IMG/VR virus record: IMGVR_UViG_3300033076_000920
Span: 1-58,059 of that record
Source of the DNA: a virus
Lineage: Duplodnaviria > Caudoviricetes
DNA length: 58,059 bases
Reading direction: 5' to 3' (one strand)
Shown here piece after piece: positions 1-58,059 of the stretch (its first letter is position 1; the number at the start of each line of letters is the position of its first letter). The notes below the pieces were generated by a model that was not told where the DNA came from, searched no databases, and saw nothing but the letters and a program-made list of their open reading frames with translations. The translations under genes were made by a program, and so were the position numbers.

Positions 1-270
1 TCGCACCTCTACGCCGTTCGTGCGTCCACTCATGCTCGCATGGTAGGCCCGCACGTTCGGGTCAGGCTTGCGCTGCAGGGCGCAGCCCTCGGGGCACTCA
101 GCCGCGAGGGCGTTGGGGCAAGTCTTAGCCACCACGTCCACGCACGCCGCCTCGTATACGCACGACAGCCGACGCGGGTCTCGCACCGCTAGCTCGGCGG
201 CGCTGTACATCGGCAGCATGGGCGAGCGCGCATCGGTCTCGACGACCTTCGGCCCGTTCGCCCTGCTCTC
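1..270. repeat. Terminal direct repeat, copy 1 (matches 57790-58059)
   Basis: Manual alignment: first 77 nt identical, 14 mismatches in 270 nt, no indels. Confidence 0.95.
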
Positions 271-300
271 GTGCGTTACGTGGCGGTTGCGACGTTTCAT
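1..300 (-). CDS. 5' part of a Cys-rich hypothetical protein spanning the circular junction (about 123 aa, stop at 57718)
   Basis: ATG at 300 overlaps the stop of 297-845; in frame with ORF 57718..58008; RRLSCVYEAACV...ECPEGC motif. Confidence 0.7.
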   Translation of the reverse strand, partial: MKRRNRHVTHESRANGPKVVETDARSPMLPMYSAAELAVRDPRRLSCVYEAACVDVVAKTCPNALAAECPEGCALQRKPDPNVRAYHASMSGRTNGVEVR

Positions 301-845
301 GCCGCGATCACGATGTACTTGGCGCCGCGCTTGACGCCCTCGAGCTTGAGCTTGCCACCCTCGACGAGGTCGCCGAGAGCTCGCGTGGCATGCGGCGGCG
401 GACATGCGAAGAGGTCGATCACCTTGCTGCGCGTGAACGTGATGGCGAGCTGGCCATCTCGCACTGCCTCCATGATGCGTCGCCCAAGCACGTCGGTAAT
501 CTTGCCTCCGCTTGCCTTGGGTGCGCGTGGAGCAGCGATGATGCGCGTTCGCTCTGGCTCGATAACGCCATCGCCCTCCGGTTCCACTACGTCGTCGCCC
601 TCGGGCTCGAACACCGGATCCGGCGCGTGAGAGCGCGTGAGCTGCGGCAACGACTCGTCGATGCTGCGCACTGTGGCGCGCAACACGGACACAATCTCCT
701 CAAGCTTGGCGCATCGCTCGTGGAGCGTCGCGAGCTCGCGGTCGTGCGCGTCGACGCGATCGCGCTGCAGAATGATCGTGTCCTCGCACTTGGTCAGCGC
801 GCGGTCGAGTTCGTCGATAGTGATGGTGGGTTCGTTCGTGCTCAT
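297..845 (-). CDS. Coiled-coil protein with probable C-terminal winged-helix domain
   Basis: Start MSTNEP at 845 overlaps the RuvC-like stop; heptad-rich N-terminus; C-terminal RALGDLVEGGKL..G.KRGAKY is wHTH-like. Confidence 0.6.
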   Translation of the reverse strand: MSTNEPTITIDELDRALTKCEDTIILQRDRVDAHDRELATLHERCAKLEEIVSVLRATVRSIDESLPQLTRSHAPDPVFEPEGDDVVEPEGDGVIEPERTRIIAAPRAPKASGGKITDVLGRRIMEAVRDGQLAITFTRSKVIDLFACPPPHATRALGDLVEGGKLKLEGVKRGAKYIVIAA

Positions 846-1405
846 GTGATGTTGGTCCCTTTGCTGAGCCGCCTCATGTAGAAAACCGCAGCGATGGCAG
901 CGTCTCGCGTGTGGTTGTTGTCTGCGCCCCTCGGCATGGTGATGCCCATGCGATGCAGCGAAAGTTTGACCTGTGCATCGTTGGCCGTTGGAGAACCGCA
1001 AAACATGCGACGCACCTGCGCGGCTGTGACGATGGCATCATCCTCTAGCTCGAAGTGCTTGGCCAACACCATGCCTACCACGCTCGCCTCGGTAAGTGCA
1101 CGCGTCAGCGCGCTCGACGACGTTTTGCCTGGGTATGTTCCCTTCGGCACCTCGACCACGGCGCCCATCTGACGGATGTTCTGCCAGATGTCGCGATCGT
1201 CGTAGATCGGCCTCGTGACTGCGTCACACCAGCTGACCGACCACGGGTTGCGCACCTCGACAGCCTGCGCATGCCTGCACGAGAGCCGACCCGAGGCGTC
1301 ACGATGCACCACGGCGAGACCGAGGTGTTTGCCAGCGTCAATACCTAGCACAAGCATCTCGACGCTCTTTTTGCGAGGTTTTAGGATCATCGGTGTTATG
1401 AACAT
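842..1405 (-). CDS. RuvC-like Holliday junction resolvase
   Basis: VLGIDAG, VVEVP and HTRDAAIAA RNase H-fold catalytic motifs; start taken at MFITP (1405). Confidence 0.8.
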   Translation of the reverse strand: MFITPMILKPRKKSVEMLVLGIDAGKHLGLAVVHRDASGRLSCRHAQAVEVRNPWSVSWCDAVTRPIYDDRDIWQNIRQMGAVVEVPKGTYPGKTSSSALTRALTEASVVGMVLAKHFELEDDAIVTAAQVRRMFCGSPTANDAQVKLSLHRMGITMPRGADNNHTRDAAIAAVFYMRRLSKGTNIT

Positions 1406-1998
1406 CTCGCGGCCTTCTTTGCTTCGATCAGTGCACGGTGCTTCTCGCGTCTGATGCGATCGGCTTCGCGCTTTTGCTCTCGCGTGCGATGGTCTTTGTA
1501 CGGTGCCTTGACGACTACCTCCTCGTCTGCATCGCCGATCATGTTGATCGCGCTCGACAGCAGCGACTGGGCATGGAGCACGCGAGCATGCGGCGGCACT
1601 TGCTCGAAGTACTCGCACTGCTCTGGGCATTCGCACCACATGGCATCAGGCATCACAGCCGCGACATCGCATACGCACTGGGTCTCATGGCGGCAGTCGT
1701 GGCGGCGGATCTCATCGCCACGCAGGTTCCACCCGACGAGCATCTTTAGCGCCACCTTGGCTCGCCTGTGCTCCTCGAGCACCCTGCGCCGGTACTCGGT
1801 GGCACCATCTTGTGGGATGCGCCGATGCAAGACCTCGAGCCGCACGAGCTTGATCAAGATGCGCGACAGCTCGCGAGGCGAGACGTGCGGCATCTTTGCG
1901 TGCAGCGAAACGGCGTTGTACCAGGCGCCATTTGCCATGGCGTCTAGCACCTCCGACCGCAACACGAGGTCGGCGATCGACGGCGGCGCGCGCTTCAT
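1396..1998 (-). CDS. Winged-helix protein with C-terminal Cys-rich domain
   Basis: N-terminal wHTH-like segment (ELSRILIKLVRLEVL..R...G.TEYR); C-terminal RRHDCRHETQCV...CECPEQC. Confidence 0.6.
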   Translation of the reverse strand: MKRAPPSIADLVLRSEVLDAMANGAWYNAVSLHAKMPHVSPRELSRILIKLVRLEVLHRRIPQDGATEYRRRVLEEHRRAKVALKMLVGWNLRGDEIRRHDCRHETQCVCDVAAVMPDAMWCECPEQCEYFEQVPPHARVLHAQSLLSSAINMIGDADEEVVVKAPYKDHRTREQKREADRIRREKHRALIEAKKAARCS

Positions 1999-2234
1999 GT
2001 CGTGGTGATATCGACCGGTGGCGCAGGTCCGTCGAGCAGACGCGCGAGCTCGACGAGCGGCAGATCGAACGCCTTGCTCAGCGCCGCTCGCGTCGCGTAC
2101 GACGTGAGCTGGTTTCTTCCGCTTTCGATGCTGCGAATCAGTGAGAACTTGAGCCCAGCGCGTGCGGCCAAGTCCTCCTGCGTCATGCTGCGATCTTGCC
2201 GCAGTTGCCTGATGATGTCGCCTACTTCGGCCAT
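1995..2234 (-). CDS. XRE-family HTH transcriptional regulator
   Basis: IRQLRQDRSMTQEDLAARAGL...IRSIESG is a typical HTH_3 pattern; start MAEVG at 2234. Confidence 0.88.
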   Translation of the reverse strand: MAEVGDIIRQLRQDRSMTQEDLAARAGLKFSLIRSIESGRNQLTSYATRAALSKAFDLPLVELARLLDGPAPPVDITTT

Positions 2235-2241
2235 GAGATAG

Positions 2242-2313
2242 CCCCTAGCGCGGCGACTGTGACGTGTCAAGCGTGACGAGAGACTTGACACGCTAGAGGC
2301 CATGCGCTAGAGG
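2242..2313. promoter_or_regulatory. Back-to-back divergent sigma70-like promoters, both probably leaderless
   Basis: + strand TTGACA 2285-2290, 17 nt, TAGAGG 2308-2313, ATG 7 nt later; - strand TTGACA 2270-2265, 17 nt, TAGGGG 2247-2242, ATG 7 nt later. Confidence 0.65.
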
Positions 2314-2320
2314 TTCGCGT

Positions 2321-3187
2321 ATGTCCAACCTCGTCACAACCAACAGCCGTTTCGACACCGCACAAATCGACCTGATCAAGCGCACCATCGCGAAGGGCAG
2401 CACCGACGACGAGCTGACCCTGTTCGTCGAGCAGTGCAAGCGCACGGGGCTAGACCCCTTCGCGCGCCAAATCTACGCCGTCAAGCGCTGGGACTCGCGC
2501 GAACGACGCGAGGTCATGTCGATCCAGGTGGGAATCGACGGGTTCCGACTCGTGGCCGACCGCACGGGCAAGTACCAGGGGCAGCTCGGGCCGTTCTGGT
2601 GCGGCAAGGATGGCCAGTGGCGCGACGTGTGGCTCAGCGACGAGCCACCCTGCGCGGCCAAGGTCGGCGTGCTGCGCTCGGACTTCCGCGAGCCGCTGTG
2701 GGCCGTGGCTCGGTTCTCGAGCTACGTGCAGACGAGCAAAGAGGGAGCGCCCACTCGCTTCTGGGCGCAGATGCCCGACCTCATGATCGCCAAGGTCGCA
2801 GAGGCCCTGGCCTTGCGCAAGGCGTTCCCGCACGAGCTCTCGGGCTTGTACACCGCCGAGGAGATGGCGCAGGCAGACAATGCCCGCCCCGCGCCCCAGG
2901 CCGCACCACAGGCCCCGCAGCAGCGCTCCGCGCCTCGCCCCGCGCCCCAGGCCGCACCACAGGCCCCGCAGCTCGTGGAGGCCGTGGAGGAGGCCGACGA
3001 CGCCGACACGTTCTCGCCGGTGCTCGGGCTGCTCCACGACCTTACGCTCGTGTCGAACGCCGAGGAGCTAGCGCTCGTGCGCGAGCAGCTGGTGGCGATC
3101 AAGCCGTCGTGCACTCGCGAGCAGATCGCGAGCCTCGGGCAGGCATACAAAAACGCAGAGAAGCGCATCGCCGAGGTCCAGGCATGA
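2321..3187 (+). CDS. bet: Phage recombination protein Bet/RecT family (single-strand annealing)
   Basis: [24 protein letters not shown] and [25 protein letters not shown] motifs. Confidence 0.92.
2885..2972 (+). repeat. In-frame 37-nt direct repeat (2 copies, 51-nt period) in the Bet linker
   Basis: CGCCCCGCGCCCCAGGCCGCACCACAGGCCCCGCAGC at 2885 and 2936; encodes [12 protein letters not shown] twice. Confidence 0.85.
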
Positions 3188-4320
3188 AGCTCCCCACCGC
3201 CTCGAGCTTCGACCTCGCTGCACGCTGCGCTCACCCGTGGACGAGCGGCATTCCGTGGTCGCGCCCAGACGACCCAGCGGTGTTTGCCTTCGGCAACGCC
3301 GTGCACGAGGCCGCCGAGTTGGCTGTTGGCTGCGGCGAGGTCGACCTCGTCAAGCTCGCGAGCAAGTACGAGCTAGGCCGAGACGACGTGCGACGCCTGG
3401 GCGCTACGGCGCGCAGCGCGTTCGACCGCGTCAACGCATACGCCGCCGAGGGCTGGCTCATGTTTGCCGAGGTCGCGGTGGCGTACCACGTGACCAAGCG
3501 CACGGTCAGGCTCATCGATAAGTACACCCACCGGCAGGCCAACCAGGCCAAGCCGGGCGAGCTCATCGGCATCATCGACCTCGTGTGCGTGCGCCCTGGT
3601 GAGGTGCACGTCGCCGACTGGAAAACCGGCACGTGGCAGCGCGACGCTACGCCGGGGCTGCAGGTACAGTTCGCCGCGATGGCAGTGGCCAAGCTCGTGG
3701 GCGCCGATAGCGCCTCGGGCTCGCTGCTCTACGTGGACGAGCGCGGCGTGCGCGAGGTGTCTGCCTCGTGGGAGTGCTGGGACCTCGACAGCACCGCCGA
3801 CGTGCTGCGACGTATCCATGAGACCACCAGCGGCGCACCCACGCCGCCAGTCGCAGGAGAGTGGTGCAAGCGCTGCAACATCCTGGGCAAGTGCTCGGCT
3901 ACCGCCCTGGCCGTGCGCGACGTCGAGAGCGTGGCAACGAGCATCGCCACCGCAGAGGATGCCGCGCGCATTCACGAGATGATGCCCGCGCTTGAGAAGG
4001 CCCTCAAGCTCGCCCGCGAGCGCATCCGCGAGATGGCATCAAGAGCGCCGATCCCGCTCAGCAGCGGCAAGCGTCTCGTGGTGCAAGAGCGCACCCGCAC
4101 GACGGTATCGGACCTCACGCCAGAGGCCGTGGCCTACCTCAACGCTCAGCAGCTACAGGCCGCGCTCGAGTTCTCGACGAGCGCCGCCGCCATCAAGCGT
4201 GTAGGTGGCGCAAAGATGGAACGGCAGGTGATGGCGCACCTGCGCGAGATGGGATGCGTCAAGGAGAGCGTCTACACGACGCTGGCAGAGGTCGCAGATA
4301 AGGGAGCGACTGATGAGTAA
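3184..4320 (+). CDS. PD-(D/E)xK (RecB/Cas4-like) exonuclease, partner of Bet
   Basis: ATG 3184 overlaps the bet stop; N-terminal Cys, GNAVHE, EVAV, GIIDL, DWKTG, Q-x-x-F/Y and WCKRC..C cluster motif. Confidence 0.85.
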
Positions 4321-4744
4321 ACTAACCGAAACCGAGAGAGCATTATTCGTTCGCTGGATATGCACGTCTGGTGCATCCAAGGCAGCATCTGCCCTGAAAG
4401 AGGATGCTCACACAATGCTATCCGTTGCGGTCGGATGCGCTAAGAGTTCAACCGAGATTCGCATCGCAAAAGCATGGCGCTTGCGGGTTCAAGACTTGGT
4501 TCTTGCCTCAGATAAGTTGACTTCTCGCACTCATCAACGATCGCAGTCTTTGACTGAAAAGGTCGATCGCGTTGTGAATGCTCTACAAACGCAGTCGGCA
4601 ACAAGTATCGACGAAATTGCAAAGCGCGCTGGCATGAAGCTCGTGCACGGTAGAAAAGCTGTTCACCATGCGATTTGGGAAGGGCGCATCATCAATGCAG
4701 GAACTGCGCGAAATCCTCGCTATGTAGTTGGAGAAAAACAATGA
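4313..4744 (+). CDS. Hypothetical protein with C-terminal HTH/wHTH-like segment, AT-richer than its neighbours
   Basis: SIDEIAKRAGM...GRIINAGT.RNPRY; overlaps both neighbours. Confidence 0.6.
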   Translation: MSKLTETERALFVRWICTSGASKAASALKEDAHTMLSVAVGCAKSSTEIRIAKAWRLRVQDLVLASDKLTSRTHQRSQSLTEKVDRVVNALQTQSATSIDEIAKRAGMKLVHGRKAVHHAIWEGRIINAGTARNPRYVVGEKQ

Positions 4745-4929
4745 TGACACCGCGTGACTTCTATGTGCTCGCCCGCGACGGCGAACGCTCCGAGCTGCTA
4801 GACCTGTTTGACGCGCTGGCCGAGAGCCGCAAGGTGCGCGGCGCTTGCGTCGTGCGTGCGAGCGACGGTAAGCGAATGAGCGAGACCGTGCGGGGCCACG
4901 TCATGCCACAGCGCCCCGAGGAGAGGTGA
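4741..4929 (+). CDS. Small hypothetical protein
   Basis: ATG overlaps the upstream stop; GGAG upstream. Confidence 0.55.
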   Translation: MMTPRDFYVLARDGERSELLDLFDALAESRKVRGACVVRASDGKRMSETVRGHVMPQRPEER

Positions 4930-4932
4930 CCC

Positions 4933-5412
4933 GTGCCCTACTTGTCCGATCTCGACGTGTGCGTGCAGCTGCTTCGCCCTACGGGCACGCTGCCAGAGCG
5001 AGCCACCGATGGCGCCAGCGGCTACGACCTGCGCATGGCCGGATGGCGCTGGCCATGGTCGCAGGAGGTGCAGCACGGGCACCTAATCCTGGACGCAGGC
5101 GAGCGAGCGCTAGTGCTCACCGGCCTCGCCATGTCGCTCTCCGAGGGCTGGGAGGCGCAGATCCGTGGGCGCTCTGGCCTCGCACTAAAACACGGGCTAC
5201 AGGTCGCCTTCGGCACGATCGACAGCGACTATCGAGGCGAGGTGGGCGTGATCGTCTACAACGTCGGCGACCGCATCACGCTTCGGCCTGGCGATCGCAT
5301 CGCGCAGATGGTGTTCGCTCGCGTGCCTCGTGTGCGACTGCTCGAGGTGCCCGAGCTCACTGGCACCACCAATCGCGGCGCTGGCGGCTTCGGCTCGACG
5401 GGGCAGTCATGA
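4933..5412 (+). CDS. dut: Trimeric dUTPase
   Basis: All five motifs: ASGYDL, GRSGLA, GTIDSDYRGE, RIAQMV, RGAGGFGSTG. Confidence 0.97.
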   Translation: MPYLSDLDVCVQLLRPTGTLPERATDGASGYDLRMAGWRWPWSQEVQHGHLILDAGERALVLTGLAMSLSEGWEAQIRGRSGLALKHGLQVAFGTIDSDYRGEVGVIVYNVGDRITLRPGDRIAQMVFARVPRVRLLEVPELTGTTNRGAGGFGSTGQS

Positions 5413-5624
5413 CGCACAGCACATGTCGTTGCCACGCGTGCGAATACCACGCTCGCAAGTCGCACGACGATGAGATGGCCCGCGAGCGGCAGTGCTGGCA
5501 CGAGCGCATCGTCGAGGCCCTTCAGCGCGTGCGTCAGCTCGACGCCGACCTGACAGCCGCGCGCGACGACAACAAGCGGCTCGTGGCCGAGCTGCGCGAA
5601 CTGCGCGAAAGGCTGCCCAGATGA
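5409..5624 (+). CDS. Small Cys/His plus coiled-coil hypothetical protein
   Basis: ATG 5409 overlaps the dut stop; CRCHAC followed by heptads. Confidence 0.55.
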   Translation: MTHSTCRCHACEYHARKSHDDEMARERQCWHERIVEALQRVRQLDADLTAARDDNKRLVAELRELRERLPR

Positions 5625-6973
5625 TCCAGCTGCATCACGGCGACTGTCTAGACGTGCTCCGCACCATGCCAGACGCCAGCGTCGACGCCATCGTGACCGA
5701 CCCTCCGTACGGCCTGCGCTTCATGGGGAAGAAGTGGGATTACGACGTGCCCACCGTCGAGGTGTGGGCCGAGTGCCTGCGGGTGCTCAAGCCTGGCGGT
5801 CACTTGCTTGCGTTCGCTGGCACCAGGACGCAGCACCGGATGGCGGTGCGGATTGAGGATGCAGGCTTTGAGATCCGCGACATGATCGCCTGGGTCTACG
5901 GGTCGGGGTTCCCGAAGTCGATGGATGTCTCGAAGGCGATCGACAAGATGGACGCTGTTGAAGAGCAACGGGCGCGTCGGTTCAGGTTCACCGCATGGGT
6001 GCGCAGCACTGGCGTTACCTCGCGGCAGATCGACGAGGCCACGGGCACCAACATGGGCGGCCACTACACGACGGCAGCAAGCCAGCCGGCGATTATGACG
6101 CGCGAGCACTTGGAAGCGTGTCGGATGTTCCTTGGAGACATCCCCGAATGGGTCGAGCGCGAGTGCGACATCCGCAGCGTGGAAAGCCGGAACATGGCCG
6201 AGCGCGATGTACTCGCAAAAAAAACGAAACGACTAACTGAGCGAAGCACATGGGCAACGCATGTTGACGGCGGGATGTTTCGCGTCGGAGAAAAAACATG
6301 GAACATCACCGCCCCTGCCACCTCCGAGGCCAAGCAATGGCAAGGCTGGGGCACCGCGCTGAAGCCCGCCCTGGAGCCGATCACCATGGCCCGCAAGCCG
6401 CTGGATGGCGCCGTGGCCGCGAACGTGCTGCAGTGGGGGACTGGGGGGATCAATGTGGACGGGTGCAGAGTGGAAATGGGGAGCGAATACGACCCGAAGA
6501 AAATGCAGCGCCAGAAAAAAAGCGAAGGATCGATTGTAGGCGCTTTCGGCGCGGCCTCGTTGATAGGGAAAGAGATCCCTAAGTACAAACCGGGCGGTCG
6601 CTGGCCCTCCAATTTGCTGCACGACGGCAGCGAGGAGGTGGTGAGGTTGTTTCCGGGTGCTGGAAAAGAAAGCGCCGCCCGCTTCTTCTACACCGCCAAG
6701 GCCGATGCGACAGACCGAAACGATGGGCTCTCACCAGGCGAACGTAACGCACACCCAACGGTCAAGCCGGTTGACCTGATGTGCTACTTGTGCCGACTCG
6801 TAACGCCGCCAGGTGGCATCGTGCTCGACCCATTCATGGGCAGTGGCAGCACCGGCAAGGCATGCGTGACTGAGGGGTTCAGCTTCATCGGAATCGAGCG
6901 AGACGCCGACAGTTTCGCGACCGCGCAAGCGCGCGTGGTATCGCCGATGCCACTGTTCAAGGATGTGCTGTGA
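5621..6973 (+). CDS. N4-C/N6-A DNA methyltransferase (beta class) with a long internal insertion
   Basis: HGDCL, TDPPY catalytic motif, HPTVKP, VLDPFMGSGSTG SAM motif; start MIQLH at 5621. Confidence 0.93.
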   Translation: MIQLHHGDCLDVLRTMPDASVDAIVTDPPYGLRFMGKKWDYDVPTVEVWAECLRVLKPGGHLLAFAGTRTQHRMAVRIEDAGFEIRDMIAWVYGSGFPKSMDVSKAIDKMDAVEEQRARRFRFTAWVRSTGVTSRQIDEATGTNMGGHYTTAASQPAIMTREHLEACRMFLGDIPEWVERECDIRSVESRNMAERDVLAKKTKRLTERSTWATHVDGGMFRVGEKTWNITAPATSEAKQWQGWGTALKPALEPITMARKPLDGAVAANVLQWGTGGINVDGCRVEMGSEYDPKKMQRQKKSEGSIVGAFGAASLIGKEIPKYKPGGRWPSNLLHDGSEEVVRLFPGAGKESAARFFYTAKADATDRNDGLSPGERNAHPTVKPVDLMCYLCRLVTPPGGIVLDPFMGSGSTGKACVTEGFSFIGIERDADSFATAQARVVSPMPLFKDVL

Positions 6974-7788
6974 TGACCTACGCCGCACGCATTCTCGCCG
7001 ACAGTCTCGCGCCGAGTGGCGTGCGGCTCACGACGTTCGAGGTGTGCTTCCCGCGCTTTATCCTGGCCGAGTGGAACACCCACCGCATGCTCTCGCGCAA
7101 CGCTGCGAGTTCGCGCGCGATCCCCGTGCGCAAGCTGCTTGAGCAGGTCGAGACCGAGCCCTTCATCCCCGAGTACTGGGGAGCCAACAGGCCAGGCATG
7201 CAGGCCACCGAGGAGCTCCCCGAGCGCGACGCAGCAGACGCCCGCGCGACGTGGCTGCAGGCCCGCGACGCAGCGTGTGACCACGCGCGCGTGCTCATGA
7301 GCCTCGGCGCGCACAAGCAGCTCGCCAACAGGCTGCTCGAGCCGTTCACGTGGTGCACCGTCATCGTGTCGTCGACCACGTGGGACAACCTGTTCGCGCT
7401 GCGATGCCACGCCGACGCACAGCCAGAGTTCCGCAAAATCGCCTGCATGATGCGCGACGAGCTAGGCATCTCGACGCCACGAGCGCTCGCCATCGGCGAC
7501 TGGCACTTGCCGCTCGCGCCAGACGTCGACGAGCTGCAGGCCGAGGGCTACACCATCGACGAGCGCGCGCGCATCTCTGCCGCCAGGTGCGCTCGCGTCT
7601 CGTACCTTACCCACGACGGCAAGCGCGTGCCTGCCACCGACCTAGAGCTCGCGCGTAGGCTGCTCGAGGCTGGCCACATGAGCCCGTTCGAGCACGTCGC
7701 TCAGCCCAGCAGCCAAGAGCACACGCGCAGCGGTAACTTTCACGGCTGGTATCAGTACAGAAAGCGCCTGGAAAACCGCGCTCTGTAA
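6970..7788 (+). CDS. thyX: Flavin-dependent thymidylate synthase
   Basis: EWNTHRMLSRNAASSRA ThyX signature, HKQLANRLLEPF, CARVSY, HMSPFEH. Confidence 0.92.
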   Translation: MMTYAARILADSLAPSGVRLTTFEVCFPRFILAEWNTHRMLSRNAASSRAIPVRKLLEQVETEPFIPEYWGANRPGMQATEELPERDAADARATWLQARDAACDHARVLMSLGAHKQLANRLLEPFTWCTVIVSSTTWDNLFALRCHADAQPEFRKIACMMRDELGISTPRALAIGDWHLPLAPDVDELQAEGYTIDERARISAARCARVSYLTHDGKRVPATDLELARRLLEAGHMSPFEHVAQPSSQEHTRSGNFHGWYQYRKRLENRAL

Positions 7789-7816
7789 CAATCGACATCG
7801 GGCGTGTAAAAAAGAC

Positions 7817-7892
7817 TTGCGCGCTGCGCTGGCTGCGCTATTGTCTCTCTTGTCGACACCCCGAGCGGGACGACACAACAAGGAGAGACATC
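7817..7892 (+). promoter_or_regulatory. Promoter plus conserved hairpin leader, copy 1
   Basis: TTGCGC-16-TATTGT, then GACACCCCGAGCGGGACGACACAACAAGGAG before ATG 7893. Confidence 0.7.
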
Positions 7893-8024
7893 ATGAAGCG
7901 CGGCGATAAGATTGTGGTTTGCGGCGTCAACGGTCGATATGTGGGCACCAGGGCCGGAGTGCAGTGGATCTGCTACGATGGCCAAGACTACGAGGCAATG
8001 TGCGCTGCGTTTGACGCGCGCTAG
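7893..8024 (+). CDS. 43-aa small protein absent from the ORF track (MKRGDKIVVCG...AFDAR)
   Basis: AAGGAG RBS, follows leader copy 1, open from ATG 7893 to TAG 8024. Confidence 0.7.
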   Translation: MKRGDKIVVCGVNGRYVGTRAGVQWICYDGQDYEAMCAAFDAR

Positions 8025-8073
8025 GCCGAAACCCCGCAAGGGGTCGCACCGTCAAGCGGTGCATGACGAGGCC
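8024..8073 (+). ncRNA. Type II hammerhead-ribozyme-like RNA with A at core position 3
   Basis: GGCC-GAAA-CCCC(GCAA)GGGG-UC-GCACCG(UCAAG)CGGUGC-AUGACGA-GGCC: three perfect stems, GAAAC and GUC core; CUGANGA reads AUGACGA. Confidence 0.72.
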
Positions 8074-8083
8074 AGCGACCACG

Positions 8084-8119
8084 GACACCCCACAGAGGGA
8101 CCGCGACAACCAGGAGACA
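8084..8119 (+). repeat. Conserved hairpin leader, copy 2 (no adjacent promoter; follows the hammerhead)
   Basis: GACACCCCACAGAGGGACCGCGACAACCAGGAG. Confidence 0.75.
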
Positions 8120-8125
8120 ATGACC

Positions 8126-8308
8126 ATGATCATCAGCGTTCGAGCAAATCAACTGCGAGTCGGCGACAAGCTCGTCGCCATCGAGTACGTGTATAACGAG
8201 AAGATCACCAAGCTCACCACGCTGCCCAACGGCAGCGTCGAGATCACCATGGGCCGCGGGCGCGTGCGCACCGTCGCCTCCAGCACCGAGTGCGAGGTGT
8301 CGCGATGA
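8126..8308 (+). CDS. Small beta-rich (SH3/KOW-like) hypothetical protein
   Basis: GGAG 9 nt upstream of ATG 8126; ANQLRVGDKL motif. Confidence 0.65.
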   Translation: MIISVRANQLRVGDKLVAIEYVYNEKITKLTTLPNGSVEITMGRGRVRTVASSTECEVSR

Positions 8309-8685
8309 GCGCCGCCGCCCTGCAACCCAGCGACCAGCTGTGGGCCGAGATGCGCCGCGCCGGTCAGCTGTTCTTCAGCGTCGGCTACCCCTATCACAGC
8401 ACCTACCTCGCGCAGCCCGAGCGCGCTGGATTCGTTCTCTACCGAAACGAGTGGGGACAGGTGCTCATGAGCATCGTGGGCCCCTCGAGGGGCAAGCGGC
8501 AGTGGCAAAAGACGGTGGTCGAGGGCTGGCGCCAGGCCCTTGAGACCATCCCAGCCGACCTGTTCGCGTGGGGCCCGCTCTTGCGCGACTTCGGCGACTA
8601 CGGCACCACCATGGCCTTGCACAAGCTCGGGCGCATCAGCGCGTGCGATACGCGCGTGGCCATCGCGGAGATGACGCGGGCTTGA
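8305..8685 (+). CDS. Hypothetical protein
   Basis: ATGA overlap with the upstream gene; phage-like codon usage. Confidence 0.65.
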   Translation: MSAAALQPSDQLWAEMRRAGQLFFSVGYPYHSTYLAQPERAGFVLYRNEWGQVLMSIVGPSRGKRQWQKTVVEGWRQALETIPADLFAWGPLLRDFGDYGTTMALHKLGRISACDTRVAIAEMTRA

Positions 8686-8756
8686 CAACACCTCTCACGC
8701 GAGATACATCACGACCACGCCGACACCCCACGAGGGACGGCCACAACGGAGACACC
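8682..8756 (+). promoter_or_regulatory. Promoter plus conserved hairpin leader, copy 3
   Basis: TTGACA-17-TACATC, then GACACCCCACGAGGGACGGCCACAACGGAG before ATG 8757. Confidence 0.7.
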
Positions 8757-9380
8757 ATGATCATCAACTGGTATCAGGCAGGCGTAAGCAAAGAGGCGTG
8801 GAAGGGCAGCCCTAACGACGTGGCCTTTGCGGGCCATCTCGACGCAAACCCGCAGCTGGTGTTTTGGCCCACGTGGCCAGAGCGCATTCGCGAGCTCGGA
8901 GCCGTGCGAGTGATTGATTGCGAGCGCATGCACGCAATCGCCCGCAACTGGACGGCGGCGCAGCAGCCCTCGGTCCGGCCTATGTCGGACCAGCAGTCGA
9001 GCCGCTACGACTTCAGCGGATGGGCGCTGTCTCGCCTCATCGCGTCCGAGCTGTGTGCCATCGAAGCCATCGAGAAGCGCGACGGCGAAGAGGCCGCGCT
9101 GCTCATCGAGGCTGCTCAGTCCTCGTCGATGACCATCGAGCCCAACTCATGGGCTCACCAGTCGGCGCACACGGCCATGGCATGGCAGTACGATGGCCCG
9201 CACGAGTGCGTGAAGCTCATGCTGGCTCGACGCGGCTACAGGGTGTGCTCGGCCAGCGAGCACTCGGTCGAATACCCCGACAGGCGAGGCCAGACGTGGC
9301 TCGAGTCACGCCAGTCTCCGCGAACGGACTGGCTCGCGGAGGCCAAGGCCTTCTGGCTGACGAAGCGAGGTGCGCTGTGA
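8757..9380 (+). CDS. Hypothetical early protein (C-terminus resembles that of the next gene)
   Basis: RBS within leader copy 3; ends PRTDWLAEAKAFW. Confidence 0.7.
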   Translation: MIINWYQAGVSKEAWKGSPNDVAFAGHLDANPQLVFWPTWPERIRELGAVRVIDCERMHAIARNWTAAQQPSVRPMSDQQSSRYDFSGWALSRLIASELCAIEAIEKRDGEEAALLIEAAQSSSMTIEPNSWAHQSAHTAMAWQYDGPHECVKLMLARRGYRVCSASEHSVEYPDRRGQTWLESRQSPRTDWLAEAKAFWLTKRGAL

Positions 9381-9961
9381 CCACCTCAGTCCGCGTACGC
9401 TGGCGCAAGAGCGGCACGGTGGCCGCTTTCACGTCGCCCGGCGACCCCTGGTGGTCGCTCGAGCGAGACTGGCACGTGCGCGCGCACCTGGCTGGGTGCG
9501 TCGCCATCCTCGACTATCAGGCCATGGCCGCGGCGGGCGACATGCCAGGCGCGACCTACAGCGGCGACACCATCACGTTTACCGGCGAGGCCTTGGCTGC
9601 GCTCCGCGCCTCGGAGCTGGCCGCCGTTGAGCGCCTCGAGCAGCAGGGCATGGCCGACGCCTCGGCGCTGTTCGAGATCGCCAAGGCGAACGACTGGGCG
9701 CTCCCAGCCGAAGCCGCGATCAAGAGCGCCAAATACGACGGCGAGACGAGCGTAAGGCTGCGGCTCTACGTGCTCAGCCGCGACGCGGCGTGGCACCAGG
9801 TCCACGACGCTCTCGGCCTGTGTGTCCAGCGGTTGGGGTACCAGATCGGATGGCGCGACAGCTTCATGCCGTGCGCGACCGCACAGCTCGTGCCCCTCGA
9901 GGGACCGCGCGTTGACTGGCTCGAGGAGAGCCGAGCCTACTGGCAAGGAGTGGAGCTATGA
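9377..9961 (+). CDS. Hypothetical early protein
   Basis: GTGA overlap; ends PRVDWLEESRAYW. Confidence 0.7.
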   Translation: MTTSVRVRWRKSGTVAAFTSPGDPWWSLERDWHVRAHLAGCVAILDYQAMAAAGDMPGATYSGDTITFTGEALAALRASELAAVERLEQQGMADASALFEIAKANDWALPAEAAIKSAKYDGETSVRLRLYVLSRDAAWHQVHDALGLCVQRLGYQIGWRDSFMPCATAQLVPLEGPRVDWLEESRAYWQGVEL

Positions 9962-10242
9962 CCATCTCACGCAAAGCACTGGCTTCCATCCGCGCAGCAA
10001 TGCGCCAGATCGGCGCCGCCATCCGAGACGAGGTACAGCGGGAGCGCTCCACGCTCATCGGCGCCGAGTACGTGCGTGGCGGCTGCGATGGCGTATGGCG
10101 CGTCGCGCTCGACACGGGCAACACCGTGCAGCTGAGGTGCGGCGACCGCTACGCGTTCGTGGCGCGCTCTGAGCTCGACGGACCGCTGTGGACTCGCCTT
10201 GACCGCGTCCACGGCACCACGACCACGCAGGGCGATGCGTGA
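9958..10242 (+). CDS. Hypothetical protein
   Basis: ATGA overlap, GGAG upstream. Confidence 0.6.
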   Translation: MTISRKALASIRAAMRQIGAAIRDEVQRERSTLIGAEYVRGGCDGVWRVALDTGNTVQLRCGDRYAFVARSELDGPLWTRLDRVHGTTTTQGDA

Positions 10243-10514
10243 CCACCGACTTCGATGTGCGGCTGCTTGAGCTGGTCGAGCAGCTGCGCGCGGGAGAAAC
10301 CACCATGCGACGAGAGTACAACCACGGCCCGCTCGGCCTGCTACCGAGCACTGGCAAGCAAACAATCAACATCCGCTACAGCCTGCCCGTGGAGCTCGTG
10401 GACTGGGTTCGCTCGGAGTCGCAGGCGCTAGGCATCAGCGCAAGCGAGTTCGTCGAGGCGCAGCTCGACACCGCGCGCGACAACTGGGACGATATCCACA
10501 GCGACGACGACTAG
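10239..10514 (+). CDS. Ribbon-helix-helix-like DNA-binding protein
   Basis: IRYSLPVELVDWV..ESQALGISASEFVE fits the RHH pattern. Confidence 0.6.
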   Translation: MTTDFDVRLLELVEQLRAGETTMRREYNHGPLGLLPSTGKQTINIRYSLPVELVDWVRSESQALGISASEFVEAQLDTARDNWDDIHSDDD

Positions 10515-10535
10515 TCAAGCGCAAACGGACGTTGC

Positions 10536-10573
10536 AAAAAAAAACGCACCTACTTACCATGGGTGCGTTTTTT
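10536..10573. terminator. Intrinsic terminator, probably bidirectional
   Basis: A9-CGCACC, 11-nt loop, GGTGCG-T6. Confidence 0.75.
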
Positions 10574-10575
10574 AC

Positions 10576-10654
10576 TTGCGCATCTCAACCGATGCGCTAT
10601 TGTCTCTCTCGTCGACACCCCGAGCGGGACGACAACAACCAAGGAGCCGACACC
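10576..10654 (+). promoter_or_regulatory. Promoter plus conserved hairpin leader, copy 4
   Basis: TTGCGC-16-TATTGT as in copy 1, then GACACCCCGAGCGGGACGACAACAACCAAGGAG. Confidence 0.72.
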
Positions 10655-10864
10655 ATGAAGAATGCAGCCGCCGCCGCCATCGCCCGTAAGATGCTCAAGA
10701 TCGACATCGACGCCTGGAAGCGTGAGGGATTCCACGGCAAGATGAGCACCGACTGCGAGTGGGCCGATCGAACCATCTGCGAGCTCGTGGGCCGCAAGAT
10801 GCGCGAGCAGAGCCTGAGCGACGTGCGCCGCGCCTACGAGAGCATCATGCGCTCGATGGCTTGA
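10655..10864 (+). CDS. Small hypothetical early protein
   Basis: AAGGAG RBS in leader copy 4; start MKNAAA. Confidence 0.7.
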   Translation: MKNAAAAAIARKMLKIDIDAWKREGFHGKMSTDCEWADRTICELVGRKMREQSLSDVRRAYESIMRSMA

Positions 10865-10937
10865 CTTCAGCAGCCGCTAAGCTACTATCTCACCAACGGA
10901 CACCCCGAGCGGGACCGCGACAACCAGGAGACCGACC
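10861..10937 (+). promoter_or_regulatory. Promoter plus conserved hairpin leader, copy 5
   Basis: TTGACT-16-TACTAT, then GACACCCCGAGCGGGACCGCGACAACCAGGAG. Confidence 0.75.
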
Positions 10938-11339
10938 ATGGACAAGCTCAGCATCCGCAACCACGTGTACGCCAGCTTCAGCTACGCTCACAAGCCGAGC
11001 AAGAGCATCACGCCCTGGGAGCAGCGCCTCGCGCCCAATACTGGCAGCACGTACTGCGACGAACCGCGCGACGCGGTCATCTCGACCACCGTCGTCATCG
11101 ACAACCCAGTCACCGGCTACGGGGTCGAGTACGAGGTGCTAGTGTGCGCCGACTACGAGCCCGCCCAGCGTGGTGGCTGGGATGATCCCTCATGGGAGGC
11201 CCACTGGCACTCGCCCGAGGCGTGGTACTACCGCCCTGGCCGCGGCTGGAAGCGCCTCGAGCTCGACAAGCGCGCCGAGGCGCAGCTCATCGCCGAGCTC
11301 GACCGCGAGGCCGAGTACCGGCGCAACTACCGCGACTGA
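10938..11339 (+). CDS. Hypothetical early protein
   Basis: RBS in leader copy 5; followed by a terminator-like hairpin. Confidence 0.72.
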   Translation: MDKLSIRNHVYASFSYAHKPSKSITPWEQRLAPNTGSTYCDEPRDAVISTTVVIDNPVTGYGVEYEVLVCADYEPAQRGGWDDPSWEAHWHSPEAWYYRPGRGWKRLELDKRAEAQLIAELDREAEYRRNYRD

Positions 11340-11362
11340 GCCGTCCCCCCAAGAAGCACGAA

Positions 11363-11394
11363 GCGCCCAGGTCATGCCTGGGCGTTGTCGTTTT
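11363..11394. terminator. Terminator-like hairpin between the convergent arms
   Basis: GCGCCCAGG-TCATG-CCTGGGCGT followed by TGTCGTTTT. Confidence 0.6.
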
Positions 11395-11407
11395 GTGCAA
11401 CGCGTGG

Positions 11408-11875
11408 CTAATCTTGCTTCTTATTCACCCAGTAGTTTCTTGGCATGCGGTTTCTTGCTTGCTCCAAAACAGTCGCCCACCTGACATTTCCTGGCTCGTA
11501 ATGCCCAATCGGATTGATGCGATCCACGGAGCAGCCCTTAGGTCTTGGTCCAAGCTCCTGAAAGAACTGTTCAAAAGACTCAAAACGAAACTCCACGTTT
11601 TTGTATGCAGGGTGATGCTTCTCACCCATTTTCACGCGTCGTTTCGCCCTCTCGTAAGACTTTGCCGCGTCTAGTTTTTGTGCATCATTCTTAACGCCAG
11701 TGCCTTTGCGAGGATGCGGCTTGTTGGCAAATCTAGTGCGATTGCGACATGGCTTGCAGAATAACTCTTTGTTGAGTCGTTGCGCTTTTCGCACAACATC
11801 TCCCCTAGCAAGCCTTTCGACTCCACAGTGAGTGCACTTGGTTACGACCAGCAAATTACCGTTTGGCATGGTCAA
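11408..11875 (-). CDS. Free-standing HNH (homing-type) endonuclease
   Basis: FEQFFQELGPRP.G.SVDRINPIGHYEPGNVRWAT..Q.RN; two CxxC; markedly AT-rich. Confidence 0.88.
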   Translation of the reverse strand: MTMPNGNLLVVTKCTHCGVERLARGDVVRKAQRLNKELFCKPCRNRTRFANKPHPRKGTGVKNDAQKLDAAKSYERAKRRVKMGEKHHPAYKNVEFRFESFEQFFQELGPRPKGCSVDRINPIGHYEPGNVRWATVLEQARNRMPRNYWVNKKQD

Positions 11876-11899
11876 GTGGTAATCACGTCACCACTTAGA

Positions 11900-12178
11900 T
11901 CAACTCCATTTTACGACCGAGGCCCAGTAGGCTGCGCTCATCTTGCCCTTGGCGATGTTCTTGGCGTGGCGCGCCATGAACGACTTGCGCCGCGCCTTCG
12001 CTGCCTCGCTCTCGCCCTCTCGAGGTGGCGAGCCCTTGGTGCCCTGCTCGCCGAATCTGATGAGCTTGATCACGTCGCCCTCTTTGGCCAACACGGCGTG
12101 GCTTTTGGTCGGGTGATTGGGCGTGCGCTTAGGCTTGTTGTAGCCCTCGAACCTCTCGCCTCGGTACTCAAGTGCCAT
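11900..12178 (-). CDS. Small basic protein of a widespread viral family of unknown function
   Basis: KLIRFG.QG...RRKSF.ARH...SAAYWA pattern recalled from other phages; GAGG RBS. Confidence 0.65.
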   Translation of the reverse strand: MALEYRGERFEGYNKPKRTPNHPTKSHAVLAKEGDVIKLIRFGEQGTKGSPPREGESEAAKARRKSFMARHAKNIAKGKMSAAYWASVVKWS

Positions 12179-12187
12179 GATGCCTCC

Positions 12188-12730
12188 TCACTTTGCCTTG
12201 ACGAGTACGACGGTCATGGAGTAGTCGACGTGCGCCGCGTTGTGCTTGGTCGTGCCGCCGCGCTGCACGATGCTGCCAGGGTCACGCGAGCGCAGGTAGA
12301 AGCCGAAGATGGCCGTGCGGCCCACGGGCGCCTGCACCCAGTGCTTGCCGATGGTCCACGGCATCTGTCCCTCCTCGAGCTGCGCGAGCTTGAGCGCGAC
12401 GCACACATCGTGCTTGCGTGCCCACTCAGGGCTCGACATGCGGTGGTCGGGCGGTTGCGCGCACATGGACACGATGCGCACCTGCGGGTCGCGCGCGATG
12501 GCCTCGCACTCTGCCGCCGTGGGCAGCCTAGCGCCGAGCTCCGCCGCCACCTCACGCGCACGGCGCTCCGAGGCACGCGCCCACACGATGCCATGCTCGG
12601 CCTCAGGCCCGGTGGTGCGTAGCGGCTCGCGCGTCACGAGCAGACCACGCAGCGCCGCGAGCTCGACCCACTCAGGCGCACCGAAGTGCTCCAGCGCCGT
12701 CTCGTAGCGCCCGACGTTTGGCAGGCTCAC
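12188..12730 (-). CDS. Hypothetical protein, possibly cell-wall related
   Basis: RLPTAAECEAI, KHWV, AIFGF, H...H.DYS motifs; distal end of the late/lysis arm. Confidence 0.5.
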   Translation of the reverse strand: MSLPNVGRYETALEHFGAPEWVELAALRGLLVTREPLRTTGPEAEHGIVWARASERRAREVAAELGARLPTAAECEAIARDPQVRIVSMCAQPPDHRMSSPEWARKHDVCVALKLAQLEEGQMPWTIGKHWVQAPVGRTAIFGFYLRSRDPGSIVQRGGTTKHNAAHVDYSMTVVLVKAK

Positions 12731-12930
12731 GACAGCCTCAGCGCGCCGTCAGCCGTCACGGCCAAGGGCACAAGCTGCCCCGAGCTGGTGCGGCCATACA
12801 CGAGCACGCCAGGGCCGTTTGCGAGCGTCACCGTGGGCGTGCCTGCGTCAGCGATAGATAGCTCGCCCGTAGCCGTCACGCGAAGCGCGACTTGCGGTCC
12901 AGTAGAGGTGCGACCGAAGGAGGGGAGCAT
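12727..12930 (-). CDS. 67-aa protein with two GRT..G..V.L.V repeats
   Basis: ATG 12930 overlaps the upstream TAA; motif shared with the N-terminus of 12930-13808. Confidence 0.6.
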   Translation of the reverse strand: MLPSFGRTSTGPQVALRVTATGELSIADAGTPTVTLANGPGVLVYGRTSSGQLVPLAVTADGALRLS

Positions 12931-13808
12931 TATAGCCAGGTCTCCACCAGCAGGTTGCTGCAAAACATCGTGCGTGATGTTGCATCGTTCAAATTGGCAA
13001 ACTGGAACTCGAAACCGTATCCGCTCATGTCTACGTTTTGCCAAAAACCAGAGCCGATCGCCCTCGACCGACCGCTCGCCAACGTGCGCAAACTCGAATA
13101 AGACGGAAAGCCGGATGCGGACGTACCGATATGGGTAGTCATCATCCCGGCTGTTTGCTCCAGCACAAGCACATTGTAGTTAGACACAGGATTTGGAAAC
13201 ACTATAGAATATGTGCCATCTGGAGCGTTGCTGCTGTAAAAGTTATATGTGTTCTGTCTGAAGTTCTCTGCTAGCGCGTTGTTTGCACCAGGTGAAGTCT
13301 CGACGTACATTCCTGTGTACAGATTTGCGGTTGACGCAAGCGGCGTATAGTTAGCCCACCGCATCCAGATTCGGTATCCATGACCGAAAAATGCATTTCT
13401 GTTGAAGCCAGTAAAAAGTGAAAAGATTCGGCTCCTCGCGCCGTTGGATGCCGTAGTCAATCCGAGTCCGCTTCCGTTGACGATTGCGGCGCTAGCAGTT
13501 CCTGCAAACGACGGCGTAAACGTCAGCGAGCGAGACGACTGATCCGTGATGACCGTCGATCCTGTGATGGACTGATTCGCCAGCAACGTGAAGTCGCAGT
13601 CAAAAGCAGTCGTTACGACAGCCGTCAGCGTGCCAGCCGACAGCGACAGCCCTGAGCCCACGGTAACCGCCGTGCCGCTGCCCGAGGTCAGCTGCGAGCT
13701 GGTGCCAGGCCACGAGGTGCTACCGCCGCTCGTCTGCACGATGCCGCTGCCGTCCACGAGGAGCGGCACCTGGTTTCCATTCGCGTCTCGGCCATAGAGT
13801 AGTGTCAT
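12930..13808 (-). CDS. Probable virion fibre/adhesin with AT-rich C-terminal beta domain
   Basis: Gly/Ser/Thr-rich N-terminus (VTVGSGLSLSAGTL); composition shifts in the 3' half; GGAG RBS. Confidence 0.55.
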   Translation of the reverse strand: MTLLYGRDANGNQVPLLVDGSGIVQTSGGSTSWPGTSSQLTSGSGTAVTVGSGLSLSAGTLTAVVTTAFDCDFTLLANQSITGSTVITDQSSRSLTFTPSFAGTASAAIVNGSGLGLTTASNGARSRIFSLFTGFNRNAFFGHGYRIWMRWANYTPLASTANLYTGMYVETSPGANNALAENFRQNTYNFYSSNAPDGTYSIVFPNPVSNYNVLVLEQTAGMMTTHIGTSASGFPSYSSLRTLASGRSRAIGSGFWQNVDMSGYGFEFQFANLNDATSRTMFCSNLLVETWL

Positions 13809-13820
13809 GGTCTCGGCTCC

Positions 13821-13997
13821 TCAGTCGTTGTAGGTCTCGCGCTTCGACAGGTCGTCATCATCGCCCACGAAGCGCATGCGCGGGCGCTCGTGGGGCTCAG
13901 GCTGTGCGAGCATGGTGCGCACCCAGTCGAGCAGCGGCTCTACGCCACGCGCAAGCGCAGCGGCACGCAGCTCGGACTGCGCAGCCCGCGAGAGCAT
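13821..13997 (-). CDS. 58-aa small protein absent from the ORF track
   Basis: ATG 13997 (MLSRAAQSEL) to TGA 13821 fills the gap exactly between neighbours. Confidence 0.55.
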   Translation of the reverse strand: MLSRAAQSELRAAALARGVEPLLDWVRTMLAQPEPHERPRMRFVGDDDDLSKRETYND

Positions 13998-14737
13998 CAC
14001 TTGCCGCCGCTCAGCGCGTCGTTGCGCGCGTCGTGCATGGCCCTGCTCGCATCGGGTGCGGCCACCTTGCGCAGCTCGAGCTGCTGGCTCTGCAGCGCGG
14101 CCACGATGGCCTCGACCGCGACGCCCAGGGCCTTCGCAAACGCCTCAATCAACGATGCATCCATCTCCTGCTCCTCTTCGATCTCAACCCAGCCAGCGGC
14201 CTCACTCGTGCGCAAGATGCTCAGCACTCGAGCCCGCACATCGCCAGCCGTGATGCGCCCGTCTCGGTTGCCGTCGAGCCCACTGTTTTGCGCGTAGACT
14301 CGACCGCGCGAAAACGTAGCGCCTGGCACGAGCTCGGTGGAGTCCTTCTGGCCGATGAGGAACGAGTCAGGCTTGCCTACGCCAGCGGGCCAAAAGACTT
14401 GCAGATACGCATCACCAGGCATGCGCCACTTGGGCATGCGCGCGAGGTATGCCTTGACGTAGTCGAGCTGCTCCACCGCGCTCATGGCCGCGAGTTGATC
14501 GGTGGTGGTGCCAAGCATCTTGGCCGTGCTGGGCATGAACTGAATCAAGCCAGTAGCGCCGCCGCTCGGATTGCGCACGCTGGACGACCACGTCCACGAC
14601 GACTCGAACCCCATGAGCGACGCGAGCTCGCCCGGTGGGATGCCCACGTCGATCGCAACCTGGTACAGCTTGCGTCGAAACTCGGGCGTCGTGCGCTCGA
14701 CGAGGTTTTTTACCTTCGGAAGCCGCCTGATCGTCAC
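13997..14737 (-). CDS. Endolysin, lysozyme/lytic transglycosylase fold
   Basis: LMGFES catalytic Glu, ATGLIQFMPSTA, EQLDYV, N.GLD.N.DG.IT; GTG start after GGAGG. Confidence 0.85.
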   Translation of the reverse strand: MTIRRLPKVKNLVERTTPEFRRKLYQVAIDVGIPPGELASLMGFESSWTWSSSVRNPSGGATGLIQFMPSTAKMLGTTTDQLAAMSAVEQLDYVKAYLARMPKWRMPGDAYLQVFWPAGVGKPDSFLIGQKDSTELVPGATFSRGRVYAQNSGLDGNRDGRITAGDVRARVLSILRTSEAAGWVEIEEEQEMDASLIEAFAKALGVAVEAIVAALQSQQLELRKVAAPDASRAMHDARNDALSGGK

Positions 14738-14979
14738 TGCACCACCTCCTCTCGTCGAGCCACCGTACCGCATGCGATGCACACCGTAACGCCATCGCCT
14801 AGGTCGATGGTGTCTGAATGATACACCTTGCGCGCGTCCCATGTCTCGCGGAACGCATCACCAACGATGCAGATGGCCTCGTCGCTCGACGTCGCACCCT
14901 GCGGCGCGTAGAGCACGTGCATGCGATACGGGAGGCCGATGTGCTCGTAGTACGAGGCGTGCGAGCTCACGTTGATCAC
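14734..14979 (-). CDS. Small hypothetical protein
   Basis: GTGA overlaps at both ends; CxxC near the C-terminus. Confidence 0.45.
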   Translation of the reverse strand: MINVSSHASYYEHIGLPYRMHVLYAPQGATSSDEAICIVGDAFRETWDARKVYHSDTIDLGDGVTVCIACGTVARREEVVQ

Positions 14980-15545
14980 GGTTTCTTCGGGCTCCACGCT
15001 TCGACGGTGTGCCATCTGTCCCAGCGTGCGGCGGCGCCGCGGAGCCCTGTAGCGCATGTCCCTCGCATGTACGCGCTAAGCCTGTCGCGCGCCTCTAGTT
15101 TGCGGCACATCGAAAGAGAGCCCACGGCCAGCGCCAACGCCTTGCGCGCTGCGAGCTTGCGATCGGCCTGCAGCATGGCACCCGTCACGCGCGAGCCATC
15201 GGCCTTCGTGTACGCCTTGAGCTGCCACACCGAGAACGACGTGCCACCATCGCAGCGCGACCACCACCCACCGCCTGGCTTGCCTCGGTAGCAAGGCCCC
15301 ACGTCCACATCTTGTGAGAGCGCGCTCTCCTCGAGCGCCAGCGCCAGCAGCAGCGCGGCCTCGCTTTTGTCACTGAGCCCCGTGCCGCTTGCGTCGAGTG
15401 CCGCGGCCTCGATGGCCTCCGCGATGGCCTGATAGCGCGCACGCGCCTCGGCCTCTGTCTCGGTCCAGCCAGGAAACTTGCGAGCGCCAGACGGTGGCGC
15501 AAACGCCATCATCGCAGCGACTAGCCACGTTACCAGAGCGCTCAC
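14976..15545 (-). CDS. Exported transglycosylase-like protein (second muralytic candidate)
   Basis: Hydrophobic N-terminal signal; LALEESAL (E-S motif) and SFSVWQL (G-L-x-Q-like). Confidence 0.55.
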   Translation of the reverse strand: MSALVTWLVAAMMAFAPPSGARKFPGWTETEAEARARYQAIAEAIEAAALDASGTGLSDKSEAALLLALALEESALSQDVDVGPCYRGKPGGGWWSRCDGGTSFSVWQLKAYTKADGSRVTGAMLQADRKLAARKALALAVGSLSMCRKLEARDRLSAYMRGTCATGLRGAAARWDRWHTVEAWSPKKP

Positions 15546-15985
15546 TTGCGCCCCTGCATGGCCTTGACGCTCTCGGCCAAGCTCTCGCCAGCCTTGGCTG
15601 CCTGCACGCCGATACCGAGCAGCGTGGCCGCGTCGGGAGCCTTGCCCTTCTCTGCAGCCTGCGCCGCGATGATGGCAGCGATGGCCGCGATGTGCGCCGC
15701 TCTCGCGCTATCGTACGCCGTGGCGAGCGGTAGGCACAGCTCGTCGAGCCTGCTTACCGCTGCAAGCCGCTTGGCCTCGTCCATCGTCGCCGCGTGGTCA
15801 GCGATGGCACGATATGGCCGCGTGCACCGCTCCTCAACGATGGGCGCCGTGGCGTCGAGCATGTCACCGAGGCCGTTACTGCTCGCGATGGCAACGTTGA
15901 GCGCGCTCACGCAGCCAGAGCACCACGTCGAGATGATGAGCAGCACCAGGGCCGCGATGGTAAATGTCCGTTCGGGGTGTCTCAT
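15542..15985 (-). CDS. Predicted lipoprotein/membrane protein, spanin-like candidate
   Basis: N-terminal TM segment then CSGC lipobox-like motif; helical body; lysis cassette. Confidence 0.5.
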   Translation of the reverse strand: MRHPERTFTIAALVLLIISTWCSGCVSALNVAIASSNGLGDMLDATAPIVEERCTRPYRAIADHAATMDEAKRLAAVSRLDELCLPLATAYDSARAAHIAAIAAIIAAQAAEKGKAPDAATLLGIGVQAAKAGESLAESVKAMQGRK

Positions 15986-16200
15986 GGCGTCTCTCCCTTC
16001 TTGGTCTTGCGCATGCGCTCGAGCGCCGCAGGCGCATCCGTCGTGAGTAGAGCTCGCAGCGCGCCCACTAGCTTTGCCTCTCGCTTGTAGCCGCGTTGCT
16101 CTAGCATGCCTTCGAGCTGGTGGAGCAACACCGAGAGCAGCGACAAGCCCGCGACGATCGCCACCACGAGAAGCACGTCGGGCAGCTCGGAAAGACTCAC
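15982..16200 (-). CDS. Small single-TM protein (holin/antiholin candidate)
   Basis: GTG 16200 overlaps the upstream stop; VLLVVAIVAGLSLLSVLL; basic C-terminus. Confidence 0.5.
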   Translation of the reverse strand: MSLSELPDVLLVVAIVAGLSLLSVLLHQLEGMLEQRGYKREAKLVGALRALLTTDAPAALERMRKTKKGETP

Positions 16201-16577
16201 CGCCGCGGCCCTTTCATGGCGGCAACGATGCCCACTACCATGGTGGCGATGACCACGCCGACCTCGCGCGCCATGGGCGATAGGTCGGTCATGCTGCCGA
16301 GCAGCGACTGAGCCAAGAGAAACGTGCCGCTCGAGCTCGTCACGATCCAAGTGCGATCGACCGTTGGGAGCTTGCTCTTGATCTCGGCGATGTCTGCCTC
16401 GATGCGCGCAAACCTGTCCTTGTTGCCGCGGCTCTCCTCGATGAGCCTGCGCAAGGCCGCGGCCGAGGCGATGGGGTCGCTCGAGATGACGTCGGCGTCG
16501 TCGTCAGCCGGTGGCGATGGCGGGACCGAAAGCGTGGGCGTGGATGCGCTAGCGCCGTTCATAGTGGAAGCTCCCAT
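16197..16577 (-). CDS. Coiled-coil plus two-TM membrane protein (holin candidate)
   Basis: Coiled coil followed by two hydrophobic segments; first gene of the lysis cassette. Confidence 0.5.
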   Translation of the reverse strand: MGASTMNGASASTPTLSVPPSPPADDDADVISSDPIASAAALRRLIEESRGNKDRFARIEADIAEIKSKLPTVDRTWIVTSSSGTFLLAQSLLGSMTDLSPMAREVGVVIATMVVGIVAAMKGPRR

Positions 16578-16579
16578 GG

Positions 16580-18388
16580 TCAGATGGCTCCGATGTTGCC
16601 CACGATCTGGGCATCCCACTCGTAGGTTTGTCCTGCGACTCCAAGCACCTCGAGGATGATGTCGTTCCCGCTCACAGACCAACGCCAGTTGGTGGACGGA
16701 TCGTCCTCATGGCTAAAATCTGTCTGGGTGCTGGAAACGACAGGGGCCGCGCTACCAGTGCGCTTGCACGCTGCATAGGTGTACACCACGGCGACGTTGC
16801 CCTCGACGTCCGTGCGTTTTGCCACAAGATATGCCGTCAGCATTGCGACCGAAGAAACAGGCATCGGGATAGTTGCGCACGTCGTAAACGTGGCGTTCGT
16901 GGTCTGCACTCGCCCATGTTGGTGATAGTAGTGCTTCGTGGTCAGACCACCCGATGTGCCGATGGCGCCAAGGTCACTCATCACGCCGTTTGCCGAACGC
17001 ATCGACATGGCGTGATTACCGCTGAATATCAACTGTCCGCTCACGGGATTGGCCGTGGGTGCGGTGGCGTAGTCGGCGATGTATACCACGCGGTCACCGG
17101 TGCCCGCAGGAAGCTCCGTCGCCGTTACCGCAGCCCCGAGCCCGAGCACGACCGCTCTGCGCCCCGTGGCGACCTCCGCGACCTCGACCATGGGCTCTGC
17201 GCTGGTCTCGTCGAGCGAGAGCCGCACGCCGCCCTTGCGGCCCGTGCCGTGCGGCGAGCCCCCCGCAAGCGCAAGCGTGCCGCCGTTGCCGTTGCCTCCC
17301 AGCGAAGTCTGCGCCGCTATGGTCAGCGTTGCGCCGTTGCCGGTGGTCTTGTCCTCCTGATTGATAAGCGGAGTTGCTAACGTTTCGGCAATAGCGATCG
17401 TGCCGCCGCTGGTCGGGCCTTGAATATAAATATATGGACCGCCGCTAAGCCCAAGGCTGACGAAGTTGGTGCTATCAAGCACCAGATCGGCACCCGATGT
17501 AATCGTGATATCGCTCGATGCCGTAACGGCGACAGTGTTGCCGTCCACTGCGGTCGGATAGCTTGACGTGCCAAGCTCCACCACGTCTTGAGTTGCGGCA
17601 CCGAACGCGAGCACCGTTGCATCTGCCGCGTCGGCAAAGTCTCGCGCCTGCACCGTGAACGCCTGCGGCAAACGCACCTCGCCAGCTGTGGCGATAGGGT
17701 TTCCGCCTTGCGTGACTGCCAGATGCGACAGAGCCGTCGCGCTGTTGAGCTGCGTGCCCGAGACGTCGGCAGTTGCGCTCAGCACACCCGAGCCGTTGGT
17801 GATTACCACGCGGTCAGCCGTAAGCGAGCTCGGCAGGATGGCGTCGACCTTGGCCTTGTCTGCCGCCGACATGCTGCCAGCAGCCACGGAGCTTGCCGCG
17901 GTGATGGCGATGTTTGGCGATGCGCCGCCGCTCGATGTGATGGGAGCGCTAGCCGTCACGGTCGAGACGCCGCCAGACGCCACGTTGCGCACGGCGCTGT
18001 TGACGATACCCGTCCAACCAAACGCAGCCGAGCTCTCCGCGTTTTCGCCCACGCACGCCACCTCGAGGCCGGTGCCAGTGGCAGGCACCCACCACTTGCG
18101 CGTGGTGCTGTAGCTCGTGTCGAGCTGCCCGAGTCCGTTGATGCCGCCGTTGATGGTGCACCGAAGGATTGCCGCCGTGCCAGCTGCGCCCGCCGTGATG
18201 GTTGCGACGCTGCCCAGCGTGCCGCTCGTGGCGATGGTGTACGTGCCGCTCGTCTCGTCGGTACCGACGATGCTCCACGAGACCGACGACACGCCCGTGA
18301 GCGACGTCAGCGTGGCGACGACGGAGCCTCCCGCGGTGGCCTGGTACTTGTTGACGCTGCCGGTGAATGTAAACGCAGGTGACGGCAT
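16580..18388 (-). CDS. Tail fibre / large virion structural protein
   Basis: 602 aa, Gly/Ala/Ser/Thr rich, AGSMSAADKAKVD fibre motif; downstream of the baseplate genes. Confidence 0.7.
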   Translation of the reverse strand: MPSPAFTFTGSVNKYQATAGGSVVATLTSLTGVSSVSWSIVGTDETSGTYTIATSGTLGSVATITAGAAGTAAILRCTINGGINGLGQLDTSYSTTRKWWVPATGTGLEVACVGENAESSAAFGWTGIVNSAVRNVASGGVSTVTASAPITSSGGASPNIAITAASSVAAGSMSAADKAKVDAILPSSLTADRVVITNGSGVLSATADVSGTQLNSATALSHLAVTQGGNPIATAGEVRLPQAFTVQARDFADAADATVLAFGAATQDVVELGTSSYPTAVDGNTVAVTASSDITITSGADLVLDSTNFVSLGLSGGPYIYIQGPTSGGTIAIAETLATPLINQEDKTTGNGATLTIAAQTSLGGNGNGGTLALAGGSPHGTGRKGGVRLSLDETSAEPMVEVAEVATGRRAVVLGLGAAVTATELPAGTGDRVVYIADYATAPTANPVSGQLIFSGNHAMSMRSANGVMSDLGAIGTSGGLTTKHYYHQHGRVQTTNATFTTCATIPMPVSSVAMLTAYLVAKRTDVEGNVAVVYTYAACKRTGSAAPVVSSTQTDFSHEDDPSTNWRWSVSGNDIILEVLGVAGQTYEWDAQIVGNIGAI

Positions 18389-18397
18389 GATATTACC

Positions 18398-19024
18398 TCA
18401 GGCCCAGGAGTCCTCGATTGCCCCGAGCACCTGCAAGGTGGTCGGGCTCCACGTGATGGGCAGCCATTGCGACCCAGTCCACATGAGGTGCAGATATGCC
18501 CACTTTTCGCCTTGAAACACGACCGCTGTGGCGCCGAAGTTCAACGTGCACGTGTGGTTGCTCGGCGCGGTGTTGGTCATGTTCACGCTTGCCCGGACGA
18601 TGCGCAGCACGTGTCCGGTCTTTGGCACGGGCGACGTGCCGAGGATGGTGTAGGCGCGATTGCCGGTCAGTGTGACAGGGATCATCAGCACATCGCGCGT
18701 CGCGCCCTGCACAGTCTGGTCGGCATCGTTGAGCGTAAGCAAGCGAAGGCCGATGCCTGCGTTATTGCCGCTCAGCACCACCTGACCCGTTACCGTTTCG
18801 GTGCCGCTGACGTTGAGCGCGCCTGCTACCGCAAGCGTGTTCGATGCGCCGATGGTGACGCCAGCGCTACCCGCGAGTGTCAACGCGCCGCTCGGGCTGT
18901 AGGTGCCGCCTGCGTTGCCATCGATCGCGCGTGACTGGTTGAGATCAATCTGGTTGATCTGTGCAGCCGTGATGGTGTCGACGTTGTCGGTCCATCCCGT
19001 TGGCTTTGCTCGTGAAAACGTCAT
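18398..19024 (-). CDS. Short tail-fibre-like protein, paralog A
   Basis: Colinear with 19034-19660 (MTF.RA.P.GWTD.VD.ITA.Q.NQID ... AIEDSW). Confidence 0.7.
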   Translation of the reverse strand: MTFSRAKPTGWTDNVDTITAAQINQIDLNQSRAIDGNAGGTYSPSGALTLAGSAGVTIGASNTLAVAGALNVSGTETVTGQVVLSGNNAGIGLRLLTLNDADQTVQGATRDVLMIPVTLTGNRAYTILGTSPVPKTGHVLRIVRASVNMTNTAPSNHTCTLNFGATAVVFQGEKWAYLHLMWTGSQWLPITWSPTTLQVLGAIEDSWA

Positions 19025-19033
19025 CGCATCACC

Positions 19034-19660
19034 TCACGACCACGAATCTTCAATCGCCAGCGCCAGGTCAATCGTGGTGGGCGACCACTCTACGGGATAC
19101 CATGCCGAGCCGTCCCACATGATGGTCCAAAACGCGAACCTAATTTCAAGAAAATCGGTGTTCACCGCGCCACCAAAGTCAATAGTGGCTCTATGCAGGG
19201 TCGGCTGAGTGCCAGCGATATCGCGAACAGTGCGTACGATCTTGAGCATGTGCCCAATCACTGGCACCGGAGACGTTGCCAGCACCGTATAGGTGCGATT
19301 TCCTGTCAATATGTATGGAATGTGGAACACGTCCACGCGACCACCTTGAAACGCAAGGTCAGAGTCTGGAGCCGTCAAGATGCGCTGCGACAGCTGACCG
19401 TTGCCTGACAGAATCAAGCCGCCCGTCTGCGTTTGCGTGCCAGACATCGCCAGCGTGCCGTTTACTCGAATGTTGTTCGATGTTGTTATGTTGACGCCAG
19501 CTGAGCCGCCGATCGTCAACGCTCCGTTCGGCAGATACGAACCACCAGCCGAGCCGTCGAGCGCGCGCGAGATGTTGACGTCGATCTGGTTGAGCTGCGG
19601 CGCCGTGATTGGGTCCACGGCATCTGTCCAGCCAGCAGGTAGTGCGCGCGTGAACGTCAT
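19034..19660 (-). CDS. Short tail-fibre-like protein, paralog B
   Basis: Start MTFTRA at 19660; same length (208 aa) and motifs as paralog A. Confidence 0.7.
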   Translation of the reverse strand: MTFTRALPAGWTDAVDPITAPQLNQIDVNISRALDGSAGGSYLPNGALTIGGSAGVNITTSNNIRVNGTLAMSGTQTQTGGLILSGNGQLSQRILTAPDSDLAFQGGRVDVFHIPYILTGNRTYTVLATSPVPVIGHMLKIVRTVRDIAGTQPTLHRATIDFGGAVNTDFLEIRFAFWTIMWDGSAWYPVEWSPTTIDLALAIEDSWS

Positions 19661-20310
19661 ACAAACGTGCTCCCAACGATGCCAACGCCAGCGATAAACG
19701 AAGAGCCCACGCCGATGCGGTAGGACATCCAAGCTGGGATCATGCCGTCGATGAGCTCCGCGGCTCGGGCCTTCTGCTGCAAAAACTCGGTATCTGTCAG
19801 CGCGCCTTGTTGCACTTGCACGCCTACGATGGCGCGGTTGCTCGTCCACTCGAACCCAGGCGGCCCTGGATTGATCCCAGGCCAGTACACGACCTCGCCA
19901 GCCACTGGCACAAACACCAGCTGCACGAAGCTCGCGCCTAGCAGCTCCTCGAGCGCCGCGCTCATGTCGCCTACGGTCACGCCGATGAGCCCACGCAGAC
20001 GCGACGCTACGCGAGCTCTGCGCACCTGCACGCCATCGCTCGAGCTGGGGCGAGTTCGGCACGCCGTTTCCCACGAGGTGAGCGTCTCGAGCATGCGCGC
20101 AGGGATGATCGAGCACCGCGCGCGCCCAGCTGCTACCCATGCGACCGTGATGCCGAGCGCCTGCGCTAGCGCCTCGGGGTAGACCTCGGAGTCGGTGGTC
20201 ACGTCGAGATACGGCGTGAGCGCGTCAAGCAACGCCTCGTGCTCGAGCTCGACGGTGTGTTTCTGCCCGCCCCAACGGCGAGGAAACGGAGAGCGGCCCC
20301 ACCTAGCCAT
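19657..20310 (-). CDS. Baseplate protein (Mu gp48-like)
   Basis: L..WE.......RRARV..R pattern and C-terminal PAW; position after baseplate J. Confidence 0.6.
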   Translation of the reverse strand: MARWGRSPFPRRWGGQKHTVELEHEALLDALTPYLDVTTDSEVYPEALAQALGITVAWVAAGRARCSIIPARMLETLTSWETACRTRPSSSDGVQVRRARVASRLRGLIGVTVGDMSAALEELLGASFVQLVFVPVAGEVVYWPGINPGPPGFEWTSNRAIVGVQVQQGALTDTEFLQQKARAAELIDGMIPAWMSYRIGVGSSFIAGVGIVGSTFV

Positions 20311-20313
20311 GCG

Positions 20314-20796
20314 TCACCAGGCCACCACGCCGACCTTGGTGCCGACGGTGTAGTCTACCAGGGTGCCTGCCATGTCGAACGTGTAGACCGTCGCCACGGC
20401 GCCGGAAACGGTGCATTGCACCACGCCTGGCACCGTGCCGCTCTCGACGGTGCCCAGCGCCTTGAATAGCGAGAACGTTTCAGTGATGTTGAGCCCGTCG
20501 AGGTAGCTCGTCGCAAACGTCGCCGTGTACGTTCCCGTGCCGGTGCGCACGACCACAGGCTTCGTGCTGGCTCCGAGTCCGTATTGCTGGCGGCAGTTGA
20601 CGTTGGCCGCCGAGACTGTGCCAGAGGCCACGCACAGGAAGTCAAAAACGGCCTTTGGGCTCGTGCGCGTGCCCTGCGCGGTGTCCTCCGCGTGCCGGTT
20701 GTAGTCGTCGGCTGGCTGCTCGTTGACAGGGTTTTCAACGGGCAACGCGTCCTGATATGGCGCGCCGTACGTGGTGAGGTCTCGCGGTAGCGTCAT
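20314..20796 (-). CDS. Virion structural protein
   Basis: VVRTGTGTYTATF beta motif; inside the baseplate operon. Confidence 0.55.
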   Translation of the reverse strand: MTLPRDLTTYGAPYQDALPVENPVNEQPADDYNRHAEDTAQGTRTSPKAVFDFLCVASGTVSAANVNCRQQYGLGASTKPVVVRTGTGTYTATFATSYLDGLNITETFSLFKALGTVESGTVPGVVQCTVSGAVATVYTFDMAGTLVDYTVGTKVGVVAW

Positions 20797-20800
20797 GGCG

Positions 20801-22330
20801 TCACGTCGTGGGCCGCAGCGCGGCGTGGGCTAGGGTGATGATCTCGGGTGGCTGGCTCGTCGTCGCTGGCACCACGGGGCTTGTGCGCGGCGTGCTGGTG
20901 CCCTCATCTACTCGAGCAAGCCACGACACGTCCTCAATCTCGTCGAAGTTGCCGTCGAGGTCGCTGAGCACCTGCGAGCTCAGGTTGGCAGGGTTAGCCA
21001 CGTCGATTGCTGGCTGCCTGCGACCACGAGGCAGGATGTCGGTGCTCGTCGTTTTCTCGCCAGGGCCAAGCGCGCGGATGCTCTGCGCGATGCGTAGGCC
21101 GTAGTCGAGCATGCGCGTCGCATCGGGCGACACGTAACTGTTGAGCGGCGATACGACAAACCCGCCGTTCACCTGGATCTGCCACGCCGATGCGCTGCCG
21201 GCCACGTTGGTGACGACGTACTGACGGAAGCCACCGAACGCGCCTGTGATGCCGTTGATCGTGACCACCTTGGTCGCATCCCAGATCGCGATGTGCTGAC
21301 CCACAACTGGAGCAATCACGGTGCGCACGTAGGCCGTCGAGCCGATGAGACCGATGACCTTGCCGTCGTCACCACCCATGATGAACGTGCCTCGAGGCCA
21401 CGGCGAAGCGTCAAGCCAACCTCCACCGCTACCACCTGCAGTGATGGCGTATGGAAGGCTTATGCCGATCAGCACGTCGACGCGCCGAGGCGTGACGGTC
21501 GTCACGTTGACCGACTCGTGCCCAGGCAGCTGCGAGGTGATGTAGCTCGCAACGCTCGAGACGTACTGCGCGTCGACGGTGCGGTTTGCCGCCGTGCTCG
21601 TGAGCGCCACGTCCACGCTAGCGGGACCTCGCACTGCAGCGTAGACGTACGCCTTCTCGACGGCTGCTGTGGTGGTCTCGGCCCAGGCCTTGACCTGCGC
21701 GACGTTGCCACCGCCCTGCGGAAACGACAGCCGGTCAAAGAGGCGCTGACGTAGCACCTCCTCGGAGTCCGCATCGCTGCCGCCAGTCAGCCCACCGCTC
21801 ACCGTGCACGTGGGTAGCAAGAACCCGATCGACGCGCTGTCCCACGTGCACGCCACGCCCGCACTAAGGTTGCTCGAGGCGCCACCCTCCTGCGCGATGA
21901 CAGGCACGAGCGCGCCGTTGGCCACCGCCACGCTGGTGCCGGTGGTCTGGTACTTGATGCCGCTCGGGCTCGTTAGCACGTAGCCGGCGGGGATAGTCAC
22001 TGTGCCCGACGACACTTGGATCGCCACGTTACCTGCCGCGGGGCTCGCCTCGCGCCTGGTGACGCCGTAGACGCTCGCCAGGTCCTCGAGATATTGGCCA
22101 GTGGCCTCGGTCGGCGAAAGCTGCGCGATGGTGGCCTGCAGGTTGGCGAACGCGATGCTTGCGCGCTTGGCGAGCGCATCGTGGCGGATGTAGTGGTCGC
22201 TCCCAGGGAGCACGTTGGCCGAGATGCCACGGCGCGCAAAGCCCAGCACCACGGTGCGCAGGAGCGCCGCGCGCAGCTCGGACGGTGTCGGGTAGTTGGC
22301 TTGGTCGACCTCGGGAAGCGCCATGGTCAC
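20801..22330 (-). CDS. Baseplate J / Mu gp47-like wedge protein
   Basis: ATGQYLE.LA..YGV.R, GGSDADSEE.LRQRL, GGN...WA, RGPASVDV. Confidence 0.9.
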   Translation of the reverse strand: MTMALPEVDQANYPTPSELRAALLRTVVLGFARRGISANVLPGSDHYIRHDALAKRASIAFANLQATIAQLSPTEATGQYLEDLASVYGVTRREASPAAGNVAIQVSSGTVTIPAGYVLTSPSGIKYQTTGTSVAVANGALVPVIAQEGGASSNLSAGVACTWDSASIGFLLPTCTVSGGLTGGSDADSEEVLRQRLFDRLSFPQGGGNVAQVKAWAETTTAAVEKAYVYAAVRGPASVDVALTSTAANRTVDAQYVSSVASYITSQLPGHESVNVTTVTPRRVDVLIGISLPYAITAGGSGGGWLDASPWPRGTFIMGGDDGKVIGLIGSTAYVRTVIAPVVGQHIAIWDATKVVTINGITGAFGGFRQYVVTNVAGSASAWQIQVNGGFVVSPLNSYVSPDATRMLDYGLRIAQSIRALGPGEKTTSTDILPRGRRQPAIDVANPANLSSQVLSDLDGNFDEIEDVSWLARVDEGTSTPRTSPVVPATTSQPPEIITLAHAALRPTT

Positions 22331-22755
22331 TCACTCAGGGCCGCAAGGGCCGTCTGTTTAGTGCGAGTCTTTAGGTTGGTGAACGTCACGCGCGCTGCGA
22401 GCTGGCCCGCACGCTCTGAGACCACGTCGATGGTGTCGAGCGTGATGGAGCGCTCGACATTGATCATGTCGCTCAACGCTGCGATGACGGCCTCGCGGAT
22501 GCTCGCTATGGCCCGCGGCGTGATCTTCGGCGGCACTCGCACGGCGCCGCTCACGAGCAGCACCACGCGCTGACCTGTGTCGTCCATGCCCTCGAATCCG
22601 CCCTGCGCGTTGCCCACGTAGCGCTGCGTCACGAAGTCGATGCGCCTCGAGCTGGTCAGCGTCGTCGGCGGCTTTGCGTTGACCGCTTCGGGCACCGCGT
22701 ACCCTGCCGTGACCACGCCGAACGGGCCCACGCCCATGGCCGAGGAGATGCTCAT
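22327..22755 (-). CDS. Baseplate wedge protein (gp25/Mu gp46-like)
   Basis: Size, IRE.V..AL..M motif, position between spike and J. Confidence 0.6.
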   Translation of the reverse strand: MSISSAMGVGPFGVVTAGYAVPEAVNAKPPTTLTSSRRIDFVTQRYVGNAQGGFEGMDDTGQRVVLLVSGAVRVPPKITPRAIASIREAVIAALSDMINVERSITLDTIDVVSERAGQLAARVTFTNLKTRTKQTALAALSE

Positions 22756-23441
22756 GGCAGCGCGTAGACCCTCGTCGAGGGCACCGTGCCAGGCCCCGAC
22801 TGGATAGCGACAGGCAGCAGCGCGCCCGAAGGCGCGCCCGCAGTCACCTCGAACACAGGCACCCCGCCGAACGTCACGGTGACGTTGCCGCTAGGTGCGA
22901 TGGTCAGCTCGGTGGCGCCCACGGCTGCAGTGATACCAGAGCTCGCGCTCACTGTCGCGGTCGAGCTGCCTGCTGTCACCGTTGTTGAGTCGCCGACGAT
23001 CTGAACGCTCGTGGCCTGCGCGTTCTCGAGCATGATGGTGTCGTTGGGCCCGTCGAGCCGCACCTGCACCGGGTTGCCCGCGTTCTCGGTGTAGAGCTCG
23101 ACCACCTCGCTCTGCTTGACGATGCGGATACGCGGCGCGCCGTCCGTGACGATGGCCCGGTCGCCAGGAGCAAGCGCACCAGCTCGCGTTGCGATGCGAT
23201 TGTCGCGGCACGCGAACACGCGCTTCATGTTGCCGTCGACCAGGTACAGCGCTCGACATGCCGAGCCATGCGACGCCGCGTTGGGCACGGCGATGTACCC
23301 ATCGGGGCCCCAAATCGCTGCATCTGCGCCCCAGCCGTCCCCATCGATGCTGTCACCGATTGTGACGTAGACCTCGCCGGACGATACCTGCGAGCCGAGC
23401 ACATCCGAGATGTCGGTGAGGTAGTCTGCGTTGCGCGGCAT
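22752..23441 (-). CDS. Baseplate spike (Mu gp45-like)
   Basis: G...VP, DNR....L.PGD.AI, beta-repeat C-terminus; start MPRNAD. Confidence 0.7.
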   Translation of the reverse strand: MPRNADYLTDISDVLGSQVSSGEVYVTIGDSIDGDGWGADAAIWGPDGYIAVPNAASHGSACRALYLVDGNMKRVFACRDNRIATRAGALAPGDRAIVTDGAPRIRIVKQSEVVELYTENAGNPVQVRLDGPNDTIMLENAQATSVQIVGDSTTVTAGSSTATVSASSGITAAVGATELTIAPSGNVTVTFGGVPVFEVTAGAPSGALLPVAIQSGPGTVPSTRVYALP

Positions 23442-23442
23442 G

Positions 23443-23928
23443 TTAGGCCCCCACCTGGAGCGCCGACCAGATGTCGATCCACTGGATGGCGAAGTCGGAA
23501 GGTCGCTGGATGTAGAAGTGCAGGTATTTGCACACCGTGTCGAGCTTGGCCTGGCTGTCAATCGGGTCTTGCCCGGATGGCCCCACGATGCTCCCAAACT
23601 GGGCGATGCCCGCGGCGCTCACCGAGATCTCCCACCCCCCGATGCTGGCGGGATCTTCGATGAGCGTGAACAGCGGCGACGAGCTCTCGCGACGCTGCGA
23701 GAGATACGCTCGGTATGCAGGCGGTCCGGCTACGTTGCCCGAGATGTAAAACACCAACGGAAACGAGAACGGCACGGTCGGCGCGCGCGTGGGCAGGTTG
23801 GTGAATCCTGCATCGAAGCCGTTGGCTCGCACGAGACTCGACGGATACACCTCGTATCCATCGTTGCCGATGGCCTTGCTCTGCGAGAACGCGTAGCGAA
23901 AGTCGCTGTAGCTGCTCAGGATCGTCAT
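23443..23928 (-). CDS. Hypothetical protein between hub and spike
   Basis: Fits the gap; GAGG RBS. Confidence 0.55.
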   Translation of the reverse strand: MTILSSYSDFRYAFSQSKAIGNDGYEVYPSSLVRANGFDAGFTNLPTRAPTVPFSFPLVFYISGNVAGPPAYRAYLSQRRESSSPLFTLIEDPASIGGWEISVSAAGIAQFGSIVGPSGQDPIDSQAKLDTVCKYLHFYIQRPSDFAIQWIDIWSALQVGA

Positions 23929-23935
23929 GGCTGCC

Positions 23936-25123
23936 TCACTGCGGGAGCTCTCCTAGCACGAGCGCTCCGATGGGGATGAGCTTGAGACGCGTGCGCTGAC
24001 CTGCCGTGCGGTCCTGCGATAGCTCGCGCTCAAGAATCCACATCGGCTCGTTGATCCCAAACGCGTCGCACACCACCTGAGCCACCGTATCGACCTGCCA
24101 CACCGCGCCGGTTGCCGAGACGATGCCAGGCACTTCGCACATAAACTGATATGCGTTGATCGCTGGCAGACTGAGCGCAAGTGTCGCAAGGTTTTTGCTT
24201 CGCTGAATGTCGCGCGCGGTCTTGTCCTTGATGATGCGAGGCTTGTACAGTTGCTGCGTGGACGAATACGCGCTGCGAGCTGGAAGGACGCTCGCAGGCA
24301 CGGTAACGTCGGGCTCTGCGACAGTCTGCACGGCTTGTTGTTCTGCTCGAGTGCCGCGCACGCGCACCTCGGAGAACTGACCATCATTCGTTGAGTTGTC
24401 GCTGCACGTGAGCATCACGTCCGCATCTGTCGGGTACCGCCCGTTGAAGCTTTGCGCGACCGTGTAGAGCGGAGCTTGCGCGTAGTCAGGCGCGCAAACG
24501 AGAAGCTTTGCGTCGTAGCTCTGCCGCAGCACCACGCCGAGCCGGTTGACGATGCGCGCGCAAAACGCATAGGCCGTCTCGCCCTCTTGCGCTTGGCAAT
24601 CTTGATGCTTGAGCGCAGCGACTGGCACGCCAGTGCCTCGACCGGAAACAGGTTTTCCGCTGGCAGCATACACGCTCGCGCTGTTGTCGCCGATGACCGT
24701 GCTGAAGCCAAACGGAGCCATCACCTGGAGAATCAGATCGGCGACAGGCACATCGGTTTTTGCGCTAAAGGTCAAGCGAGGATTGACGCTGGCCTCGTAC
24801 GCAGCATGCAGCAAGGTCTTCGCTGTGCATGCGAACACCGCGCCGTTTTGCCTCGTCAACGTGCGCCGCACGCCCGAGATGATGTATACGCCTTGGATGG
24901 CGCCATTGACATAGATCAACACCAGCTGACCCTTGACGAGAAGCTGGTTGATTCGAGGCAACGTGTCTCGCGTCGGGATTGTCTCAAACACCAGATCGCC
25001 CACTGGATCGGTGAACGTCTCGCGCATGGAAAACGACGTCCACGAATCGATAACGATCTGCTGATCCTCAAACGCGCGCATCTCGACGACAACGCGCTGC
25101 CCGCTGTAGGTTTGCGTGGCCAT
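23936..25123 (-). CDS. Baseplate hub (Mu gp44/P2 D-like)
   Basis: WTSFS, GETAYAF..R, WQVDTV.QV, RT.L.L.P motifs. Confidence 0.8.
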   Translation of the reverse strand: MATQTYSGQRVVVEMRAFEDQQIVIDSWTSFSMRETFTDPVGDLVFETIPTRDTLPRINQLLVKGQLVLIYVNGAIQGVYIISGVRRTLTRQNGAVFACTAKTLLHAAYEASVNPRLTFSAKTDVPVADLILQVMAPFGFSTVIGDNSASVYAASGKPVSGRGTGVPVAALKHQDCQAQEGETAYAFCARIVNRLGVVLRQSYDAKLLVCAPDYAQAPLYTVAQSFNGRYPTDADVMLTCSDNSTNDGQFSEVRVRGTRAEQQAVQTVAEPDVTVPASVLPARSAYSSTQQLYKPRIIKDKTARDIQRSKNLATLALSLPAINAYQFMCEVPGIVSATGAVWQVDTVAQVVCDAFGINEPMWILERELSQDRTAGQRTRLKLIPIGALVLGELPQ

Positions 25124-26010
25124 CAGCCGTAGAACGCGAGCGACGTGCCCGCCTTGATGATGGGTCCAGTGACGAGGCCCGCGTTGAGGCCAAGCGCATC
25201 CTCGAACGTATTGCCGTAGAGCTTCGCGAACGCGTCAAGCGAGATGTCGTTGGGCAAGGTGATTTGCTGGACGTTGCGGTAGTTCTGCGAGGCGCCTGTG
25301 GCAGCCTGCGCGCGCAAGCCCATCGTCAAGCACTCGGACAGCCACTCGACCGGCACGTCGCGCAACAAGTCCCTGACCGCCACCTGGAGCGAGACGGTGT
25401 CGGCGTAGCCAGCGATGCGCTCTGCCTCACGCGAGTAGTCCAGGCTCTGCGTTGGCAGCGTGCCTAGGTTGTTCACCGCAAGCTCGAACGACTCGAACCC
25501 GAGGCCTTCTGGCACCTCATAGCCCGTGAGCTGCATCGCCTGGTCGAGCGCCTTGCCGTAGACCTTGGGCGAGAGCTCGGTCCCTGGGAGTCGCACCGTC
25601 AGCTCGGTCGGGTCGAAGAAGCTCTCGGCCCATGTGACCTGGAGCGTGATGCCTCCTCGGTCCTTCGACGGGTCTACGGTGGCCGACCACGTCATGACGC
25701 GGGCGAAGATGTTGCCCAGCACCGGATGCGATAGGCCGTCAATCTTGCCGTTTTCGAGCGCGTCTAGCCACTTCTCCAGCCTTGCTGGGAGCAGGTCAGA
25801 TGCGATGGTGTTGTTGAACACCAGCGTCGCGCGGATGCTGTACGGCGTGCGGCCAGTGTTGTCGTGCGCGGCGCCATCGACGTACGGATACTTGCGCTCG
25901 GCCTGGTCGTGCCCTCCGTCGAACGACGTTTCGATGCACGGTGCCGTAAGCGCGCCCCACGTGATCTCTTGGAGATTGCCGATCCAGTCGTATGCGCCGG
26001 ACATGGTCAA
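25123..26010 (-). CDS. Mu gp43-like 'DNA circularization' / tail initiator protein
   Basis: GGH......YPY.DG...D.TGR and L.HP.LG motifs; LysM-like C-terminus. Confidence 0.78.
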   Translation of the reverse strand: MTMSGAYDWIGNLQEITWGALTAPCIETSFDGGHDQAERKYPYVDGAAHDNTGRTPYSIRATLVFNNTIASDLLPARLEKWLDALENGKIDGLSHPVLGNIFARVMTWSATVDPSKDRGGITLQVTWAESFFDPTELTVRLPGTELSPKVYGKALDQAMQLTGYEVPEGLGFESFELAVNNLGTLPTQSLDYSREAERIAGYADTVSLQVAVRDLLRDVPVEWLSECLTMGLRAQAATGASQNYRNVQQITLPNDISLDAFAKLYGNTFEDALGLNAGLVTGPIIKAGTSLAFYG

Positions 26011-28568
26011 ACGCCTCCCGGCGTGCCGGTCACGTTGGCTTTGCCAGCTGCGCCTACGGTTTGAAGGGCACTTGCCGCAGCGTTCGCGGCTTGCATGAGC
26101 TTATCGAGCGAGGCCGCGTCCAGATCTTGAGTTGGCGCAAAACCGAGCGCCTTTTGTTGTGCACCGCTGGCCATCAGGCTTCGCTCGGAGATGAGTCGAT
26201 CCACAAGCGCGGAAGCTTGCTCTGTCTCTTGACCGCCTGTCATTTTTTGAGCAAGAGCTTTGCCCATCCATGCCGCCGGATTGATTGTCTCATTGAGAGT
26301 CGGCGTCATGCTGCCAGTGCTTGCGATTCGCTCAAACGTGCTTCGCGCTCTCGCTTCTACTAGCGTGCGCTGCACATCGCCCATGTCAGCGCCGCCCATG
26401 GCTGCGGTGTACTTCGCAATGAAGTCCTTTTGCGAAAGAAACTGCTTGCCGCCACCTTTGCCGATAACAGCCGTGCCGCCAGCAAGCGTGCTGCTGCTCA
26501 TCTTGCCTTGAATCTCTGTGACCTTGGCTTGCGCTGCCTTGAGGTCTGCCTCGGCCTTGGCTTTGTCCTCTGGCTTAGCGGCTGCGACCTTGCGAGCCGC
26601 TTTCTCTTCTTCGCGTTTTGCGATTTGAAGCTGCTTGTCTAGCGATGGTCGTTTCTTCTCGAAACCGAACATCTCCGCAAGCTCGGAGACGAACTCCATG
26701 TTTTCCGCAATGACGTCTGCGGCTAACTCAAAAGCGTCGATGACAGCGTCGATTGCGCCGCTGTTTTCAAGCTTTGTAAACGCATCAGCCAATGCTGGGA
26801 GCACCTTGTCTGTAACCTTTCCCGTCGCTCGCTCCCAAGCTGCTGTCATCTTGGCCGCTGTCGATTGCTGCGCCGCAGCTGCCGCCTCTTCGATGGTGTT
26901 GCGCGCGTCTGTAACGTTGGCCGCTTCTTCCAGTTCTCGGCGCACAGCTTCAGTAGCCTTGTTGAGATCTTTGCTGCGCATCATCTCTTCGTCGAACTTC
27001 GACTGAAGAATATTGATTACTGGCTCGGCCTGCGCGCCAAACATCTTTCCGAGCTTCGTCTTGTCGCCTTCTGTTTTTTTGAACGATTCGACGATCACGT
27101 CGTTGGTGTTGCGAAGCTGACGGTTTTTCGTGCCTGCAACGAATACATCGACGCCAGCCTTCTTGAACACGTCGGCGTGCGAAGTCATGGCGCGAAACAC
27201 GTTTTCAACCGCTGTAGTTGCTCCCTCGGCTGTGCCTCCACCTTTGCGAGCAATCTGCGCAAGCGCGCCTACCTGAGCCACACCCTTGACGCTCTTGTCT
27301 ACGTTGGCGCCTGCAGCGGCTGCGCTGATGCGGCCCATGAGCGACGCCATGTCCTTGAGCTCGAACTGACCTTGCGCGCCCTGAATGGCCAGCACCGAAA
27401 GCGCGTCGGCCATGTCCTCCGCGCCCTTGATATTCATGTTGTTTGACAGAGCCGCCGCAGCCTCAGCCACGTCTTGAATCTCTGCACCTGCGGCGCTGGC
27501 GACCGTGGCCAGACTCTTGAGTGTGCTCACGTCGAGCACCTGCCCAGTGGCGCCCTGGAAAGCCAACGTCGCCTGCGCCAAGCCGGCCGCAGTCTGGCCT
27601 GGCATCTCGCCCGCGGCCTCGTACATGTTCTGTCGGATCGTGCGAGCGTCGAGCATCTTGCCACCAGATAGGCGCGAGTTGATCGCCACGCGGCGCGCCA
27701 TCTCGTCGACTTGCATGCCTTCTGCAGTCATGCCGCCAATGATGCCAACGGTGCCCATGATACCAGCACCAGCAGCGCCGAGTGCTGCCATGCCTACCTC
27801 GCCAGCAAACTGCTTGCGAGCTTGCGACCTGGCTTTGCGACGGGCAGCGGCTTCTTGCTCTCGGTCAAACTGCAGCTCGCGATCCAAGTCCATCATGGCT
27901 TGGTGCTCTGCAGGCGTCATGGGCCCAGCGCCACGCTCTGCGATCTTGCGCTGAAGCAATGCCTTTCGCTTTGCTGCATCGCTACCTTCGCCACCTCCGC
28001 CAGCACCAGCACCGCCACCGCCGCCGCCACGGCCGCCGCCACCTCCGCCACCACGGCCACCGCCACCACCACCCGCACCGCCGCCACCGGCTCCACCCCG
28101 AGCTCCGCGACCGCCACCAGCGCCGCCACCGTCAGCACCACCGCCACCAGCTCCACCACCGGCCTCGCCCGTGATGCGTGCGATGGCTCGCGAGGTCGCT
28201 GCGGCACGTTCTCGAGCTGTAACCTCGCGAGCGCGCTGCTCGGAAAGGATGACGCGCGTTTTTTCTTTTTCGGCGCGTCGAACCTGCAGGATCTCTTCGT
28301 CGGAGCGCCGCTTCACCTGCTTGATTGACTCGCGCGTCATGTTCGCTTGAGCGCGCAAGTCGTTGTCGGCTCTGATCTCTTCGACGCTCTTGCCCACTCG
28401 CACGCGTTTTTGCGCGCGGTCCATGTGCTGCACCTGAGCGTTGGCCATGCGTTTCGCCGACTGCTCGGCCTTGACGGCGGCTTGTTCGGCTGCCGTGGTG
28501 ATCTTCTTGTACGCCTTGATCACCTCATCAGCGCCCGAGGCGACGAACTGGTACCGAATGACGGCCAT
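26007..28568 (-). CDS. Tape measure protein with a poly-Gly insert
   Basis: 853 aa, Ala-rich and helical; G.FELKDMA motif; position after the chaperone-like genes. Confidence 0.88.
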   Translation of the reverse strand: MAVIRYQFVASGADEVIKAYKKITTAAEQAAVKAEQSAKRMANAQVQHMDRAQKRVRVGKSVEEIRADNDLRAQANMTRESIKQVKRRSDEEILQVRRAEKEKTRVILSEQRAREVTARERAAATSRAIARITGEAGGGAGGGGADGGGAGGGRGARGGAGGGGAGGGGGGRGGGGGGGRGGGGGGAGAGGGGEGSDAAKRKALLQRKIAERGAGPMTPAEHQAMMDLDRELQFDREQEAAARRKARSQARKQFAGEVGMAALGAAGAGIMGTVGIIGGMTAEGMQVDEMARRVAINSRLSGGKMLDARTIRQNMYEAAGEMPGQTAAGLAQATLAFQGATGQVLDVSTLKSLATVASAAGAEIQDVAEAAAALSNNMNIKGAEDMADALSVLAIQGAQGQFELKDMASLMGRISAAAAGANVDKSVKGVAQVGALAQIARKGGGTAEGATTAVENVFRAMTSHADVFKKAGVDVFVAGTKNRQLRNTNDVIVESFKKTEGDKTKLGKMFGAQAEPVINILQSKFDEEMMRSKDLNKATEAVRRELEEAANVTDARNTIEEAAAAAQQSTAAKMTAAWERATGKVTDKVLPALADAFTKLENSGAIDAVIDAFELAADVIAENMEFVSELAEMFGFEKKRPSLDKQLQIAKREEEKAARKVAAAKPEDKAKAEADLKAAQAKVTEIQGKMSSSTLAGGTAVIGKGGGKQFLSQKDFIAKYTAAMGGADMGDVQRTLVEARARSTFERIASTGSMTPTLNETINPAAWMGKALAQKMTGGQETEQASALVDRLISERSLMASGAQQKALGFAPTQDLDAASLDKLMQAANAAASALQTVGAAGKANVTGTPGGV

Positions 28569-28569
28569 G

Positions 28570-28929
28570 TTACTTCACCAAGCCTTCTAGGGCCACGACC
28601 ACGGCGCCTGTGGCCTGTGTGGCGAGCTGGTCAATCTGCATCAGGCCTCGGTTATTCACGAAGCTCGCATAGGCCATGCTGCCCTTTGGGTTAGGCGCGA
28701 ACGGCCCAGCCACGAACTCGACAGCGGGATCGGAGATGTCCCACGCCTTGACGACCGTGCTCGCCTCGAGATAGCCCGTTCGGTTTTGGTACGCGTGCGA
28801 GCGTCGCTCCTGCTCGGCGAACGGAGCCACGGCGTTGAACATCGCACGCTCGACGTTGCCGTGCGACAGCGCCTTGATAGCTGCCGCCGAGCTCGCCTGC
28901 AGGCTCGATAGGTCGATGGTCACGCGCAC
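28570..28929 (-). CDS. Tail completion / HK97 gp10-like protein
   Basis: YQNRTG.LE.S and YASFV motifs. Confidence 0.55.
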   Translation of the reverse strand: MRVTIDLSSLQASSAAAIKALSHGNVERAMFNAVAPFAEQERRSHAYQNRTGYLEASTVVKAWDISDPAVEFVAGPFAPNPKGSMAYASFVNNRGLMQIDQLATQATGAVVVALEGLVK

Positions 28930-28938
28930 GGTCCTACC

Positions 28939-29685
28939 CTACTCGCCCGATGGCGTGTTGTCGCGCTCTGGCGCGCCTTCCTGAGGCGTTGCGTTAGCTG
29001 CCGCCGCAGCTGCCTCGTCGTGGATGCTAGACGCCGCACGGGCCGCCACGAGGCGCGTAGCGAGTACCACGACCAAGTGAGACAACGCCTCTCGCTGGAA
29101 GCGCGACAGGGCCACTTGCGCCGACTGCAGATCGCTTTGCGAGATGACTTCCACGAGCGCATCCACCTCTTCGGGCGTGAGTACGCGCACGCCGCCTGCC
29201 TCGCTCGAGCGGACCTCGTTGACGAGTGAAAGCAGGCTCGCGATCTGGTCTGCGGTCAACTTTTCGATGATCCACCGCACGCTCGGAAACGCCGGGTGCA
29301 TGCCCTCGACGCCGGGGTCATTGCCTCGCACGGCCGCGTGCAGAATCGACGCAGCCTTGGCGTCTTGCACTAGGTCGTTGTCGCTCTTCAGCTGCTCGCC
29401 GCCCTCACCAGTAGCGATGCGCGCGACGTACTCGTGAGCTCGCTTCAACGCGAGATCCTGCTCGCCCTTCGTGGGCACTCGGATCCATACCTTTGAGCCA
29501 GGCGTGCCCAGCAGCTCGGACACGTCGAACTCGACCTTGCGCCGGTTGCCAGCGCGCTCGCGAAGCGCCTTGGCGAGCTGGCTTTCATATTCGCCAGGCA
29601 TCACATCTGGCGAGCTGTTGGCGCCACCTGGCCTCGCGTTTATCTGACTCAGCCGCTGCGAGATGTTTCCGTTCTGGAATGTCAT
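28939..29685 (-). CDS. Tail assembly chaperone-like protein
   Basis: Position; IL..AVR....PAF motif. Confidence 0.5.
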   Translation of the reverse strand: MTFQNGNISQRLSQINARPGGANSSPDVMPGEYESQLAKALRERAGNRRKVEFDVSELLGTPGSKVWIRVPTKGEQDLALKRAHEYVARIATGEGGEQLKSDNDLVQDAKAASILHAAVRGNDPGVEGMHPAFPSVRWIIEKLTADQIASLLSLVNEVRSSEAGGVRVLTPEEVDALVEVISQSDLQSAQVALSRFQREALSHLVVVLATRLVAARAASSIHDEAAAAAANATPQEGAPERDNTPSGE

Positions 29686-29688
29686 TCG

Positions 29689-30255
29689 TTACCCCTTCGT
29701 GCTCCATGCTGCGTCGAAGGCCAACCACTGGCCATCGGTGATGTATCCCATCGGCATGCCAAAAAACCGATCCGGCTGCGGCTGAAAGTGCGCTGTCATC
29801 GACAGGTGCGTCGCGCTTTCGATCACGGCTCGCCGCAGCGCGTAGTTGCTCGGATGCAGCGCGCCCTCTCGTAGCACACCATGCCACGCCTTTAGGTCCG
29901 AGCGCCCGTAAATGGGCGCAACAATGCACAGCGCGCGGAAGACCTCGTTGCTGATGGCAAGCGCGTCCTCATAAGGTGCGCACCCGAACTGCGACAAGCT
30001 CGAGAACGCGGGCGAGTCGTCGAGGTTGCGCAGGCATCGCACGACGAGCTCGTCGAGCACCACGTCCTGTCGCTGCTCGTCCATGTGCTCGCCGATCGGG
30101 ATGATCTCTTCGATCTCGTGCCCGGCGAGCCCTTCGACCACCAGGTCTGGCAAGCCGAGGCTCACAAGCGAAACACGCCACCGAGGGCGCCTTGCAACCG
30201 AGCACAGCGTGCGGAACAGCTGTGCCGGCGAGACATCCTTCGGTGGCGTGCGCAT
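29689..30255 (-). CDS. Tail assembly chaperone-like protein
   Basis: Directly after the tube gene; LV.RCLR....PAF and ITDGQW motifs. Confidence 0.5.
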   Translation of the reverse strand: MRTPPKDVSPAQLFRTLCSVARRPRWRVSLVSLGLPDLVVEGLAGHEIEEIIPIGEHMDEQRQDVVLDELVVRCLRNLDDSPAFSSLSQFGCAPYEDALAISNEVFRALCIVAPIYGRSDLKAWHGVLREGALHPSNYALRRAVIESATHLSMTAHFQPQPDRFFGMPMGYITDGQWLAFDAAWSTKG

Positions 30256-30281
30256 GAGGCCTGCCTACCAGGTCGCGAGCG

Positions 30282-30650
30282 TCAGGAGAAGGGCGAAGCC
30301 TGTACCGTCATGCTCACGTCGAGGCGGCTCGGGTCAGCGGGCGAGCTCGAGAGCGCGGGCCCGTTGATCATGCCTTGGGCGATCATGGTCTCGCCGCTGT
30401 CGGTGCTGACCTTGACCGACACGATCGAGTTGGCGAGAAAGTAGCCGACGTAGTCCACGCGGTCGCCGCTCGCGGGGATGAAGCCCTTGATGCTCACAGT
30501 CGCATTCTTCGGCGGGATGTAGAAGCCGGCGAGATCCTGCACCAGTGTGCTGATCGGCATGGGGTCGCCGTTGTACTTGACGTCGACGCTCTCGGCCTCG
30601 CCGTCGAGTTTTCCCTCGATGCTCACGTAGTAGCGTGCGTAAAATCGCAT
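30282..30650 (-). CDS. Tail tube protein
   Basis: 122-aa beta-rich protein directly after the sheath. Confidence 0.72.
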   Translation of the reverse strand: MRFYARYYVSIEGKLDGEAESVDVKYNGDPMPISTLVQDLAGFYIPPKNATVSIKGFIPASGDRVDYVGYFLANSIVSVKVSTDSGETMIAQGMINGPALSSSPADPSRLDVSMTVQASPFS

Positions 30651-30668
30651 GGTGGTTCTTGGCTCCTA

Positions 30669-32228
30669 TCAGTAGGCGGGAGAGGCCTCGCGGAGCGTGA
30701 ACTCCGAGAAGAGATTGTGTTGCACGGCATACAGGTTGAAGCTCGCGGAGAGACCACCAGGCCGGCGCTGCACGATGATGCTCTCGAGCGAGCTCGCGAG
30801 CACCGAGGGCGACGGGTCGAGCAGCGGCGAACCGTACAGCCCGAACGGCGCTGGGCCCGAAGCATCGACGAACACGTTGCGGATGAGTGCTCCTAGCGTC
30901 TGCGGCGTATCCACACCCGGCACGGGCTTCGCGCCAGGCAACGGATCGTCGGCCACCTTGCCCTGCTTCTGCTCGCGATAGCGCGTGCCGATGACGTCCC
31001 AGATGGTGAACATCACGGACGTGATGTGCCCCTCGCTCGCGCGGTAGTCTTTGGTGCCTTGATCGTTCAGCGACCTCGAGGTGATGTGGCGCACGAGGTA
31101 TGCCTGGCCGGTGGCGCGAGCACCGATGGGGCACACGCCGTCTTTGAGCAGCTGCTCGATCTCGGTGGGCGTCCACCAGTCCGATTTGCTGTACGGCACC
31201 GGGCAGTTGAACTTGGTGGTGCTCGTGTTGCTGTAGCCGGCCAAGTTGGCCGCGGGGTCCACCATCTGCTGCGAGCGCATCACGCCGCAGAGATGCGCCG
31301 CGATCATGCCTGGCGTCCAGTCGCTGTTCTTCGAGGCGAAGAAGAACGCGTAGACGCTGTTTGCGTCGCTGTCCGTTGCGACGGTGGAGCTCTGCGCTTG
31401 CGTGCCCACCAGGCCGAACACCACCATCTGGCTCTTGCCGTTGATCGGCAAGGCCTGATCGCGAATCATCGCAATGTGCTCGCCGACGCCGTTGTCGGTT
31501 GCGGTCGGAGCCGACGTCGAGAACTTGGGCGAGATCTGGTAGGTGTACTCGCCGAGCGCCGCGGTCGTGATGGCAGTCGAAAAGTCATCCTCGTTGGTGC
31601 CGTTGGTGAGAGCTCCAACGCTCACGGTCGTGGTCACGATGGACGTGGGCGCGACGATGTAGGCGCGCACGCGAGCAAGCACGTAGTCCTGTCGCACGCC
31701 GAGGTTGGCCGTGGTCAGCGTGACGACGCCAGTCGATGCGCTTGCCGTCAGTGGGAGCGAGCCGTCGTCGAACGCGTTGATCGCATCGCGGCAGGCTTCG
31801 CCGATCTGCGTGGCAGTCTGCGCGTTCGTGATGGGAAACGTGATGTCCTGTCCCAGGATGGTCACCACGCCCGTCGTCGCAGCCGTCGAGGTGTTGGTGA
31901 ACGTGATGTCGATCGTCGCGGCCGTGCCGCTTCCGCTCTCTGGTGGAGCGATGATGTACACGCGCGCATCTGGATTGATGGCGACGAACTGCCGATACAG
32001 CAGGCGCGCCTCGCTCTTGCGCCCGAAGCGCAACACGCAATCCTCGTCGCTCGCGATGGGAGCGCCGATGGTGTTGGTGGTCTCGCTGCCTGCGCTCGTC
32101 TTGTTGCCGAAGATGAGCACGGGCCGGTCGCTCGAGACGCCGGACGAGATACCGGCGCCGAACACGAACTCGCGCACGATGCCGGGCGTGCGTCGAGTGG
32201 GGGAGAGTCCAGTGAGTGCCATCGTCAA
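30669..32228 (-). CDS. Contractile tail sheath (Mu gpL-like)
   Basis: R.PG...EF, VLIFG, FG..S, EIEQLL.DGV.P and R.IT motifs; 519 aa. Confidence 0.9.
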   Translation of the reverse strand: MTMALTGLSPTRRTPGIVREFVFGAGISSGVSSDRPVLIFGNKTSAGSETTNTIGAPIASDEDCVLRFGRKSEARLLYRQFVAINPDARVYIIAPPESGSGTAATIDITFTNTSTAATTGVVTILGQDITFPITNAQTATQIGEACRDAINAFDDGSLPLTASASTGVVTLTTANLGVRQDYVLARVRAYIVAPTSIVTTTVSVGALTNGTNEDDFSTAITTAALGEYTYQISPKFSTSAPTATDNGVGEHIAMIRDQALPINGKSQMVVFGLVGTQAQSSTVATDSDANSVYAFFFASKNSDWTPGMIAAHLCGVMRSQQMVDPAANLAGYSNTSTTKFNCPVPYSKSDWWTPTEIEQLLKDGVCPIGARATGQAYLVRHITSRSLNDQGTKDYRASEGHITSVMFTIWDVIGTRYREQKQGKVADDPLPGAKPVPGVDTPQTLGALIRNVFVDASGPAPFGLYGSPLLDPSPSVLASSLESIIVQRRPGGLSASFNLYAVQHNLFSEFTLREASPAY

Positions 32229-32581
32229 TCGCTCCTATTGCGTGAGTCGTTTTTGCGTGTGGAACCAGGTTGCGCCACGGGCGCAAGCTTCGCTTCTGCG
32301 AGCGCACGCGTCGGGGCGTCGCACTCGCCGAGTAATCGGATCTCCCCGTCAGCTGCTGCGCGTCGGATGCGCAAGTGCTCCGAGCGTTTTACCTCCACGA
32401 GTTCGCGCACCACGTCGAACGCCTCGATGGCCTTGCGCGTGTCTCGCGTGCCTTGCTGGTCAGCTGGGCGCGCTACGAACTTGAGGCCGATGTACCGCGG
32501 CGGTTGCCCCTCCGACGCAGCCCCATCTGGATGCGCCACGAGCGAGCCCTTGATCCCCTCGACATGTACCCAGAGCGGCAT
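32225..32581 (-). CDS. Small protein upstream of the sheath (Mu gp38-like position)
   Basis: Start MPLWV after AGGAGG; RRAAADGEI motif. Confidence 0.55.
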   Translation of the reverse strand: MPLWVHVEGIKGSLVAHPDGAASEGQPPRYIGLKFVARPADQQGTRDTRKAIEAFDVVRELVEVKRSEHLRIRRAAADGEIRLLGECDAPTRALAEAKLAPVAQPGSTRKNDSRNRSD

Positions 32582-32591
32582 GCGCTCCCTC

Positions 32592-33101
32592 CTACCAGGT
32601 TGAGACGCTGCGGAGCAGCCAGTTGGTGCCGTCGAAACACGCGCGCACGTTTGCCGCGCTCGAGACGGGCATCGTGTAGAGCGTGCCGCCACCGATGCCA
32701 CCGTTTACGACGGCAACCGTGTACGCGTTTGTGTCGGTGCGCGTGAGCTCGAGCACGTCACCCGCGGCGGCGTTGGTGGTGCTCAGGGTGATGGTGCGGT
32801 TGACCGAGAGCGGGCCAACAACGCGTCGCCACGCGCCTTGCCCCACGGTGATGGTGGGCGACGCGTCGGCGATGTCTGCGCCCTTGTCGTCGTTGCGACA
32901 GAGCAGCCAGCGCCCTTCGTAGCCGCTTGTGCCAGCGATGACCGTGCGACCATCCGCCGTGCTCTGGTCGTTGGGCACCCAGCGAAAGAGCTGCGCGCCG
33001 CTGTCGAGCGTGTGCCCGTATCGATAGAACGGCACGCCGTAAACACCAGCGAGCAGAGCGCGCGACTGGTAGACATTCGGCTTGTCATCTTGCGTGGTCA
33101 T
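32592..33101 (-). CDS. Virion beta-domain protein
   Basis: F.W.......DG.TVI...GRW; C-terminal FDGTNWL resembles the fibre paralogs. Confidence 0.55.
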   Translation of the reverse strand: MTTQDDKPNVYQSRALLAGVYGVPFYRYGHTLDSGAQLFRWVPNDQSTADGRTVIAGTSGYEGRWLLCRNDDKGADIADASPTITVGQGAWRRVVGPLSVNRTITLSTTNAAAGDVLELTRTDTNAYTVAVVNGGIGGGTLYTMPVSSAANVRACFDGTNWLLRSVSTW

Positions 33102-33868
33102 GGCAGGTAGCCCTCTTTCACGAGCACCACGTCGTCGGGGTCTGCAACCTCGGTGTTGGTGTAGATTCCGGCATCGACGAATGCGTTTTCGTCTGCGGGC
33201 AGGGAGAACGTGTCGAGGCCGATGCGCTCCCAGATCGTGAGCTTGCACAGCAGGCCGAGAAACACGCGCTGCACGCGTCCGTCTGCGTCCATGCCGCGGC
33301 CACCCGCACCACCTGGAATCGCTGCCAAAAGCTGCGGCTCTCCGCCGCCGTATTCAACGGAAAAGTCCTCAATCTTGCCCGTGAGCATGCCGCGGATGTT
33401 CTCGCCAGCCGGGTAGCCGTTGAAACCGAAGGTCGGGTGAGCGAAGCGGTCAAACGCGCGCGCGAGCACGGCGTCGACGTCTTGCATAAGACCCGCGCGC
33501 ATCGTCATCGCGCTCGGCATGTGCATCTCGGCGAAGATGTAATAGAGCGACAACGGCCTAGTGCGATACGAATAGATCAGCGTCCGATCCACGAAGGACG
33601 TGGGCCCGCTCTGCCATACAAAGAGCGCAGGCTTGCCGATCTCTTCGCGCAACCACACTTGCTCAGGATTCCACGAGTACACGTTTGCCGCTGGGCATGC
33701 GTCCGCACTCGTGGGCGTCTGCACCGCAAGGCGAGCGTCGAGCATGGCCTTGAGCCAGTGACGCGCGTACGCCGCGATCAAGTCCACTGCAAGGTCGCTG
33801 CTGGCATCTGCGATGGTACCAGCTGCAAGCGGTAGGGTTACGCCGCCAACCGTGCTTTCGATGGCCAT
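33098..33868 (-). CDS. Tail terminator / neck protein (probable)
   Basis: Position between head-closure and sheath genes; PALFVW motif. Confidence 0.5.
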   Translation of the reverse strand: MAIESTVGGVTLPLAAGTIADASSDLAVDLIAAYARHWLKAMLDARLAVQTPTSADACPAANVYSWNPEQVWLREEIGKPALFVWQSGPTSFVDRTLIYSYRTRPLSLYYIFAEMHMPSAMTMRAGLMQDVDAVLARAFDRFAHPTFGFNGYPAGENIRGMLTGKIEDFSVEYGGGEPQLLAAIPGGAGGRGMDADGRVQRVFLGLLCKLTIWERIGLDTFSLPADENAFVDAGIYTNTEVADPDDVVLVKEGYLP

Positions 33869-34278
33869 CAGAAGGGCCTCGTGCGCTCGAGCGTCCGCAG
33901 CATCAGGTGCATGCGAAACGGGCGGCTCGTGTCGATGTCCACAAGCTCGTAACGGCGTGTGCCGTTGTTGCCGATGACCAAGAAGAACAGCTCCTGATTG
34001 CTGTTCATCGTCGGCCGGACGTCAGCGTACGTGTAACCCACGCCGAGCATGTTGGGCGTGATGGGCCCCACGTCTACTTCGTTGCCAGACATCATCTCGC
34101 GAGCCTTTGGCAACGGATGAAACTCAAGCACGTCGTCGGTGTACGTGCCGAGGTTGACGCCTGGTCCTGTCCACGTGCGCACCACACGTTGCACGATGTT
34201 CGTTCGCACGCCGAGCTGTTCGGGGATAGCTCGGATGCCGTCGATCTCTGGGATGAGACCATCGCGAAGCGTGGTCAT
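33868..34278 (-). CDS. Head-closure protein (probable)
   Basis: Size and position. Confidence 0.5.
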   Translation of the reverse strand: MTTLRDGLIPEIDGIRAIPEQLGVRTNIVQRVVRTWTGPGVNLGTYTDDVLEFHPLPKAREMMSGNEVDVGPITPNMLGVGYTYADVRPTMNSNQELFFLVIGNNGTRRYELVDIDTSRPFRMHLMLRTLERTRPF

Positions 34279-34889
34279 CAGTAGATGCTCACAGTAGCGG
34301 CGCTATCGCTGACGCGGCGCCAGTAGTTCGGCACGCTCAGCGCGCTGCACAGCTCGTCGCGGATGCGCATCTGCGCCTCGTAGAGCATGCGGATGCGCGA
34401 GCCGCCCGTGGGGTAGCTGTTGCCGTAGAACTCGACCTCGTCGACCTTCTTGATGCCGGCGGACTGGTAGCCCGTGGCGATGGCCGCTTGTACCTGATCG
34501 AGCCGACGCAGTAGCGAGCGCACGATGCCTTCGCCGCCGTCCACCGTCACCGGATAGGTGCCGCTGTGCGGGTGCTGCAGCTGCACCGTGATGACGCTGC
34601 CAGCGATGCTCTGCACCGTAGCTGCCTCTTGCCTCGTGTCGACGTCGACCCACACGCGCTGACCTGCGGCAAAGCCGGTCGCGCTGGCAAGCGTCAACGC
34701 AACGGGCGTCGGCACGGTGGCATCTGTTACCGCGGTCGAGCTCGTCGTGGTTGCGCCCGCCTGCATGTAGGTGGCGATGACTTGGTTGAAGATGGCCACC
34801 ACGGACACGTACGGCTCAGCGCCTGCGTTGAGCAGGTTGTACCCGCACTCGAAGCGCAGCCGGATGATCTCGGACTCTAGGAGCGCCAT
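34278..34889 (-). CDS. Head-tail adaptor (probable)
   Basis: Position after the capsid gene; helical ends around a central beta insert. Confidence 0.5.
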   Translation of the reverse strand: MALLESEIIRLRFECGYNLLNAGAEPYVSVVAIFNQVIATYMQAGATTTSSTAVTDATVPTPVALTLASATGFAAGQRVWVDVDTRQEAATVQSIAGSVITVQLQHPHSGTYPVTVDGGEGIVRSLLRRLDQVQAAIATGYQSAGIKKVDEVEFYGNSYPTGGSRIRMLYEAQMRIRDELCSALSVPNYWRRVSDSAATVSIY

Positions 34890-34923
34890 GCGTGCCTCGT
34901 GGTGGTCATCGCGTCGTCAGCGG

Positions 34924-35349
34924 TCAGGCGCCGCGGACGTACTTGTACTGGATCGAGTAGGTGTCCGTCGCGCCGCCCGTTGCCACGCCGTTGACCACGA
35001 CGAGACGAGCAAACGACCAGGCGTACACCGCCGATGGCGCAGGGAGGACTTCCGTCACCGTTGGGTCAGCACCAGCCGTACCGGTGGCAAGCACCACGTT
35101 GGCCGGGTTGTTTGCAGCACCAGCTACGTCGTACCAGGTCGAGCCATCTTCGCTCACCTGCCAGTAGGCCGACAGGGTGAGCGTGTTGGTCTCGGCGTCG
35201 ACGATGACGAGCGCAGCGAGCGTGCCGTTGACCACGCCGCCAGCGGGACCCCAGATGCTGACGCTTGCGCCAGCCTTGACGGTGCCAGCGGTGTCGCCGT
35301 TGAAGTTGCCCGACGTAGCGGGCGTGAGCGGAATGCGTTTGCCGTCCAT
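34924..35349 (-). CDS. Capsid decoration-like beta protein
   Basis: Q.S.DG.TWYD motif; AGGAG RBS; directly after the capsid gene. Confidence 0.55.
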   Translation of the reverse strand: MDGKRIPLTPATSGNFNGDTAGTVKAGASVSIWGPAGGVVNGTLAALVIVDAETNTLTLSAYWQVSEDGSTWYDVAGAANNPANVVLATGTAGADPTVTEVLPAPSAVYAWSFARLVVVNGVATGGATDTYSIQYKYVRGA

Positions 35350-35369
35350 GGTCTAGTCCTCCTGTTGGC

Positions 35370-36452
35370 TCAGGCCGAGCGGACCGAGACCACGAAGCGG
35401 TTGTCGGCGAGGCCGAATGCGGCGTACATGAGCCACACCACGAGCACCTGTTCGCCGTAGTTGTCGTTCGTGTTCGGCATCACGCGCGGCAGGTCGCCGA
35501 TGGCCGAGAGCAGCACGCCCGGACCGAAGGCGTGGCCGTATTGCACGGGCACGCTCGAGCTGTTCAGCGTGGTCGAAAGCGTCTGGCTCTTGTAGATGCT
35601 CAGACGACCGATCGACTTGTAGTAGCTCTTCGCGAGCAGGGGGTTGGCCGGCGGCTCGAACACCGCGAGGCGTTGCGCCGACGGGTCCACCATGAGCTGC
35701 TGGATCTGCAGCGGCGTGAGCACGCAGATGTACTTGCCATCGCCGAAGGTGGGGATCTTCGCGTCCTCGAGCGTGCGCTCCACGCGGGTGAGCTGCTCAA
35801 AGTCGAGCGGGAACGAGTTAGCGGCGAGCGCATCGTTGGGCGCGCTCATGCCGGTGGGGTACACAGCCGACGACGCCTGGTCGAGCAGGGCCACGAGCCA
35901 CGAGTCGATCGACTTGTCGAAATCGCGCTTGAGGTAGTGGCCGACGAGCTCGGACACGTTGTGGATCGCGCGGGTCGCATCGAAGCGATCCACGCCGTAG
36001 GGCTGCACGCTCGAGGCGCCGTAGGGGCCGGCGTAACGCTGGATGGTCAGCGGCACCTGCTCCATGGAGATGTTGAGCGGCGTGGTCGAGATGGTCGCGC
36101 CGGCCGCGATGGTGCGGCTCGTGAGGGTGTACGTCGAGTCGGTGTAGAACGGGCGGTTGATGCGCACCGTGTGACCGACGCCGGCGCCGAGCTCGGGCAC
36201 GACCTTGATGGTCTGCGAGCTGACGGCATCGTCGAGCACGAGGCGCATCGACTCGATCGGAGGCACAGCCGCGCCGGTCTGGAGCAGCTGACGACCGGGG
36301 AGGCCGAGGCCCGCGGGCTGCGGGAGAGCGGCGCCGAGCGCGCTCTTCCACATCTGGGCATACATGTACTGAGGCTCGGGCTGGATGAGGAGCATCGCCG
36401 ACGTGATGTCGAAGAACTCCTCGGGAAGAGACGCGCGAGAGATGACGGGCAT
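35370..36452 (-). CDS. Major capsid protein
   Basis: 360 aa after the scaffold; G.TV.I, L....IP...G.Y...L.P.Q...L..D and D.YG.....W motifs; strong codon bias. Confidence 0.85.
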   Translation of the reverse strand: MPVISRASLPEEFFDITSAMLLIQPEPQYMYAQMWKSALGAALPQPAGLGLPGRQLLQTGAAVPPIESMRLVLDDAVSSQTIKVVPELGAGVGHTVRINRPFYTDSTYTLTSRTIAAGATISTTPLNISMEQVPLTIQRYAGPYGASSVQPYGVDRFDATRAIHNVSELVGHYLKRDFDKSIDSWLVALLDQASSAVYPTGMSAPNDALAANSFPLDFEQLTRVERTLEDAKIPTFGDGKYICVLTPLQIQQLMVDPSAQRLAVFEPPANPLLAKSYYKSIGRLSIYKSQTLSTTLNSSSVPVQYGHAFGPGVLLSAIGDLPRVMPNTNDNYGEQVLVVWLMYAAFGLADNRFVVSVRSA

Positions 36453-36498
36453 GGTTCAGTCCTCCACAGCCCGAGCGACAGTGCCGGGCATGATCTGG

Positions 36499-37170
36499 CT
36501 ACTTCTGCGGATAGATCTCGGTGCGATACGCCGCGAGGTAGTGCGCGGCGAACACCGGGTTTTGCGCTCGGAGTCGATCGTACTCCGCGCGATGGTCCAC
36601 GAGCTGTGCCGCCGTCGTTGACGCTGGCTGGCTCGTGGCGGCGCTGGTAGACGCAGGGGCGACTCGCGGTGCCGCTGCGGGCGTTGGCGCTGCTGTGGGC
36701 GCCGTAGAGGCCGCTGCAGCCGCTGCCGCTGCCGCTGCTTGCCACGTGGGCCGCAGGGCAGTGATGGCGCGCAACTGCGCGGCCTTGTCGTCACCGGCGA
36801 GCGACGTTACCGCCGCGCGCTGGGCATCGGTGAGCGTTGAGAGCTCGACCTCGGCGCGCTGCGAAAGCACGCCCTCAAGCTGCTCTGCACGCTTGGCTGC
36901 GGCCTCGAGAGCGACGGTGCGCTCGGTGAGCCGCTGCAGTTCGGTCTTGCGCTCGTCCTCCAGCTTGCGGGCTGCCTCGAGCTGGGCCTTGGCCTTGTCG
37001 AGGTTTTCCACGCCGAGCATGCGCGCGATATCGTTCATCGCTGCGGCCTTGGCGCGCTCGAGGCGCGCGTTGAGCCACGACGGGTCTGGCTGCTCGGCTG
37101 CGACGGGCGCATCGGGCACGACCTTGACGTCGGCTGGGTTGACGAGTTCTTCCGTGTCGGGCGTTTCCAT
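36499..37170 (-). CDS. Capsid scaffolding protein
   Basis: Acidic coiled coil (KTELQRL) and Ala/Pro linker, upstream of the capsid gene. Confidence 0.75.
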   Translation of the reverse strand: METPDTEELVNPADVKVVPDAPVAAEQPDPSWLNARLERAKAAAMNDIARMLGVENLDKAKAQLEAARKLEDERKTELQRLTERTVALEAAAKRAEQLEGVLSQRAEVELSTLTDAQRAAVTSLAGDDKAAQLRAITALRPTWQAAAAAAAAAASTAPTAAPTPAAAPRVAPASTSAATSQPASTTAAQLVDHRAEYDRLRAQNPVFAAHYLAAYRTEIYPQK

Positions 37171-37240
37171 TCGCTATCTCCTGCCGTGATTGCCGCTCAC
37201 GTGGGCGTTGATTGTGGAGATGCGACCGAGCCTCCTAGAA

Positions 37241-37672
37241 TCAGGAGAGCGAGATCGCGACGATGAGCTGGAAGGGCCGATCCTCGACGCCCGAGGCCGC
37301 GTTGACCTCGGTGCCGCTGCTGTTGGCCACGTTGAACGTGAGGTTCCCGCTGGAGATGGCGAAGTTGCCAGCGAAGAACTCGGTGGACCCCTGGAGGCCC
37401 GACTGCACCATCATCGCGGCGTTGACGTTGGTGGCCGCGGGCAGGCCGAGGGTCACGGTCTTGCCGTCGCGGCGAGCCGCCTGGATGAGCTGAGCGAGCG
37501 TGCTCGAGGTGCTCACGCCGTTGTTGCTGCCGCCGCCGCCGAGCTGACCGTTGTCGCTGGCGGCGGTGTACGCGCCGAGCGTGAACGAGACCAGAGCAGC
37601 GCCCTGCGAGCCGCCGGAAACGGGCTCTTGGATGACTTTGATACCGCGAATCGCACCGTAGATCGTTGCCAT
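37241..37672 (-). CDS. Probable virion structural protein
   Basis: AGGAG RBS, strong codon bias, Gly/Ser/Ala-rich. Confidence 0.55.
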   Translation of the reverse strand: MATIYGAIRGIKVIQEPVSGGSQGAALVSFTLGAYTAASDNGQLGGGGSNNGVSTSSTLAQLIQAARRDGKTVTLGLPAATNVNAAMMVQSGLQGSTEFFAGNFAISSGNLTFNVANSSGTEVNAASGVEDRPFQLIVAISLS

Positions 37673-37708
37673 GTGTCGTGGCTCCTAGTGAGAGAGTGAA
37701 CGAGACGA

Positions 37709-37897
37709 CTAGAGACGCCGACGACGGCGCTCGGGGACGGGGGCAGGCGCGGGAGCTTCCTCGACGGGCTCAGGCGCGATCGCGACAGGCGCAGGCTTTG
37801 GCTCTGCCATCGGCTCCCACGATGCCTCGCCGCACTTGGGGCACGCAGCCGCGTTGCCGCTTTCGATGTGTTTGCAGATCTTGCAACGCTTCATCAC
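37709..37897 (-). CDS. Small zinc-ribbon protein
   Basis: CKIC...CPKCG. Confidence 0.55.
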   Translation of the reverse strand: MMKRCKICKHIESGNAAACPKCGEASWEPMAEPKPAPVAIAPEPVEEAPAPAPVPERRRRRL

Positions 37898-38247
37898 TTC
37901 CGCTCCTGTGCCGCGCGCACCATTCGGCGCAGCATTGTGCGCTCGCGCTTGAGTTGCGCGAACCGCTGTAGCTCGGTCTCGACCTGTGCCAAGCGAGTGC
38001 GCGCCTGTTCGGCCAGATCCATGGCTGAGCTGCTAGCCGATGGATGCGCTACGACCTTCGCAGGCTGACTAGGCGCTTGCGCCGCTGGCTTTGCCTGTGC
38101 CTGCTCACCAGGCATCGTGTCGATAGAGCGCTGCGTCTTGTACGCCTTGCCGCACTTCGTGCAGCAATCGAGGATCTTGATGGCGCCGCCCTCTTGCACC
38201 ATCGCCGCCCCTGCGATGGTGTCGAGGTCGCAGTATTCACAGTGCAT
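37894..38247 (-). CDS. Zinc-ribbon plus coiled-coil protein
   Basis: CEYC...CTKCG; C-terminal heptads. Confidence 0.55.
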   Translation of the reverse strand: MHCEYCDLDTIAGAAMVQEGGAIKILDCCTKCGKAYKTQRSIDTMPGEQAQAKPAAQAPSQPAKVVAHPSASSSAMDLAEQARTRLAQVETELQRFAQLKRERTMLRRMVRAAQERK

Positions 38248-38259
38248 GTTGACCCCTGT

Positions 38260-39075
38260 CTATCGAGTGCCTGCGCCGTACGTGAGGATGACCATGCATC
38301 TGCAGTACGGGTGCACGGGCGGCTCAATGTCGAAGTCTTGATCGGCTGGAATGCGCTTGCCGTCAAGGGCTCTGCATACGCGACATGTTCGCATGTCGAG
38401 CTTAGCCACCCACTCACGCACGGCCTCTGGCGCGACCACCGAGGCCACAGCTTGTGCGCGTCGCATCTCCGCGTTTGCCTGGTCCCACGTCTCCACCGTG
38501 ACGATTCGAGTGACGCCGCCTTGGGTAGCCTCGCGAGCTCGTTCGAGCGCGCCTGCCATGTCTGGCTTTGCCACTGCACCAGGTGGTGGCACTGGTCGGA
38601 ACGGTGCAATCGGTCGAAACGGTGTGCCAGGTGCTGGCATCGGTCGAGATGGTGTTACGATCATCCGAGACGGCTCGACGCGGGTCAGCGCCACGCGGCG
38701 AAAGCGGTCAGTCACCGATGCAACCGCGCGACGTAGCAGCGTCTCAGGCCTGGCCGTGGGCACCATGCGCACGCGAGTTAGAATGCCTCCCACGACGGCG
38801 CTGGCGAGGCCGATGCCGGTAAGGTTGCGCTGCGCTGCATCGATGCCAGCTTTGCTCGAGCTGCGCCGACGAAGTAGCAGATACGCAAGCAAGGCAACCG
38901 CTGCGACTTTGGCTGCGCGGTCAATCTTGGCCTTCGCGGTCTCGGGCGTGTCGCGCCGAGTCACTTCGTACTCTTTGACGATCGATGCGAGCTCTTGCTC
39001 GGCGCCCTGCAGCGTTTCTTCCTCAGCGGCGAGAATCGGTTGCGCTATTCGCGCTGCTTCGCGATCGGAGATCAT
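38260..39075 (-). CDS. Minor head protein (Mu gpF / SPP1 gp7 family)
   Basis: RIV..E, W.A.LD.RTC..C..LDG, PP.HP.CRC. Confidence 0.88.
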   Translation of the reverse strand: MISDREAARIAQPILAAEEETLQGAEQELASIVKEYEVTRRDTPETAKAKIDRAAKVAAVALLAYLLLRRRSSSKAGIDAAQRNLTGIGLASAVVGGILTRVRMVPTARPETLLRRAVASVTDRFRRVALTRVEPSRMIVTPSRPMPAPGTPFRPIAPFRPVPPPGAVAKPDMAGALERAREATQGGVTRIVTVETWDQANAEMRRAQAVASVVAPEAVREWVAKLDMRTCRVCRALDGKRIPADQDFDIEPPVHPYCRCMVILTYGAGTR

Positions 39076-40931
39076 CGCGCACGACGGCGCTTGCTGCCCA
39101 GCGTCTCGGGCCGTTGCGTGCTCGGGATGGGCTCGTCGTCATCCTCGCCAGGCTTGCTCGATGGCGGTGCACCTGGCTCGCTTGGTGGCGCCCCAGGCAC
39201 GCTCGACGGAGGTCCACCAGGCTCGCTTGGCGGCTCGCTATTTGGTGCCTCGTCATCGGCGCCTGCCTCGAGTGCCTTGGCGTTTTGCTTGGCCACCGCA
39301 GCCGCCTCGTGCATGGCTTGCTCGGTGAGCTCGTGCTCCATCTCCTCAGACAACTTCTCGCTGTCGTCGTGCGGGTAGATGTTTTGCAGCTTCTCGAGCG
39401 CGAGGCGCAGCGGAATCACCTGAGCGTTGTAGGCGTCGACGGTCATGCGCACGACCTCGGCCTCGTCCTGTGCGGTAAGCCCGAAGTAGTGGCCCCAACG
39501 TGCGCGGAGCCGCGGCGGCATCCACATTGGCACGCCTGCCACGTCGACCGTAAAGGTGTCGAGGATAGGCATCACGCGCCGCACGCCGTGCACGTAGACC
39601 GAACCAGGCGCGCGCTTCTCCTGCGTGTGCACGACGCGGTTTAGCAGGTTGAGGACTGGGCACATCCACCCGTGCCAAAAGTCTTGCCGCAGCCCGTCCA
39701 CGAAGCTCGTGGTGCGATGGTAGAGAAACGCAAGCGCCTTGCCGCTGATGGCGCCTTTGACCGTCTCGGGGCTTGCCTTGGTGTAGCCAAGCACCTCGCC
39801 GATCTTGTCGCAGATGTCGGCGACGTGGTCGCTGATGCTGTTGAGCGCATCGCCTGGAAGCGATAGCAGGCCGACCTTGGCCTCGGGGTTTTCGTAGCTC
39901 CACACCGTGCCGGCGCCTTTTTTGCGCGCTGGCCGTCCACCCGTGGTCGAGCCGAACACGTAGCCGCTGCCATCCTTTGCGGGGACGATCGCAGCGCGGC
40001 CCATGCCACCAGCTGGTGGCGCTTGCGGGTCCACGCCCGTCTCGTATGCCTGCGGATCGCCGCTGTAGATTGCCGCGCGCCCACGCTGCGAGAGCGAGTA
40101 GTTCAGCGCGTCGAGCTCGTCGAGCTGCGTCCCATGGATCGGGTAGCCGTCGAGGTCGCTCGCGTGCTCGTAGCTCGAGCGCAGCTTGTACCAAACCACG
40201 GGGCAAAAGCCGAGGTTGTGGGTCACGCTCTTGGCTGCGTCCTCTTGCCAGTCAATCTGGCCGAGGCCCATCTGCATCATGTCGACCGGCTTGTACACGA
40301 CGTCGCGCGTCTCATCGATGCGACGCCGGTAGAGCTTGGCGTAGACCATCCATTGGCCCTGGTCGCTCTTCTCATACGAAAAGAACGGGTATTGCACCTC
40401 GAGCGCCTTGATGGTCGAGCCGCTGTCGTCAAACTCTGGCTGACACCACTTTGCGCGCAGGGTGTGAATCGCAGGGCAGCCGTTGACAAGCGCGATCACG
40501 GAGACCGCCGTGCCGCATGCTTCGGCGTTGGCTAGCGCATCGACGCACGCCTCTGGGAAGCATGCGTGCCGCATGAGCAGCCGCAACCATGCCTCGTAGA
40601 GCTGCGCCATCTCGTCGGGCATGCCCTCTCCGAGCAACCGTTCGTCATCATCTGCGGCGGCGCTGATGCCAGGGAATCTCCCTTCGCCGAGTGCAAAGTC
40701 GCAGTGCTGTCGAATCGCAGCCTCCACGACAGAATGCACGATGTTCGGCGCTCGCTCCATGAGCGGCACGTCTTGCTTCGGGTTGAAGAAGTCGGGCAAG
40801 CCCTCGTATTGCTCGCCAACGACGTAGCGCTCGAGCCTGTCGAGCTTGCGATACCGCGGCGAGAGCCACTGTTGCGCAAGTCGCTCGGCTTGCGTGAAGC
40901 CTGCGATGTTGGTGGCGTACAGGCCGTGCAT
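39072..40931 (-). CDS. Portal protein
   Basis: RY..GEQY, HNLGFCPVV, SGKAL motifs; PPSEPG repeats at the C-terminus; start MHGLY. Confidence 0.82.
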   Translation of the reverse strand: MHGLYATNIAGFTQAERLAQQWLSPRYRKLDRLERYVVGEQYEGLPDFFNPKQDVPLMERAPNIVHSVVEAAIRQHCDFALGEGRFPGISAAADDDERLLGEGMPDEMAQLYEAWLRLLMRHACFPEACVDALANAEACGTAVSVIALVNGCPAIHTLRAKWCQPEFDDSGSTIKALEVQYPFFSYEKSDQGQWMVYAKLYRRRIDETRDVVYKPVDMMQMGLGQIDWQEDAAKSVTHNLGFCPVVWYKLRSSYEHASDLDGYPIHGTQLDELDALNYSLSQRGRAAIYSGDPQAYETGVDPQAPPAGGMGRAAIVPAKDGSGYVFGSTTGGRPARKKGAGTVWSYENPEAKVGLLSLPGDALNSISDHVADICDKIGEVLGYTKASPETVKGAISGKALAFLYHRTTSFVDGLRQDFWHGWMCPVLNLLNRVVHTQEKRAPGSVYVHGVRRVMPILDTFTVDVAGVPMWMPPRLRARWGHYFGLTAQDEAEVVRMTVDAYNAQVIPLRLALEKLQNIYPHDDSEKLSEEMEHELTEQAMHEAAAVAKQNAKALEAGADDEAPNSEPPSEPGGPPSSVPGAPPSEPGAPPSSKPGEDDDEPIPSTQRPETLGSKRRRAR

Positions 40932-41371
40932 CAGCGCGTGATGGCCTGGCCGATGATCGTGACGGACTGCGAAGCGCCGGCGCTCGTTCCAGCTCCACCG
41001 TCGAACAGCAGGCGCATCATGTCGCCCCAAGCACCACCGAGGATGGTGTCAGCGGCGAGCGCGGCGTTGAGGCCAGAGCCGATCGTGGTCGCAGCGGTCA
41101 CAGCCGTGGTGCGGTTGACCTGATACGCACGAAGCGATGCGGCAGCGCCCGCGCTCAGCTGCGGGAAGTGCGCGTAGTCATACCAGGTCGTGCCGCCGTC
41201 GTACGAGGTCTGCAGGTATACGTCGAGCGTGCCACCCGTGCCGCCTTGCAAGTTGCCGATGATGGTCAGCGCATCGAAGCCAGACAGGCCACCAACGATG
41301 CCGGTGCTCGCCACGTTGGGCGAAGCCGAGCTCGGGCTGGTGGCGGTGATGGTGACAATCTTCGGGCGCAT
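40931..41371 (-). CDS. Beta-sandwich virion-like protein between terminase and portal
   Basis: LDVYLQTSYDGGTTWYD motif. Confidence 0.6.
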   Translation of the reverse strand: MRPKIVTITATSPSSASPNVASTGIVGGLSGFDALTIIGNLQGGTGGTLDVYLQTSYDGGTTWYDYAHFPQLSAGAAASLRAYQVNRTTAVTAATTIGSGLNAALAADTILGGAWGDMMRLLFDGGAGTSAGASQSVTIIGQAITR

Positions 41372-41374
41372 GAT

Positions 41375-42727
41375 TTATCCCCAGTCAAACGAGCCATCCG
41401 AGAAGCCGGTGGCGCGGTAGGCCTTGGTGTGTAGTGCGTCGAACGCCGCAACGAAGGCGTCGACCTGGTCATCGTGTCGGTCTTTGATGCCTGTGAAGCT
41501 ACAGACCTCGTCGACGAAGTCTCTCAGCCACGGCGCCTCGCGCGGAACGTGAATGCGTTGGCTTGACCACGCCGCCGCTGTCGATGTCGCTCGTGAAAGC
41601 TTGTCCATCTTGGCCGGATCGGGCCGAAACGGTATGCCCTCGCGGCGCAGGAAGTCGACGGTGCCCTTCTCGGTGCCGCCGATGTAGCCATACAGCTTGG
41701 CACCTGGGAAGCGCTCGGTGAGCTCGCGCAGCGTCGCGGCAAACTCGGTTGCCTTGGCCTGCATGCGCCGCACGTCGAGCACGTACCAGGCGTCTAGCTG
41801 TGCGTTGTGCGCCATGACTACCGCGACGCTGTAGTCGGCGTAGCTGCTTTCGCTGTACGCGAGATCGATGCCGATGCTCACGCGATATGTCTCGGGGAGC
41901 TTGTCGTAGAAGGACACGCCCGAGAACAGCTGCCCGCCTCGAGGTCGCGGGCTACCCATGTAGAGCGCCCACCAGTCGTGCTCGCCAACGTCACGGCGCA
42001 CGCGCTCGAGAAACTTGGGCGGACGCTTGTACCAGAGGCTCTTGCCCTCGTCGTCGAGCGCCGGAAGGTTGATGACCTCCCATGCCTGACCCTCTTGTCG
42101 AGCGAGCTCGCCGATGAGGTCGTCGGGATGCCACCTCGTGTGGCATACGATGATGCTCGCGCCTGGGTGCACGCGCGTGAGAGCGGCGCTTGTCCACCAA
42201 TCGCGAATCTTGCCCCGTACAAGCGCGCTGTCGGCCTCCTCGCGGTTTTTGTATGGGTCATCGACGACCAGCACGCCCGAGATGCCGTGGCCTGTCAGCG
42301 GGCCGCCTACGCCGGTAGCGAGCAGTCCACCGCCTGCGTCGGTGCGCCACTCGGCCATGGCTGAGGAGTCGCCGCGGAGCTTGACGCCAGCGGCACGCGC
42401 GTAGTCACGGCAGAGCCTGGAGCGGCTGTGCGCGTAGTCGGCGCCATACGAGGTGAATGCGTTGGTCTTGTCGGGCCTGGCTGCGATGAGCTGCGCAAGC
42501 CCGTGCAGGATACAGAACGTCTTGCCGTGCTGCGGAGGCACCGACACAAGTAGCCGCACCTCCTCGCCGTTGCGGATGCGGTCGAAGGCACGACACAGGG
42601 CGCCGAGGTGCCGAGGCTCCTCGAGCAGCGGCGACACGCGAGGCACGAACTCCGCGAGCGGCAGGCGCCACAACGGCCTATTCGCCGCGCGCTGCACTGC
42701 CCAGGCTTGGAGTAGGGGCGTCGTCAT
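41375..42727 (-). CDS. terL: Terminase large subunit
   Basis: Walker A PPQHGKT, Walker B VVDDP, TRWH.DD, RNase H-like IDLA...DYS and HDDQVDA. Confidence 0.95.
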   Translation of the reverse strand: MTTPLLQAWAVQRAANRPLWRLPLAEFVPRVSPLLEEPRHLGALCRAFDRIRNGEEVRLLVSVPPQHGKTFCILHGLAQLIAARPDKTNAFTSYGADYAHSRSRLCRDYARAAGVKLRGDSSAMAEWRTDAGGGLLATGVGGPLTGHGISGVLVVDDPYKNREEADSALVRGKIRDWWTSAALTRVHPGASIIVCHTRWHPDDLIGELARQEGQAWEVINLPALDDEGKSLWYKRPPKFLERVRRDVGEHDWWALYMGSPRPRGGQLFSGVSFYDKLPETYRVSIGIDLAYSESSYADYSVAVVMAHNAQLDAWYVLDVRRMQAKATEFAATLRELTERFPGAKLYGYIGGTEKGTVDFLRREGIPFRPDPAKMDKLSRATSTAAAWSSQRIHVPREAPWLRDFVDEVCSFTGIKDRHDDQVDAFVAAFDALHTKAYRATGFSDGSFDWG

Positions 42728-42826
42728 GGCGCCGAGAGTAGGAGGGCGCGCACGCGGAGGGGAAACACGGCGCGCCCAGCTGACGAGGGACCGACGCCAG
42801 CACCACGCCCAACGAGGGAGACACGT

Positions 42827-43207
42827 CTAGCTGTGGCGAGCAAGAGCATACGCTGTAGCTTGATCATGAGCAACCGCGTCGAGTGTAGGGCTCGACTCCA
42901 CGCTATCTACCACGCTCGCGAACGTCTGCGCCAGTCGAGCGTTGCGAGTGTAGGCATTCCGATTGACGCCATGAGCTCGGCCCATGCACACGCACCGGCA
43001 GATGTTGCACGCGGCTGCCTTGCAGCGCTTGCCGCATGCGTGAGGCGAAGCCACTGGCGACGCATACACCACGCGCAGCCACCGCAAACACCTCGAGCAC
43101 GTGCGCCCAAAGCCTGGGAGCGGCAGCTGCATGCCGTCGCATGGCGTGGCGTCGTCGAGCTCGGTCACCACGAGCTGGCACGCGTCGCAGTGACCGATGG
43201 CTCTCAC
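42827..43207 (-). CDS. Cys-rich zinc-finger protein
   Basis: CDAC, CSRC, CGKRC..A....CRC.C.G.AHG; GTGA overlap with the upstream gene. Confidence 0.55.
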   Translation of the reverse strand: MRAIGHCDACQLVVTELDDATPCDGMQLPLPGFGRTCSRCLRWLRVVYASPVASPHACGKRCKAAACNICRCVCMGRAHGVNRNAYTRNARLAQTFASVVDSVESSPTLDAVAHDQATAYALARHS

Positions 43208-43701
43208 AGATGCCGCCGCACGAACTCAAGCAAACGAGGCAACGTCTCCTCGCAGGATAGAGGCGTCGTCGAGTCTATGCTTGCTGCTAGGTAGAACATG
43301 CCTTTCCCGCCATCTTCTCGCAGCAGGATGTGGGGCGAGTGCGTGTCGCAGCAGAACACCGTGCCAGGTGTCCACGGGTCATCGTGCTGCATCGCCGCGC
43401 CAGTCAATCGCCAGCCATCGTTGCGCACCACGAGTTGGTGTGTGTACCGAGGATATTTCGGGTCGGTATGGAGCGCGGTGCCGTTGCGCACGCCAATCCA
43501 GTGAGGACCGTTGAGGTCATCGCACGGGCGCGACCACGTCTGCAGACGCTTCGATCTGCCAAATCCAAACGCTATCACCAGCATCGAATCCCATCGCTTT
43601 GTCTCCAGTGCCTTGGCTGGTAGCTCGTCAGTGTGCGAGCGCCACACGACTGGGTGCAAGAGCTGACCTGGCTTGAGTGGCGCGCCTGGCTTCACGTTCA
43701 T
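43204..43701 (-). CDS. Possible 2OG-Fe(II)/cupin-fold enzyme
   Basis: HTD (HxD) plus distal PG......T..PH; ATGA overlap at 43701. Confidence 0.45.
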   Translation of the reverse strand: MNVKPGAPLKPGQLLHPVVWRSHTDELPAKALETKRWDSMLVIAFGFGRSKRLQTWSRPCDDLNGPHWIGVRNGTALHTDPKYPRYTHQLVVRNDGWRLTGAAMQHDDPWTPGTVFCCDTHSPHILLREDGGKGMFYLAASIDSTTPLSCEETLPRLLEFVRRHL

Positions 43702-44330
43702 CCGTAGGTCCTGCGATAGCTCTCGGAGTATCGGTTTGGATTCATGTTGTGACCGTAAAGGCTTTTGACCTCGTCGTGTTGCACGATGGCAGGCCACGCG
43801 CGAAGGTAGCGCAGACCACGAGCCTTGAGCCACGCAGCTGTGCCTGGGTCTGTTGCGTATGGTCGCTCGTTTGATCGCGTAAACTCTAGCATGTATGCGT
43901 TGTGATCCTCGACGAGTTGCACCGGAAACGCGATGGCTTGCGCCATGAGAAACTTTGCGCCTGGAAGCATCTCCCAGTTGCCAGGCGCTGGCAGCTCCTC
44001 GCCTTGCTTGATGCGTCGCCCCGAGTAGAACGACACCATACCAACGCGCTTGTCGGAGTGCGCGGCGCGAATCATCGGCAGCGCATGCGTCTCGAAGTCA
44101 GGCGCAAGGATGGCGTCGTCCTCAAACTGCAGCACCCACAGCGGCGAATCGCATGCACCTCGGTATGCGATGGCGTCGGCGTAGCTCTCGGCCACGCTGC
44201 GCCCCGGTGCATGCGCCGACAGGCCAGCATGCGGCGCAAACCTACGCACGCGCTCGAGCAGTGCGCTCGCGTCTCGCTTGCTTGGCACGGTGCGGATTGA
44301 CACCGCGATGTTTCCCCATTCGATGCTCAT
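43698..44330 (-). CDS. GT-A fold glycosyltransferase-like protein
   Basis: LQFEDDAIL (EDD), VSFY, P.IVQH...S..GH as in GT25-like phage enzymes; ATGA overlap. Confidence 0.65.
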   Translation of the reverse strand: MSIEWGNIAVSIRTVPSKRDASALLERVRRFAPHAGLSAHAPGRSVAESYADAIAYRGACDSPLWVLQFEDDAILAPDFETHALPMIRAAHSDKRVGMVSFYSGRRIKQGEELPAPGNWEMLPGAKFLMAQAIAFPVQLVEDHNAYMLEFTRSNERPYATDPGTAAWLKARGLRYLRAWPAIVQHDEVKSLYGHNMNPNRYSESYRRTYG

Positions 44331-45394
44331 AGACGGTCCCACCAAACCTTTCGCAAGTCTTTCTCTGTTTTCTTGGTTCTGGGCAAGCTGCCCTCCCAGT
44401 CGTTGAGTAGCAGCTGCTTTACCTGGTGTTGATACACAGCCTCGTCGTCAGGCTGCGATGCAAAGCGCTTGCGGAAGCGGTCAATGACCGACGTGTCAGT
44501 GGTCGCAAGCAGGTGGTCTCGATACGCGCGCCACGTCGCGTGTCCAGGCGGCAGCTCCGAGGCATCGTACACGTAGCGCTCGTGGCTGTAGTGCGCCGCG
44601 CAGTGCACGCCGCCGAGCCTGCGCACCATGCGCTCGTAGGTGTCCGGCTCGAACTCCTGCAGTGCCGCGAGCGAGCGAAACGCCTGCTCGTGGATCAGGT
44701 TGCTTACGCGCATCGTGCGGAGGTTTACGCCGCTGCGCGCGATCATCTGATCGTAGATGTGGTTGTATTCCAGGTTGTTGTCCGCGATCATCTTCCAGAC
44801 GTCGGAGCCTTGGAAGTCCCAGATCGGGTAGAATCGAAAGCTGTTTGGCGCGCCCTTGCATCGAGTTGACCACTGATAATGCTGATACCCGTTGGCCTTG
44901 AGCATCGCGCGTTGGCGATTCATTGACTCGAAGGTGCGCAGGCCCACGAGATGGGCGGTGGGCACCTTGTCTTGTGTCTCGAACCACTCGAAGAAGTCGT
45001 AGAACCTGTCTGGGTATTCTCCTTCGATGGCGTGCGTCGCGAGCTTGTGTTTTGGGTGCACCCACAGGTCAGGCGTCGCAGGGTCCCACGCGTGCAGGTA
45101 GAGCTCGCGGTGGCTTGTCGCGTTGGTCATGCGGATGGGCACCTGATACCAACGCGGGATCACGAGCGGATGCGACATGACGCTTTCGACCATGCGAATC
45201 GTCTCGGCGTACTCGGCCTCCTGGTCGAGAAAGAACACCTCGATCTTGCGGTTCGTGCGCTCTGCTTCCCAGAGCGCCAGCCAGAACAGGCACGTCGAGT
45301 CTTTGCCGCCGCTGTAGCTAACAACGATGCGCTCAAACTCGCGGAACACGAAGCGCATTCGGTTGCGCGCGCAGTCAAACACGCTTCTAACCAT
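44327..45394 (-). CDS. IbrA/YbdN-like PAPS-reductase-family (PP-loop) protein
   Basis: SYSGGKDS, FLDQEAEY, GLR..ES.NR, YPIWDF...DVW, YN.IYD, MRVS, EPDTY. Confidence 0.88.
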   Translation of the reverse strand: MVRSVFDCARNRMRFVFREFERIVVSYSGGKDSTCLFWLALWEAERTNRKIEVFFLDQEAEYAETIRMVESVMSHPLVIPRWYQVPIRMTNATSHRELYLHAWDPATPDLWVHPKHKLATHAIEGEYPDRFYDFFEWFETQDKVPTAHLVGLRTFESMNRQRAMLKANGYQHYQWSTRCKGAPNSFRFYPIWDFQGSDVWKMIADNNLEYNHIYDQMIARSGVNLRTMRVSNLIHEQAFRSLAALQEFEPDTYERMVRRLGGVHCAAHYSHERYVYDASELPPGHATWRAYRDHLLATTDTSVIDRFRKRFASQPDDEAVYQHQVKQLLLNDWEGSLPRTKKTEKDLRKVWWDRL

Positions 45395-46166
45395 GGAACG
45401 CCTCCGCGATGTTGTTGGTCAGGTCTACCATCATCCGTGCCTGGCTCGTGAGCCAGCGGTCGACGCCTAGGTCGGTGACAATGAGCTTGTGTCGCGGCGA
45501 TGCAAACACGTCTGGCAACGTGCGCTCGGGGCACGCACGCTGCGCAAACGTGGCGAGGCGTTTGATGATGGCGTTTGGCGTGCGCTCATCGGCAAACGCG
45601 GCCTCTTTCTCTTGCTGATATGCGTCGTGTGTCGACGCGCTCATCGGCAGCACCTCGACTTCGTGTTGCTCTACCCGGTAGCCATCTCGCCACACCAGCA
45701 CGCCTGCGCCGAAGCGCTTGAGCCGCGTCATGTTGCACGTCTGCTCCTCGAGCTTGCCGTCGAGGTAGAATCGCCAATCCGTCTCGACGCGGTAGCTGGT
45801 GTGGTACTTCTCGTGCGGCTCGCCGAACGGAGCTTCGACGGCGCCAAAGTGAAACCACATGCGCCACGGCTCGCCGATAAACGCGTGCGTGTCGACGCTC
45901 AGCCGCTGCGGCCCAGTCCATGGGTCGGTAAGAAACTGGCCGTACTTCATGCGGCTGCCAGGCCGGATGATGCGCGAGACCAGGTTGAGCAGCACCACGA
46001 CGTCGCACCCGTCGTAGTACTTGCGAGGATTGGCGACGAAGTCGTCGGCGAGCACGCGCCGCTCGACTGCTGGCGAATCGCTCTTGTGGTGCACCCACAG
46101 CGCCGACTTGTCGGTCGGCCAGCCCGAGCGCATCGGGTCACTCGTCAAGCAGATTCGGTGGCTCAT
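45387..46166 (-). CDS. Hypothetical protein between the IbrB-like and IbrA-like genes (start uncertain)
   Basis: Overlaps both neighbours; no intact catalytic motif recognised. Confidence 0.65.
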   Translation of the reverse strand: MSHRICLTSDPMRSGWPTDKSALWVHHKSDSPAVERRVLADDFVANPRKYYDGCDVVVLLNLVSRIIRPGSRMKYGQFLTDPWTGPQRLSVDTHAFIGEPWRMWFHFGAVEAPFGEPHEKYHTSYRVETDWRFYLDGKLEEQTCNMTRLKRFGAGVLVWRDGYRVEQHEVEVLPMSASTHDAYQQEKEAAFADERTPNAIIKRLATFAQRACPERTLPDVFASPRHKLIVTDLGVDRWLTSQARMMVDLTNNIAEAFHG

Positions 46167-46767
46167 CGTCCCTCCCGTAGCTGCTGTTGTACTCGACGCC
46201 AGCGATCATCCTTGCCGCTCCCACGATCTGCTTGAGCCTAAGCATCTCCTCGACGCTCATGCCGAGGCGTCGCGCGATGGCATCGTCGCTCATGCCAAGC
46301 TTGCTCATGGCCACCACGAGCGCGCCTTGTAGGTCGACCTGGTGCTTTCCGCGCGCGCGGTTGTGCCGCACCGTGGACGCCATCAGGTCCCCGCGTGGGG
46401 CCTCAATGATGCTGCAGGGGATCCACGTGCGCATGAGGCGCGTGGAGGCCACGAGACGGCGGTGGAAGCCGTCCACGACCGTGTAGCGGTGCGCATCGCC
46501 TGACACGACCACGGGCATGGTAATTCCATCGGCGGTCATGCTCTGCTCGAGCAGCGCGAGCTCGGGCGATGCCACTCGGTTAGGGTTGTAGTCGTTGGCG
46601 TGCAGCGCGCTGACGTGCACCAGCTGCGGGCGTGTCGCCGGGTCGGCGGGCAGGTCGTGCAAGAGCGCCTTGGCAGCCTCGCGCACGATCTCGTTGAAAA
46701 GCGCAACACGCCCAGCCTGCGAGAGGCTAGACGCGTCGGCCAGAAGGTCTTGAAGCTGCTTCATCAT
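46138..46767 (-). CDS. IbrB/YbdM-like ParB/Srx-domain protein with C-terminal HTH
   Basis: ANDYNPN.VA.PE..LL..S...DG.T.P.V, VVDGFHR, STVRHNRARGKH, IA..LGM..EE..RL. Confidence 0.9.
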   Translation of the reverse strand: MMKQLQDLLADASSLSQAGRVALFNEIVREAAKALLHDLPADPATRPQLVHVSALHANDYNPNRVASPELALLEQSMTADGITMPVVVSGDAHRYTVVDGFHRRLVASTRLMRTWIPCSIIEAPRGDLMASTVRHNRARGKHQVDLQGALVVAMSKLGMSDDAIARRLGMSVEEMLRLKQIVGAARMIAGVEYNSSYGRDDEPPNLLDE

Positions 46768-47021
46768 CCGCCTCGTCGCAGGAAGAGTCGGTCATCCTCC
46801 GTCATGAGCTTTTTCGCTTCGGCCCTGAGGGCCTTGGAGTCGAGCCGGGGCCAGGGCATGTGTTTTTCCCATGCTTCAAGCTCGATGCGGTTGGCGACCT
46901 CGTTGATCGCCAGTGCGATAGAACGCTTGCTGTGCATCCTCATGGCCGCATCTCGCTCGGCTTCCCCCCATCGGCTGCATTCTGCATCGACCAGAATCTG
47001 AATGGCTTGTTCGCGTGTCAT
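46764..47021 (-). CDS. Small hypothetical protein, first gene of the ibrAB-like operon
   Basis: ATGA overlap with the ibrB-like gene; ATG 6 nt after a -10 box. Confidence 0.6.
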   Translation of the reverse strand: MTREQAIQILVDAECSRWGEAERDAAMRMHSKRSIALAINEVANRIELEAWEKHMPWPRLDSKALRAEAKKLMTEDDRLFLRRGG

Positions 47022-47027
47022 GCCCAG

Positions 47028-47056
47028 ACACTAGCGCTAGACCTCTCGCGCGTCAA
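47028..47056 (-). promoter_or_regulatory. Sigma70-like promoter, probably leaderless, for the ibrAB-like operon
   Basis: TTGACG (47056-47051), 17 nt, TAGTGT (47033-47028). Confidence 0.65.
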
Positions 47057-47073
47057 GCGTCGCATTCGCTTTT

Positions 47074-47877
47074 TTAGCTGACGGTGTCCAAGGCTGGCAT
47101 GAAGTCGCGCCACAGGCGGTGCAGGCTGGGGTAGTAGTGCCGCAGCCATGCGGCATGGGTACGGCTACGCCCGCACACCCACCAGCTCTTGCGCACGGTC
47201 CACGGCGCGTCTCGGTGTATGTACCCGATGCAGCGGTAGAGGGGCAGCAGGGGCACCTCGCGCGAGTGCACGTATGCCAGCACGTCGAGGCCCGACCACC
47301 ACGCTAGAGGGTGGGCATGCACCCTGCCCGACTTGAGCCTTGCGACTGGGCCAGCGGTAGAGAGGCGCATCATGCGGGCGTCGTTTTCCTGCGCTCGCAG
47401 CCCCATCATGACGCACCCGTAGGCTGCACTGGCTCGGTCGACGAGGTCGTAGAACACCACACGCGACAGGCCAGCGGAGCGCGAGTGTAGGTCCTGGTCG
47501 ACCTCGCGCATGTGCTCGCGCAGATAGTCGAGCGCCGAGACATCGGGCCGCAGCACCTCGAGCTGTGCGCCCCATCGCGCGGCGAGCTCGCGCACGAACG
47601 CCTCTTCGCCTGGGTAGTCTAGGTCGTCTTTCTGCGAGATGAGCGGCACGTGCTGCAGCCCGAGCTCGTGCGTCACGAGATGAGCGAGGCACGTGGAGTC
47701 CTTGCCTGCTGACCACATGACGCACGCGCGCGGCTCTAGCTCTAGCGCCTCGAGCACGTAGCGCTTGGCTTGCGTGACGCGACGCTGGAAGCCTGGCGAG
47801 CGCGCATGCACGTCGCACACGCGCCGCCAGTAGTCCCACGCCTCATGGTCCTCGCGACGTAGGACCGGCTCTGTCAC
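47074..47877 (-). CDS. Type IV-B-associated CysH-like PAPS-reductase-family protein
   Basis: WSAGKDS PP-loop, MGLRAQE..R, PLA.W...DV.AY; lacks the C-terminal ECGLH; coupled to csf3. Confidence 0.85.
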   Translation of the reverse strand: MTEPVLRREDHEAWDYWRRVCDVHARSPGFQRRVTQAKRYVLEALELEPRACVMWSAGKDSTCLAHLVTHELGLQHVPLISQKDDLDYPGEEAFVRELAARWGAQLEVLRPDVSALDYLREHMREVDQDLHSRSAGLSRVVFYDLVDRASAAYGCVMMGLRAQENDARMMRLSTAGPVARLKSGRVHAHPLAWWSGLDVLAYVHSREVPLLPLYRCIGYIHRDAPWTVRKSWWVCGRSRTHAAWLRHYYPSLHRLWRDFMPALDTVS

Positions 47878-48548
47878 TGGCGGATGGCCTCTGCAGGCAC
47901 GGCGATCGGCACCTCAAGCCATCGGGTCCAGTAGGGGTAGGTGAGCGTGCCCTGGCTGAGCTGCGCCTGGTCCGAGAGGCCAGGATAGTCGGCTGGCAGG
48001 TTGCGCATCGGCATGCCATCTCGCAGCACTGGAAAGCCAGGCCACAGCTCGTCGTCGCGCATCTCACGCACGGCCCACGCGATGACTCGCCCGCATCCGG
48101 TCGCGCGCTTTTTGCCAACGTATGAGATGAGCTGCAGCAACCGCCACACCTCGTCTCGGTCGCCGACGCACCACCAGGTCATGCGGTCACCTGCAGCGTG
48201 AAACGTGCGCAGCGGCAGCCGGTACGAGCGCGCCGCGCCGGCGTCGATGCGATACGACCGAAACCGTTGCTCTCCCAGTGCTTGCGCCTCTTGCTGTGGA
48301 AAGCGTCGGTTGATCCATCGTTGCTCTGACTCTTCGACCTCGCAGTGTCCGACGCTGGCGAGGTGAAAGCGCCGCGAGTCATGCCATGCGACTGGGATAT
48401 CGACATGCTTGAGCTCGGTTTCGAGCGGGGCGTTGTAGATGCCCTGCTCCATGGCGACGGCTGCGGCGAGCAGCCCATCAAGGGCAAGCGGTCCGTTGGG
48501 TAGTGCCACGGCGCCTCGGAGCGTGGCGACGACCTCGAGCGGCGTCAC
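47874..48548 (-). CDS. csf3: Type IV CRISPR-associated Cas5-group RAMP
   Basis: L.LDGLLA.A, IP+, W.CVGD..EV..LL, G-loop VGKKRATGCGRV..W, R.LP, PYW. Confidence 0.85.
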   Translation of the reverse strand: MTPLEVVATLRGAVALPNGPLALDGLLAAAVAMEQGIYNAPLETELKHVDIPVAWHDSRRFHLASVGHCEVEESEQRWINRRFPQQEAQALGEQRFRSYRIDAGAARSYRLPLRTFHAAGDRMTWWCVGDRDEVWRLLQLISYVGKKRATGCGRVIAWAVREMRDDELWPGFPVLRDGMPMRNLPADYPGLSDQAQLSQGTLTYPYWTRWLEVPIAVPAEAIRQ

Positions 48549-49567
48549 GCTTCCACCTGCCCGAGGAAGCTTCGGATCTCGGTCTTGCGCTCCGCGACGT
48601 GCGCGCGAAAGAGCTCGCCCACGCGCGGCGCTAGCTCAGCTGGTGCGATGGGCAACAGCGCGTCCGCTGGTCTCGCCAGCTCGATGTCCCACGCCTTGAC
48701 CGGTCGCACCTCGCCGTGGCCTGTGCCGCGCTTGCCACCGACGCGAGCGCGAGACAGGAAGCCCACCGCGGCCAGCCGGAACGTGTCGAGCGCGAGCGCG
48801 CTGTACACCGTAGCCTGGCATCCCCAGTAGAAAAGCGACCCTTGCGCGATGCGCTCGTATCGGCGCGGCATCATGGCGCTCTTGCTCTTGCCTCGCGCGA
48901 CGGCGTCGTCGCTCTCGCTAGCTGCTTCGCTGTCTGCGAGCTTGCCCAGCATCTTGACTTGGTCCTCGCCGCTCGTGAGCTCACGCAGCGATGGCCGTAG
49001 CATCGGGTCCATGCGCACGCGCTGCACCTCCTCGACGTGCTCGCGCGCGGTGGCGATATGCGCACCGGTCTCGCGCACGTACGCCATGACGTGCTCTGGC
49101 ACGAAGCGCGCCGTCTCGTCGCAGATAACAGTGGCATCGTCCACCTCGAGCATGCCTGGAATCATGCGGTTCTGTGCGCATCCGCCGAATAGCTCGAGCG
49201 CTGGCACGAGCTCGCAGAGCTTGCGGTACTCGTCGAGGCGCACGACGGCTCCATCCGATCCGCGGCCCTTGATCATGCCGCCCGCAAAGAGCAGACGCAA
49301 CGCGGCCTCGTTCAGCGTGTTGCGCTCGAGCAGCCCTGCGGCGTCGAGAAACATGTACGCCGCAGCCTCGCGCATGCCGTGGCGCATCGTGTCGGCGGTC
49401 ACGATGGGCACGAGCGAGAAGCGGCCATCGGCGCGACGCACCTTGCGGCGCATGATGACGGCCTCGTTTCCGATGGACTCGGCGTGGTGCGCGATGGGCT
49501 GTGCAGCCTCGAGCACGAAGTCGTAGCGATGGCGTTGCATGCTGGTCTTGCTGGTATTGTCAGACAT
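48545..49567 (-). CDS. csf2: Type IV CRISPR-associated Cas7-group backbone RAMP
   Basis: PI.H, VP.V.A..MRH.MR, LF.GG, P.L.LFGG....IPG.L.V, E.IA.GS, G-loop GGKRGTGHG.V. Confidence 0.88.
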   Translation of the reverse strand: MSDNTSKTSMQRHRYDFVLEAAQPIAHHAESIGNEAVIMRRKVRRADGRFSLVPIVTADTMRHGMREAAAYMFLDAAGLLERNTLNEAALRLLFAGGMIKGRGSDGAVVRLDEYRKLCELVPALELFGGCAQNRMIPGMLEVDDATVICDETARFVPEHVMAYVRETGAHIATAREHVEEVQRVRMDPMLRPSLRELTSGEDQVKMLGKLADSEAASESDDAVARGKSKSAMMPRRYERIAQGSLFYWGCQATVYSALALDTFRLAAVGFLSRARVGGKRGTGHGEVRPVKAWDIELARPADALLPIAPAELAPRVGELFRAHVAERKTEIRSFLGQVEA

Positions 49568-49958
49568 CGTCGATCTCCCCTTCGTGTGCCCTGCGTTCCT
49601 CTGCGCGCGTCTCGGTAATGAGTCGCGCCATGGCCATGAGTAGCCCTGTCTCTCGCTCGACGAGGTCGAGCACTTCGCGGTCGCCGTGGTCGCGTGCGAC
49701 CTTCGACAGATCCCACAGCGTTTGCGCGCCGAGCTTGTCGAGCGTCGTGGGCAGCTGCAGCCCGCGCAGCACAGCCGTGGTCCACTCGTCGACCGTGCCG
49801 CAGCGTCGAGCTGCGCTCAAGATGCGCCCTTGTAGCTGCTCCCAGTGCTTGAGCACCACGGCGGCGCCGTAGGTGCGCAGGTATCTTCGGCGTGCCGCGA
49901 GGATGAACTCAACCAGAGCGGTGCGCGCCTTGTCTGCGTGTTGTTCGCTTAGACTCAC
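49560..49958 (-). CDS. Type IV-B small subunit (Cas11-like)
   Basis: 132-aa all-helical protein (W..L..RI.SAA) between csf1 and csf2, the IV-B Cas11 position. Confidence 0.7.
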   Translation of the reverse strand: MSLSEQHADKARTALVEFILAARRRYLRTYGAAVVLKHWEQLQGRILSAARRCGTVDEWTTAVLRGLQLPTTLDKLGAQTLWDLSKVARDHGDREVLDLVERETGLLMAMARLITETRAEERRAHEGEIDDV

Positions 49959-50832
49959 TGCGTTTCCCCTTCTCTTTGATCATGCGCGCGGCGACGGTCT
50001 CCTCGTCGCGTTGCGCGAGCCACAGACAGAGCGCAAACCACGCAAGCGATCTCGCGTAGCTCCAGTCGCGCTCGAAGTGTTCGATGCGCTCACGGCATCG
50101 CTGGTATGCGTGCGAGGTGTACGCGCCGCGCTGAAGCTCCTCTTTGGTGGCGCCCGCCGTCAGGAGCTCGGTCATGTCTCCGACCAAGCTCCAAAGCCGA
50201 GACGACGCCGGTGGGATGAATACCTCGGACTCCTCGAAGCGCACGCGCCCGCTGCCTCGGCGCATGTTGATTGGCGTGTACGGCAGCACGTGCTTTTGGC
50301 CCGTGTCGGAGATAGCGGCGAACCATGTGCACGGCTCGAGCGGGCTCGACGTTGCCATGCGGCGCAAGAAGGCCAGGATCTTGGGCTTCTCTCCCTTGGT
50401 GGCGTTGTCGAGCGTATGCCCGTCGTAAAGGTGGGTGAAGTTACTCCACCTGCCTGCGCTTTCCTTGCGGCATGTACCGTCGCACTTGGCGCATGGCTGC
50501 CCAGGCTCGCGGTGCCCTCGGTTGCCTTTGCGAGCCTGCGCTTGCGATGGCTCGACGCCGGTGCCGTTGCATCGATCGCACGGCTTTGGCTCTCGGCCCA
50601 CGACTGGCGAAAACCGAGCGCGCACGTACACGCATGCCTCGCATACGTGGTCCGAGTGCGGCGAGCAAAACGACGTCTGGTCAGTCAGTGATGAGCCGAT
50701 GAACTCCCACACGGGCTTGCCGCGCGTACTGTGCCCACCGCACATCGCGCACGGCTCGACATCGTGCGTGGAGCAGCCTTCGACGGCAGGCCAACCAACG
50801 TAGGCGTGCGAGATCTGCGAGGCCGACTTCAT
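49909..50832 (-). CDS. csf1: Type IV CRISPR-associated large subunit (Cas8-like)
   Basis: CAMCG, TD, VCEAC zinc motifs; I...GQKHV...P.N; start MKSAS overlaps the upstream stop (ATGA). Confidence 0.8.
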   Translation of the reverse strand: MKSASQISHAYVGWPAVEGCSTHDVEPCAMCGGHSTRGKPVWEFIGSSLTDQTSFCSPHSDHVCEACVYVRARFSPVVGREPKPCDRCNGTGVEPSQAQARKGNRGHREPGQPCAKCDGTCRKESAGRWSNFTHLYDGHTLDNATKGEKPKILAFLRRMATSSPLEPCTWFAAISDTGQKHVLPYTPINMRRGSGRVRFEESEVFIPPASSRLWSLVGDMTELLTAGATKEELQRGAYTSHAYQRCRERIEHFERDWSYARSLAWFALCLWLAQRDEETVAARMIKEKGKRSESKRTTRRQGAHRSG

Positions 50833-51110
50833 CGCTTGACCATCCGCGCTGATTGGTAGGGCAGCATCTGCCGCATGCGCCATTCTCGCAGCGCGTTGGT
50901 GTGGGCGCGCACTTCGTTGTGCGCCAGGTCGAGGAACACCGGCAGCGGATCGCGCTTGCGAAGCGCCAGCTGCCTCGCGTTCTGCGGGGTGATATCGCCG
51001 AGCTGAGCCGCGATGTGCTTCCACGACGAGACCCAGCCGTGCTCAAGCGCGCCCTCGAGCTGTGCGACGCGATTCTCTAGGTCCTCGAGACGCGAGAGCG
51101 CATCTTTCAT
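50829..51110 (-). CDS. Small excisionase/AlpA-like HTH protein
   Basis: WKHIA..LG...........PLPV.......A....L.EW. Confidence 0.6.
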   Translation of the reverse strand: MKDALSRLEDLENRVAQLEGALEHGWVSSWKHIAAQLGDITPQNARQLALRKRDPLPVFLDLAHNEVRAHTNALREWRMRQMLPYQSARMVKR

Positions 51111-51319
51111 GGCTTGGCGGCTCGGTAACGCCGGATGTGCACCACCTTGTAGGTGATGGTCTTGGGCGATTCTTGGCGTAGCGCGCGAGCTCGGAAGAGT
51201 GCGGCGCCTCGCGAGCCGAACTGCGTGGTCGGCGTGATAGCGGTCTTGTCGCCGATGGGCCCGCGGCGCTCGCCGTTCACGTAGTAGATCACCTGCCAGT
51301 ACTCGAAGATGAGGTGCAT
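51107..51319 (-). CDS. Small hypothetical protein
   Basis: Starts just after the ssb stop; ATGA overlap downstream. Confidence 0.5.
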   Translation of the reverse strand: MHLIFEYWQVIYYVNGERRGPIGDKTAITPTTQFGSRGAALFRARALRQESPKTITYKVVHIRRYRAAKP

Positions 51320-51320
51320 C

Positions 51321-51773
51321 TTAGAACGGGAGTTCATCGACGCCTCCCTCGGGCGAGTAGTCCGCGACCTGCGGCTGTGCTCGTCGAGCTCCACCGCCGT
51401 GGCTACCGTTGCCGCGTGCTCCCTGCTCGCTCTCTGGCCCTCGGCCTGCGAGGTAGACCTGGCTAGCGTGCACCTCGGTCTTGTAGCGCTTCTCGCCGGT
51501 TTTCTTGTCGTCGTAGCTCGTGGTGCGCAGCGCGCCCTCGACGATAACGGTGGAGCCCTTGCGCAGGATGCGTGCGAGCCCTTCGGCGCGCTTGCCCCAC
51601 ACCACGACGCGCACCCATTCGGTGCGTTGCTGGCGCTCCTTGTTTGCGTCGAGGTAGCTCTCATTGATGGCGAGCGACAGCGTCATCACGCTCGCGCCGC
51701 CTTGCGTGCTGCGCAGCTCGGGGTCTTGCCCGAGGTTGCCCATCACGATGACCTTGTTCATTCCCTCAGCCAT
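51321..51773 (-). CDS. ssb: Single-stranded DNA-binding protein
   Basis: NKVIVMGNLGQDPELR, TEWVRVVVWGK.AE, KG..V.VEG.L.T, C-terminal DELPF. Confidence 0.97.
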   Translation of the reverse strand: MAEGMNKVIVMGNLGQDPELRSTQGGASVMTLSLAINESYLDANKERQQRTEWVRVVVWGKRAEGLARILRKGSTVIVEGALRTTSYDDKKTGEKRYKTEVHASQVYLAGRGPESEQGARGNGSHGGGARRAQPQVADYSPEGGVDELPF

Positions 51774-52272
51774 GTCGTGTCCCTTTCCATGCTTCACTTG
51801 CGGCCATGAAGGCCTCGATTGTTTGCGTGATGATGTTGGCGAGCGCCGGGTGCTGCGAGCTGCAGGACAGGGCGAGCCAAGCTTTGATGCTCAGCTTGGG
51901 CGCCTTGGCCTTGCGCTGGTCTGCTTCGTACGCCTCGCGTGTGGCTGGCATGTGCGCGGCCAGGTTGGCTAGCTGGCCCAAGTGAGCCACGGTTTGCGGT
52001 GGTGCGTTGGCGCCTCCGTAGACATGCCAGAGCGCGCTAGCGTGCTCGGTCGTGAGAGCGTCAAGCCGCTTGCGGATGGCTCGGTGCCGTGCTGTCGCGC
52101 GCATGTGCGCGTCCGTCATGCGCTGGTCGGGCTTGGCAGCGCTGCCACCGAACGCGCCCTGAGCGGCTGACACCATCGGGCCCCAGCTGCTGGCGATGCC
52201 CATCTCGCTCGCGGATTGCTGCCAGTACCAGGTGAGGTCGTCGTTAGCGATGGGCCGCGGCTTCGGTCGCAT
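51766..52272 (-). CDS. Hypothetical protein, possible late transcription regulator
   Basis: Start MRPKP; L.WY and I...L..L.......L...Y resemble phage Q/sigma-like activators (weak). Confidence 0.45.
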   Translation of the reverse strand: MRPKPRPIANDDLTWYWQQSASEMGIASSWGPMVSAAQGAFGGSAAKPDQRMTDAHMRATARHRAIRKRLDALTTEHASALWHVYGGANAPPQTVAHLGQLANLAAHMPATREAYEADQRKAKAPKLSIKAWLALSCSSQHPALANIITQTIEAFMAASEAWKGTRHG

Positions 52273-52274
52273 GG

Positions 52275-52598
52275 CTAGTTGACGCCTCCGCTTTGCTTGC
52301 TTGCTCGCAGCGCCGCTAGCTTCTCGCCATACATGCGAAGCACCTTGAGGATGGCGTCGGCTGCGACGTCGCCCGTGTCGCGAGAGGCGGCGAGGAGCAG
52401 CATGGCGAGGTCGCCCGCGGTGTCGCCCGCGAGCACGAACGTGCCGCGGAGCTCTCCCGTTGCGCTGTAGAGTCGGATGGCGACTTGCCTCGTAGTGGAG
52501 GCGTCGCCGACGATGACATCCGCGGTCGACACCGCGAGTTCTATCGCTGCGATGCGACCCTCCTCGTCGAGGATGTGCAGCGACAGACGAGGAGTCAC
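52275..52598 (-). CDS. Hypothetical protein
   Basis: Tightly packed in the operon. Confidence 0.55.
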   Translation of the reverse strand: MTPRLSLHILDEEGRIAAIELAVSTADVIVGDASTTRQVAIRLYSATGELRGTFVLAGDTAGDLAMLLLAASRDTGDVAADAILKVLRMYGEKLAALRASKQSGGVN

Positions 52599-52801
52599 AA
52601 CGTCTCGCGCACGTGCTCAGCGCGGAGCCATGAGCCGCGGTCGTTGAGCAGTCGATCTCGATTCTCGTAGGCACGCATCTCGCCGCTACGGAGCAGCGCG
52701 ATCGGTCCCTCGGGTGTCGAGCCTGCGATGTCTACGACCTCCCAAGCAAACCCAGGCATCGCGCGGAGCCAAAACGTATCGCCCACTTGCACATCGTTCA
52801 T
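52595..52801 (-). CDS. Small SH3-like hypothetical protein
   Basis: DVQVGD.F; AAGGGA upstream. Confidence 0.55.
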   Translation of the reverse strand: MNDVQVGDTFWLRAMPGFAWEVVDIAGSTPEGPIALLRSGEMRAYENRDRLLNDRGSWLRAEHVRETL

Positions 52802-52819
52802 GGTTGGTCCCTTTCGTTG

Positions 52820-53038
52820 TCAGTCTGCTACCACAAGACGCTGCCATTCGGGCAGTTGGTCCTCGTCGATGATGGCCACGAGGTTCCCGGCCTCGGCCAC
52901 GTACTGTCTGCCCTGCTCGCGCTCGCGGATCTCGGTGATAGAGAACACGAGCGCGGTGTAGTGCCGTGGTGCTGGTGGCTCCCACGTCTTGCGCCGGATG
53001 AGGTCGCCCAGCTCGAGCAGTCTCGCCGCATCAATCAT
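52820..53038 (-). CDS. Small hypothetical protein
   Basis: ATGA overlap with the upstream gene. Confidence 0.55.
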   Translation of the reverse strand: MIDAARLLELGDLIRRKTWEPPAPRHYTALVFSITEIREREQGRQYVAEAGNLVAIIDEDQLPEWQRLVVAD

Positions 53039-53754
53039 GGCTTCGCGCCCTCTACCACTGCGCCCTCCAGTCTTGCGAGCGCAGAGCGCACGTCGCGCAG
53101 TGCCTCGGTTCGCTCATCGTGCGGCCACTCGTCGAGCGCGGCAAGCGCCTCGAGCAGCACGTGCCGGTGCACCCTGCGACGGCTCATGTCGTCGGTCTTG
53201 CCCCATGCGTCGGCGACCTCGGGCGGCAGGCCTGGCGGCGCGGCGTGCGTGACCTCGACCTTCTGCGCGGCGTTGGCGCCCACGAGCGGGGCCCATGCGC
53301 CCGTGACCACTGCGATGGCTTTGGCCTTGGCCGTAGGTGCCTCGTCGCTGTCGCGCACCTCCTGCACGCTCTCCTCAAGCGCGGTGGCCAGGCGGTCTCG
53401 CACGTAGCTCGGGTCTTGCGCTCGCACGCGACGCCATGCCTCTGCGGCCAGGCTTTCCATGGCATGGTCGGTGAGACCCCAGCGCGCGCCGAGCTCTACG
53501 CCGGTGCGACCACGCACCCACGAGTGAGGCATCATGGCCATGATGGCGCGCACGCGATCCTCGCGCGTCGGCGGGCATTCGTCGGTCACCTGCGTGTTGC
53601 CGTTGGGGCTCGTGGGCCCGATCGGCGCGTCGAACATGGCGGCGATGTGCTCCGGCTCGACCTCGGCAGCCGCGCGCGCGCGCGACCCTACAGCGGGCGT
53701 CGAAGATTTCTTCCCACCTATTTTCCTCTGTTCTTTCGAGTGTTTAGATGCCAC
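53035..53754 (-). CDS. Possible terminase small subunit
   Basis: HTH-like segment, helical oligomerisation region and G..A..KVEVT tail as in many TerS proteins. Confidence 0.4.
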   Translation of the reverse strand: MASKHSKEQRKIGGKKSSTPAVGSRARAAAEVEPEHIAAMFDAPIGPTSPNGNTQVTDECPPTREDRVRAIMAMMPHSWVRGRTGVELGARWGLTDHAMESLAAEAWRRVRAQDPSYVRDRLATALEESVQEVRDSDEAPTAKAKAIAVVTGAWAPLVGANAAQKVEVTHAAPPGLPPEVADAWGKTDDMSRRRVHRHVLLEALAALDEWPHDERTEALRDVRSALARLEGAVVEGAKP

Positions 53755-53859
53755 TAGTTGATGTCCCTTCTAGCTGGTCAATCACTTACCATCTTGACAC
53801 GATGCCCGAAACGGGGCGAGGCTACGCGCGCGGTCTCTGGTGGCGCTGTCTCCCACCTC

Positions 53860-55239
53860 TCAGTGCTGGTCGTCGAGATTGTCGAAGCGCGTGGAGTGCC
53901 CGGTCCAGCGCAGTGGCACCTTGCCGGTGCTCCCTGCACGGTGCTTAGCGACGATGACCTCGGCCATGTGGGTCTTGGGCTTTTCGTCGCCGGTCGAGTA
54001 GTAGTCCTCGCGATAGATGAAGATCACGTTGTCGGCGTCCTGCTCGATAGCGCCGGATTCGCGGAGGTCGGAGAGGAGCGGGCGCTTGTCGGCTCGGGAC
54101 TCGACGGAGCGCGAGAGCTGGGAGAGGGCGAGCACGGCGACCTGAAACTCTTTGGCGATGGCCTTGAGGTCGCGGGAGATGGAGGAGATCTCCTGCTCGC
54201 GCGAGTCGCCGCGGCCTGTGACGAGCTGCAGGTAGTCGACTACGACAAGGCCGAGCTCGCGGCCTGCGGTGATGGCGTCGCGCTGCTGGCGTCGGACGCG
54301 GCTGCGGATCTCGGCGGTGGTGATGGTGCCGCGGTCGTCGATCCACAGGCGCAGCTTGGACATGTCCGAGGCGCTGGCGGCTAGCGACTGGTAGTCATGG
54401 CTGGCGCATCGCCCTACCTGCACGAGCTGGCTGTTGACGCTCGCGTCGGTGCAGTTGATGCGCAGGGCGATCTGGTCGGCTGGCATCTCGAGCGAGAACA
54501 CGAGCGTGTCGAGGCCAGCGCGGGCGCAGGCGAGGGCGTGCTGCATGGCCAGGGAGGTCTTGCCCATGCCTGGGCGAGCGGCGAGCACGGTGAGGGTGGA
54601 GGGGGCGTAGCCGCCGCTGAGCACGGTGTCGAGGTCGGTGTGGCCGGTGGCGACGCGGTTGGTGGCGCAACGGTTGTTGCGCGCGGCCTCGATCTCGCTC
54701 CAGGCGGCGTGAAGGTGAGCGGCTAGGCTGTCGTCGGTGAGCTCGGTGTTGTTGTCGGCGATCTGCGCGACGCGCTGCGCCGCGTTGGACATCCACTCGG
54801 GCACGTTGGGCACGTCGCCGTAGCCCTCCGCCACAAGGCGCTGGCACTCGAGCACAAGTAGGCGTCGGCTGTGGAGGTCGCGCACGATGCGCGCATGGTC
54901 CTCGGCGTGAGCCACTGCGGGCGTGGCGTCAAGGATCTGGATGAGGTACGCGGCGCCTCCGACCTCGTGCAGCTGGTCTTTTGCTTGCAGCCGTGAGGCA
55001 ACGGCGATGCTGTCGATGCGCTGGCGGGCCTGGTCGATCTCGAGCAGCGACTCGTAGATGCGCTGATTTGCCCACGAGAAAAACATCTCGGGCTTGGGCA
55101 GGATATGCAAGACGCTGTCAAGCCGCGCCGGATCGAGGATGATGGCCGAGAGCACCGCCGCCTCGGCGTCGAGGTCGCTCGGTGGCATGCGCCCAGCGAT
55201 GCGCAGGATCGTGGCTGGCTTCTGCTCACGAGGCTTCAC
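53860..55239 (-). CDS. dnaB: Replicative DNA helicase
   Basis: PP...AE.AVL, AARPGMGKT, FSLEM, VVDYLQL, LSQLSR..E.R..KRP.LSDLRESG.IEQDAD, KHR.G. Confidence 0.97.
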   Translation of the reverse strand: MKPREQKPATILRIAGRMPPSDLDAEAAVLSAIILDPARLDSVLHILPKPEMFFSWANQRIYESLLEIDQARQRIDSIAVASRLQAKDQLHEVGGAAYLIQILDATPAVAHAEDHARIVRDLHSRRLLVLECQRLVAEGYGDVPNVPEWMSNAAQRVAQIADNNTELTDDSLAAHLHAAWSEIEAARNNRCATNRVATGHTDLDTVLSGGYAPSTLTVLAARPGMGKTSLAMQHALACARAGLDTLVFSLEMPADQIALRINCTDASVNSQLVQVGRCASHDYQSLAASASDMSKLRLWIDDRGTITTAEIRSRVRRQQRDAITAGRELGLVVVDYLQLVTGRGDSREQEISSISRDLKAIAKEFQVAVLALSQLSRSVESRADKRPLLSDLRESGAIEQDADNVIFIYREDYYSTGDEKPKTHMAEVIVAKHRAGSTGKVPLRWTGHSTRFDNLDDQH

Positions 55240-56404
55240 TGGCTACCGCCTTGGCCGTTGCTGGGCCGCTAAGGGGGCGTGGCGAGGCTTTGTCGCCGCT
55301 CTGGGATGGCAGGGGCCACGGCATGCCCTCGGCCCATCCTGCGGCCACCATGGCGGGGAGAGGCCAAGGCTGTAGAGGGGTCCATCCGCAGGCTCGGCGA
55401 AACCGAAACATCTCCTCGGTCCGCTGGCGCTCCTCCTCCGTGAGCGTGTCGGGCACGATGCCCACGGTCTTGGTCGTGATGGGCCGCGGCTCTGCAGCTG
55501 CGAGGCCAGGCCTGCCAGTGCGAGCGGGTAGGCTCTGGGCCATGTCGGCCTCGCTGGCGCGCTGGGCAAAAGCGAGGATCGACTTGTTCGTGGTGGCGGC
55601 GTTGTACGAGCTCGCAGCCGCTAGGTCGAGCGCGCGGCGCACGGCGGCGATGACGTGCGCGGGCTTCTTGGCGTCGGCGTGGAATGCCAGCCGCTGCGCT
55701 AGCTCCTGGACGTTGGTGCCCGTGAGGCCCTGGTAGTACCGGTCGGCCTCGAGCAGCCTTCGGAGCTCTGCCTCGAGGTCGCCCGCGGCCGCCTGCCCGC
55801 CCGCCTTCTGCGCTGGTTGCGGCTCTGGCTTGGGCTCTGGCGGAGGAGCCTCGCGCGCCTGCGCACGTGCGTGCGCACGCGAAGAGGCGACGGGCGGTCG
55901 GGGTGGAGAATTTTCTTTCAGAGGGGAGAAATCGGGACGGGTCGGGTCGGGCCGGGCCGGGGAAGGCGAAGTGCGCTCGAAATTCGCCCGCGCTTCGGGG
56001 TGTGCTTCGGGGTGAACTTCGGGTGGTACTTCGGCAGAATTTCGCCCGAAATTCGACCCCTGTTCTGAATGATTCTCGACACTTGCGTTCTTCGGTCGCT
56101 TCATCCGTTCTCGCGCTCGCTCGCGCTCGGCCAGCACCTGCTTCCTCGTCGGATTGTAGTCGAGAAAATCATGGATCTCGATCGTTCCGTCTGGTTTTTT
56201 GTCGAGCAGTTGCTCTCGGATCAGCAGCTCGAGCACCCTCTTCTTGGGTCGCAGGAAGCGCATGGCCCGGTCGTCGAGCAGGCCATCGGTCAAGTGTGCG
56301 CTTGCGTAGAGGATGGCTCGAATCCAGAACGCGAACGCATCATCGGGAAGCCCCCACAGCTTCGGATGGGTCAAGGCCGAGTCGCAGAGCTTGGCCCATG
56401 CCAT
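55226..56404 (-). CDS. Phage replication initiator (lambda O-like role)
   Basis: MAW.K..D....HPK, TDG, IHD.L.YNP, R.R..RERM, PDPTRPD linker; directly upstream of dnaB. Confidence 0.78.
   Translation of the reverse strand: MAWAKLCDSALTHPKLWGLPDDAFAFWIRAILYASAHLTDGLLDDRAMRFLRPKKRVLELLIREQLLDKKPDGTIEIHDFLDYNPTRKQVLAERERARERMKRPKNASVENHSEQGSNFGRNSAEVPPEVHPEAHPEARANFERTSPSPARPDPTRPDFSPLKENSPPRPPVASSRAHARAQAREAPPPEPKPEPQPAQKAGGQAAAGDLEAELRRLLEADRYYQGLTGTNVQELAQRLAFHADAKKPAHVIAAVRRALDLAAASSYNAATTNKSILAFAQRASEADMAQSLPARTGRPGLAAAEPRPITTKTVGIVPDTLTEEERQRTEEMFRFRRACGWTPLQPWPLPAMVAAGWAEGMPWPLPSQSGDKASPRPLSGPATAKAVASEAS
55977..56055. repeat. Iteron-like 12-bp-period repeats inside the initiator gene (candidate origin)
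   Basis: GCTTCGGGGTGT/GCTTCGGGGTGA/ACTTCGGGTGGT/ACTTCGGCAGAA flanked by CGAAATTCG copies. Confidence 0.65.
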
Positions 56405-56405
56405 G

Positions 56406-56687
56406 TCACACCTCGCATCGGTAGTGAGCCGTCTCATCGTCGGGCCTGTTGGACTTGCCCCTGGTGACAGGAAGCGTTGCCAAGATGTGCTCTCGGTTCG
56501 TTTCCCACCGCGTGGCCACAAGCAGCGTGTGAGCTGGCGTGCTCATGCCAGCAAGCACCGTCATCAGGCCATGACGCGACACGCCTACAGCGTCCGCCAC
56601 CGGCTTGATTCCGCTTCGCCTGATGGCCTGGCGGATCTCGTCTGCCAAAGGTTCCGACAACTGATCTCTCTTGATGTGGTGCCGCAT
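56406..56687 (-). CDS. Cro-like HTH protein
   Basis: IR.AI...G...VA.AVGVSR..L..VLAG; ATG 7 nt after a -10 box. Confidence 0.65.
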   Translation of the reverse strand: MRHHIKRDQLSEPLADEIRQAIRRSGIKPVADAVGVSRHGLMTVLAGMSTPAHTLLVATRWETNREHILATLPVTRGKSNRPDDETAHYRCEV

Positions 56688-56694
56688 GCGTGAC

Positions 56695-56756
56695 CACCTA
56701 GCATATTCGGCACGCTCTGTCAACAGTCGCGCTAGCGCGCCGTCAACTGTCAACAG
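56695..56756 (-). promoter_or_regulatory. Probably leaderless promoter with two operator-like boxes
   Basis: TTGACA (56723-56718), 17 nt, TAGGTG; CTGTCAACAG at 56717 and 56747 flanking the palindrome GCGCTAGCGC. Confidence 0.65.
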
Positions 56757-56759
56757 TTT

Positions 56760-56909
56760 TCATGGAAGCAGGAACCACCACGCCAAGCCCCACGCGAACA
56801 CGAGCACGCCGCCGGCCAACGCCTCGGCTATCTCGGAGGCGCTAAGCGACGTGGGCTGTACGGGCTTGGCAGGCAGAGCAGAGCGGCGAACGTTGCGGCG
56901 GTTGTTCAT
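56760..56909 (-). CDS. Small membrane protein
   Basis: Start MNNRR; C-terminal TM segment; TACTGT 7 nt upstream of the ATG. Confidence 0.5.
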   Translation of the reverse strand: MNNRRNVRRSALPAKPVQPTSLSASEIAEALAGGVLVFAWGLAWWFLLP

Positions 56910-56947
56910 GCCGCCGACAGTACCTAGCCGCCCCACGCGAGGCCAAA

Positions 56948-57148
56948 TTACTCGCGGCGAATCCCGAACGTCGCGTTGAGATGCACGCGGATTTGACTCG
57001 TGGTGTAGTGCCGCACGATGCCGCCGTCGCAGAGCACGACGCACCAGACATCATTCTCCCACATGCCCGACGACTCGACGTACAGCGCGTAGCCCTCGCG
57101 CGTGCCCTCGACCACGACCGGCAACGGGCGGCGAAACTCGTGGATCAC
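56948..57148 (-). CDS. Small hypothetical phage protein
   Basis: P.PV......G.A...........W.V.L...G..........IR...N.T.G; GTGA overlap. Confidence 0.6.
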   Translation of the reverse strand: MIHEFRRPLPVVVEGTREGYALYVESSGMWENDVWCVVLCDGGIVRHYTTSQIRVHLNATFGIRRE

Positions 57149-57351
57149 AAGAGCGACCGCATGCGCTCAAGCTTCGCACGCTCGGCACGAGTTCGCCGCT
57201 GCGCCTCCTCGAGCTCCAGTCGCGCCTCGTGCTCGTCGGCTTCGGCCTGCCGCACGCGCCACTCCTGGTCGCCGCGCTCGGTGCCAACCAAGGCAAGGAC
57301 AAGCCAGGCCACGGCCACGAGCAGCGCAACGCCGATGACCACCCAGCTCAT
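57145..57351 (-). CDS. Small TM plus coiled-coil protein
   Basis: Hydrophobic N-terminus; overlaps both neighbours. Confidence 0.55.
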   Translation of the reverse strand: MSWVVIGVALLVAVAWLVLALVGTERGDQEWRVRQAEADEHEARLELEEAQRRTRAERAKLERMRSLL

Positions 57352-57746
57352 CGCAACGCCCTGAGCCGCTCAAACGCTCGCAGGTCGTCGGGGTAGCGCT
57401 CATCGATGCGCTCGTGCGCAAGAAACGCCGTGGTGTGCCGCCCGCTTGCGATGATGTGCACAAAGCCCGTAGCCATCGCAGCGCCTAGCTCGACCCATGC
57501 GCCGCGGCTGGGTAGCTCTGGCACCAAGAACCACAGCACGTCGCACTTGCGAGCCGCCGCGAGGCATCGTGCCGCGATGTCGGCTTGGCGCTCCCACGGC
57601 AGCTCGAGCTCGTGCTTTTCCGCTACGTCCATCTCGCGCACCCAGTCGAGCGCGATGCACATGCCTGGCGTGCTCGCCACGAGCTGGATGGCAGCTCGAG
57701 CGCGGTCACGCTCTGCGCTAGCTGCGGCTGTGTACACGGTGAGCAT
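57348..57746 (-). CDS. Nucleoside 2-deoxyribosyltransferase / NMP glycosidase-like protein
   Basis: VY.A, CDVL, SRGAWVELG.A.A NDT-fold motif; GGAGG RBS. Confidence 0.72.
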   Translation of the reverse strand: MLTVYTAAASAERDRARAAIQLVASTPGMCIALDWVREMDVAEKHELELPWERQADIAARCLAAARKCDVLWFLVPELPSRGAWVELGAAMATGFVHIIASGRHTTAFLAHERIDERYPDDLRAFERLRALR

Positions 57747-58059
57747 AGGACCTCCGCTGCGAGTCAGAGTCGTGTGACTTGTGCTCGGATCGCACCTCTA
57801 CGCCGTTCGTGCGTCCACTCATGCTCGCATGGTAGGCCCGCACGTTCGGGTCAGGCTTGCGCTGCAAGGCGCAGCCCTCGGGGCACTCAGCCGCGAGGGC
57901 GTTGGGGCTGGTCTTGGCCACCACGTCCACGCACGCCGCCTCGTATACGCACGACAGCCGACGCGGATCCCGCATCGATAGCTCGGCAGCGCTGTACATC
58001 GGCAACATGGGCGAGCGCGCATCTGTCTCGACGACCTTGGGCCCGTTCGACCTGTTCTC
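57718..58059 (-). CDS. 3' part (variant allele) of the junction-spanning Cys-rich protein
   Basis: ORF open through the terminal repeat and in frame with ATG 300. Confidence 0.65.
   Translation of the reverse strand, partial: ENRSNGPKVVETDARSPMLPMYSAAELSMRDPRRLSCVYEAACVDVVAKTSPNALAAECPEGCALQRKPDPNVRAYHASMSGRTNGVEVRSEHKSHDSDSQRRSYAHRVHSRS
57790..58059. repeat. Terminal direct repeat, copy 2 (matches 1-270)
   Basis: Same alignment, offset 57789. Confidence 0.95.

Follow-up and report, generated by a model that had tools for sequence, protein, structure and literature searches.

Type II hammerhead ribozymes are common in bacteria and occur near prophage genes, where the processing of long phage transcripts into single-gene mRNAs has been proposed as one possibility (PMC3088659). 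Their core matches the consensus almost without exception; C3 pairs with G8, and the only natural covariation described there for this pair is U3-A8 (PMC3088659). The stretch of viral DNA analysed here (58,059 nucleotides of an IMG/VR virus record estimated to be 78% complete; hereafter the window) carries between two small early genes a hammerhead-like fold whose core reads AUGACGA, with an A in the place of C3. This raises the question of whether the element is a variant that still cleaves, an ordinary hammerhead that has been damaged, a sequence error or no ribozyme at all. We consider it probable that this is an ordinary intercistronic type II hammerhead with a recent private C3A lesion, most likely crippled or much slowed.

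Anatomy of the element

All elements of a type II hammerhead are in place on the + strand between 8024 and 8073, and they depart from the consensus solely at core position 3, which is A8063:

8024-8027, + strand: stem II, 3'-side strand in hammerhead numbering, GGCC, with C8027 as C11.1 (sequence, fold and alignment to the family model R1, see below)
8028-8031, + strand: core GAAA, that is G12 A13 A14 A15.1 (sequence; invariant in 35 of 35 family members)
8031-8044, + strand: stem III hairpin, made up of CCCC/GGGG around a GCAA tetraloop and of the A15.1-U16.1 pair (8031/8044) (sequence)
8032-8043, + strand: CCCC-GCAA-GGGG, followed by UC at 8044-8045 (sequence)
8045/8046, + strand: predicted scissile bond between C17 (8045) and G1.1 (8046), inferred from the consensus geometry and the RF02276 alignment
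8046-8062, + strand: stem I hairpin GCACCG/CGGUGC with loop UCAAG (sequence and fold; compensatory changes in the family at 6 of 6 pairs)
8063-8069, + strand: core AUGACGA, with A8063 in the place of C3 and U4 G5 A6 N7 G8 A9 canonical (sequence)
8070-8073, + strand: stem II, 5'-side strand GGCC, with G8070 as G10.1 pairing with C8027 as C11.1 (sequence and fold)

The cleavage triplet G8043 U8044 C8045 fits N-U-H, as H17 is not G, and the core strand G12 A13 A14 is followed by the A15.1-U16.1 pair between A8031 and U8044. Six of the seven positions of the other core strand (C3 U4 G5 A6 N7 G8 A9) fit and only position 3 fails. In the minimum free energy fold, stem I and stem III are both closed and stem II is open with the G10.1-C11.1 pair, which is the helix order of type II. 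The preliminary description of this locus had mapped the same elements around the AUGACGA core, and its map holds on the + strand. Its further details likewise agree: the element starts on the stop codon of the 43-aa gene (the first G of stem II is the last base of TAG 8022-8024), the cut is predicted to fall after C8045 and a leader copy lies 38 nt further on at 8084. A shifted register with C8062 as C3 was set aside; it would add an extra A inside the core and lose one pair of stem I.

The fold is a three-way junction of -32.8 kcal/mol (z = -2.38), and 4 of 200 shuffled sequences fold equally well. Such an energy is modest and by itself proves nothing for a hammerhead at this site. Stem II could be extended in the fold by pairing AGCG (8074-8077) with CGCU (8019-8022), leaving A8023 bulged. 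Most type II copies, though not all, possess a pseudoknot between loop I and the 3' tail (PMC3088659). Inspection by eye of loop I UCAAG against the 3' tail AGCGACCACGGACACC gave no complement of at least 4 pairs, and hence no readable pseudoknot in the window. The short loop I (5 nt) and the missing pseudoknot set the element apart from typical type II copies in a typical, not a defining, feature (PMC3088659), and loop I is equally short in the 32 short-loop rows of our family alignment.

A8063 is derived and private to this strain

A counterpart of the locus was found in the IMG/VR record L073, which is about 97% identical to the window around the element and holds the same hammerhead with CUGACGA. 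The two differ at 11 of 350 nt upstream, at 1 of 50 inside the element and at 16 of 317 nt downstream, and the sole difference inside the element is the C for A8063. One change in 50 matches the background divergence and is compatible with a neutral change, tolerated or harmful alike. The metagenome contigs L137 and L138 of the same lineage also have C at this position, and so has an unrelated phage, L126, whose stem I is identical and whose core is otherwise the same.

Further copies of the locus came from Logan contigs of four sequencing runs (X1-X4) placed on 7600-8600, bearing in mind that contigs hide minority alleles. The other three runs, from three other studies, all read C at 8063, at full depth (X2, 7.38 of 7.38; X3, 47.6 of 47.6 in two contigs; X4, 11.6 of 11.6). 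In X2 the contig runs collinear with the window and shares its gene order but has C at 8063; thus A8063 is not tied to the local rearrangement. X2 and the window differ at 21 of 956 bases, none of them within 8070-8077 among the differences listed. The longer stem II was considered as a compensation for A3 and rejected, given the C in the collinear X2; its origin appears to lie in the junction of a local deletion rather than in an answer to A3. Nor does the window hold a compensating change at G8. The suggestion of the preliminary description that the core might be a natural variant fares poorly against these comparisons, with C at the same site in L073, L137, L138, X2, X3 and X4 and an unaltered G8. 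A8063 looks like one recent private substitution in an otherwise invariant core base.

The substitution also creates an ATG (8063-8065) in frame with the downstream gene, which would formally give an ORF at 8063-8308 with an N-terminal extension of 19 or 21 codons. No Shine-Dalgarno sequence was seen upstream of this ATG, which sits at the 3' edge of stem I, and the new start codon is probably irrelevant.

What an A at position 3 would do

Published data on the C3-G8 pair point to a strong defect. In a comprehensive mutagenesis, swapping the pair (C3G/G8C) rescued activity (PMC9901934), whereas unpaired changes at C3 or G8 left activity lost or low (PMC9901934, PMC11167929). C3G or G8C alone abolished cleavage and the double mutant restored part of it (PMC11167929). 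No figure for C3A itself was found in PMC9901934 or PMC11167929.

Natural departures from the core are on record. A6C in phage Bcep176 has low but measurable activity, and insertions beside C3 in the haloviruses HF1 and HF2 keep low activity, with a mapped 5' end within 3 nt of the cut (PMC3088659). These variants and the U3-A8 covariants resemble our element in being intergenic, in having one core departure and in lying closely upstream of a start codon in an early region. However, U3-A8 keeps the 3/8 pair, whereas A3/G8 in the window does not (PMC3088659). A3 with G8 is absent from the variants named as active in section 8 and the accompanying passages of PMC3088659; Figure S7 of that paper presents inactive look-alikes, including one from a Xanthomonas phage, which may bear on the A3/G8 combination.

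We also examined the variability of position 3 among phage hammerheads. All 46 of the 46 type II copies that share the stem III of the window have C3, and a scan for non-C3 cores anchored on this stem III matched 7 loci, none of which (0 of 7) was a real type II variant. A second scan of IMG/VR used a fixed geometry (any stem III, a 17-nt stem I hairpin and a non-C at position 3) and gave 15 loci, of which 5 were chance matches without stems and 10 had intact stems. The intact ones comprised nine U3 copies, a single A3 copy (L143) and no G3 copy, as against at least 129 loci of the same geometry with C3, several phages having 4-7 copies each. By this count, A3 makes up about 1% or less of the geometry, an upper bound as the C3 count is a minimum, and the window is not unique. 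Position 3 is, in these genomes, not absolutely fixed, as L143 and the nine U3 copies illustrate.

The U3 copies (L139, L140, L142, L144, L145, L146, L149, L152, L153) have the core UUGAYGA and perfect stems. They share with the window the geometry, the intact stems, the intercistronic setting and the non-C at position 3, as does L143. They differ from the window in that U3 can wobble-pair with G8 and that U3 recurs and is kept in diverged copies (e.g. L142 versus L144/L152). One of them, L139, lies a few hundred nt from the C3 copy L167 in the same phage. Thus, besides the window, L143 is the one A3 copy in the short-loop subfamily. It has an AUGAUGA core, flawless stems and the usual setting between a stop codon and a Shine-Dalgarno sequence, but was found in one contig only.

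The best surviving alternative, favored in the preliminary description but doubtful in our view, is an attenuated but working ribozyme, in which the A3 core would cleave at a useful rate with the help of tertiary contacts and stable stems, leading to slower or conditional processing of the early transcript. In its favor, all other core and stem features are intact, L143 provides a second, independent A3 copy with perfect stems in a normal intercistronic context, U3 faces G8 in nine loci, and the Bcep176 and HF1/HF2 cores keep low activity despite their departures (PMC3088659). Against it, the A is private to one strain while six other holders of the locus, including the collinear X2, keep C; G8 shows no compensating change; L143 stands on a single contig; and unpaired C3/G8 changes are reported to be inactive or low (PMC9901934, PMC11167929). 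That the A3 core is a tolerated, still-active natural variant, with slow but useful cleavage despite the A3/G8 mismatch thanks to strong stems, seems to us quite unlikely. If true, two independent A3 copies, in the window and in L143, would join the recurrent U3 copies in widening the accepted hammerhead core. They would also point to tunable 'slow' ribozymes that determine how much early mRNA stays bicistronic relative to how much is processed before the shared leader.

A sequence error at 8063 is very improbable

If the true base at 8063 were C, the element would be an ordinary hammerhead, and a base-calling or assembly error might be suspected given that all relatives read C and that the record is itself a metagenome assembly. 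The preliminary description had called for a check on exactly this point. The remaining run, X1, yielded a 4301-nt contig with a mean depth of 24.5 that shows zero differences from the window over 7663-8600 (938 nt) and reads A at 8063. The sampled words are present in X1 to a fraction of 0.99, and the window may have been assembled from this very sample; the X1 contig was made by a different assembler, so that, if X1 is the source, it provides a second assembler and not a second sample. With this agreement an error becomes very improbable, and A8063 is, by these comparisons, not an assembly slip but a derived base private to this strain.

Membership in a family of short-loop phage hammerheads

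Relatives of the element were collected from IMG/VR with the 18-nt stem III stretch (8028-8045) as bait. The exact stretch is present in at least 122 loci, and 129 occurrences were sorted by the place of CUGANGA. In 49 of them CUGANGA stands downstream of the GUC at a distance of 10-50 nt; with at least 4 pairs in stem I and at least 2 in stem II, 45 of the 49 are type II. CUGANGA lies upstream in 71 occurrences, which are type I-like. The remaining 9 have neither arrangement and comprise seven type I-like copies with CCGANGA, one type II copy with G5A (L104) and one sequence that is no hammerhead. The type I-like loci with CCGAUGA or CCGACGA (L017, L028, L033, L051, L081, L096 and also L060) have the same stem III and come from several contigs; they may represent a natural U4C core variant in phages.

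Thirty-five distinct type II hammerheads were aligned for a covariance model (R1), from which the window and its close relative L073 were left out on purpose. With the hammerhead structure imposed, 99.2% of the cells are paired and 8 of 15 pairs have changes on both sides, figures that are affected by a pairing filter which removed 4 of the 49 candidates before alignment. Sliding the partners reduced the paired cells to 29-45%. The covariation score was reached by 0 of 500 shuffles and the count of compensatory pairs by 12 of 500. Stems I and II covary across the family, while stem III is invariant because it served as bait. R1 matched the window with 71.6 bits (rough E 1.3e-19), a score to be read with the caveat that the sequences of the model had been collected through the 18-nt stem III stretch; it is the single match in 58 kb on both strands and aligns with no non-standard pair. 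For comparison, L073 scored 76.2 bits.

Rfam gave a different picture. No match was obtained for the whole window at the gathering threshold. A permissive search of 201 nt with Hammerhead_II (RF02276) aligned end to end at 8024-8081, but with 16.3 bits against a cut-off of 37 (E 0.59). The canonical sister L073 also stays below 37 with 22.6 bits, and this is why we lay the low score of the window to its short-loop subclass. Copies with the same stem III but longer loops pass the cut-off (L013, 45.5 bits; L047, 42.5 bits), while the short-loop L005 (30.1 bits) and L126 (27.9 bits) fall below it, and the canonical L010, L016 and L110 are absent from the RF02276 matches altogether. A score below the cut-off is on this evidence a property of the short-loop subclass and not a sign that a hammerhead is absent, with A8063 costing a few extra bits. 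A separate RF02276 search of the record of the window listed weak matches at 11164-11181 (13.7 bits) and 33911-33991 (13 bits) and did not list 8024, but at that threshold 11 of 14 control genomes were also matched, rendering such matches uninformative. The site at 33911-33991 was rejected as a hammerhead, since its sequence is unlike one by eye and R1 has no match there.

The element agrees with RF02276 and the type II hammerheads of Perreault et al. 2011 (PMC3088659) in GAAA, the GUC triplet, the A15.1-U16.1 and G10.1-C11.1 pairs, UGANGA and its intergenic place in a phage, and departs from RF02276 in the A at core position 3. Moreover, the same locus in L073, L137, L138, X2, X3 and X4 carries CUGACGA. 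It is this homology, and not the fold energy, that counters a chance likeness. Thus, we regard the element as a genuine member of a widespread lineage of phage type II hammerheads, within a short-loop I intercistronic subfamily; the earlier assignment to a type II hammerhead in a phage early region is upheld by both the layout and the R1 score. That the two GC-rich hairpins instead terminate transcription, are cut by an RNase or bind a protein, and resemble a hammerhead by chance, is barely credible: the absence of an Rfam match at the gathering threshold, the 16.3 bits and the fold z of -2.38 would fit such a reading, but the family-specific score, the orthologous copies with a full consensus core, the covarying stems I and II and the failure of canonical L073 at the same cut-off all stand against it, and a terminator is further contradicted by the lack of a T-run and of any terminator-like site at 8024-8100.

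The subfamily has a consistent genomic setting. In 34 of 36 copies, no more than 16 nt separate the start of the element from the stop codon of a preceding open frame (at least 40 codons). Downstream, 35 of 36 have a Shine-Dalgarno sequence with a start codon, the median distance from stem II being 23 nt. In some IMG/VR phages (L157-L160, L178-L180, L188), 4-7 type II hammerheads of the short-loop kind lie in a few kb of one phage, with four of them in less than 1 kb in L188; such clusters fit reports of ribozymes flanking single small genes.

Gene setting and the shared leader

Upstream of the element, the window encodes a DNA methyltransferase and a ThyX thymidylate synthase. In a collection of named phages, 7 records matched, in the ThyX gene only and at 60-80% identity, and no close relative of the window was found there. 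A close relative, G001 (L134), is without the DNA methyltransferase gene, its tblastn matches breaking off near 5625 and resuming near 6813. None of the three small proteins that surround the element matches a PHROG family. The features surrounding the hammerhead are:

7817-7844, + strand: promoter-like site TTGCGC-16 nt-TATTGT (by eye; below the thresholds of the consensus scan)
7855-7871, + strand: leader copy 1, GACACCCC-GAGC-GGGAC; small hairpin, a few nt downstream of the probable start of transcription
7893-8024, + strand: 43-aa ORF with TAG stop at 8022-8024 (ORF list; conserved in L073, no PHROG family)
8084-8101, + strand: leader copy 2, GACACCCC-ACAGA-GGGAC, lacking a preceding promoter-like site and located 38 nt downstream of the predicted cut
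8120-8308, + strand: downstream small gene (ORF list; conserved in L073, no PHROG family)
8722-8738, 10614-10630 and 10899-10915: further leader copies (sequence)

The start of the downstream gene may be either ATG 8120 or ATG 8126, the latter being better spaced from AGGAG at 8112-8116. All five leader copies consist of GACACCCC, 4-5 nt and GGGAC, followed by an AGGAG-type ribosome-binding site, and precede small early genes. Since the copies differ in the loop (GAGC, ACAGA, ACGA) but retain the CCC/GGG stem, the leader is probably a 5'-proximal hairpin, for which mRNA stabilisation or protein binding are possible roles. Promoter-like hexamers precede four of the five copies by eye, and those of the 7817-7844 site recur before the copy at 10614. 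In a consensus promoter scan only the site at 10861-10888 passes. The copy at 8084 had been described earlier as the only leader without its own promoter, and this stands, with the reservation that hexamers before the other four were recognised by eye and that one site passed the scan. No terminator-like site was seen between 7817 and 8126, and no T-run follows the element. The putative promoter at 7817-7844 would drive the 43-aa gene, the hammerhead and the next gene as one transcript.

A hammerhead followed by a promoter-less leader copy occurs in three gene arrangements, namely in the window, in L073/L137 and in L138. In L073 and L137, another leader copy follows the hammerhead after 4 nt, together with an extra small ORF, and an additional promoter-like site (TTGACA..TAAGTC, by eye from the alignment) is present that is missing in the window. 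The underlying indel of about 250 nt lies directly after the hammerhead (junction at 8074 in the window; 655-900 in L073). L138 represents a third form in which the start of the extra ORF is fused to the downstream gene of the window. The early region thus appears to be a mosaic of small cassettes of promoter, leader and gene.

Two further observations concern the leaders. A relative without the 43-aa gene and the hammerhead was suggested by a joint of 7854 to 8082 in X4, with a shorter side of 21 nt, and by a loose end at 8082 in X3, and was rejected, as this evidence is too weak to count because the leaders are repeated. The GAAACCCCGCAAGGGGUC of the hammerhead (8028-8045) matches the leader pattern GACACCCCNNNNNGGGAC with 2 mismatches; this resemblance may be chance, and 1 of 100 shuffles gave as many pattern matches.

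A candidate role and its probable impairment in one strain

From this arrangement we propose the following scheme. In the canonical relatives (CUGACGA), the ribozyme would cut the early transcript after C17. The mRNA of the 43-aa gene would then close with the stem III hairpin and carry a 2',3'-cyclic phosphate, and the downstream mRNA would open with a 5'-OH where the stem I hairpin starts, shortly before the shared leader. A canonical ribozyme would in this way separate the two cistrons and supply the promoter-less gene with a defined 5' end of its own, in the manner of a natural insulator. The hairpin near the 5' end after the cut would be comparable to the state of the promoter-driven leaders. 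In the strain of the window, A8063 in the place of C3 disrupts the C3-G8 pair, on which the positioning of G8 depends, and as nothing compensates, strongly reduced or lost cleavage is to be expected, which would leave both genes on one bicistronic mRNA. Such an RNA would still allow translation of the downstream gene, and this would explain why the lesion is tolerated.

Synthetic ribozyme insulators of the RiboJ type are engineered type III hammerhead devices. The likeness to them is one of function only, in that a hammerhead before a leader would cut off the upstream context and leave a fixed 5' end that starts with a hairpin. The arrangement in the window differs in being natural, of type II, and probably impaired in its cut in this strain.

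Our favored reading is therefore an ordinary phage hammerhead with a private lesion and not a new ribozyme class or variant. It draws attention to a large short-loop subfamily of phage type II hammerheads that falls below the Rfam cut-off even when canonical, so that annotation at the gathering threshold would miss such copies. The window and its relatives (L073, and X2 in the same gene order) further constitute a natural experiment, C3A in an otherwise identical ribozyme, and this natural C3/A3 pair offers a direct test of what position 3 is worth in a tertiary-stabilised type II context. The recurrence of a hammerhead followed by an otherwise promoter-following leader in three gene arrangements suggests that intercistronic phage hammerheads may provide a defined, hairpin-capped 5' end for a gene without a promoter. 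In a review, the role of bacterial and phage hammerheads is still described as unsettled, and that of intercistronic phage copies as open (PMC6765202); the architecture found here offers a concrete candidate for it.

Follow-up and report, generated by a model that had tools for sequence, protein, structure and literature searches.

A type IV-B csf operon joined to an exchangeable IbrA/IbrB cassette upstream of a phage terminase gene

Gene content of the locus

The window analysed here is the whole of an IMG/VR viral record, linear and 58,059 bases long (CheckV completeness 78%). The phage is of freshwater origin, and its csf operon adjoins an exchangeable enzyme cassette (Table 1). The minus strand carries, in order, csf1, cas11, csf2, csf3, the cysH-like gene, a 52-nt gap, p85, IbrB, p259, IbrA, GT, HxD..H, the Cys-rich gene and terL. 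Every gene listed in an earlier note on this DNA was recovered in place by ORF calling, as were the interblock gap and the overlaps within blocks, which range from 4 to 50 nt and are in the majority 4-nt overlaps of the ATGA type. The two PAPS-reductase-family genes, said to lie within 3.6 kb, span 44327-47877 (3.55 kb), and terL, placed about 100 nt past the Cys-rich gene, follows it at 99 nt. A TRF run and a search for spaced repeats over all 58,059 bases detected no CRISPR array, in agreement with the array-less state proposed in that note; Rfam gave no matches, and no guide RNA was found.

Table 1. Features of the locus, listed along the minus strand
Feature	Position	Strand	Basis or remark
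p93, small gene	50829..51110	-	stop overlaps csf1 start
csf1, type IV Cas8-like large subunit with CxxC pairs	49909..50832	-	PADLOC Csf1_0_IV 9.6e-17
cas11-like small subunit	49560..49958	-	PADLOC Cas11_3_IV 4.1e-6, weak; expected position
csf2, Cas7 backbone subunit	48545..49567	-	PADLOC Csf2_0_IV 5e-40
csf3, Cas5	47874..48548	-	PADLOC Csf3_0_IV 3e-37
cysH-like PP-loop protein, type IV-B signature accessory	47074..47877	-	Pfam PAPS_reduct 3.8e-11
gap between blocks	47022..47073		52 nt
p85, small gene	46764..47021	-	ORF
IbrB, ParB/Srx-like	46138..46767	-	phrog_2159 1.5e-52
p259	45387..46166	-	Snf2-like core from structure prediction
IbrA, PP-loop ATP pyrophosphatase	44327..45394	-	PAPS_reduct 4.1e-17, DUF3440 5.3e-12; phrog_2302 2.3e-84
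GT, GT-A-like glycosyltransferase	43698..44330	-	phrog_854 glucosyltransferase 5.4e-8
HxD..H protein, small 2OG/Fe(II)-oxygenase-like	43204..43701	-	motif and predicted fold
exchangeable Ibr cassette, p85 to HxD..H gene, 3.8 kb	43196..47018		homology breaks
Cys-rich 126-aa protein	42827..43207	-	outside the cassette, stays with terL
terL, terminase large subunit (context)	41375..42727	-	Terminase_6N, Terminase_6C, phrog_38 6e-72

Additional profiles support the csf assignments at lower scores. Csf1 reaches 30.5 bits (2.7e-7) with NCBIfam TIGR03114, below the cut-off of 140; Csf2 matches phrog_22746 (6.6e-26) and, below the respective cut-offs, Csf2 matches TIGR03115 (4.5e-13) and Csf3 matches TIGR03116 (2.6e-12). 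The PADLOC typeIV_Cas11 models score between 4.1e-6 and 0.019 with the cas11 product. The start of csf1 is likely the ATG at 50832, as assumed earlier; a longer ORF (49909-51024) would run into the upstream 93-aa gene, p93. The latter is kept (93-96%) solely in the near-identical contigs L002-L005 and gave no family match in Pfam, PHROG, NCBIfam and PADLOC searches. In the cysH-like protein the PP-loop residues G58 K59 D60 S61 are invariant among 16 sequences, and conservation of Cys216 is confined to one 7-sequence subclade.

The PP-loop of IbrA is equally well preserved (S28 G30 K31 D32 S33 invariant in 42 sequences), and no conserved cysteine was found among 49 sequences. IbrB has the invariant residues N58, N61 P62 N63 and D99 G100 H102 R103 (43 sequences); its match to Pfam ParB_N (4.4e-5, 23.9 bits) falls below the cut-off of 26.3. 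In the GT, which has no Pfam match and no PDB match by sequence, D71 D72, D161 and H185 are invariant among 11 sequences. The HxD..H protein, with H78, D80, H121 and H124 invariant in 17 sequences, is predicted (AF2 pLDDT 87.7) to resemble 2OG/Fe(II) oxygenases in fold, with middling scores: VIA places ALKBH6 (Z 7.8), PolD (7.7) and proline hydroxylases (7.4-7.7) at the top, over alignments of 120-135 residues, and Atlas leads are Asp_Arg_Hydrox and 2OG-FeII. Profile searches gave no family match for p85, which is restricted to the window's closest relatives, nor for the Cys-rich protein.

For p259 there is no family match in Pfam, PHROG, NCBIfam or PADLOC. Its AF2 model (pLDDT 95.9) suggests a Snf2-like ATPase core, in which reading of the sequence showed no Walker A (GxxGxGK[ST]) or other ATPase motif. 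All 17 chains aligned by VIA at Z of 8 or above belong to SWI2/SNF2 remodeller or poxvirus RNA polymerase complex entries, the top match being CSB (Z 11.5, rmsd 5.2, 242 residues aligned), and the top BFVD matches are phage SSL2/SNF2 helicases (E 2e-6). The p259 family is rare, with 101 representatives among 1.84 billion proteins.

Recurrent linkage of csf and Ibr genes

Co-occurrence of csf and Ibr genes is clearly enriched. In a sample that is biased because many loci were retrieved by Ibr or cysH queries, and with families called by HMMs built from the same loci, 23 of 53 lineages that possess the Snf2-like/IbrA/IbrB trio show adjacent csf genes. All 14 lineages that share the window's order, IbrB-p259-IbrA, and have csf-informative DNA are csf-linked. 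So are seven of eight lineages with a second class of trio, p312-IbrA'-IbrB', whose p312 is weakly related to p259 (hhalign 74.6%, E 2.7e-5). The composite is also found on a plasmid of the haloarchaeon Actinarchaeum halophilum and, in a differing gene order, in the low-GC contigs L112 and L113, the pairing spanning GC contents of 0.33-0.75. It is present repeatedly in numerous phages that are not related to one another, as well as in a single archaeal plasmid; no description of it was found in the literature searched.

The two sets of genes are also interleaved. In L012, L013, L014, L017, L096, L153, L160, L164 and L165 cysH comes after the Ibr genes, and in L069, L094 and L099 csf3 does so; altogether, Ibr genes part cysH or csf3 from the remaining csf genes in at least 12 loci. 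These gene orders, along with the counts above, uphold the linkage of the two blocks proposed in the earlier note. The csf label changes four times on the IbrA tree (at least three changes being forced), and the tree calls for a minimum of three to four events in which the link was gained or lost. The AU test rejected one origin of the link, as one clade on this tree (p 4.8e-54). Further genes are found in some loci: N6_N4 methylase ORFs separate IbrB from p259 in L073 and L076, another is present in L003, and SNF2 helicases matching PADLOC DpdE models adjoin L065 and L008.

Two separable modules and the borders of the cassette

The region consists of two separable modules, one made of Csf1/Cas11/Csf2/Csf3 and the CysH-like protein, the other being the exchangeable IbrB/p259/IbrA/GT/oxygenase-like cassette. 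DNA homology to L003, L004 and L005 ends at 43195 and at 47016-47019, and loose contig ends occur at 47019 in three metagenome runs and at 43195 in two. In near-identical phages the segment 43196-47018 is not lost; a different IbrAB trio replaces it, and the allelic cassette carries a methyltransferase and a GNAT in place of the oxygenase and GT. The swap takes in the whole cassette, with sharp borders that leave cysH outside, and the csf-cysH block stays constant. The Cys-rich gene is present as formerly listed; however, it is not part of the exchangeable unit, its product being kept at 84-93% in L003-L005, which hold the other cassette. The 52-nt gap contains a small hairpin, and visual reading of its minus strand shows a promoter-like string (TTGACG-17 nt-TAGTGT); a consensus scan reported neither a promoter nor a minus-strand terminator-like site there.

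Each module is also found alone. IbrA is missing from 17 of the 18 csf2 lineages in the clade to which the window belongs, from 10 of 20 lineages in a cysH-based scan and from the full length of five complete type IV-B phage genomes. Conversely, one complete genome that bears the trio (the parent record of L019) has no csf2, nine trio lineages whose flanks reach 4 kb or more on both sides have no csf genes, and L073 has lost the csf block and kept the trio. Over 20 loci the modules co-diverge weakly (IbrA-cysH, r 0.21; IbrA-csf2, r 0.18), and genes within a module do so more closely (IbrA-IbrB, r 0.70; cysH-csf3, r 0.50). The earlier note had held that independent occurrence without enrichment would speak against a single pathway; the first was found, the lack of enrichment was not.

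We count the solitary modules, their weak co-divergence, the position of cysH outside the cassette and the promoter-like string against a single system. The first two, together with the exchange of the cassette as a unit, favour the view that two autonomous systems share an accessory or anti-defence hot spot with no functional coupling, type IV-B and CysH doing one job and the IbrAB trio alone modifying or regulating DNA. Since the terminase gene comes directly downstream in several loci (the window, L006, L015, L073 and L076), this site may be a common insertion point. However, repeated joining (at least three to four independent events over the GC range above, plus the archaeal plasmid), the splitting off of cysH or csf3 by Ibr genes, the rarity of both parts (csf2 is matched in 1 of 50,697 phage records) and the replacement of the cassette by yet another IbrAB trio all argue for one system, and make mere sharing of a site rather unlikely.

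Known systems and a possible joint function

The window has the gene content of type IV-B CRISPR-Cas, of which the Csf complex from Mycobacterium sp. JS623 is one example (type IV-B sources: PMC7937560, PMC8175902, PMC7038947): csf1, cas11, csf2, csf3, an adjacent cysH-like gene and carriage by a mobile element. It likewise lacks cas1/cas2, cas6, a helicase and an array. It differs in its connection to an IbrB/Snf2-like/IbrA cassette that includes tailoring enzymes and in its location upstream of terL in a tailed phage; a Rhodococcus plasmid type IV-B locus contains only cysH and csf genes. The portions of the type IV literature examined make no mention of a ParB or Ibr partner. With the IbrA/IbrB pairs of phages and prophages the cassette shares PAPS_reduct plus DUF3440, phrog_2302, phrog_2159 and adjacent, co-diverging genes; it is set apart by the third subunit p259 (replaced by p312 in the second class), the order IbrB-p259-IbrA and the Csf link. 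No description of p259 or p312 as a third subunit of such pairs was found.

In E. coli, IbrAB are reported to regulate eib gene expression. A regulatory or partition role, with IbrA and IbrB as DNA-binding regulators and the Csf ribonucleoprotein as an RNA-guided repressor timing late or packaging genes, would suit the ParB-like character of IbrB, the location right upstream of terL and the lack of nucleases in type IV systems (PMC8175902). We consider this role very unlikely: the two PP-loop enzymes, the GT and the oxygenase-like protein all retain intact, conserved catalytic motifs, the swapping of tailoring enzymes between alleles suits chemistry better than regulation, and neither array nor guide RNA was found.

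As for the chemistry, Dnd and Ssp systems (DndC with DndB; SspD) also pair a PAPS-reductase-family PP-loop enzyme with a ParB-like protein. However, IbrA has no conserved cysteine, PADLOC DndC matches are partial (2.1e-10, short stretches only), and PADLOC found no DndA, DndD, DndE or Ssp partner; from these sequence features, Dnd-like sulfur insertion therefore appears unlikely. Of the single pathway proposed in the earlier note, the linkage of the blocks is supported and the Dnd analogy is not. Phage DNA hypermodification employs TET/JBP-type oxygenases with glycosyltransferases, as well as T-even glucosylation, and the window's oxygenase-like protein likewise adjoins a GT-A-like transferase. 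This pair differs in being optional (relatives have GNAT and methylase), in its middling fold scores (Z 7.8 at most) and in showing no sequence match to the known families. The Dpd 7-deazaguanine system has a ParB-like ATPase (DpdB) and an SNF2-type protein (DpdE) accompanying a base-modifying enzyme (DpdA) on DNA (PMC12839542); the window lacks the transglycosylase, p259 has no visible ATPase motifs, and chemistry would use PP-loop adenylation. Types IV-A (DinG) and IV-D (RecD) also combine a Csf effector with an SF1/SF2 helicase-fold partner acting on duplex DNA (PMC7038947); here the 259-residue partner, with no visible Walker A, lies in the Ibr cassette rather than the cas operon, and there is no array.

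Modification could also be directed to RNA, the Csf filament capturing host or phage RNA (crRNA, tRNA or other) for the two PP-loop enzymes, with counter-defence or host takeover as the outcome. TilS-like and thiolase-type PP-loop enzymes modify RNA, and amine-transferring members do without the cysteine that IbrA also lacks; the PP-loop motifs of both window enzymes are intact. The solved type IV-B complex formed on heterogeneous non-CRISPR RNA (PMC7937560) and is not known to act on DNA (PMC7937560, PMC8175902); both points also count against our proposal below. Capture of crRNA as an anti-CRISPR strategy has been discussed and considered unlikely (PMC7038947). However, profile searches found no RNA-binding domain in the cassette, and the accessories look DNA-directed (the Snf2-like fold predicted for p259, the ParB-like motifs of IbrB, the methylases and SNF2 helicases in relatives), which counts for DNA as the substrate and renders an RNA-directed system improbable.

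We give about an even chance to the proposal that both modules form one ATP-dependent nucleic-acid modification system. Its expression would be placed between the replication and packaging genes. IbrB and p259 would hold duplex DNA, the RNA-loaded Csf filament would make a strand or site accessible, and the PP-loop enzymes would activate the target atom through adenylation. Tailoring enzymes (oxygenase and glycosyltransferase in the window, methyltransferase and GNAT in the allelic cassette) would then complete a bulky adduct that may shield phage DNA against host nucleases. In conclusion, the recurrent pairing of csf and Ibr genes provides a testable lead on the function of type IV-B systems.

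The type IV-B block and its phage

The gene list and layout that an earlier note had proposed for this region were borne out by the open reading frames and their PADLOC, Pfam and PHROGs matches (see the table). Csf1, a Cas11-like protein, Csf2 and Csf3 are encoded next to a cysH-like gene, which makes this a type IV-B locus; NCBIfam equivalogs also match csf1, csf2 and csf3, all under their curated cut-offs. Adaptation genes, Cas6 and a DinG/RecD helicase had no PADLOC match among the 17 proteins encoded between 42.8 and 53.8 kb, and none of the remaining ORFs of the window that were searched by PHROGs or Pfam bears the name Cas1, Cas2, Cas6 or DinG/RecD. The description of the system as array-less holds across the entire 58-kb record, in which no CRISPR array was found; as the record is 78% complete, the missing part of the genome may still contain one. 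Array-like spaced repeats are likewise lacking in the window and in eight related loci, and no Rfam family is represented in the window. The cysH-like protein keeps its PP-loop, and its sole candidate cysteine is limited to one subclade. When used as a single-protein query, it retrieved close relatives only.

Features of the window, with positions, strands and the matches or remarks that go with them
Feature	Position	Strand	Match or remark
csf1	49909-50832	minus	PADLOC Csf1_0_IV 9.6e-17
cas11	49560-49958	minus	PADLOC Cas11 type IV models 4.1e-6 to 0.019, weak
csf2	48545-49567	minus	PADLOC Csf2_0_IV 5e-40
csf3	47874-48548	minus	PADLOC Csf3_0_IV 3e-37
cysH-like	47074-47877	minus	Pfam PAPS_reduct 3.8e-11; 4-nt overlap with csf3
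SSB gene	51321-51797		phrog_44 7.4e-46
Long ORF	51107-51664		overlaps the SSB gene in another frame
dUTPase, N6/N4 DNA methylase, ThyX	4933-7788	plus	methylase PF01555 7.2e-31
Tape-measure-like ORF	26007-28568
Imperfect repeats	27971-28177	minus (codons)	9-15 nt, GC-rich, Gly/Ala-type codons

Two array-less type IV-B loci among the relatives show weak Cas6-like matches just upstream of csf1 (L006:8159-8857 and L014:3436-4584; PADLOC E 5.8e-5 and 2.1e-5, respectively); a search for spaced repeats found none in either. In another locus, the type IV-B cysH-like gene is immediately followed downstream by a Cas12f/TnpB-like ORF (L007:12592-14589; PADLOC Cas12u1 6.6e-45), which is probably an IS element.

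The window is an entire IMG/VR viral record, linear and 58,059 bases long, with a GC content of about 64% and a CheckV completeness of 78%. Read along the minus strand, the stretch between 58 and 14 kb begins with genes for a replication initiator, DnaB and SSB, continues with the csf/Ibr region, and then has terL, portal and head genes followed by those for a tail sheath, a tape measure and a baseplate; by this gene set, the phage is contractile-tailed. The left arm encodes RecT and a PD-(D/E)XK exonuclease besides the clustered dUTPase, N6/N4 DNA methylase and ThyX genes, so that the phage has at least one more DNA-modifying enzyme beyond those of the cassette described below. The SSB gene is clear; the long ORF overlapping it is likely to be real only in its last ~76 codons (51107-51337), and this short product is kept in three related loci (L003-L005). 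The repeats listed in the table fall within the tape-measure-like ORF. No isolated phage has a TerL more than 32% identical to this one, and a megablast search with the 8.2-kb region found no match among 50,697 phage records.

Proteins of the Ibr cassette

Past the csf block, a 52-nt gap is followed by genes for p85 (a protein without a family name), IbrB, p259 (259 aa, likewise unnamed), IbrA, a 210-aa transferase (GT), a 165-aa protein with an HxD..H motif and a Cys-rich 126-aa protein. Neighbouring genes overlap by 4-50 nt, and terL starts 99 nt past the last of them. IbrA consists of PAPS_reduct (PF01507, 4.1e-17) followed by DUF3440 (PF11922, 5.3e-12), both over their cut-offs; it matches phrog_2302 (2.3e-84) and keeps the PP-loop residues S28, G30, K31, D32 and S33. 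IbrB matches phrog_2159 (1.5e-52), scores 23.9 bits with ParB_N, under the cut-off of 26.3, and has an invariant D-G-x-H-R motif as well as a conserved N-P-N. Thus, a PAPS_reduct-DUF3440 protein adjoins a ParB-N-type partner, as expected of an IbrA/IbrB pair.

The earlier note had likened these two proteins to DndC and DndB. This likeness was not supported. In an alignment of 49 IbrA sequences, no column has a Cys conserved at 85% or more (the top three columns reach 16, 29 and 22 of 49), so that IbrA shows no conserved cysteines of the kind that a DndC-like enzyme would need for sulfur or Fe-S chemistry. PADLOC found no DndA, DndD or DndE among the region's 17 proteins. The phosphorothioation reading was dropped because IbrA has no conserved Cys.

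The p259 family is rare, with 101 representatives among 1.84 billion proteins, and has no Pfam model. An AlphaFold model of p259 was built from a 77-sequence alignment (pLDDT 95.9), and the structure search for which the earlier note had called predicts a Snf2-type core fold by both VIA and Foldseek. With VIA, 17 PDB chains were matched at Z 8.1-11.5, with 217-242 of the 259 residues aligned; all 17 chains with Z of 8 or above come from entries of SWI2/SNF2 remodellers or, for two chains, of poxvirus RNA polymerase complexes. The top match is CSB (Z 11.5, rmsd 5.2, 242/259 residues). Foldseek returned E values of 2.2e-4 in the PDB and 2e-6 in BFVD, the latter with phage SNF2/SSL2 helicases. 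SNF2-rel_dom and Helicase_C matched neither p259 nor any of 76 relatives, no Walker A motif (GxxGxGK[ST]) was seen on reading the p259 sequence, and Y183 is the only invariant residue across the 77 sequences of the family. A sequence-profile search of the PDB gave one chance match (E 0.53), and tblastn against phage records gave none. By its model, p259 shares the core fold of the SWI2/SNF2 ATPases; it shows neither their ATPase motifs nor a match to their sequence families. The predicted fold, the Walker A motif that was not seen and the single invariant residue together lead us to read p259 as a putative Snf2-like DNA-binding core whose ATPase has been lost. A weak homologue, p312, takes its place in some loci; we refer to IbrA, IbrB and either protein as the trio, and to loci combining csf genes with a trio as composites. 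With this model, a predicted fold is available for the third subunit that many IbrAB pairs have. SNF2-type helicases of full length (Pfam SNF2-rel_dom; PADLOC DpdE/ZorD-like) lie beside two type IV-B loci, L065 (11594-13372) and L008 (7021-8736), one of which is a composite.

In the HxD..H protein, H78, D80, H121 and H124 are invariant. The best folds for its model (pLDDT 87.7) are 2OG/Fe(II) oxygenases, at Z scores of only 6-7.8: ALKBH6 (7.8), PolD (7.7), prolyl hydroxylases and NgTET1 (6.7). These scores are middling and agree with the Atlas leads, which makes the protein a candidate 2OG/Fe(II) oxygenase; neither a sequence-family search nor a PDB sequence-profile search gave a match. The transferase, a candidate GT-A glycosyltransferase, has invariant D71-D72, D161 and H185 and matches phrog_854 (5.4e-8). 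It has no Pfam match, and its PDB sequence-profile search gave one chance match (E 0.76). A homologue of this transferase is found at about 12472 of L150, between csf3 and cysH, in a locus (L150 and L155, a single contig) from which IbrA, IbrB and p259 are absent; thus, the transferase can accompany type IV-B on its own. Small GNAT acetyltransferase genes occur at varied positions inside four composites (L013:11682-12023, L017:4882-5241, L099:2584-2994 and L003:13253-13747).

Joining and separation of the csf block and the trio

Related loci were fetched by IbrA (59 loci) and by csf2 (7 loci), and further relatives came from p259 alignments (15 viral, 3 genomic and 39 metagenomic), a csf2-clade alignment (26) and a cysH-clade alignment (33). 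ORFs were classified by HMMs built from the fetched loci themselves; PADLOC backed the csf genes in ten loci. Trios were merged into lineages at an IbrA identity of 90%.

The neighbourhood survey proposed in the earlier note had a divided outcome. Seen from the trio, linkage is frequent: csf genes adjoin it in 23 of 53 lineages. Seen from the Cas genes, the trio is optional, since IbrA is present in only 1 of the 18 csf2 lineages of the window's csf2 clade, as against 10 of 20 in a cysH-based scan. Linkage was also scored by gene order. The window's order, IbrB-p259-IbrA, is accompanied by csf genes in 14 lineages; the four without them all come from contigs no longer than 3.2 kb. For p259-IbrA-IbrB, two lineages have csf genes (L112, GC 0.33, and L113); eight whose flanks measure 4 kb or more on each side lack them, as do 17 with shorter flanks. 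The p312 trio, with its own versions of IbrA and IbrB (p312-IbrA'-IbrB'), has csf genes in seven lineages and none in one. One relative, L073, has lost the csf block. Order within composites varies as well: cysH is found on the far side of the Ibr genes in nine loci, and csf3 in three. In a tree of IbrA from 34 informative lineages (18 with no csf seen and less than 4 kb of flank were left out), the csf label changes four times, at least three of these changes being forced, and the AU test rejects a single csf-linked clade (p 4.8e-54).

Each module also occurs alone. IbrA is found nowhere in five complete type IV-B phage genomes, and csf2 is absent from one complete trio-bearing genome. A csf-cysH block without the trio is present in a Rhodococcus plasmid and in Skermania phage SPI1 (L081, KR011061.1), an isolated actinophage with no Ibr gene near the csf block. 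In SPI1, tblastn and local HMMs place csf2, csf3 and the cysH-like gene at 8569-11461 of the locus. These are Orf42-Orf44, all annotated as hypothetical, and the block is probably Orf40-Orf44; the two ORFs upstream may be csf1 and cas11. SPI1 is thereby singled out as an isolated phage whose type IV-B block had gone without annotation.

Pairwise distances across 20 composites show two evolutionary modules: correlations are 0.70 for IbrA-IbrB, 0.52 for csf2-csf3 and 0.50 for cysH-csf3, and drop to 0.21 for IbrA-cysH and 0.18 for IbrA-csf2. The csf2 gene of the window clusters with loci that lack Ibr genes, and its cysH sits in a clade that is mostly Ibr-linked. An early expectation that cysH would follow the Ibr genes held only in part: over the 20 loci, cysH correlates better with csf3 than with IbrA.

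One composite (L083:5958-11783) belongs to a plasmid (NZ_CP071309.1) from a haloarchaeon, Actinarchaeum halophilum. Its csf2, csf3, cysH, IbrB, p259 and IbrA genes run in one direction, adjoin orc1/cdc6 and MCM genes, and have no annotation beyond hypothetical, ParB N-terminal or PAPS reductase family protein. In L132, a type IV-B locus without a recognised IbrA, a PAPS-reductase-like ORF near 16755 and a ParB-like one near 17946 lie ~4 kb downstream. The former was scored cysH-like by the HMMs, and the pair was left out of the Ibr link counts.

Close relatives of the window carry a different cassette. In L003-L005, whose flanking proteins are 93-99% identical to those of the window, the segment from 43195 to 47016-47019 is replaced by a small ORF, an N6/N4 methylase, a GNAT gene, p312, IbrA' and IbrB'. 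The alternative cassettes thus share breakpoints (window 43196-47018, from p85 to the HxD..H gene, versus L003:12549-16371). In three coded metagenome runs, contigs break off at these two places. In all three, the cassette side is a single low-variation contig, and the csf side reaches 2-5x its depth in sum and has many variants. With the window-type cassette at a fraction of csf-side depth, these data suggest that the alleles co-exist in natural populations. Runs that contain the 8.3-kb stretch belong to 12 coded studies and cover freshwater, estuary, reservoir, lake and sediment. One metatranscriptome run yielded five short contigs, in GT, IbrB, p85, cysH and csf3, for which DNA carry-over is possible.

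A candidate partner set for type IV-B

Altogether, the csf block and the cassette are separable modules that have come together several times, often with their genes interleaved. Around type III systems, accessory modules are shuffled in a similar way, and by this analogy the repeated joining and the interleaving are taken here as evidence that the two modules may work in synergy. The content of the cassette points to DNA and adenylation chemistry followed by tailoring, because it combines ParB-like and Snf2-like proteins, two PP-loop enzymes with intact motifs and without sulfur-handling Cys, and exchangeable tailoring enzymes, an oxygenase-like protein and a transferase in one set versus a methylase and a GNAT protein in the other. 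We infer a role of the Csf filament in modification. One specific scheme, which we put forward as speculative and rather unlikely, is that the Csf ribonucleoprotein would serve as the targeting or strand-opening module of a covalent DNA modification system. Rather than cut, it would write a base adduct through adenylation by the CysH and IbrA PP-loop enzymes, with glycosyl, acetyl or methyl tailoring as the next step. The Ibr trio would be the DNA-handling and catalytic extension of this module, and the exchangeable cassettes would produce different adducts.

Neighbours of type IV-B named in published work are cysH, ADP-ribosyltransferase, methylase and SSB genes; the accessible parts of these texts, supplementary locus tables aside, do not mention a ParB or Ibr partner (PMC8175902, PMC7038947, 10.1101/270033, PMC10848311). 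Passages in two of them place the key to type IV-B in its unexplained cysH link (PMC7038947, PMC8175902). Literature searches on type IV-B, DUF3440, IbrA/IbrB in phage and PAPS reductase with ParB returned nothing on a csf-Ibr link; among the papers listed for csf2, phage, cysH and ParB together, only a conference abstract book contains both csf2 and ParB. Within the searchable literature, supplementary locus tables aside, the csf-Ibr composite is not described.

What type IV-B does has been an open question ever since this subtype was first defined. The composite puts forward a specific group of candidate partners, which comprises a second PP-loop enzyme, ParB-like and putative Snf2-like proteins, and predicted tailoring enzymes. 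Natural controls exist in phages with the csf block alone, in others with the trio alone, and in near-identical phages whose only difference is a 3.8-kb cassette. With these candidates and controls, the question of what type IV-B systems do becomes directly testable.

Follow-up and report, generated by a model that had tools for sequence, protein, structure and literature searches.

A probable, putatively functional subtype IV-B module in a myovirus-type phage genome

Described subtype IV-B systems

Few CRISPR-Cas subtypes still lack an assigned function. Subtype IV-B is one of them, and a 2026 paper still calls its role unclear; the phage-borne example described here adds one more case and leaves this unchanged. 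As defined in two sources, IV-B has no array, cas6 or DinG and carries cysH (PMC8175902; PMC7038947), and a third reports that almost all IV-B operons (97.8%) are without some feature (PMC7937560). The same three papers describe heterogeneous RNA of approximately 55–60 nt in the solved IV-B complex (PMC8175902; PMC7038947; PMC7937560). The cysH-like protein of these systems is characterized by an SGGxDS-like PP-loop and by the lack of the catalytic cysteine of true CysH (PMC8175902). Plasmids and prophages also carry type IV systems, as do several lytic phages (PMC10848311).

Four described systems are relevant for comparison. The IV-B operon on a megaplasmid of the actinobacterium Mycobacterium sp. 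JS623 (7JHY) is reported to have no array, cas6 or DinG (PMC7937560). Archaeal viruses of the 'Fuxiviridae' encode csf1, csf2 and csf3, with a CysH-like gene next to csf3, as well as a mini-array with a single spacer between its two repeats (PMC10848311). Skermania phage SPI1 (KR011061.1), a cultured, siphovirus-like phage with an actinobacterial host and a complete genome, carries csf1, cas11, csf2, csf3 and a cysH-like gene in that order as Orf40–44, all five of which are labelled 'hypothetical' in the GenBank record. Type IV-A, for example in P. oleovorans (8RC3/8RFJ), contains DinG, Cas6/Csf5 and an array, performs crRNA-guided repression and has no cysH-like gene.

Assignment of the phage module

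The sequence analysed here, referred to as the window, is the whole 58,059-nucleotide stretch IMGVR_UViG_3300033076_000920. It probably carries a canonical subtype IV-B module, consisting of csf1, cas11, csf2, csf3 and a cysH-like gene, that is putatively functional in a myovirus-type phage. Csf2, Csf3, a zinc-finger Csf1 and a cas11-like gene between csf1 and csf2 were all found, with no array, cas6, DinG or adaptation genes. The cysH-like gene is adjacent and encodes a PP-loop, and the window's lineage has a C-terminal Cys-Gly. Subtype IV-A was rejected for the lack of DinG (Csf4), Cas6/Csf5 or an array.

The gene set is the same as in JS623. Among PDB sequences the JS623 Csf2 matches the window Csf2 best, and it is also a fold match; the function of that system is likewise unexplained. 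In contrast to that plasmid-borne operon, the present module is encoded by a tailed phage downstream of ssb; sequence divergence between the two is high, and the window Csf1 has an additional zinc-finger-like insertion. The virus-encoded 'Fuxiviridae' module has in common with the window csf1, csf2, csf3 and a CysH-like gene next to csf3; the window has no counterpart of the mini-array. SPI1 shares with the window the absence of an array, of a match to a Cas6 HMM built from the clade and of a clamp motif on Csf1. However, its Csf2 is only 28% identical to that of the window over 81% of the query, its module has tail, lysis and nucleotide-metabolism genes as neighbours instead of ssb, and, unlike the window phage, it has its own DNA polymerase and primase. 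Type IV-A shares the Csf1/2/3 core with the window and gave the best structural matches for the Csf2 and Csf3 models; DinG, Cas6/Csf5 and an array are absent from the window, which has the cysH-like gene that IV-A lacks.

Gene order and operon layout

The coordinates of the module and of the three genes upstream of it are given in Table 1. All five module reading frames are intact. As judged from the overlaps, these five genes are likely to be translationally coupled, and the genes of the operon are presumably co-transcribed. Gene order and a PHROG scan place the module after the replication initiator, DnaB and ssb, and a gap of 52 nt separates the cysH-like gene from the next ORF.

Table 1. 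Genes of the ssb–cysH-like region, numbered from the first nucleotide of the window.
Feature	Coordinates	Strand	Description
ssb	51321–51797	-	158 aa; upstream operon neighbour, outside the Cas module
76-aa ORF	51107–51337	-	ATG at 51337 behind GGAGG; 17-nt overlap with ssb
93-aa ORF	50829–51110	-	ATGA overlaps at both ends
csf1	49909–50832	-	307 aa; type IV large subunit; ATGA overlap with upstream 93-aa ORF
cas11-like small subunit	49560–49958	-	132 aa; GTG start; 50-nt overlap with csf1 3' end
csf2	48545–49567	-	340 aa; type IV Cas7 backbone subunit; 8-nt overlap with cas11
csf3	47874–48548	-	224 aa; type IV Cas5 subunit; 4-nt overlap with csf2
cysH-like gene	47074–47877	-	267 aa; PAPS-reductase family, CasCysH type; 4-nt overlap with csf3

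An earlier note on this DNA had described consecutive genes with overlaps from ssb to the cysH-like gene, and the minus-strand coordinates agree. It had ended ssb at 51773, which is an internal ATG in the ssb frame, the true end being 51797. The 1-nt gap after the ssb stop that it reported exists only if the 76-aa ORF starts at an alternative ATG, at 51319. Promoter and terminator scans of the operon region yielded results at chance level. A terminator-like hairpin is present inside csf1 on the coding strand (50633–50618). Contigs from RNA libraries span parts of the operon, which is not proof of transcription.

The carrier is a freshwater tailed phage, and the module is packed directly behind ssb in its replication gene block. 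The SSB protein matched PF00436 (8.9e-34), TIGR00621 (4e-36) and phrog_44 (7.4e-46). Adjacency of ssb to the module is confined to the window's own lineage; in two other loci ssb lies 5–6 kb away. Similarly, the 76-aa ORF is kept only within this lineage (loci L003–L005); it had no family match in Pfam, NCBIfam, PADLOC or PHROG, and the Atlas gave no usable lead. The 93-aa ORF, found upstream of csf1 in the window's lineage only, had been labelled an excisionase-like HTH gene. This label was not confirmed, as searches of Pfam (E 0.01 or better), NCBIfam, PADLOC, PHROG and PDB were all blank. Its sole lead is an Atlas cluster (score 0.91) with HTH_17 in 26% of its members, and it is possibly a small HTH protein. 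No integrase family was matched among the 70 ORFs scanned with PHROG.

Identity of the encoded proteins

The Csf subunits were identified by PADLOC as typeIV_Cas8 (Csf1, 8.8e-17), typeIV_Cas7 (Csf2, 5e-40) and typeIV_Cas5 (Csf3, 3e-37). The corresponding NCBIfam matches, TIGR03114 (1.9e-7), TIGR03115 (4.5e-13) and TIGR03116 (2.6e-12), are all under the NCBI curated cut-offs (49 bits against a 130-bit cut-off for Csf2), and the proteins are therefore divergent members of these families. The best PDB sequence match of Csf2 was Csf2 of 7jhy (2e-8), aligned over residues 12–157 only, and that of Csf3 was Csf3 of the type IV-A complex (8rc3_F, 5.6e-9). The AF2 model of Csf2 (pLDDT 78, pTM 0.74) resembled type IV-A Cas7 most closely (8rc3_B, E 1.5e-14, TM 0.58) and also matched the IV-B chain 7jhy_a (E 1.6e-9), while that of Csf3 (pLDDT 83, pTM 0.79) matched 8rc3_F (E 2.4e-14, TM 0.73). 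Profiles, PDB matches and predicted folds thus bear out the earlier view of the csf genes as class 1 Cas effector genes, the Csf2 and Csf3 models matching type IV Cas7 and Cas5.

The small subunit is a putative Cas11. Its best match to typeIV_Cas11 was 4.1e-6, with three weaker matches that include 2.2e-5 and 2.2e-4, and the PDB sequence search returned weak ferritin matches only; E-values of 4e-6 and weaker, together with the place of the gene between csf1 and csf2, suggest the identity. In Csf1, the zinc finger CxxC...CxxC (C28, C31, C64 and C67) is invariant among 13 sequences. In the alignment, about 37 residues with two more CxxC motifs are inserted in this lineage alone, and the window protein has no long C-terminal tail.

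The cysH-like protein matched PF01507 (3.8e-11), and a profile of 17 relatives matched the PAPS reductase 6vpu_A at 4.2e-13. Its PP-loop, SAGKDS in the window, is invariant as S-x-G-K-D-S in 22 of 22 relatives. A C-terminal cysteine (WWVCGRS) is confined to the window's lineage and absent from all relatives outside it; the Cys-Gly there occupies what we take to be the place of the catalytic cysteine of true CysH. Because the PP-loop is invariant and no catalytic cysteine is conserved, the protein may be an ATP alpha-hydrolase or adenylyl-transferase rather than a sulfate-reducing enzyme, and it probably acts on something held by the ribonucleoprotein.

Genome completeness and absence of an array

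The IMG/VR record is linear, with a CheckV estimate of 78%. Bases 1–270 recur at 57790–58059 with 95% identity, and the end junction of the window is spanned by a 58,478-bp relative that is circularly permuted. Given this 270-nt end overlap and the junction-spanning relative, the phage has an effectively whole genome of about 57.8 kb.

No CRISPR-like array was found in the genome by TRF, by a repeat search or by a relaxed custom detector. The positive control of this detector, the six-repeat array of locus L007, was picked up, and 10 shuffles yielded no candidates. Six-frame family searches for cas1, cas2, csf4/DinG and cas6 were negative, with matches in control genomes; TIGR03117 and PF01881 had no match in the genome, with positive controls. 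None of cas1, cas2, cas6 and DinG was detected among 79 ORFs scanned with PADLOC, and no cas6 was detected with the Cas6 HMM from relatives of the same clade. The observation first made from the sequence, that this apparently complete genome has neither array nor adaptation genes and no cas6 or DinG, has therefore held up. The proposal that the phage is a clean test case is weaker than it seemed, since a DTR-complete 78.9-kb relative and SPI1 carry the same array-less module.

Conservation in related phages

The module was present in 36 IMG/VR phage contigs, only one of which has an array, located beside a Cas12m-like gene. The order csf1-cas11-csf2-csf3 is kept, with csf1 in 35, cas11 in 34 and csf3 in 35 of the 36 loci, and at least 30 of them contain an ORF of the PAPS-reductase family. 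The cassette is retained across phages whose Csf2 proteins are only 38–57% identical. A cas6-like gene occurs in 21 of the 36 loci, including the DTR-complete 78.9-kb relative without an array, and is absent from the window's lineage. A strict clamp-binding-like motif, QLxL[FW], was present in the Csf1 tails of 18 of 35 relatives; the mean over shuffles was 0.007.

All five module genes are under strong purifying selection. Against two relatives, dN/dS was 0.03 and 0.01 for Cas11, 0.04 and 0.05 for Csf2, 0.04 and 0.03 for Csf3, 0.09 and 0.11 for CysH, and 0.19 and 0.18 for Csf1. For comparison, values were 0.02 for TerL, 0.04–0.08 for ssb and 0.13–0.19 for DnaB.

The window is useful in that its genome is complete and its five-gene module is both minimal and strongly selected. 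Natural variants are also available for comparison: close relatives differ at the module borders, and distant ones add cas6 or the clamp-binding-like tail. The unannotated array-less module of SPI1, a cultured phage, can be tested at the bench.

Source of the bound RNA and possible role

The missing array does raise the question of an RNA source, as the earlier note recognized, but the note did not identify the genes as IV-B, for which this absence is the defining norm (PMC8175902; PMC7038947). The three answers offered, a host-crRNA sponge or anti-CRISPR, a non-array RNA and non-specific binding, are hypotheses already published for IV-B (PMC8175902; PMC7038947; PMC7937560). A sponge, in which mature host crRNAs, or small guide RNAs of other kinds, are bound by the Csf proteins and host CRISPR immunity is thereby disabled during infection, would suit a module that has neither array nor cas6 to supply RNA and is placed among genes expected to be on during replication. 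It is nevertheless very unlikely. Accounts of the solved Mycobacterium complex report that no co-expressed type I-E crRNAs were taken up (PMC8175902; PMC7937560), and the proposing authors consider a five-gene anti-CRISPR unlikely and report a negative correlation of IV-B with other CRISPR systems in hosts (PMC7038947). A sponge also has no role for the near-invariant CysH-like enzyme, and all 13 genome-collection matches are MAG contigs whose scattered labels single out no host. Decay is scarcely credible as an explanation. An inert remnant of a once array-bearing system, useless to the phage, could lack array, nuclease and adaptation genes and could have lost the Csf1 tail seen in relatives, but the five coupled reading frames are intact, their dN/dS of 0.01–0.19 is in the same range as that of TerL, SSB and DnaB, and the cassette persists among distant phages.

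A dedicated non-array guide, by which a specific phage or host transcript, loaded as a fixed guide, would send the complex and with it the CysH-like enzyme to a single nucleic-acid target, is unlikely. Retention of the cas6-like gene in array-less loci suggests a continuing need in the clade for RNA processing that is specific to sequence or structure, although the window's lineage has no cas6. Csf3 is conserved here (dN/dS 0.03–0.04), and in other class 1 systems it is its counterpart, Cas5, that binds the handle. The invariant 17-nt core of a dispersed promoter/5'-leader element occurs three times exactly and once in diverged form in the window, the chance mean being 0.44; however, the element is most simply explained as repeated promoters with ribosome-binding sites and has no evident tie to the module. 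An Rfam search found no known RNA, no conserved non-coding element adjoins the operon, where the 52-nt gap is the only one, and no dispersed hairpin repeat was found in the complete relative G3.

For the module as a putatively functional IV-B system, the architecture of the solved Mycobacterium complex is the basis of a model in which Csf2 would form a helical filament on RNA of fixed length, with Cas11 as a minor filament and Csf3 and Csf1 as caps. The RNA would not be derived from a CRISPR array, and no Cas6 cut would be needed in the window's lineage. It is conceivable, though doubtful, that this complex is active while the phage DNA replicates and serves in a conflict with the host or with rival mobile elements, a guess drawn from the placement among replication genes, the clamp-binding-like Csf1 tails of relatives and the neighbouring DNA-modification genes. 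The PHROG scan of 70 ORFs matched no polymerase or clamp family. For the window phage in particular a replication role is weak because the Csf1 tail is absent and QLxL[FW] occurs in no frame of the window.

More speculatively, and with distinctly low probability, phage IV-B modules in general might work as machines coupled to replication and not as CRISPR immunity, forming a filament on non-CRISPR RNA at replicating DNA while the CysH-like protein marks or processes nucleic acid. The RNA might then consist of transcripts, primers or R-loops, and the CysH-like enzyme might be adenylating. In most phage lineages the Csf1 tail would anchor the complex on the sliding clamp of the host, and in some Cas6 would shape its RNA. 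The window's lineage might represent a natural minimal form that lost tail and cas6 and gained the Csf1 zinc-finger insertion, its module apparently wired into the ssb/DnaB operon beside a swappable DNA-modification cassette.

A type IV-B module in a phage genome

The phage carries an intact, selected and translationally coupled five-gene type IV-B module in a complete genome that holds no source of CRISPR RNA. In excerpts of five papers, subtype IV-B is defined as csf1, cas11, csf2 and csf3 with a cysH-like gene, without an array, cas6 or DinG (PMC8175902; PMC7038947; PMC7937560; PMC11656645; PMC12669027), and the module in the window is a new phage-borne member of it. One of these papers, in the part available, places IV-B largely on plasmids and sometimes in prophages (PMC7038947). 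Type IV systems in general are reported, again in excerpts, from some phages, prophages and lytic phages, with IV-B in an archaeal virus (PMC10848311; PMC11656645). The function of IV-B was still called unclear in a 2026 paper, and no functional study was found in the literature on CasCysH or in that on type IV-B from 2022 on. The earlier note had described Cas effector genes in a phage operon without an array and had proposed host crRNAs, a non-array RNA or non-specific binding to explain where the RNA comes from. What it observed is correct; its interpretation comes down to a question already open for this known subtype, and its hypotheses are already in print. Excerpts of the same five papers include the proposals that crRNAs of other systems are loaded, that RNA is bound non-specifically, and that the role is tied to the CysH-like enzyme.

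The Cas identity of the csf candidates was confirmed by profile, sequence and fold matches. PADLOC type IV profiles matched Csf1 (8.8e-17), Cas11 (4.1e-6), Csf2 (5e-40) and Csf3 (3e-37). The NCBIfam models for Csf1 (1.9e-7), Csf2 (4.5e-13) and Csf3 (2.6e-12) all scored under their curated cut-offs, and these three proteins are therefore divergent members. Against PDB sequences, Csf2 matched the Csf2 chain of the IV-B complex 7JHY (2e-8) and also a IV-C Cas7, and Csf3 matched Csf3 of 8RC3 (5.6e-9). AlphaFold2 models made from alignments of relatives were confident for both Csf2 (pLDDT 78, pTM 0.74) and Csf3 (pLDDT 83, pTM 0.79). In Foldseek searches, the Csf2 model matched type IV Cas7 (8rc3_B, E 1.5e-14; 7jhy_a, 1.6e-9) and the Csf3 model matched type IV Cas5 (8rc3_F, E 2.4e-14, TM 0.73), with type III Csm3/Csm4-like chains ranking after the type IV chains. 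Because of these fold matches, the suspicion that Csf2 and Csf3 might not be RAMP folds fails. Cas11 gave only weak ferritin matches among PDB sequences (best 4.6e-5), which probably reflect helical-bundle composition and not homology. When the module was compared with GenBank phages at the nucleotide level, ssb fragments alone matched, in two records.

The fifth gene encodes a protein of the PF01507 family (3.8e-11). The protein alone had no match among PDB sequences; a profile of 17 relatives matched PAPS reductases (4.2e-13). All 22 of 22 relatives keep its PP-loop, S-x-G-K-D-S, unchanged, and residues G159, R161, E164, R168, P190 and W194 do not vary across 17 sequences. Near the C-terminus the window protein has a Cys-Gly pair, at what we take to be the position of the catalytic cysteine of true CysH; this cysteine is missing from all relatives outside the lineage. 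The features of the relatives appear to fit the view, stated in an excerpt of one paper, that Cas-associated CysH has kept nucleotide binding and ATP alpha-hydrolysis and lost sulfonucleotide reduction (PMC8175902).

Successive genes of the operon are joined by ATGA overlaps or by overlaps of 8, 17 or 50 nt, and the sole nearby non-coding gap is one of 52 nt after cysH. The 1-nt gap once described after ssb is present if an alternative ATG at 51319 is used. The 93-aa ORF, which had been called an excisionase-like HTH gene, had no PDB match, and for it, as for the 76-aa ORF, the Atlas gave leads only. Promoters and terminators in a scan of 43000-58059 were at chance level (1 vs 1.4 and 10 vs 7.8). 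For 44000-56600, contigs were compared from two metatranscriptomic runs and from two 'RNA-Seq' runs that are probably DNA; stretches left uncovered carry no meaning. In the RNA libraries, short contigs overlap portions of cysH/csf3, of cas11, of the small ORF/ssb and of DnaB, with strand, ends and level unreadable and DNA a possible source.

Features of the module and its surroundings, with dN/dS of window genes against two relatives at 94-97% nucleotide identity
Feature	Coordinates	Strand	Evidence or content	dN/dS
628-aa ORF, Cas4-like PD-(D/E)xK nuclease domain	2434-4320	plus	PADLOC Cas4c 1.5e-9; PF12705 7.3e-13; PHROG exonuclease	
Cassette of five genes between cysH and packaging genes	43698-47021	minus	85-aa ORF, ParB-like, 259-aa unknown, second PAPS reductase, glycosyltransferase-like ORF	
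cysH-like gene	47074-47877	minus		0.09, 0.11
csf3	47874-48548	minus		0.04, 0.03
csf2	48545-49567	minus		0.04, 0.05
cas11	49560-49958	minus		0.03, 0.01
csf1	49909-50832	minus		0.19, 0.18
93-aa ORF	50829-51110	minus		
76-aa ORF	51107-51337	minus	downstream of ssb	
SSB (comparison)	51321-51797	minus	PHROG profile	0.04-0.08
DnaB (comparison)	53860-55239	minus	PHROG profile	0.13-0.19
Replication initiator	55226-56521	minus	PHROG profile	
TerL (comparison)				0.02

Completeness of the genome and absence of an array

The window, 58,059 bp long, is a tailed phage whose tail is contractile. In it, PHROG profiles identified the large terminase, portal, tail sheath, baseplate and tape measure, as well as a minus-strand replication block of initiator, DnaB and SSB; no tRNA genes were found in it. 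Its TerL is at most 32% identical to the nearest cultured relatives, which come from varied hosts. The IMG/VR record is classed as linear, with a CheckV estimate of 78% completeness. Bases 1-270 are repeated imperfectly, as a direct repeat, at 57790-58059 (95% identity), and the contig thus closes on itself despite that label. In addition, the window and a 58,478-bp relative, which share 89-96% identity along most of that relative, are circularly permuted with respect to each other, and each spans the end-to-start junction of the other. The terminal repeat and the permuted relative argue against the 78% estimate, and the genome is taken as whole, at about 57.8 kb.

No repeat-spacer array was found in the window by TRF (minimum score 30) or by repeat searches with seeds of 10 and 12. 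The repeats found instead were coding (the glycine-rich region 27971-28177), iteron-like or the terminal repeat. A relaxed custom array detector recovered the six-repeat array of L007, an IMG/VR phage contig, as its positive control. The window itself, the 58.5-kb relative and a DTR-complete relative of 78.9 kb gave no candidates with it, and neither did 10 shuffled versions of the window. Six-frame searches of the window for the Cas1, Cas2, Csf4/DinG and Cas6 families gave no match, and control genomes did match. Among 79 ORFs, PADLOC found no further Cas protein besides the Cas4-like domain of the 628-aa ORF, which is probably a recombination exonuclease outside the Cas module. The absence of an array, cas1/cas2, cas6 and DinG from this complete genome, first noticed from the sequence, is borne out by repeat, profile and HMM searches, among which the relaxed array detector and the six-frame searches had positive controls.

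Relatives and natural variants

A word-indexed protein search scored 8,000 candidates, of which 575 were Csf2 relatives at E <=1e-5. Each of the best 120 has 52% identity or more, and nearly all of them are metagenomic. In IMG/VR, 36 loci encode a Csf2 relative (38-99% identical), in the same gene order with Csf1 in 35, cas11 in 34 and csf3 in 35 of them. With tblastn and clustering combined, at least 30 of the 36 loci also contain an ORF of the PAPS-reductase family. The species-genome collection gave 13 hits, all on MAG contigs whose labels range over many unrelated phyla and none in an isolate; one contig equals an IMG/VR contig in length, and the hits look like binned phage DNA and did not lead to a host. 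Contigs that hold the window sequence or near copies of it come from the runs of 13 studies; where a source is given, it is mostly a freshwater, estuary or reservoir metagenome.

Among 50,697 GenBank phage records there was a single Csf2 match, Skermania phage SPI1, which is in culture, has a complete genome and carries an array-less IV-B module, as the window does. Its Orf40-44 (KR011061.1, 32609-36242), all annotated as hypothetical, are csf1, cas11, csf2, csf3 and a gene of the PAPS-reductase family. The complete genome of SPI1 showed no array, no match to the HMM of the clade Cas6 and no clamp motif, and no paper on this phage was found in the literature searched. This cultured carrier and the natural variants among the relatives are the most useful outputs of the analysis.

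Only one of the 36 loci, L007 (46,961 bp), has an array, and it is also the sole one with a Cas12m-like gene by tblastn. There, in the stretch 10592-13033, a 665-aa Cas12u1/Cas12m-like gene (PADLOC 6.6e-45) lies directly downstream of the cysH-like gene and is followed by six repeats of about 37 nt and a truncated seventh, with spacers of about 28-38 nt; the repeats hold a GTGATC...GATCAC hairpin.

In 18 of 35 Csf1 proteins (16 of 32 distinct tails), for example in the related loci L025, L031-L035, L038 and L040, the C-terminus is a long, low-complexity, disordered tail, and QLxL[FW] lies at its end or close to it. Shuffled Csf1 tails gave a mean count of 0.007. The consensus for binding the bacterial sliding clamp is QL[S/D]LF, which the tail motif seems to resemble; among six literature hits, one of them on type IV-A1 (PMC11551745), no title or abstract opening links Csf1 with the clamp. 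The motif is absent from every frame of the window, whose tail-less Csf1 runs on for only some 25 residues past the conserved WLAQRDEE helix. The window is a minimal IV-B form, since it lacks both this tail and the cas6-like gene of its relatives. In its Csf1, an insertion specific to the lineage adds about 37 residues (50400-50590, minus strand; residues ~81-145), with two extra CxxC motifs (PCDRCNGTG ... PCAKCDGTC) and then glycine-rich turns, presumably reminiscent of DnaJ-type zinc fingers. Adjacency to ssb is likewise confined to the window's own lineage.

Possible roles of the module

By analogy with a solved homologue, Csf2 and Cas11 would form a double filament on RNA of fixed length, with Csf3 and Csf1 as caps, and the motifs of the CysH-like protein suggest an adenylating or ATP-pyrophosphatase partner. 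Tentatively, the module may act while phage DNA is being replicated, in a conflict with defences of the host or with rival elements, because of its place in the replication block, the clamp-type tails of its relatives and the neighbouring DNA-modification-type cassette. In that cassette, the ParB-like protein matches phrog_2159 (1.5e-52), and the second PAPS reductase is DUF3440, IbrA-like (phrog_2302, 2.3e-84). The close relatives L003-L005 have swapped the cassette for a version whose ParB/PAPS-reductase pair is only 33-40% identical; this version also holds an ORF with a DPPW motif, which is suggestive of a methyltransferase.

It is rather unlikely that the complex is instead served by a dedicated guide RNA made outside an array. 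In its favour, a cas6-like gene adjoins the array-less modules in 21 of the 36 loci (e.g. L006:6100-6864, L025:5770-6810 and L024:9562-10611), one carrier being the DTR-complete 78.9-kb genome without an array anywhere. Its products end in G-G-R-x-x-x-G-F-G-R, and six of eight members tested had weak PADLOC Cas6 matches (E <=1e-3). Against it, the window is without this gene: an HMM of the family had no match in any frame. A scan of the window with Rfam at gathering threshold gave no matches, and a search of G3, a complete relative genome, for dispersed hairpin repeats turned up just its terminal repeat plus a third copy. The published proposal of an RNA or crRNA sponge shielding the mobile element is found in excerpts of the five papers on the subtype, as is a Mycobacterium IV-B complex with heterogeneous RNA of ~55-60 nt and few crRNAs (PMC8175902; PMC7038947; PMC7937560; PMC11656645; PMC12669027); for the phage module, a crRNA sponge is improbable. 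That the module is an inert relic is hardly credible; selection on it is as strong as on core phage genes.

Other repeated elements

Within the replication initiator gene, positions 55932-56055 hold short tandem repeats with units of 5-15 nt, including CTTCGGGGTGTA x3.5. They look like iterons of a replication origin, and in L004, a relative, the corresponding place is occupied by 11-nt repeats. A promoter-like element with a 5' leader occurs in five plus-strand copies before small genes (7805-7900, 8045-8125, 8680-8762, 10564-10659 and 10849-10944). Each copy consists of TTGAC/TTGCG, about 17 nt, TAnnnT, then a core that does not vary, GACACCCC..GGGAC, and after it ACAAC and a ribosome-binding site. 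The window has four matches to the 17-nt core vs a chance mean of 0.44.
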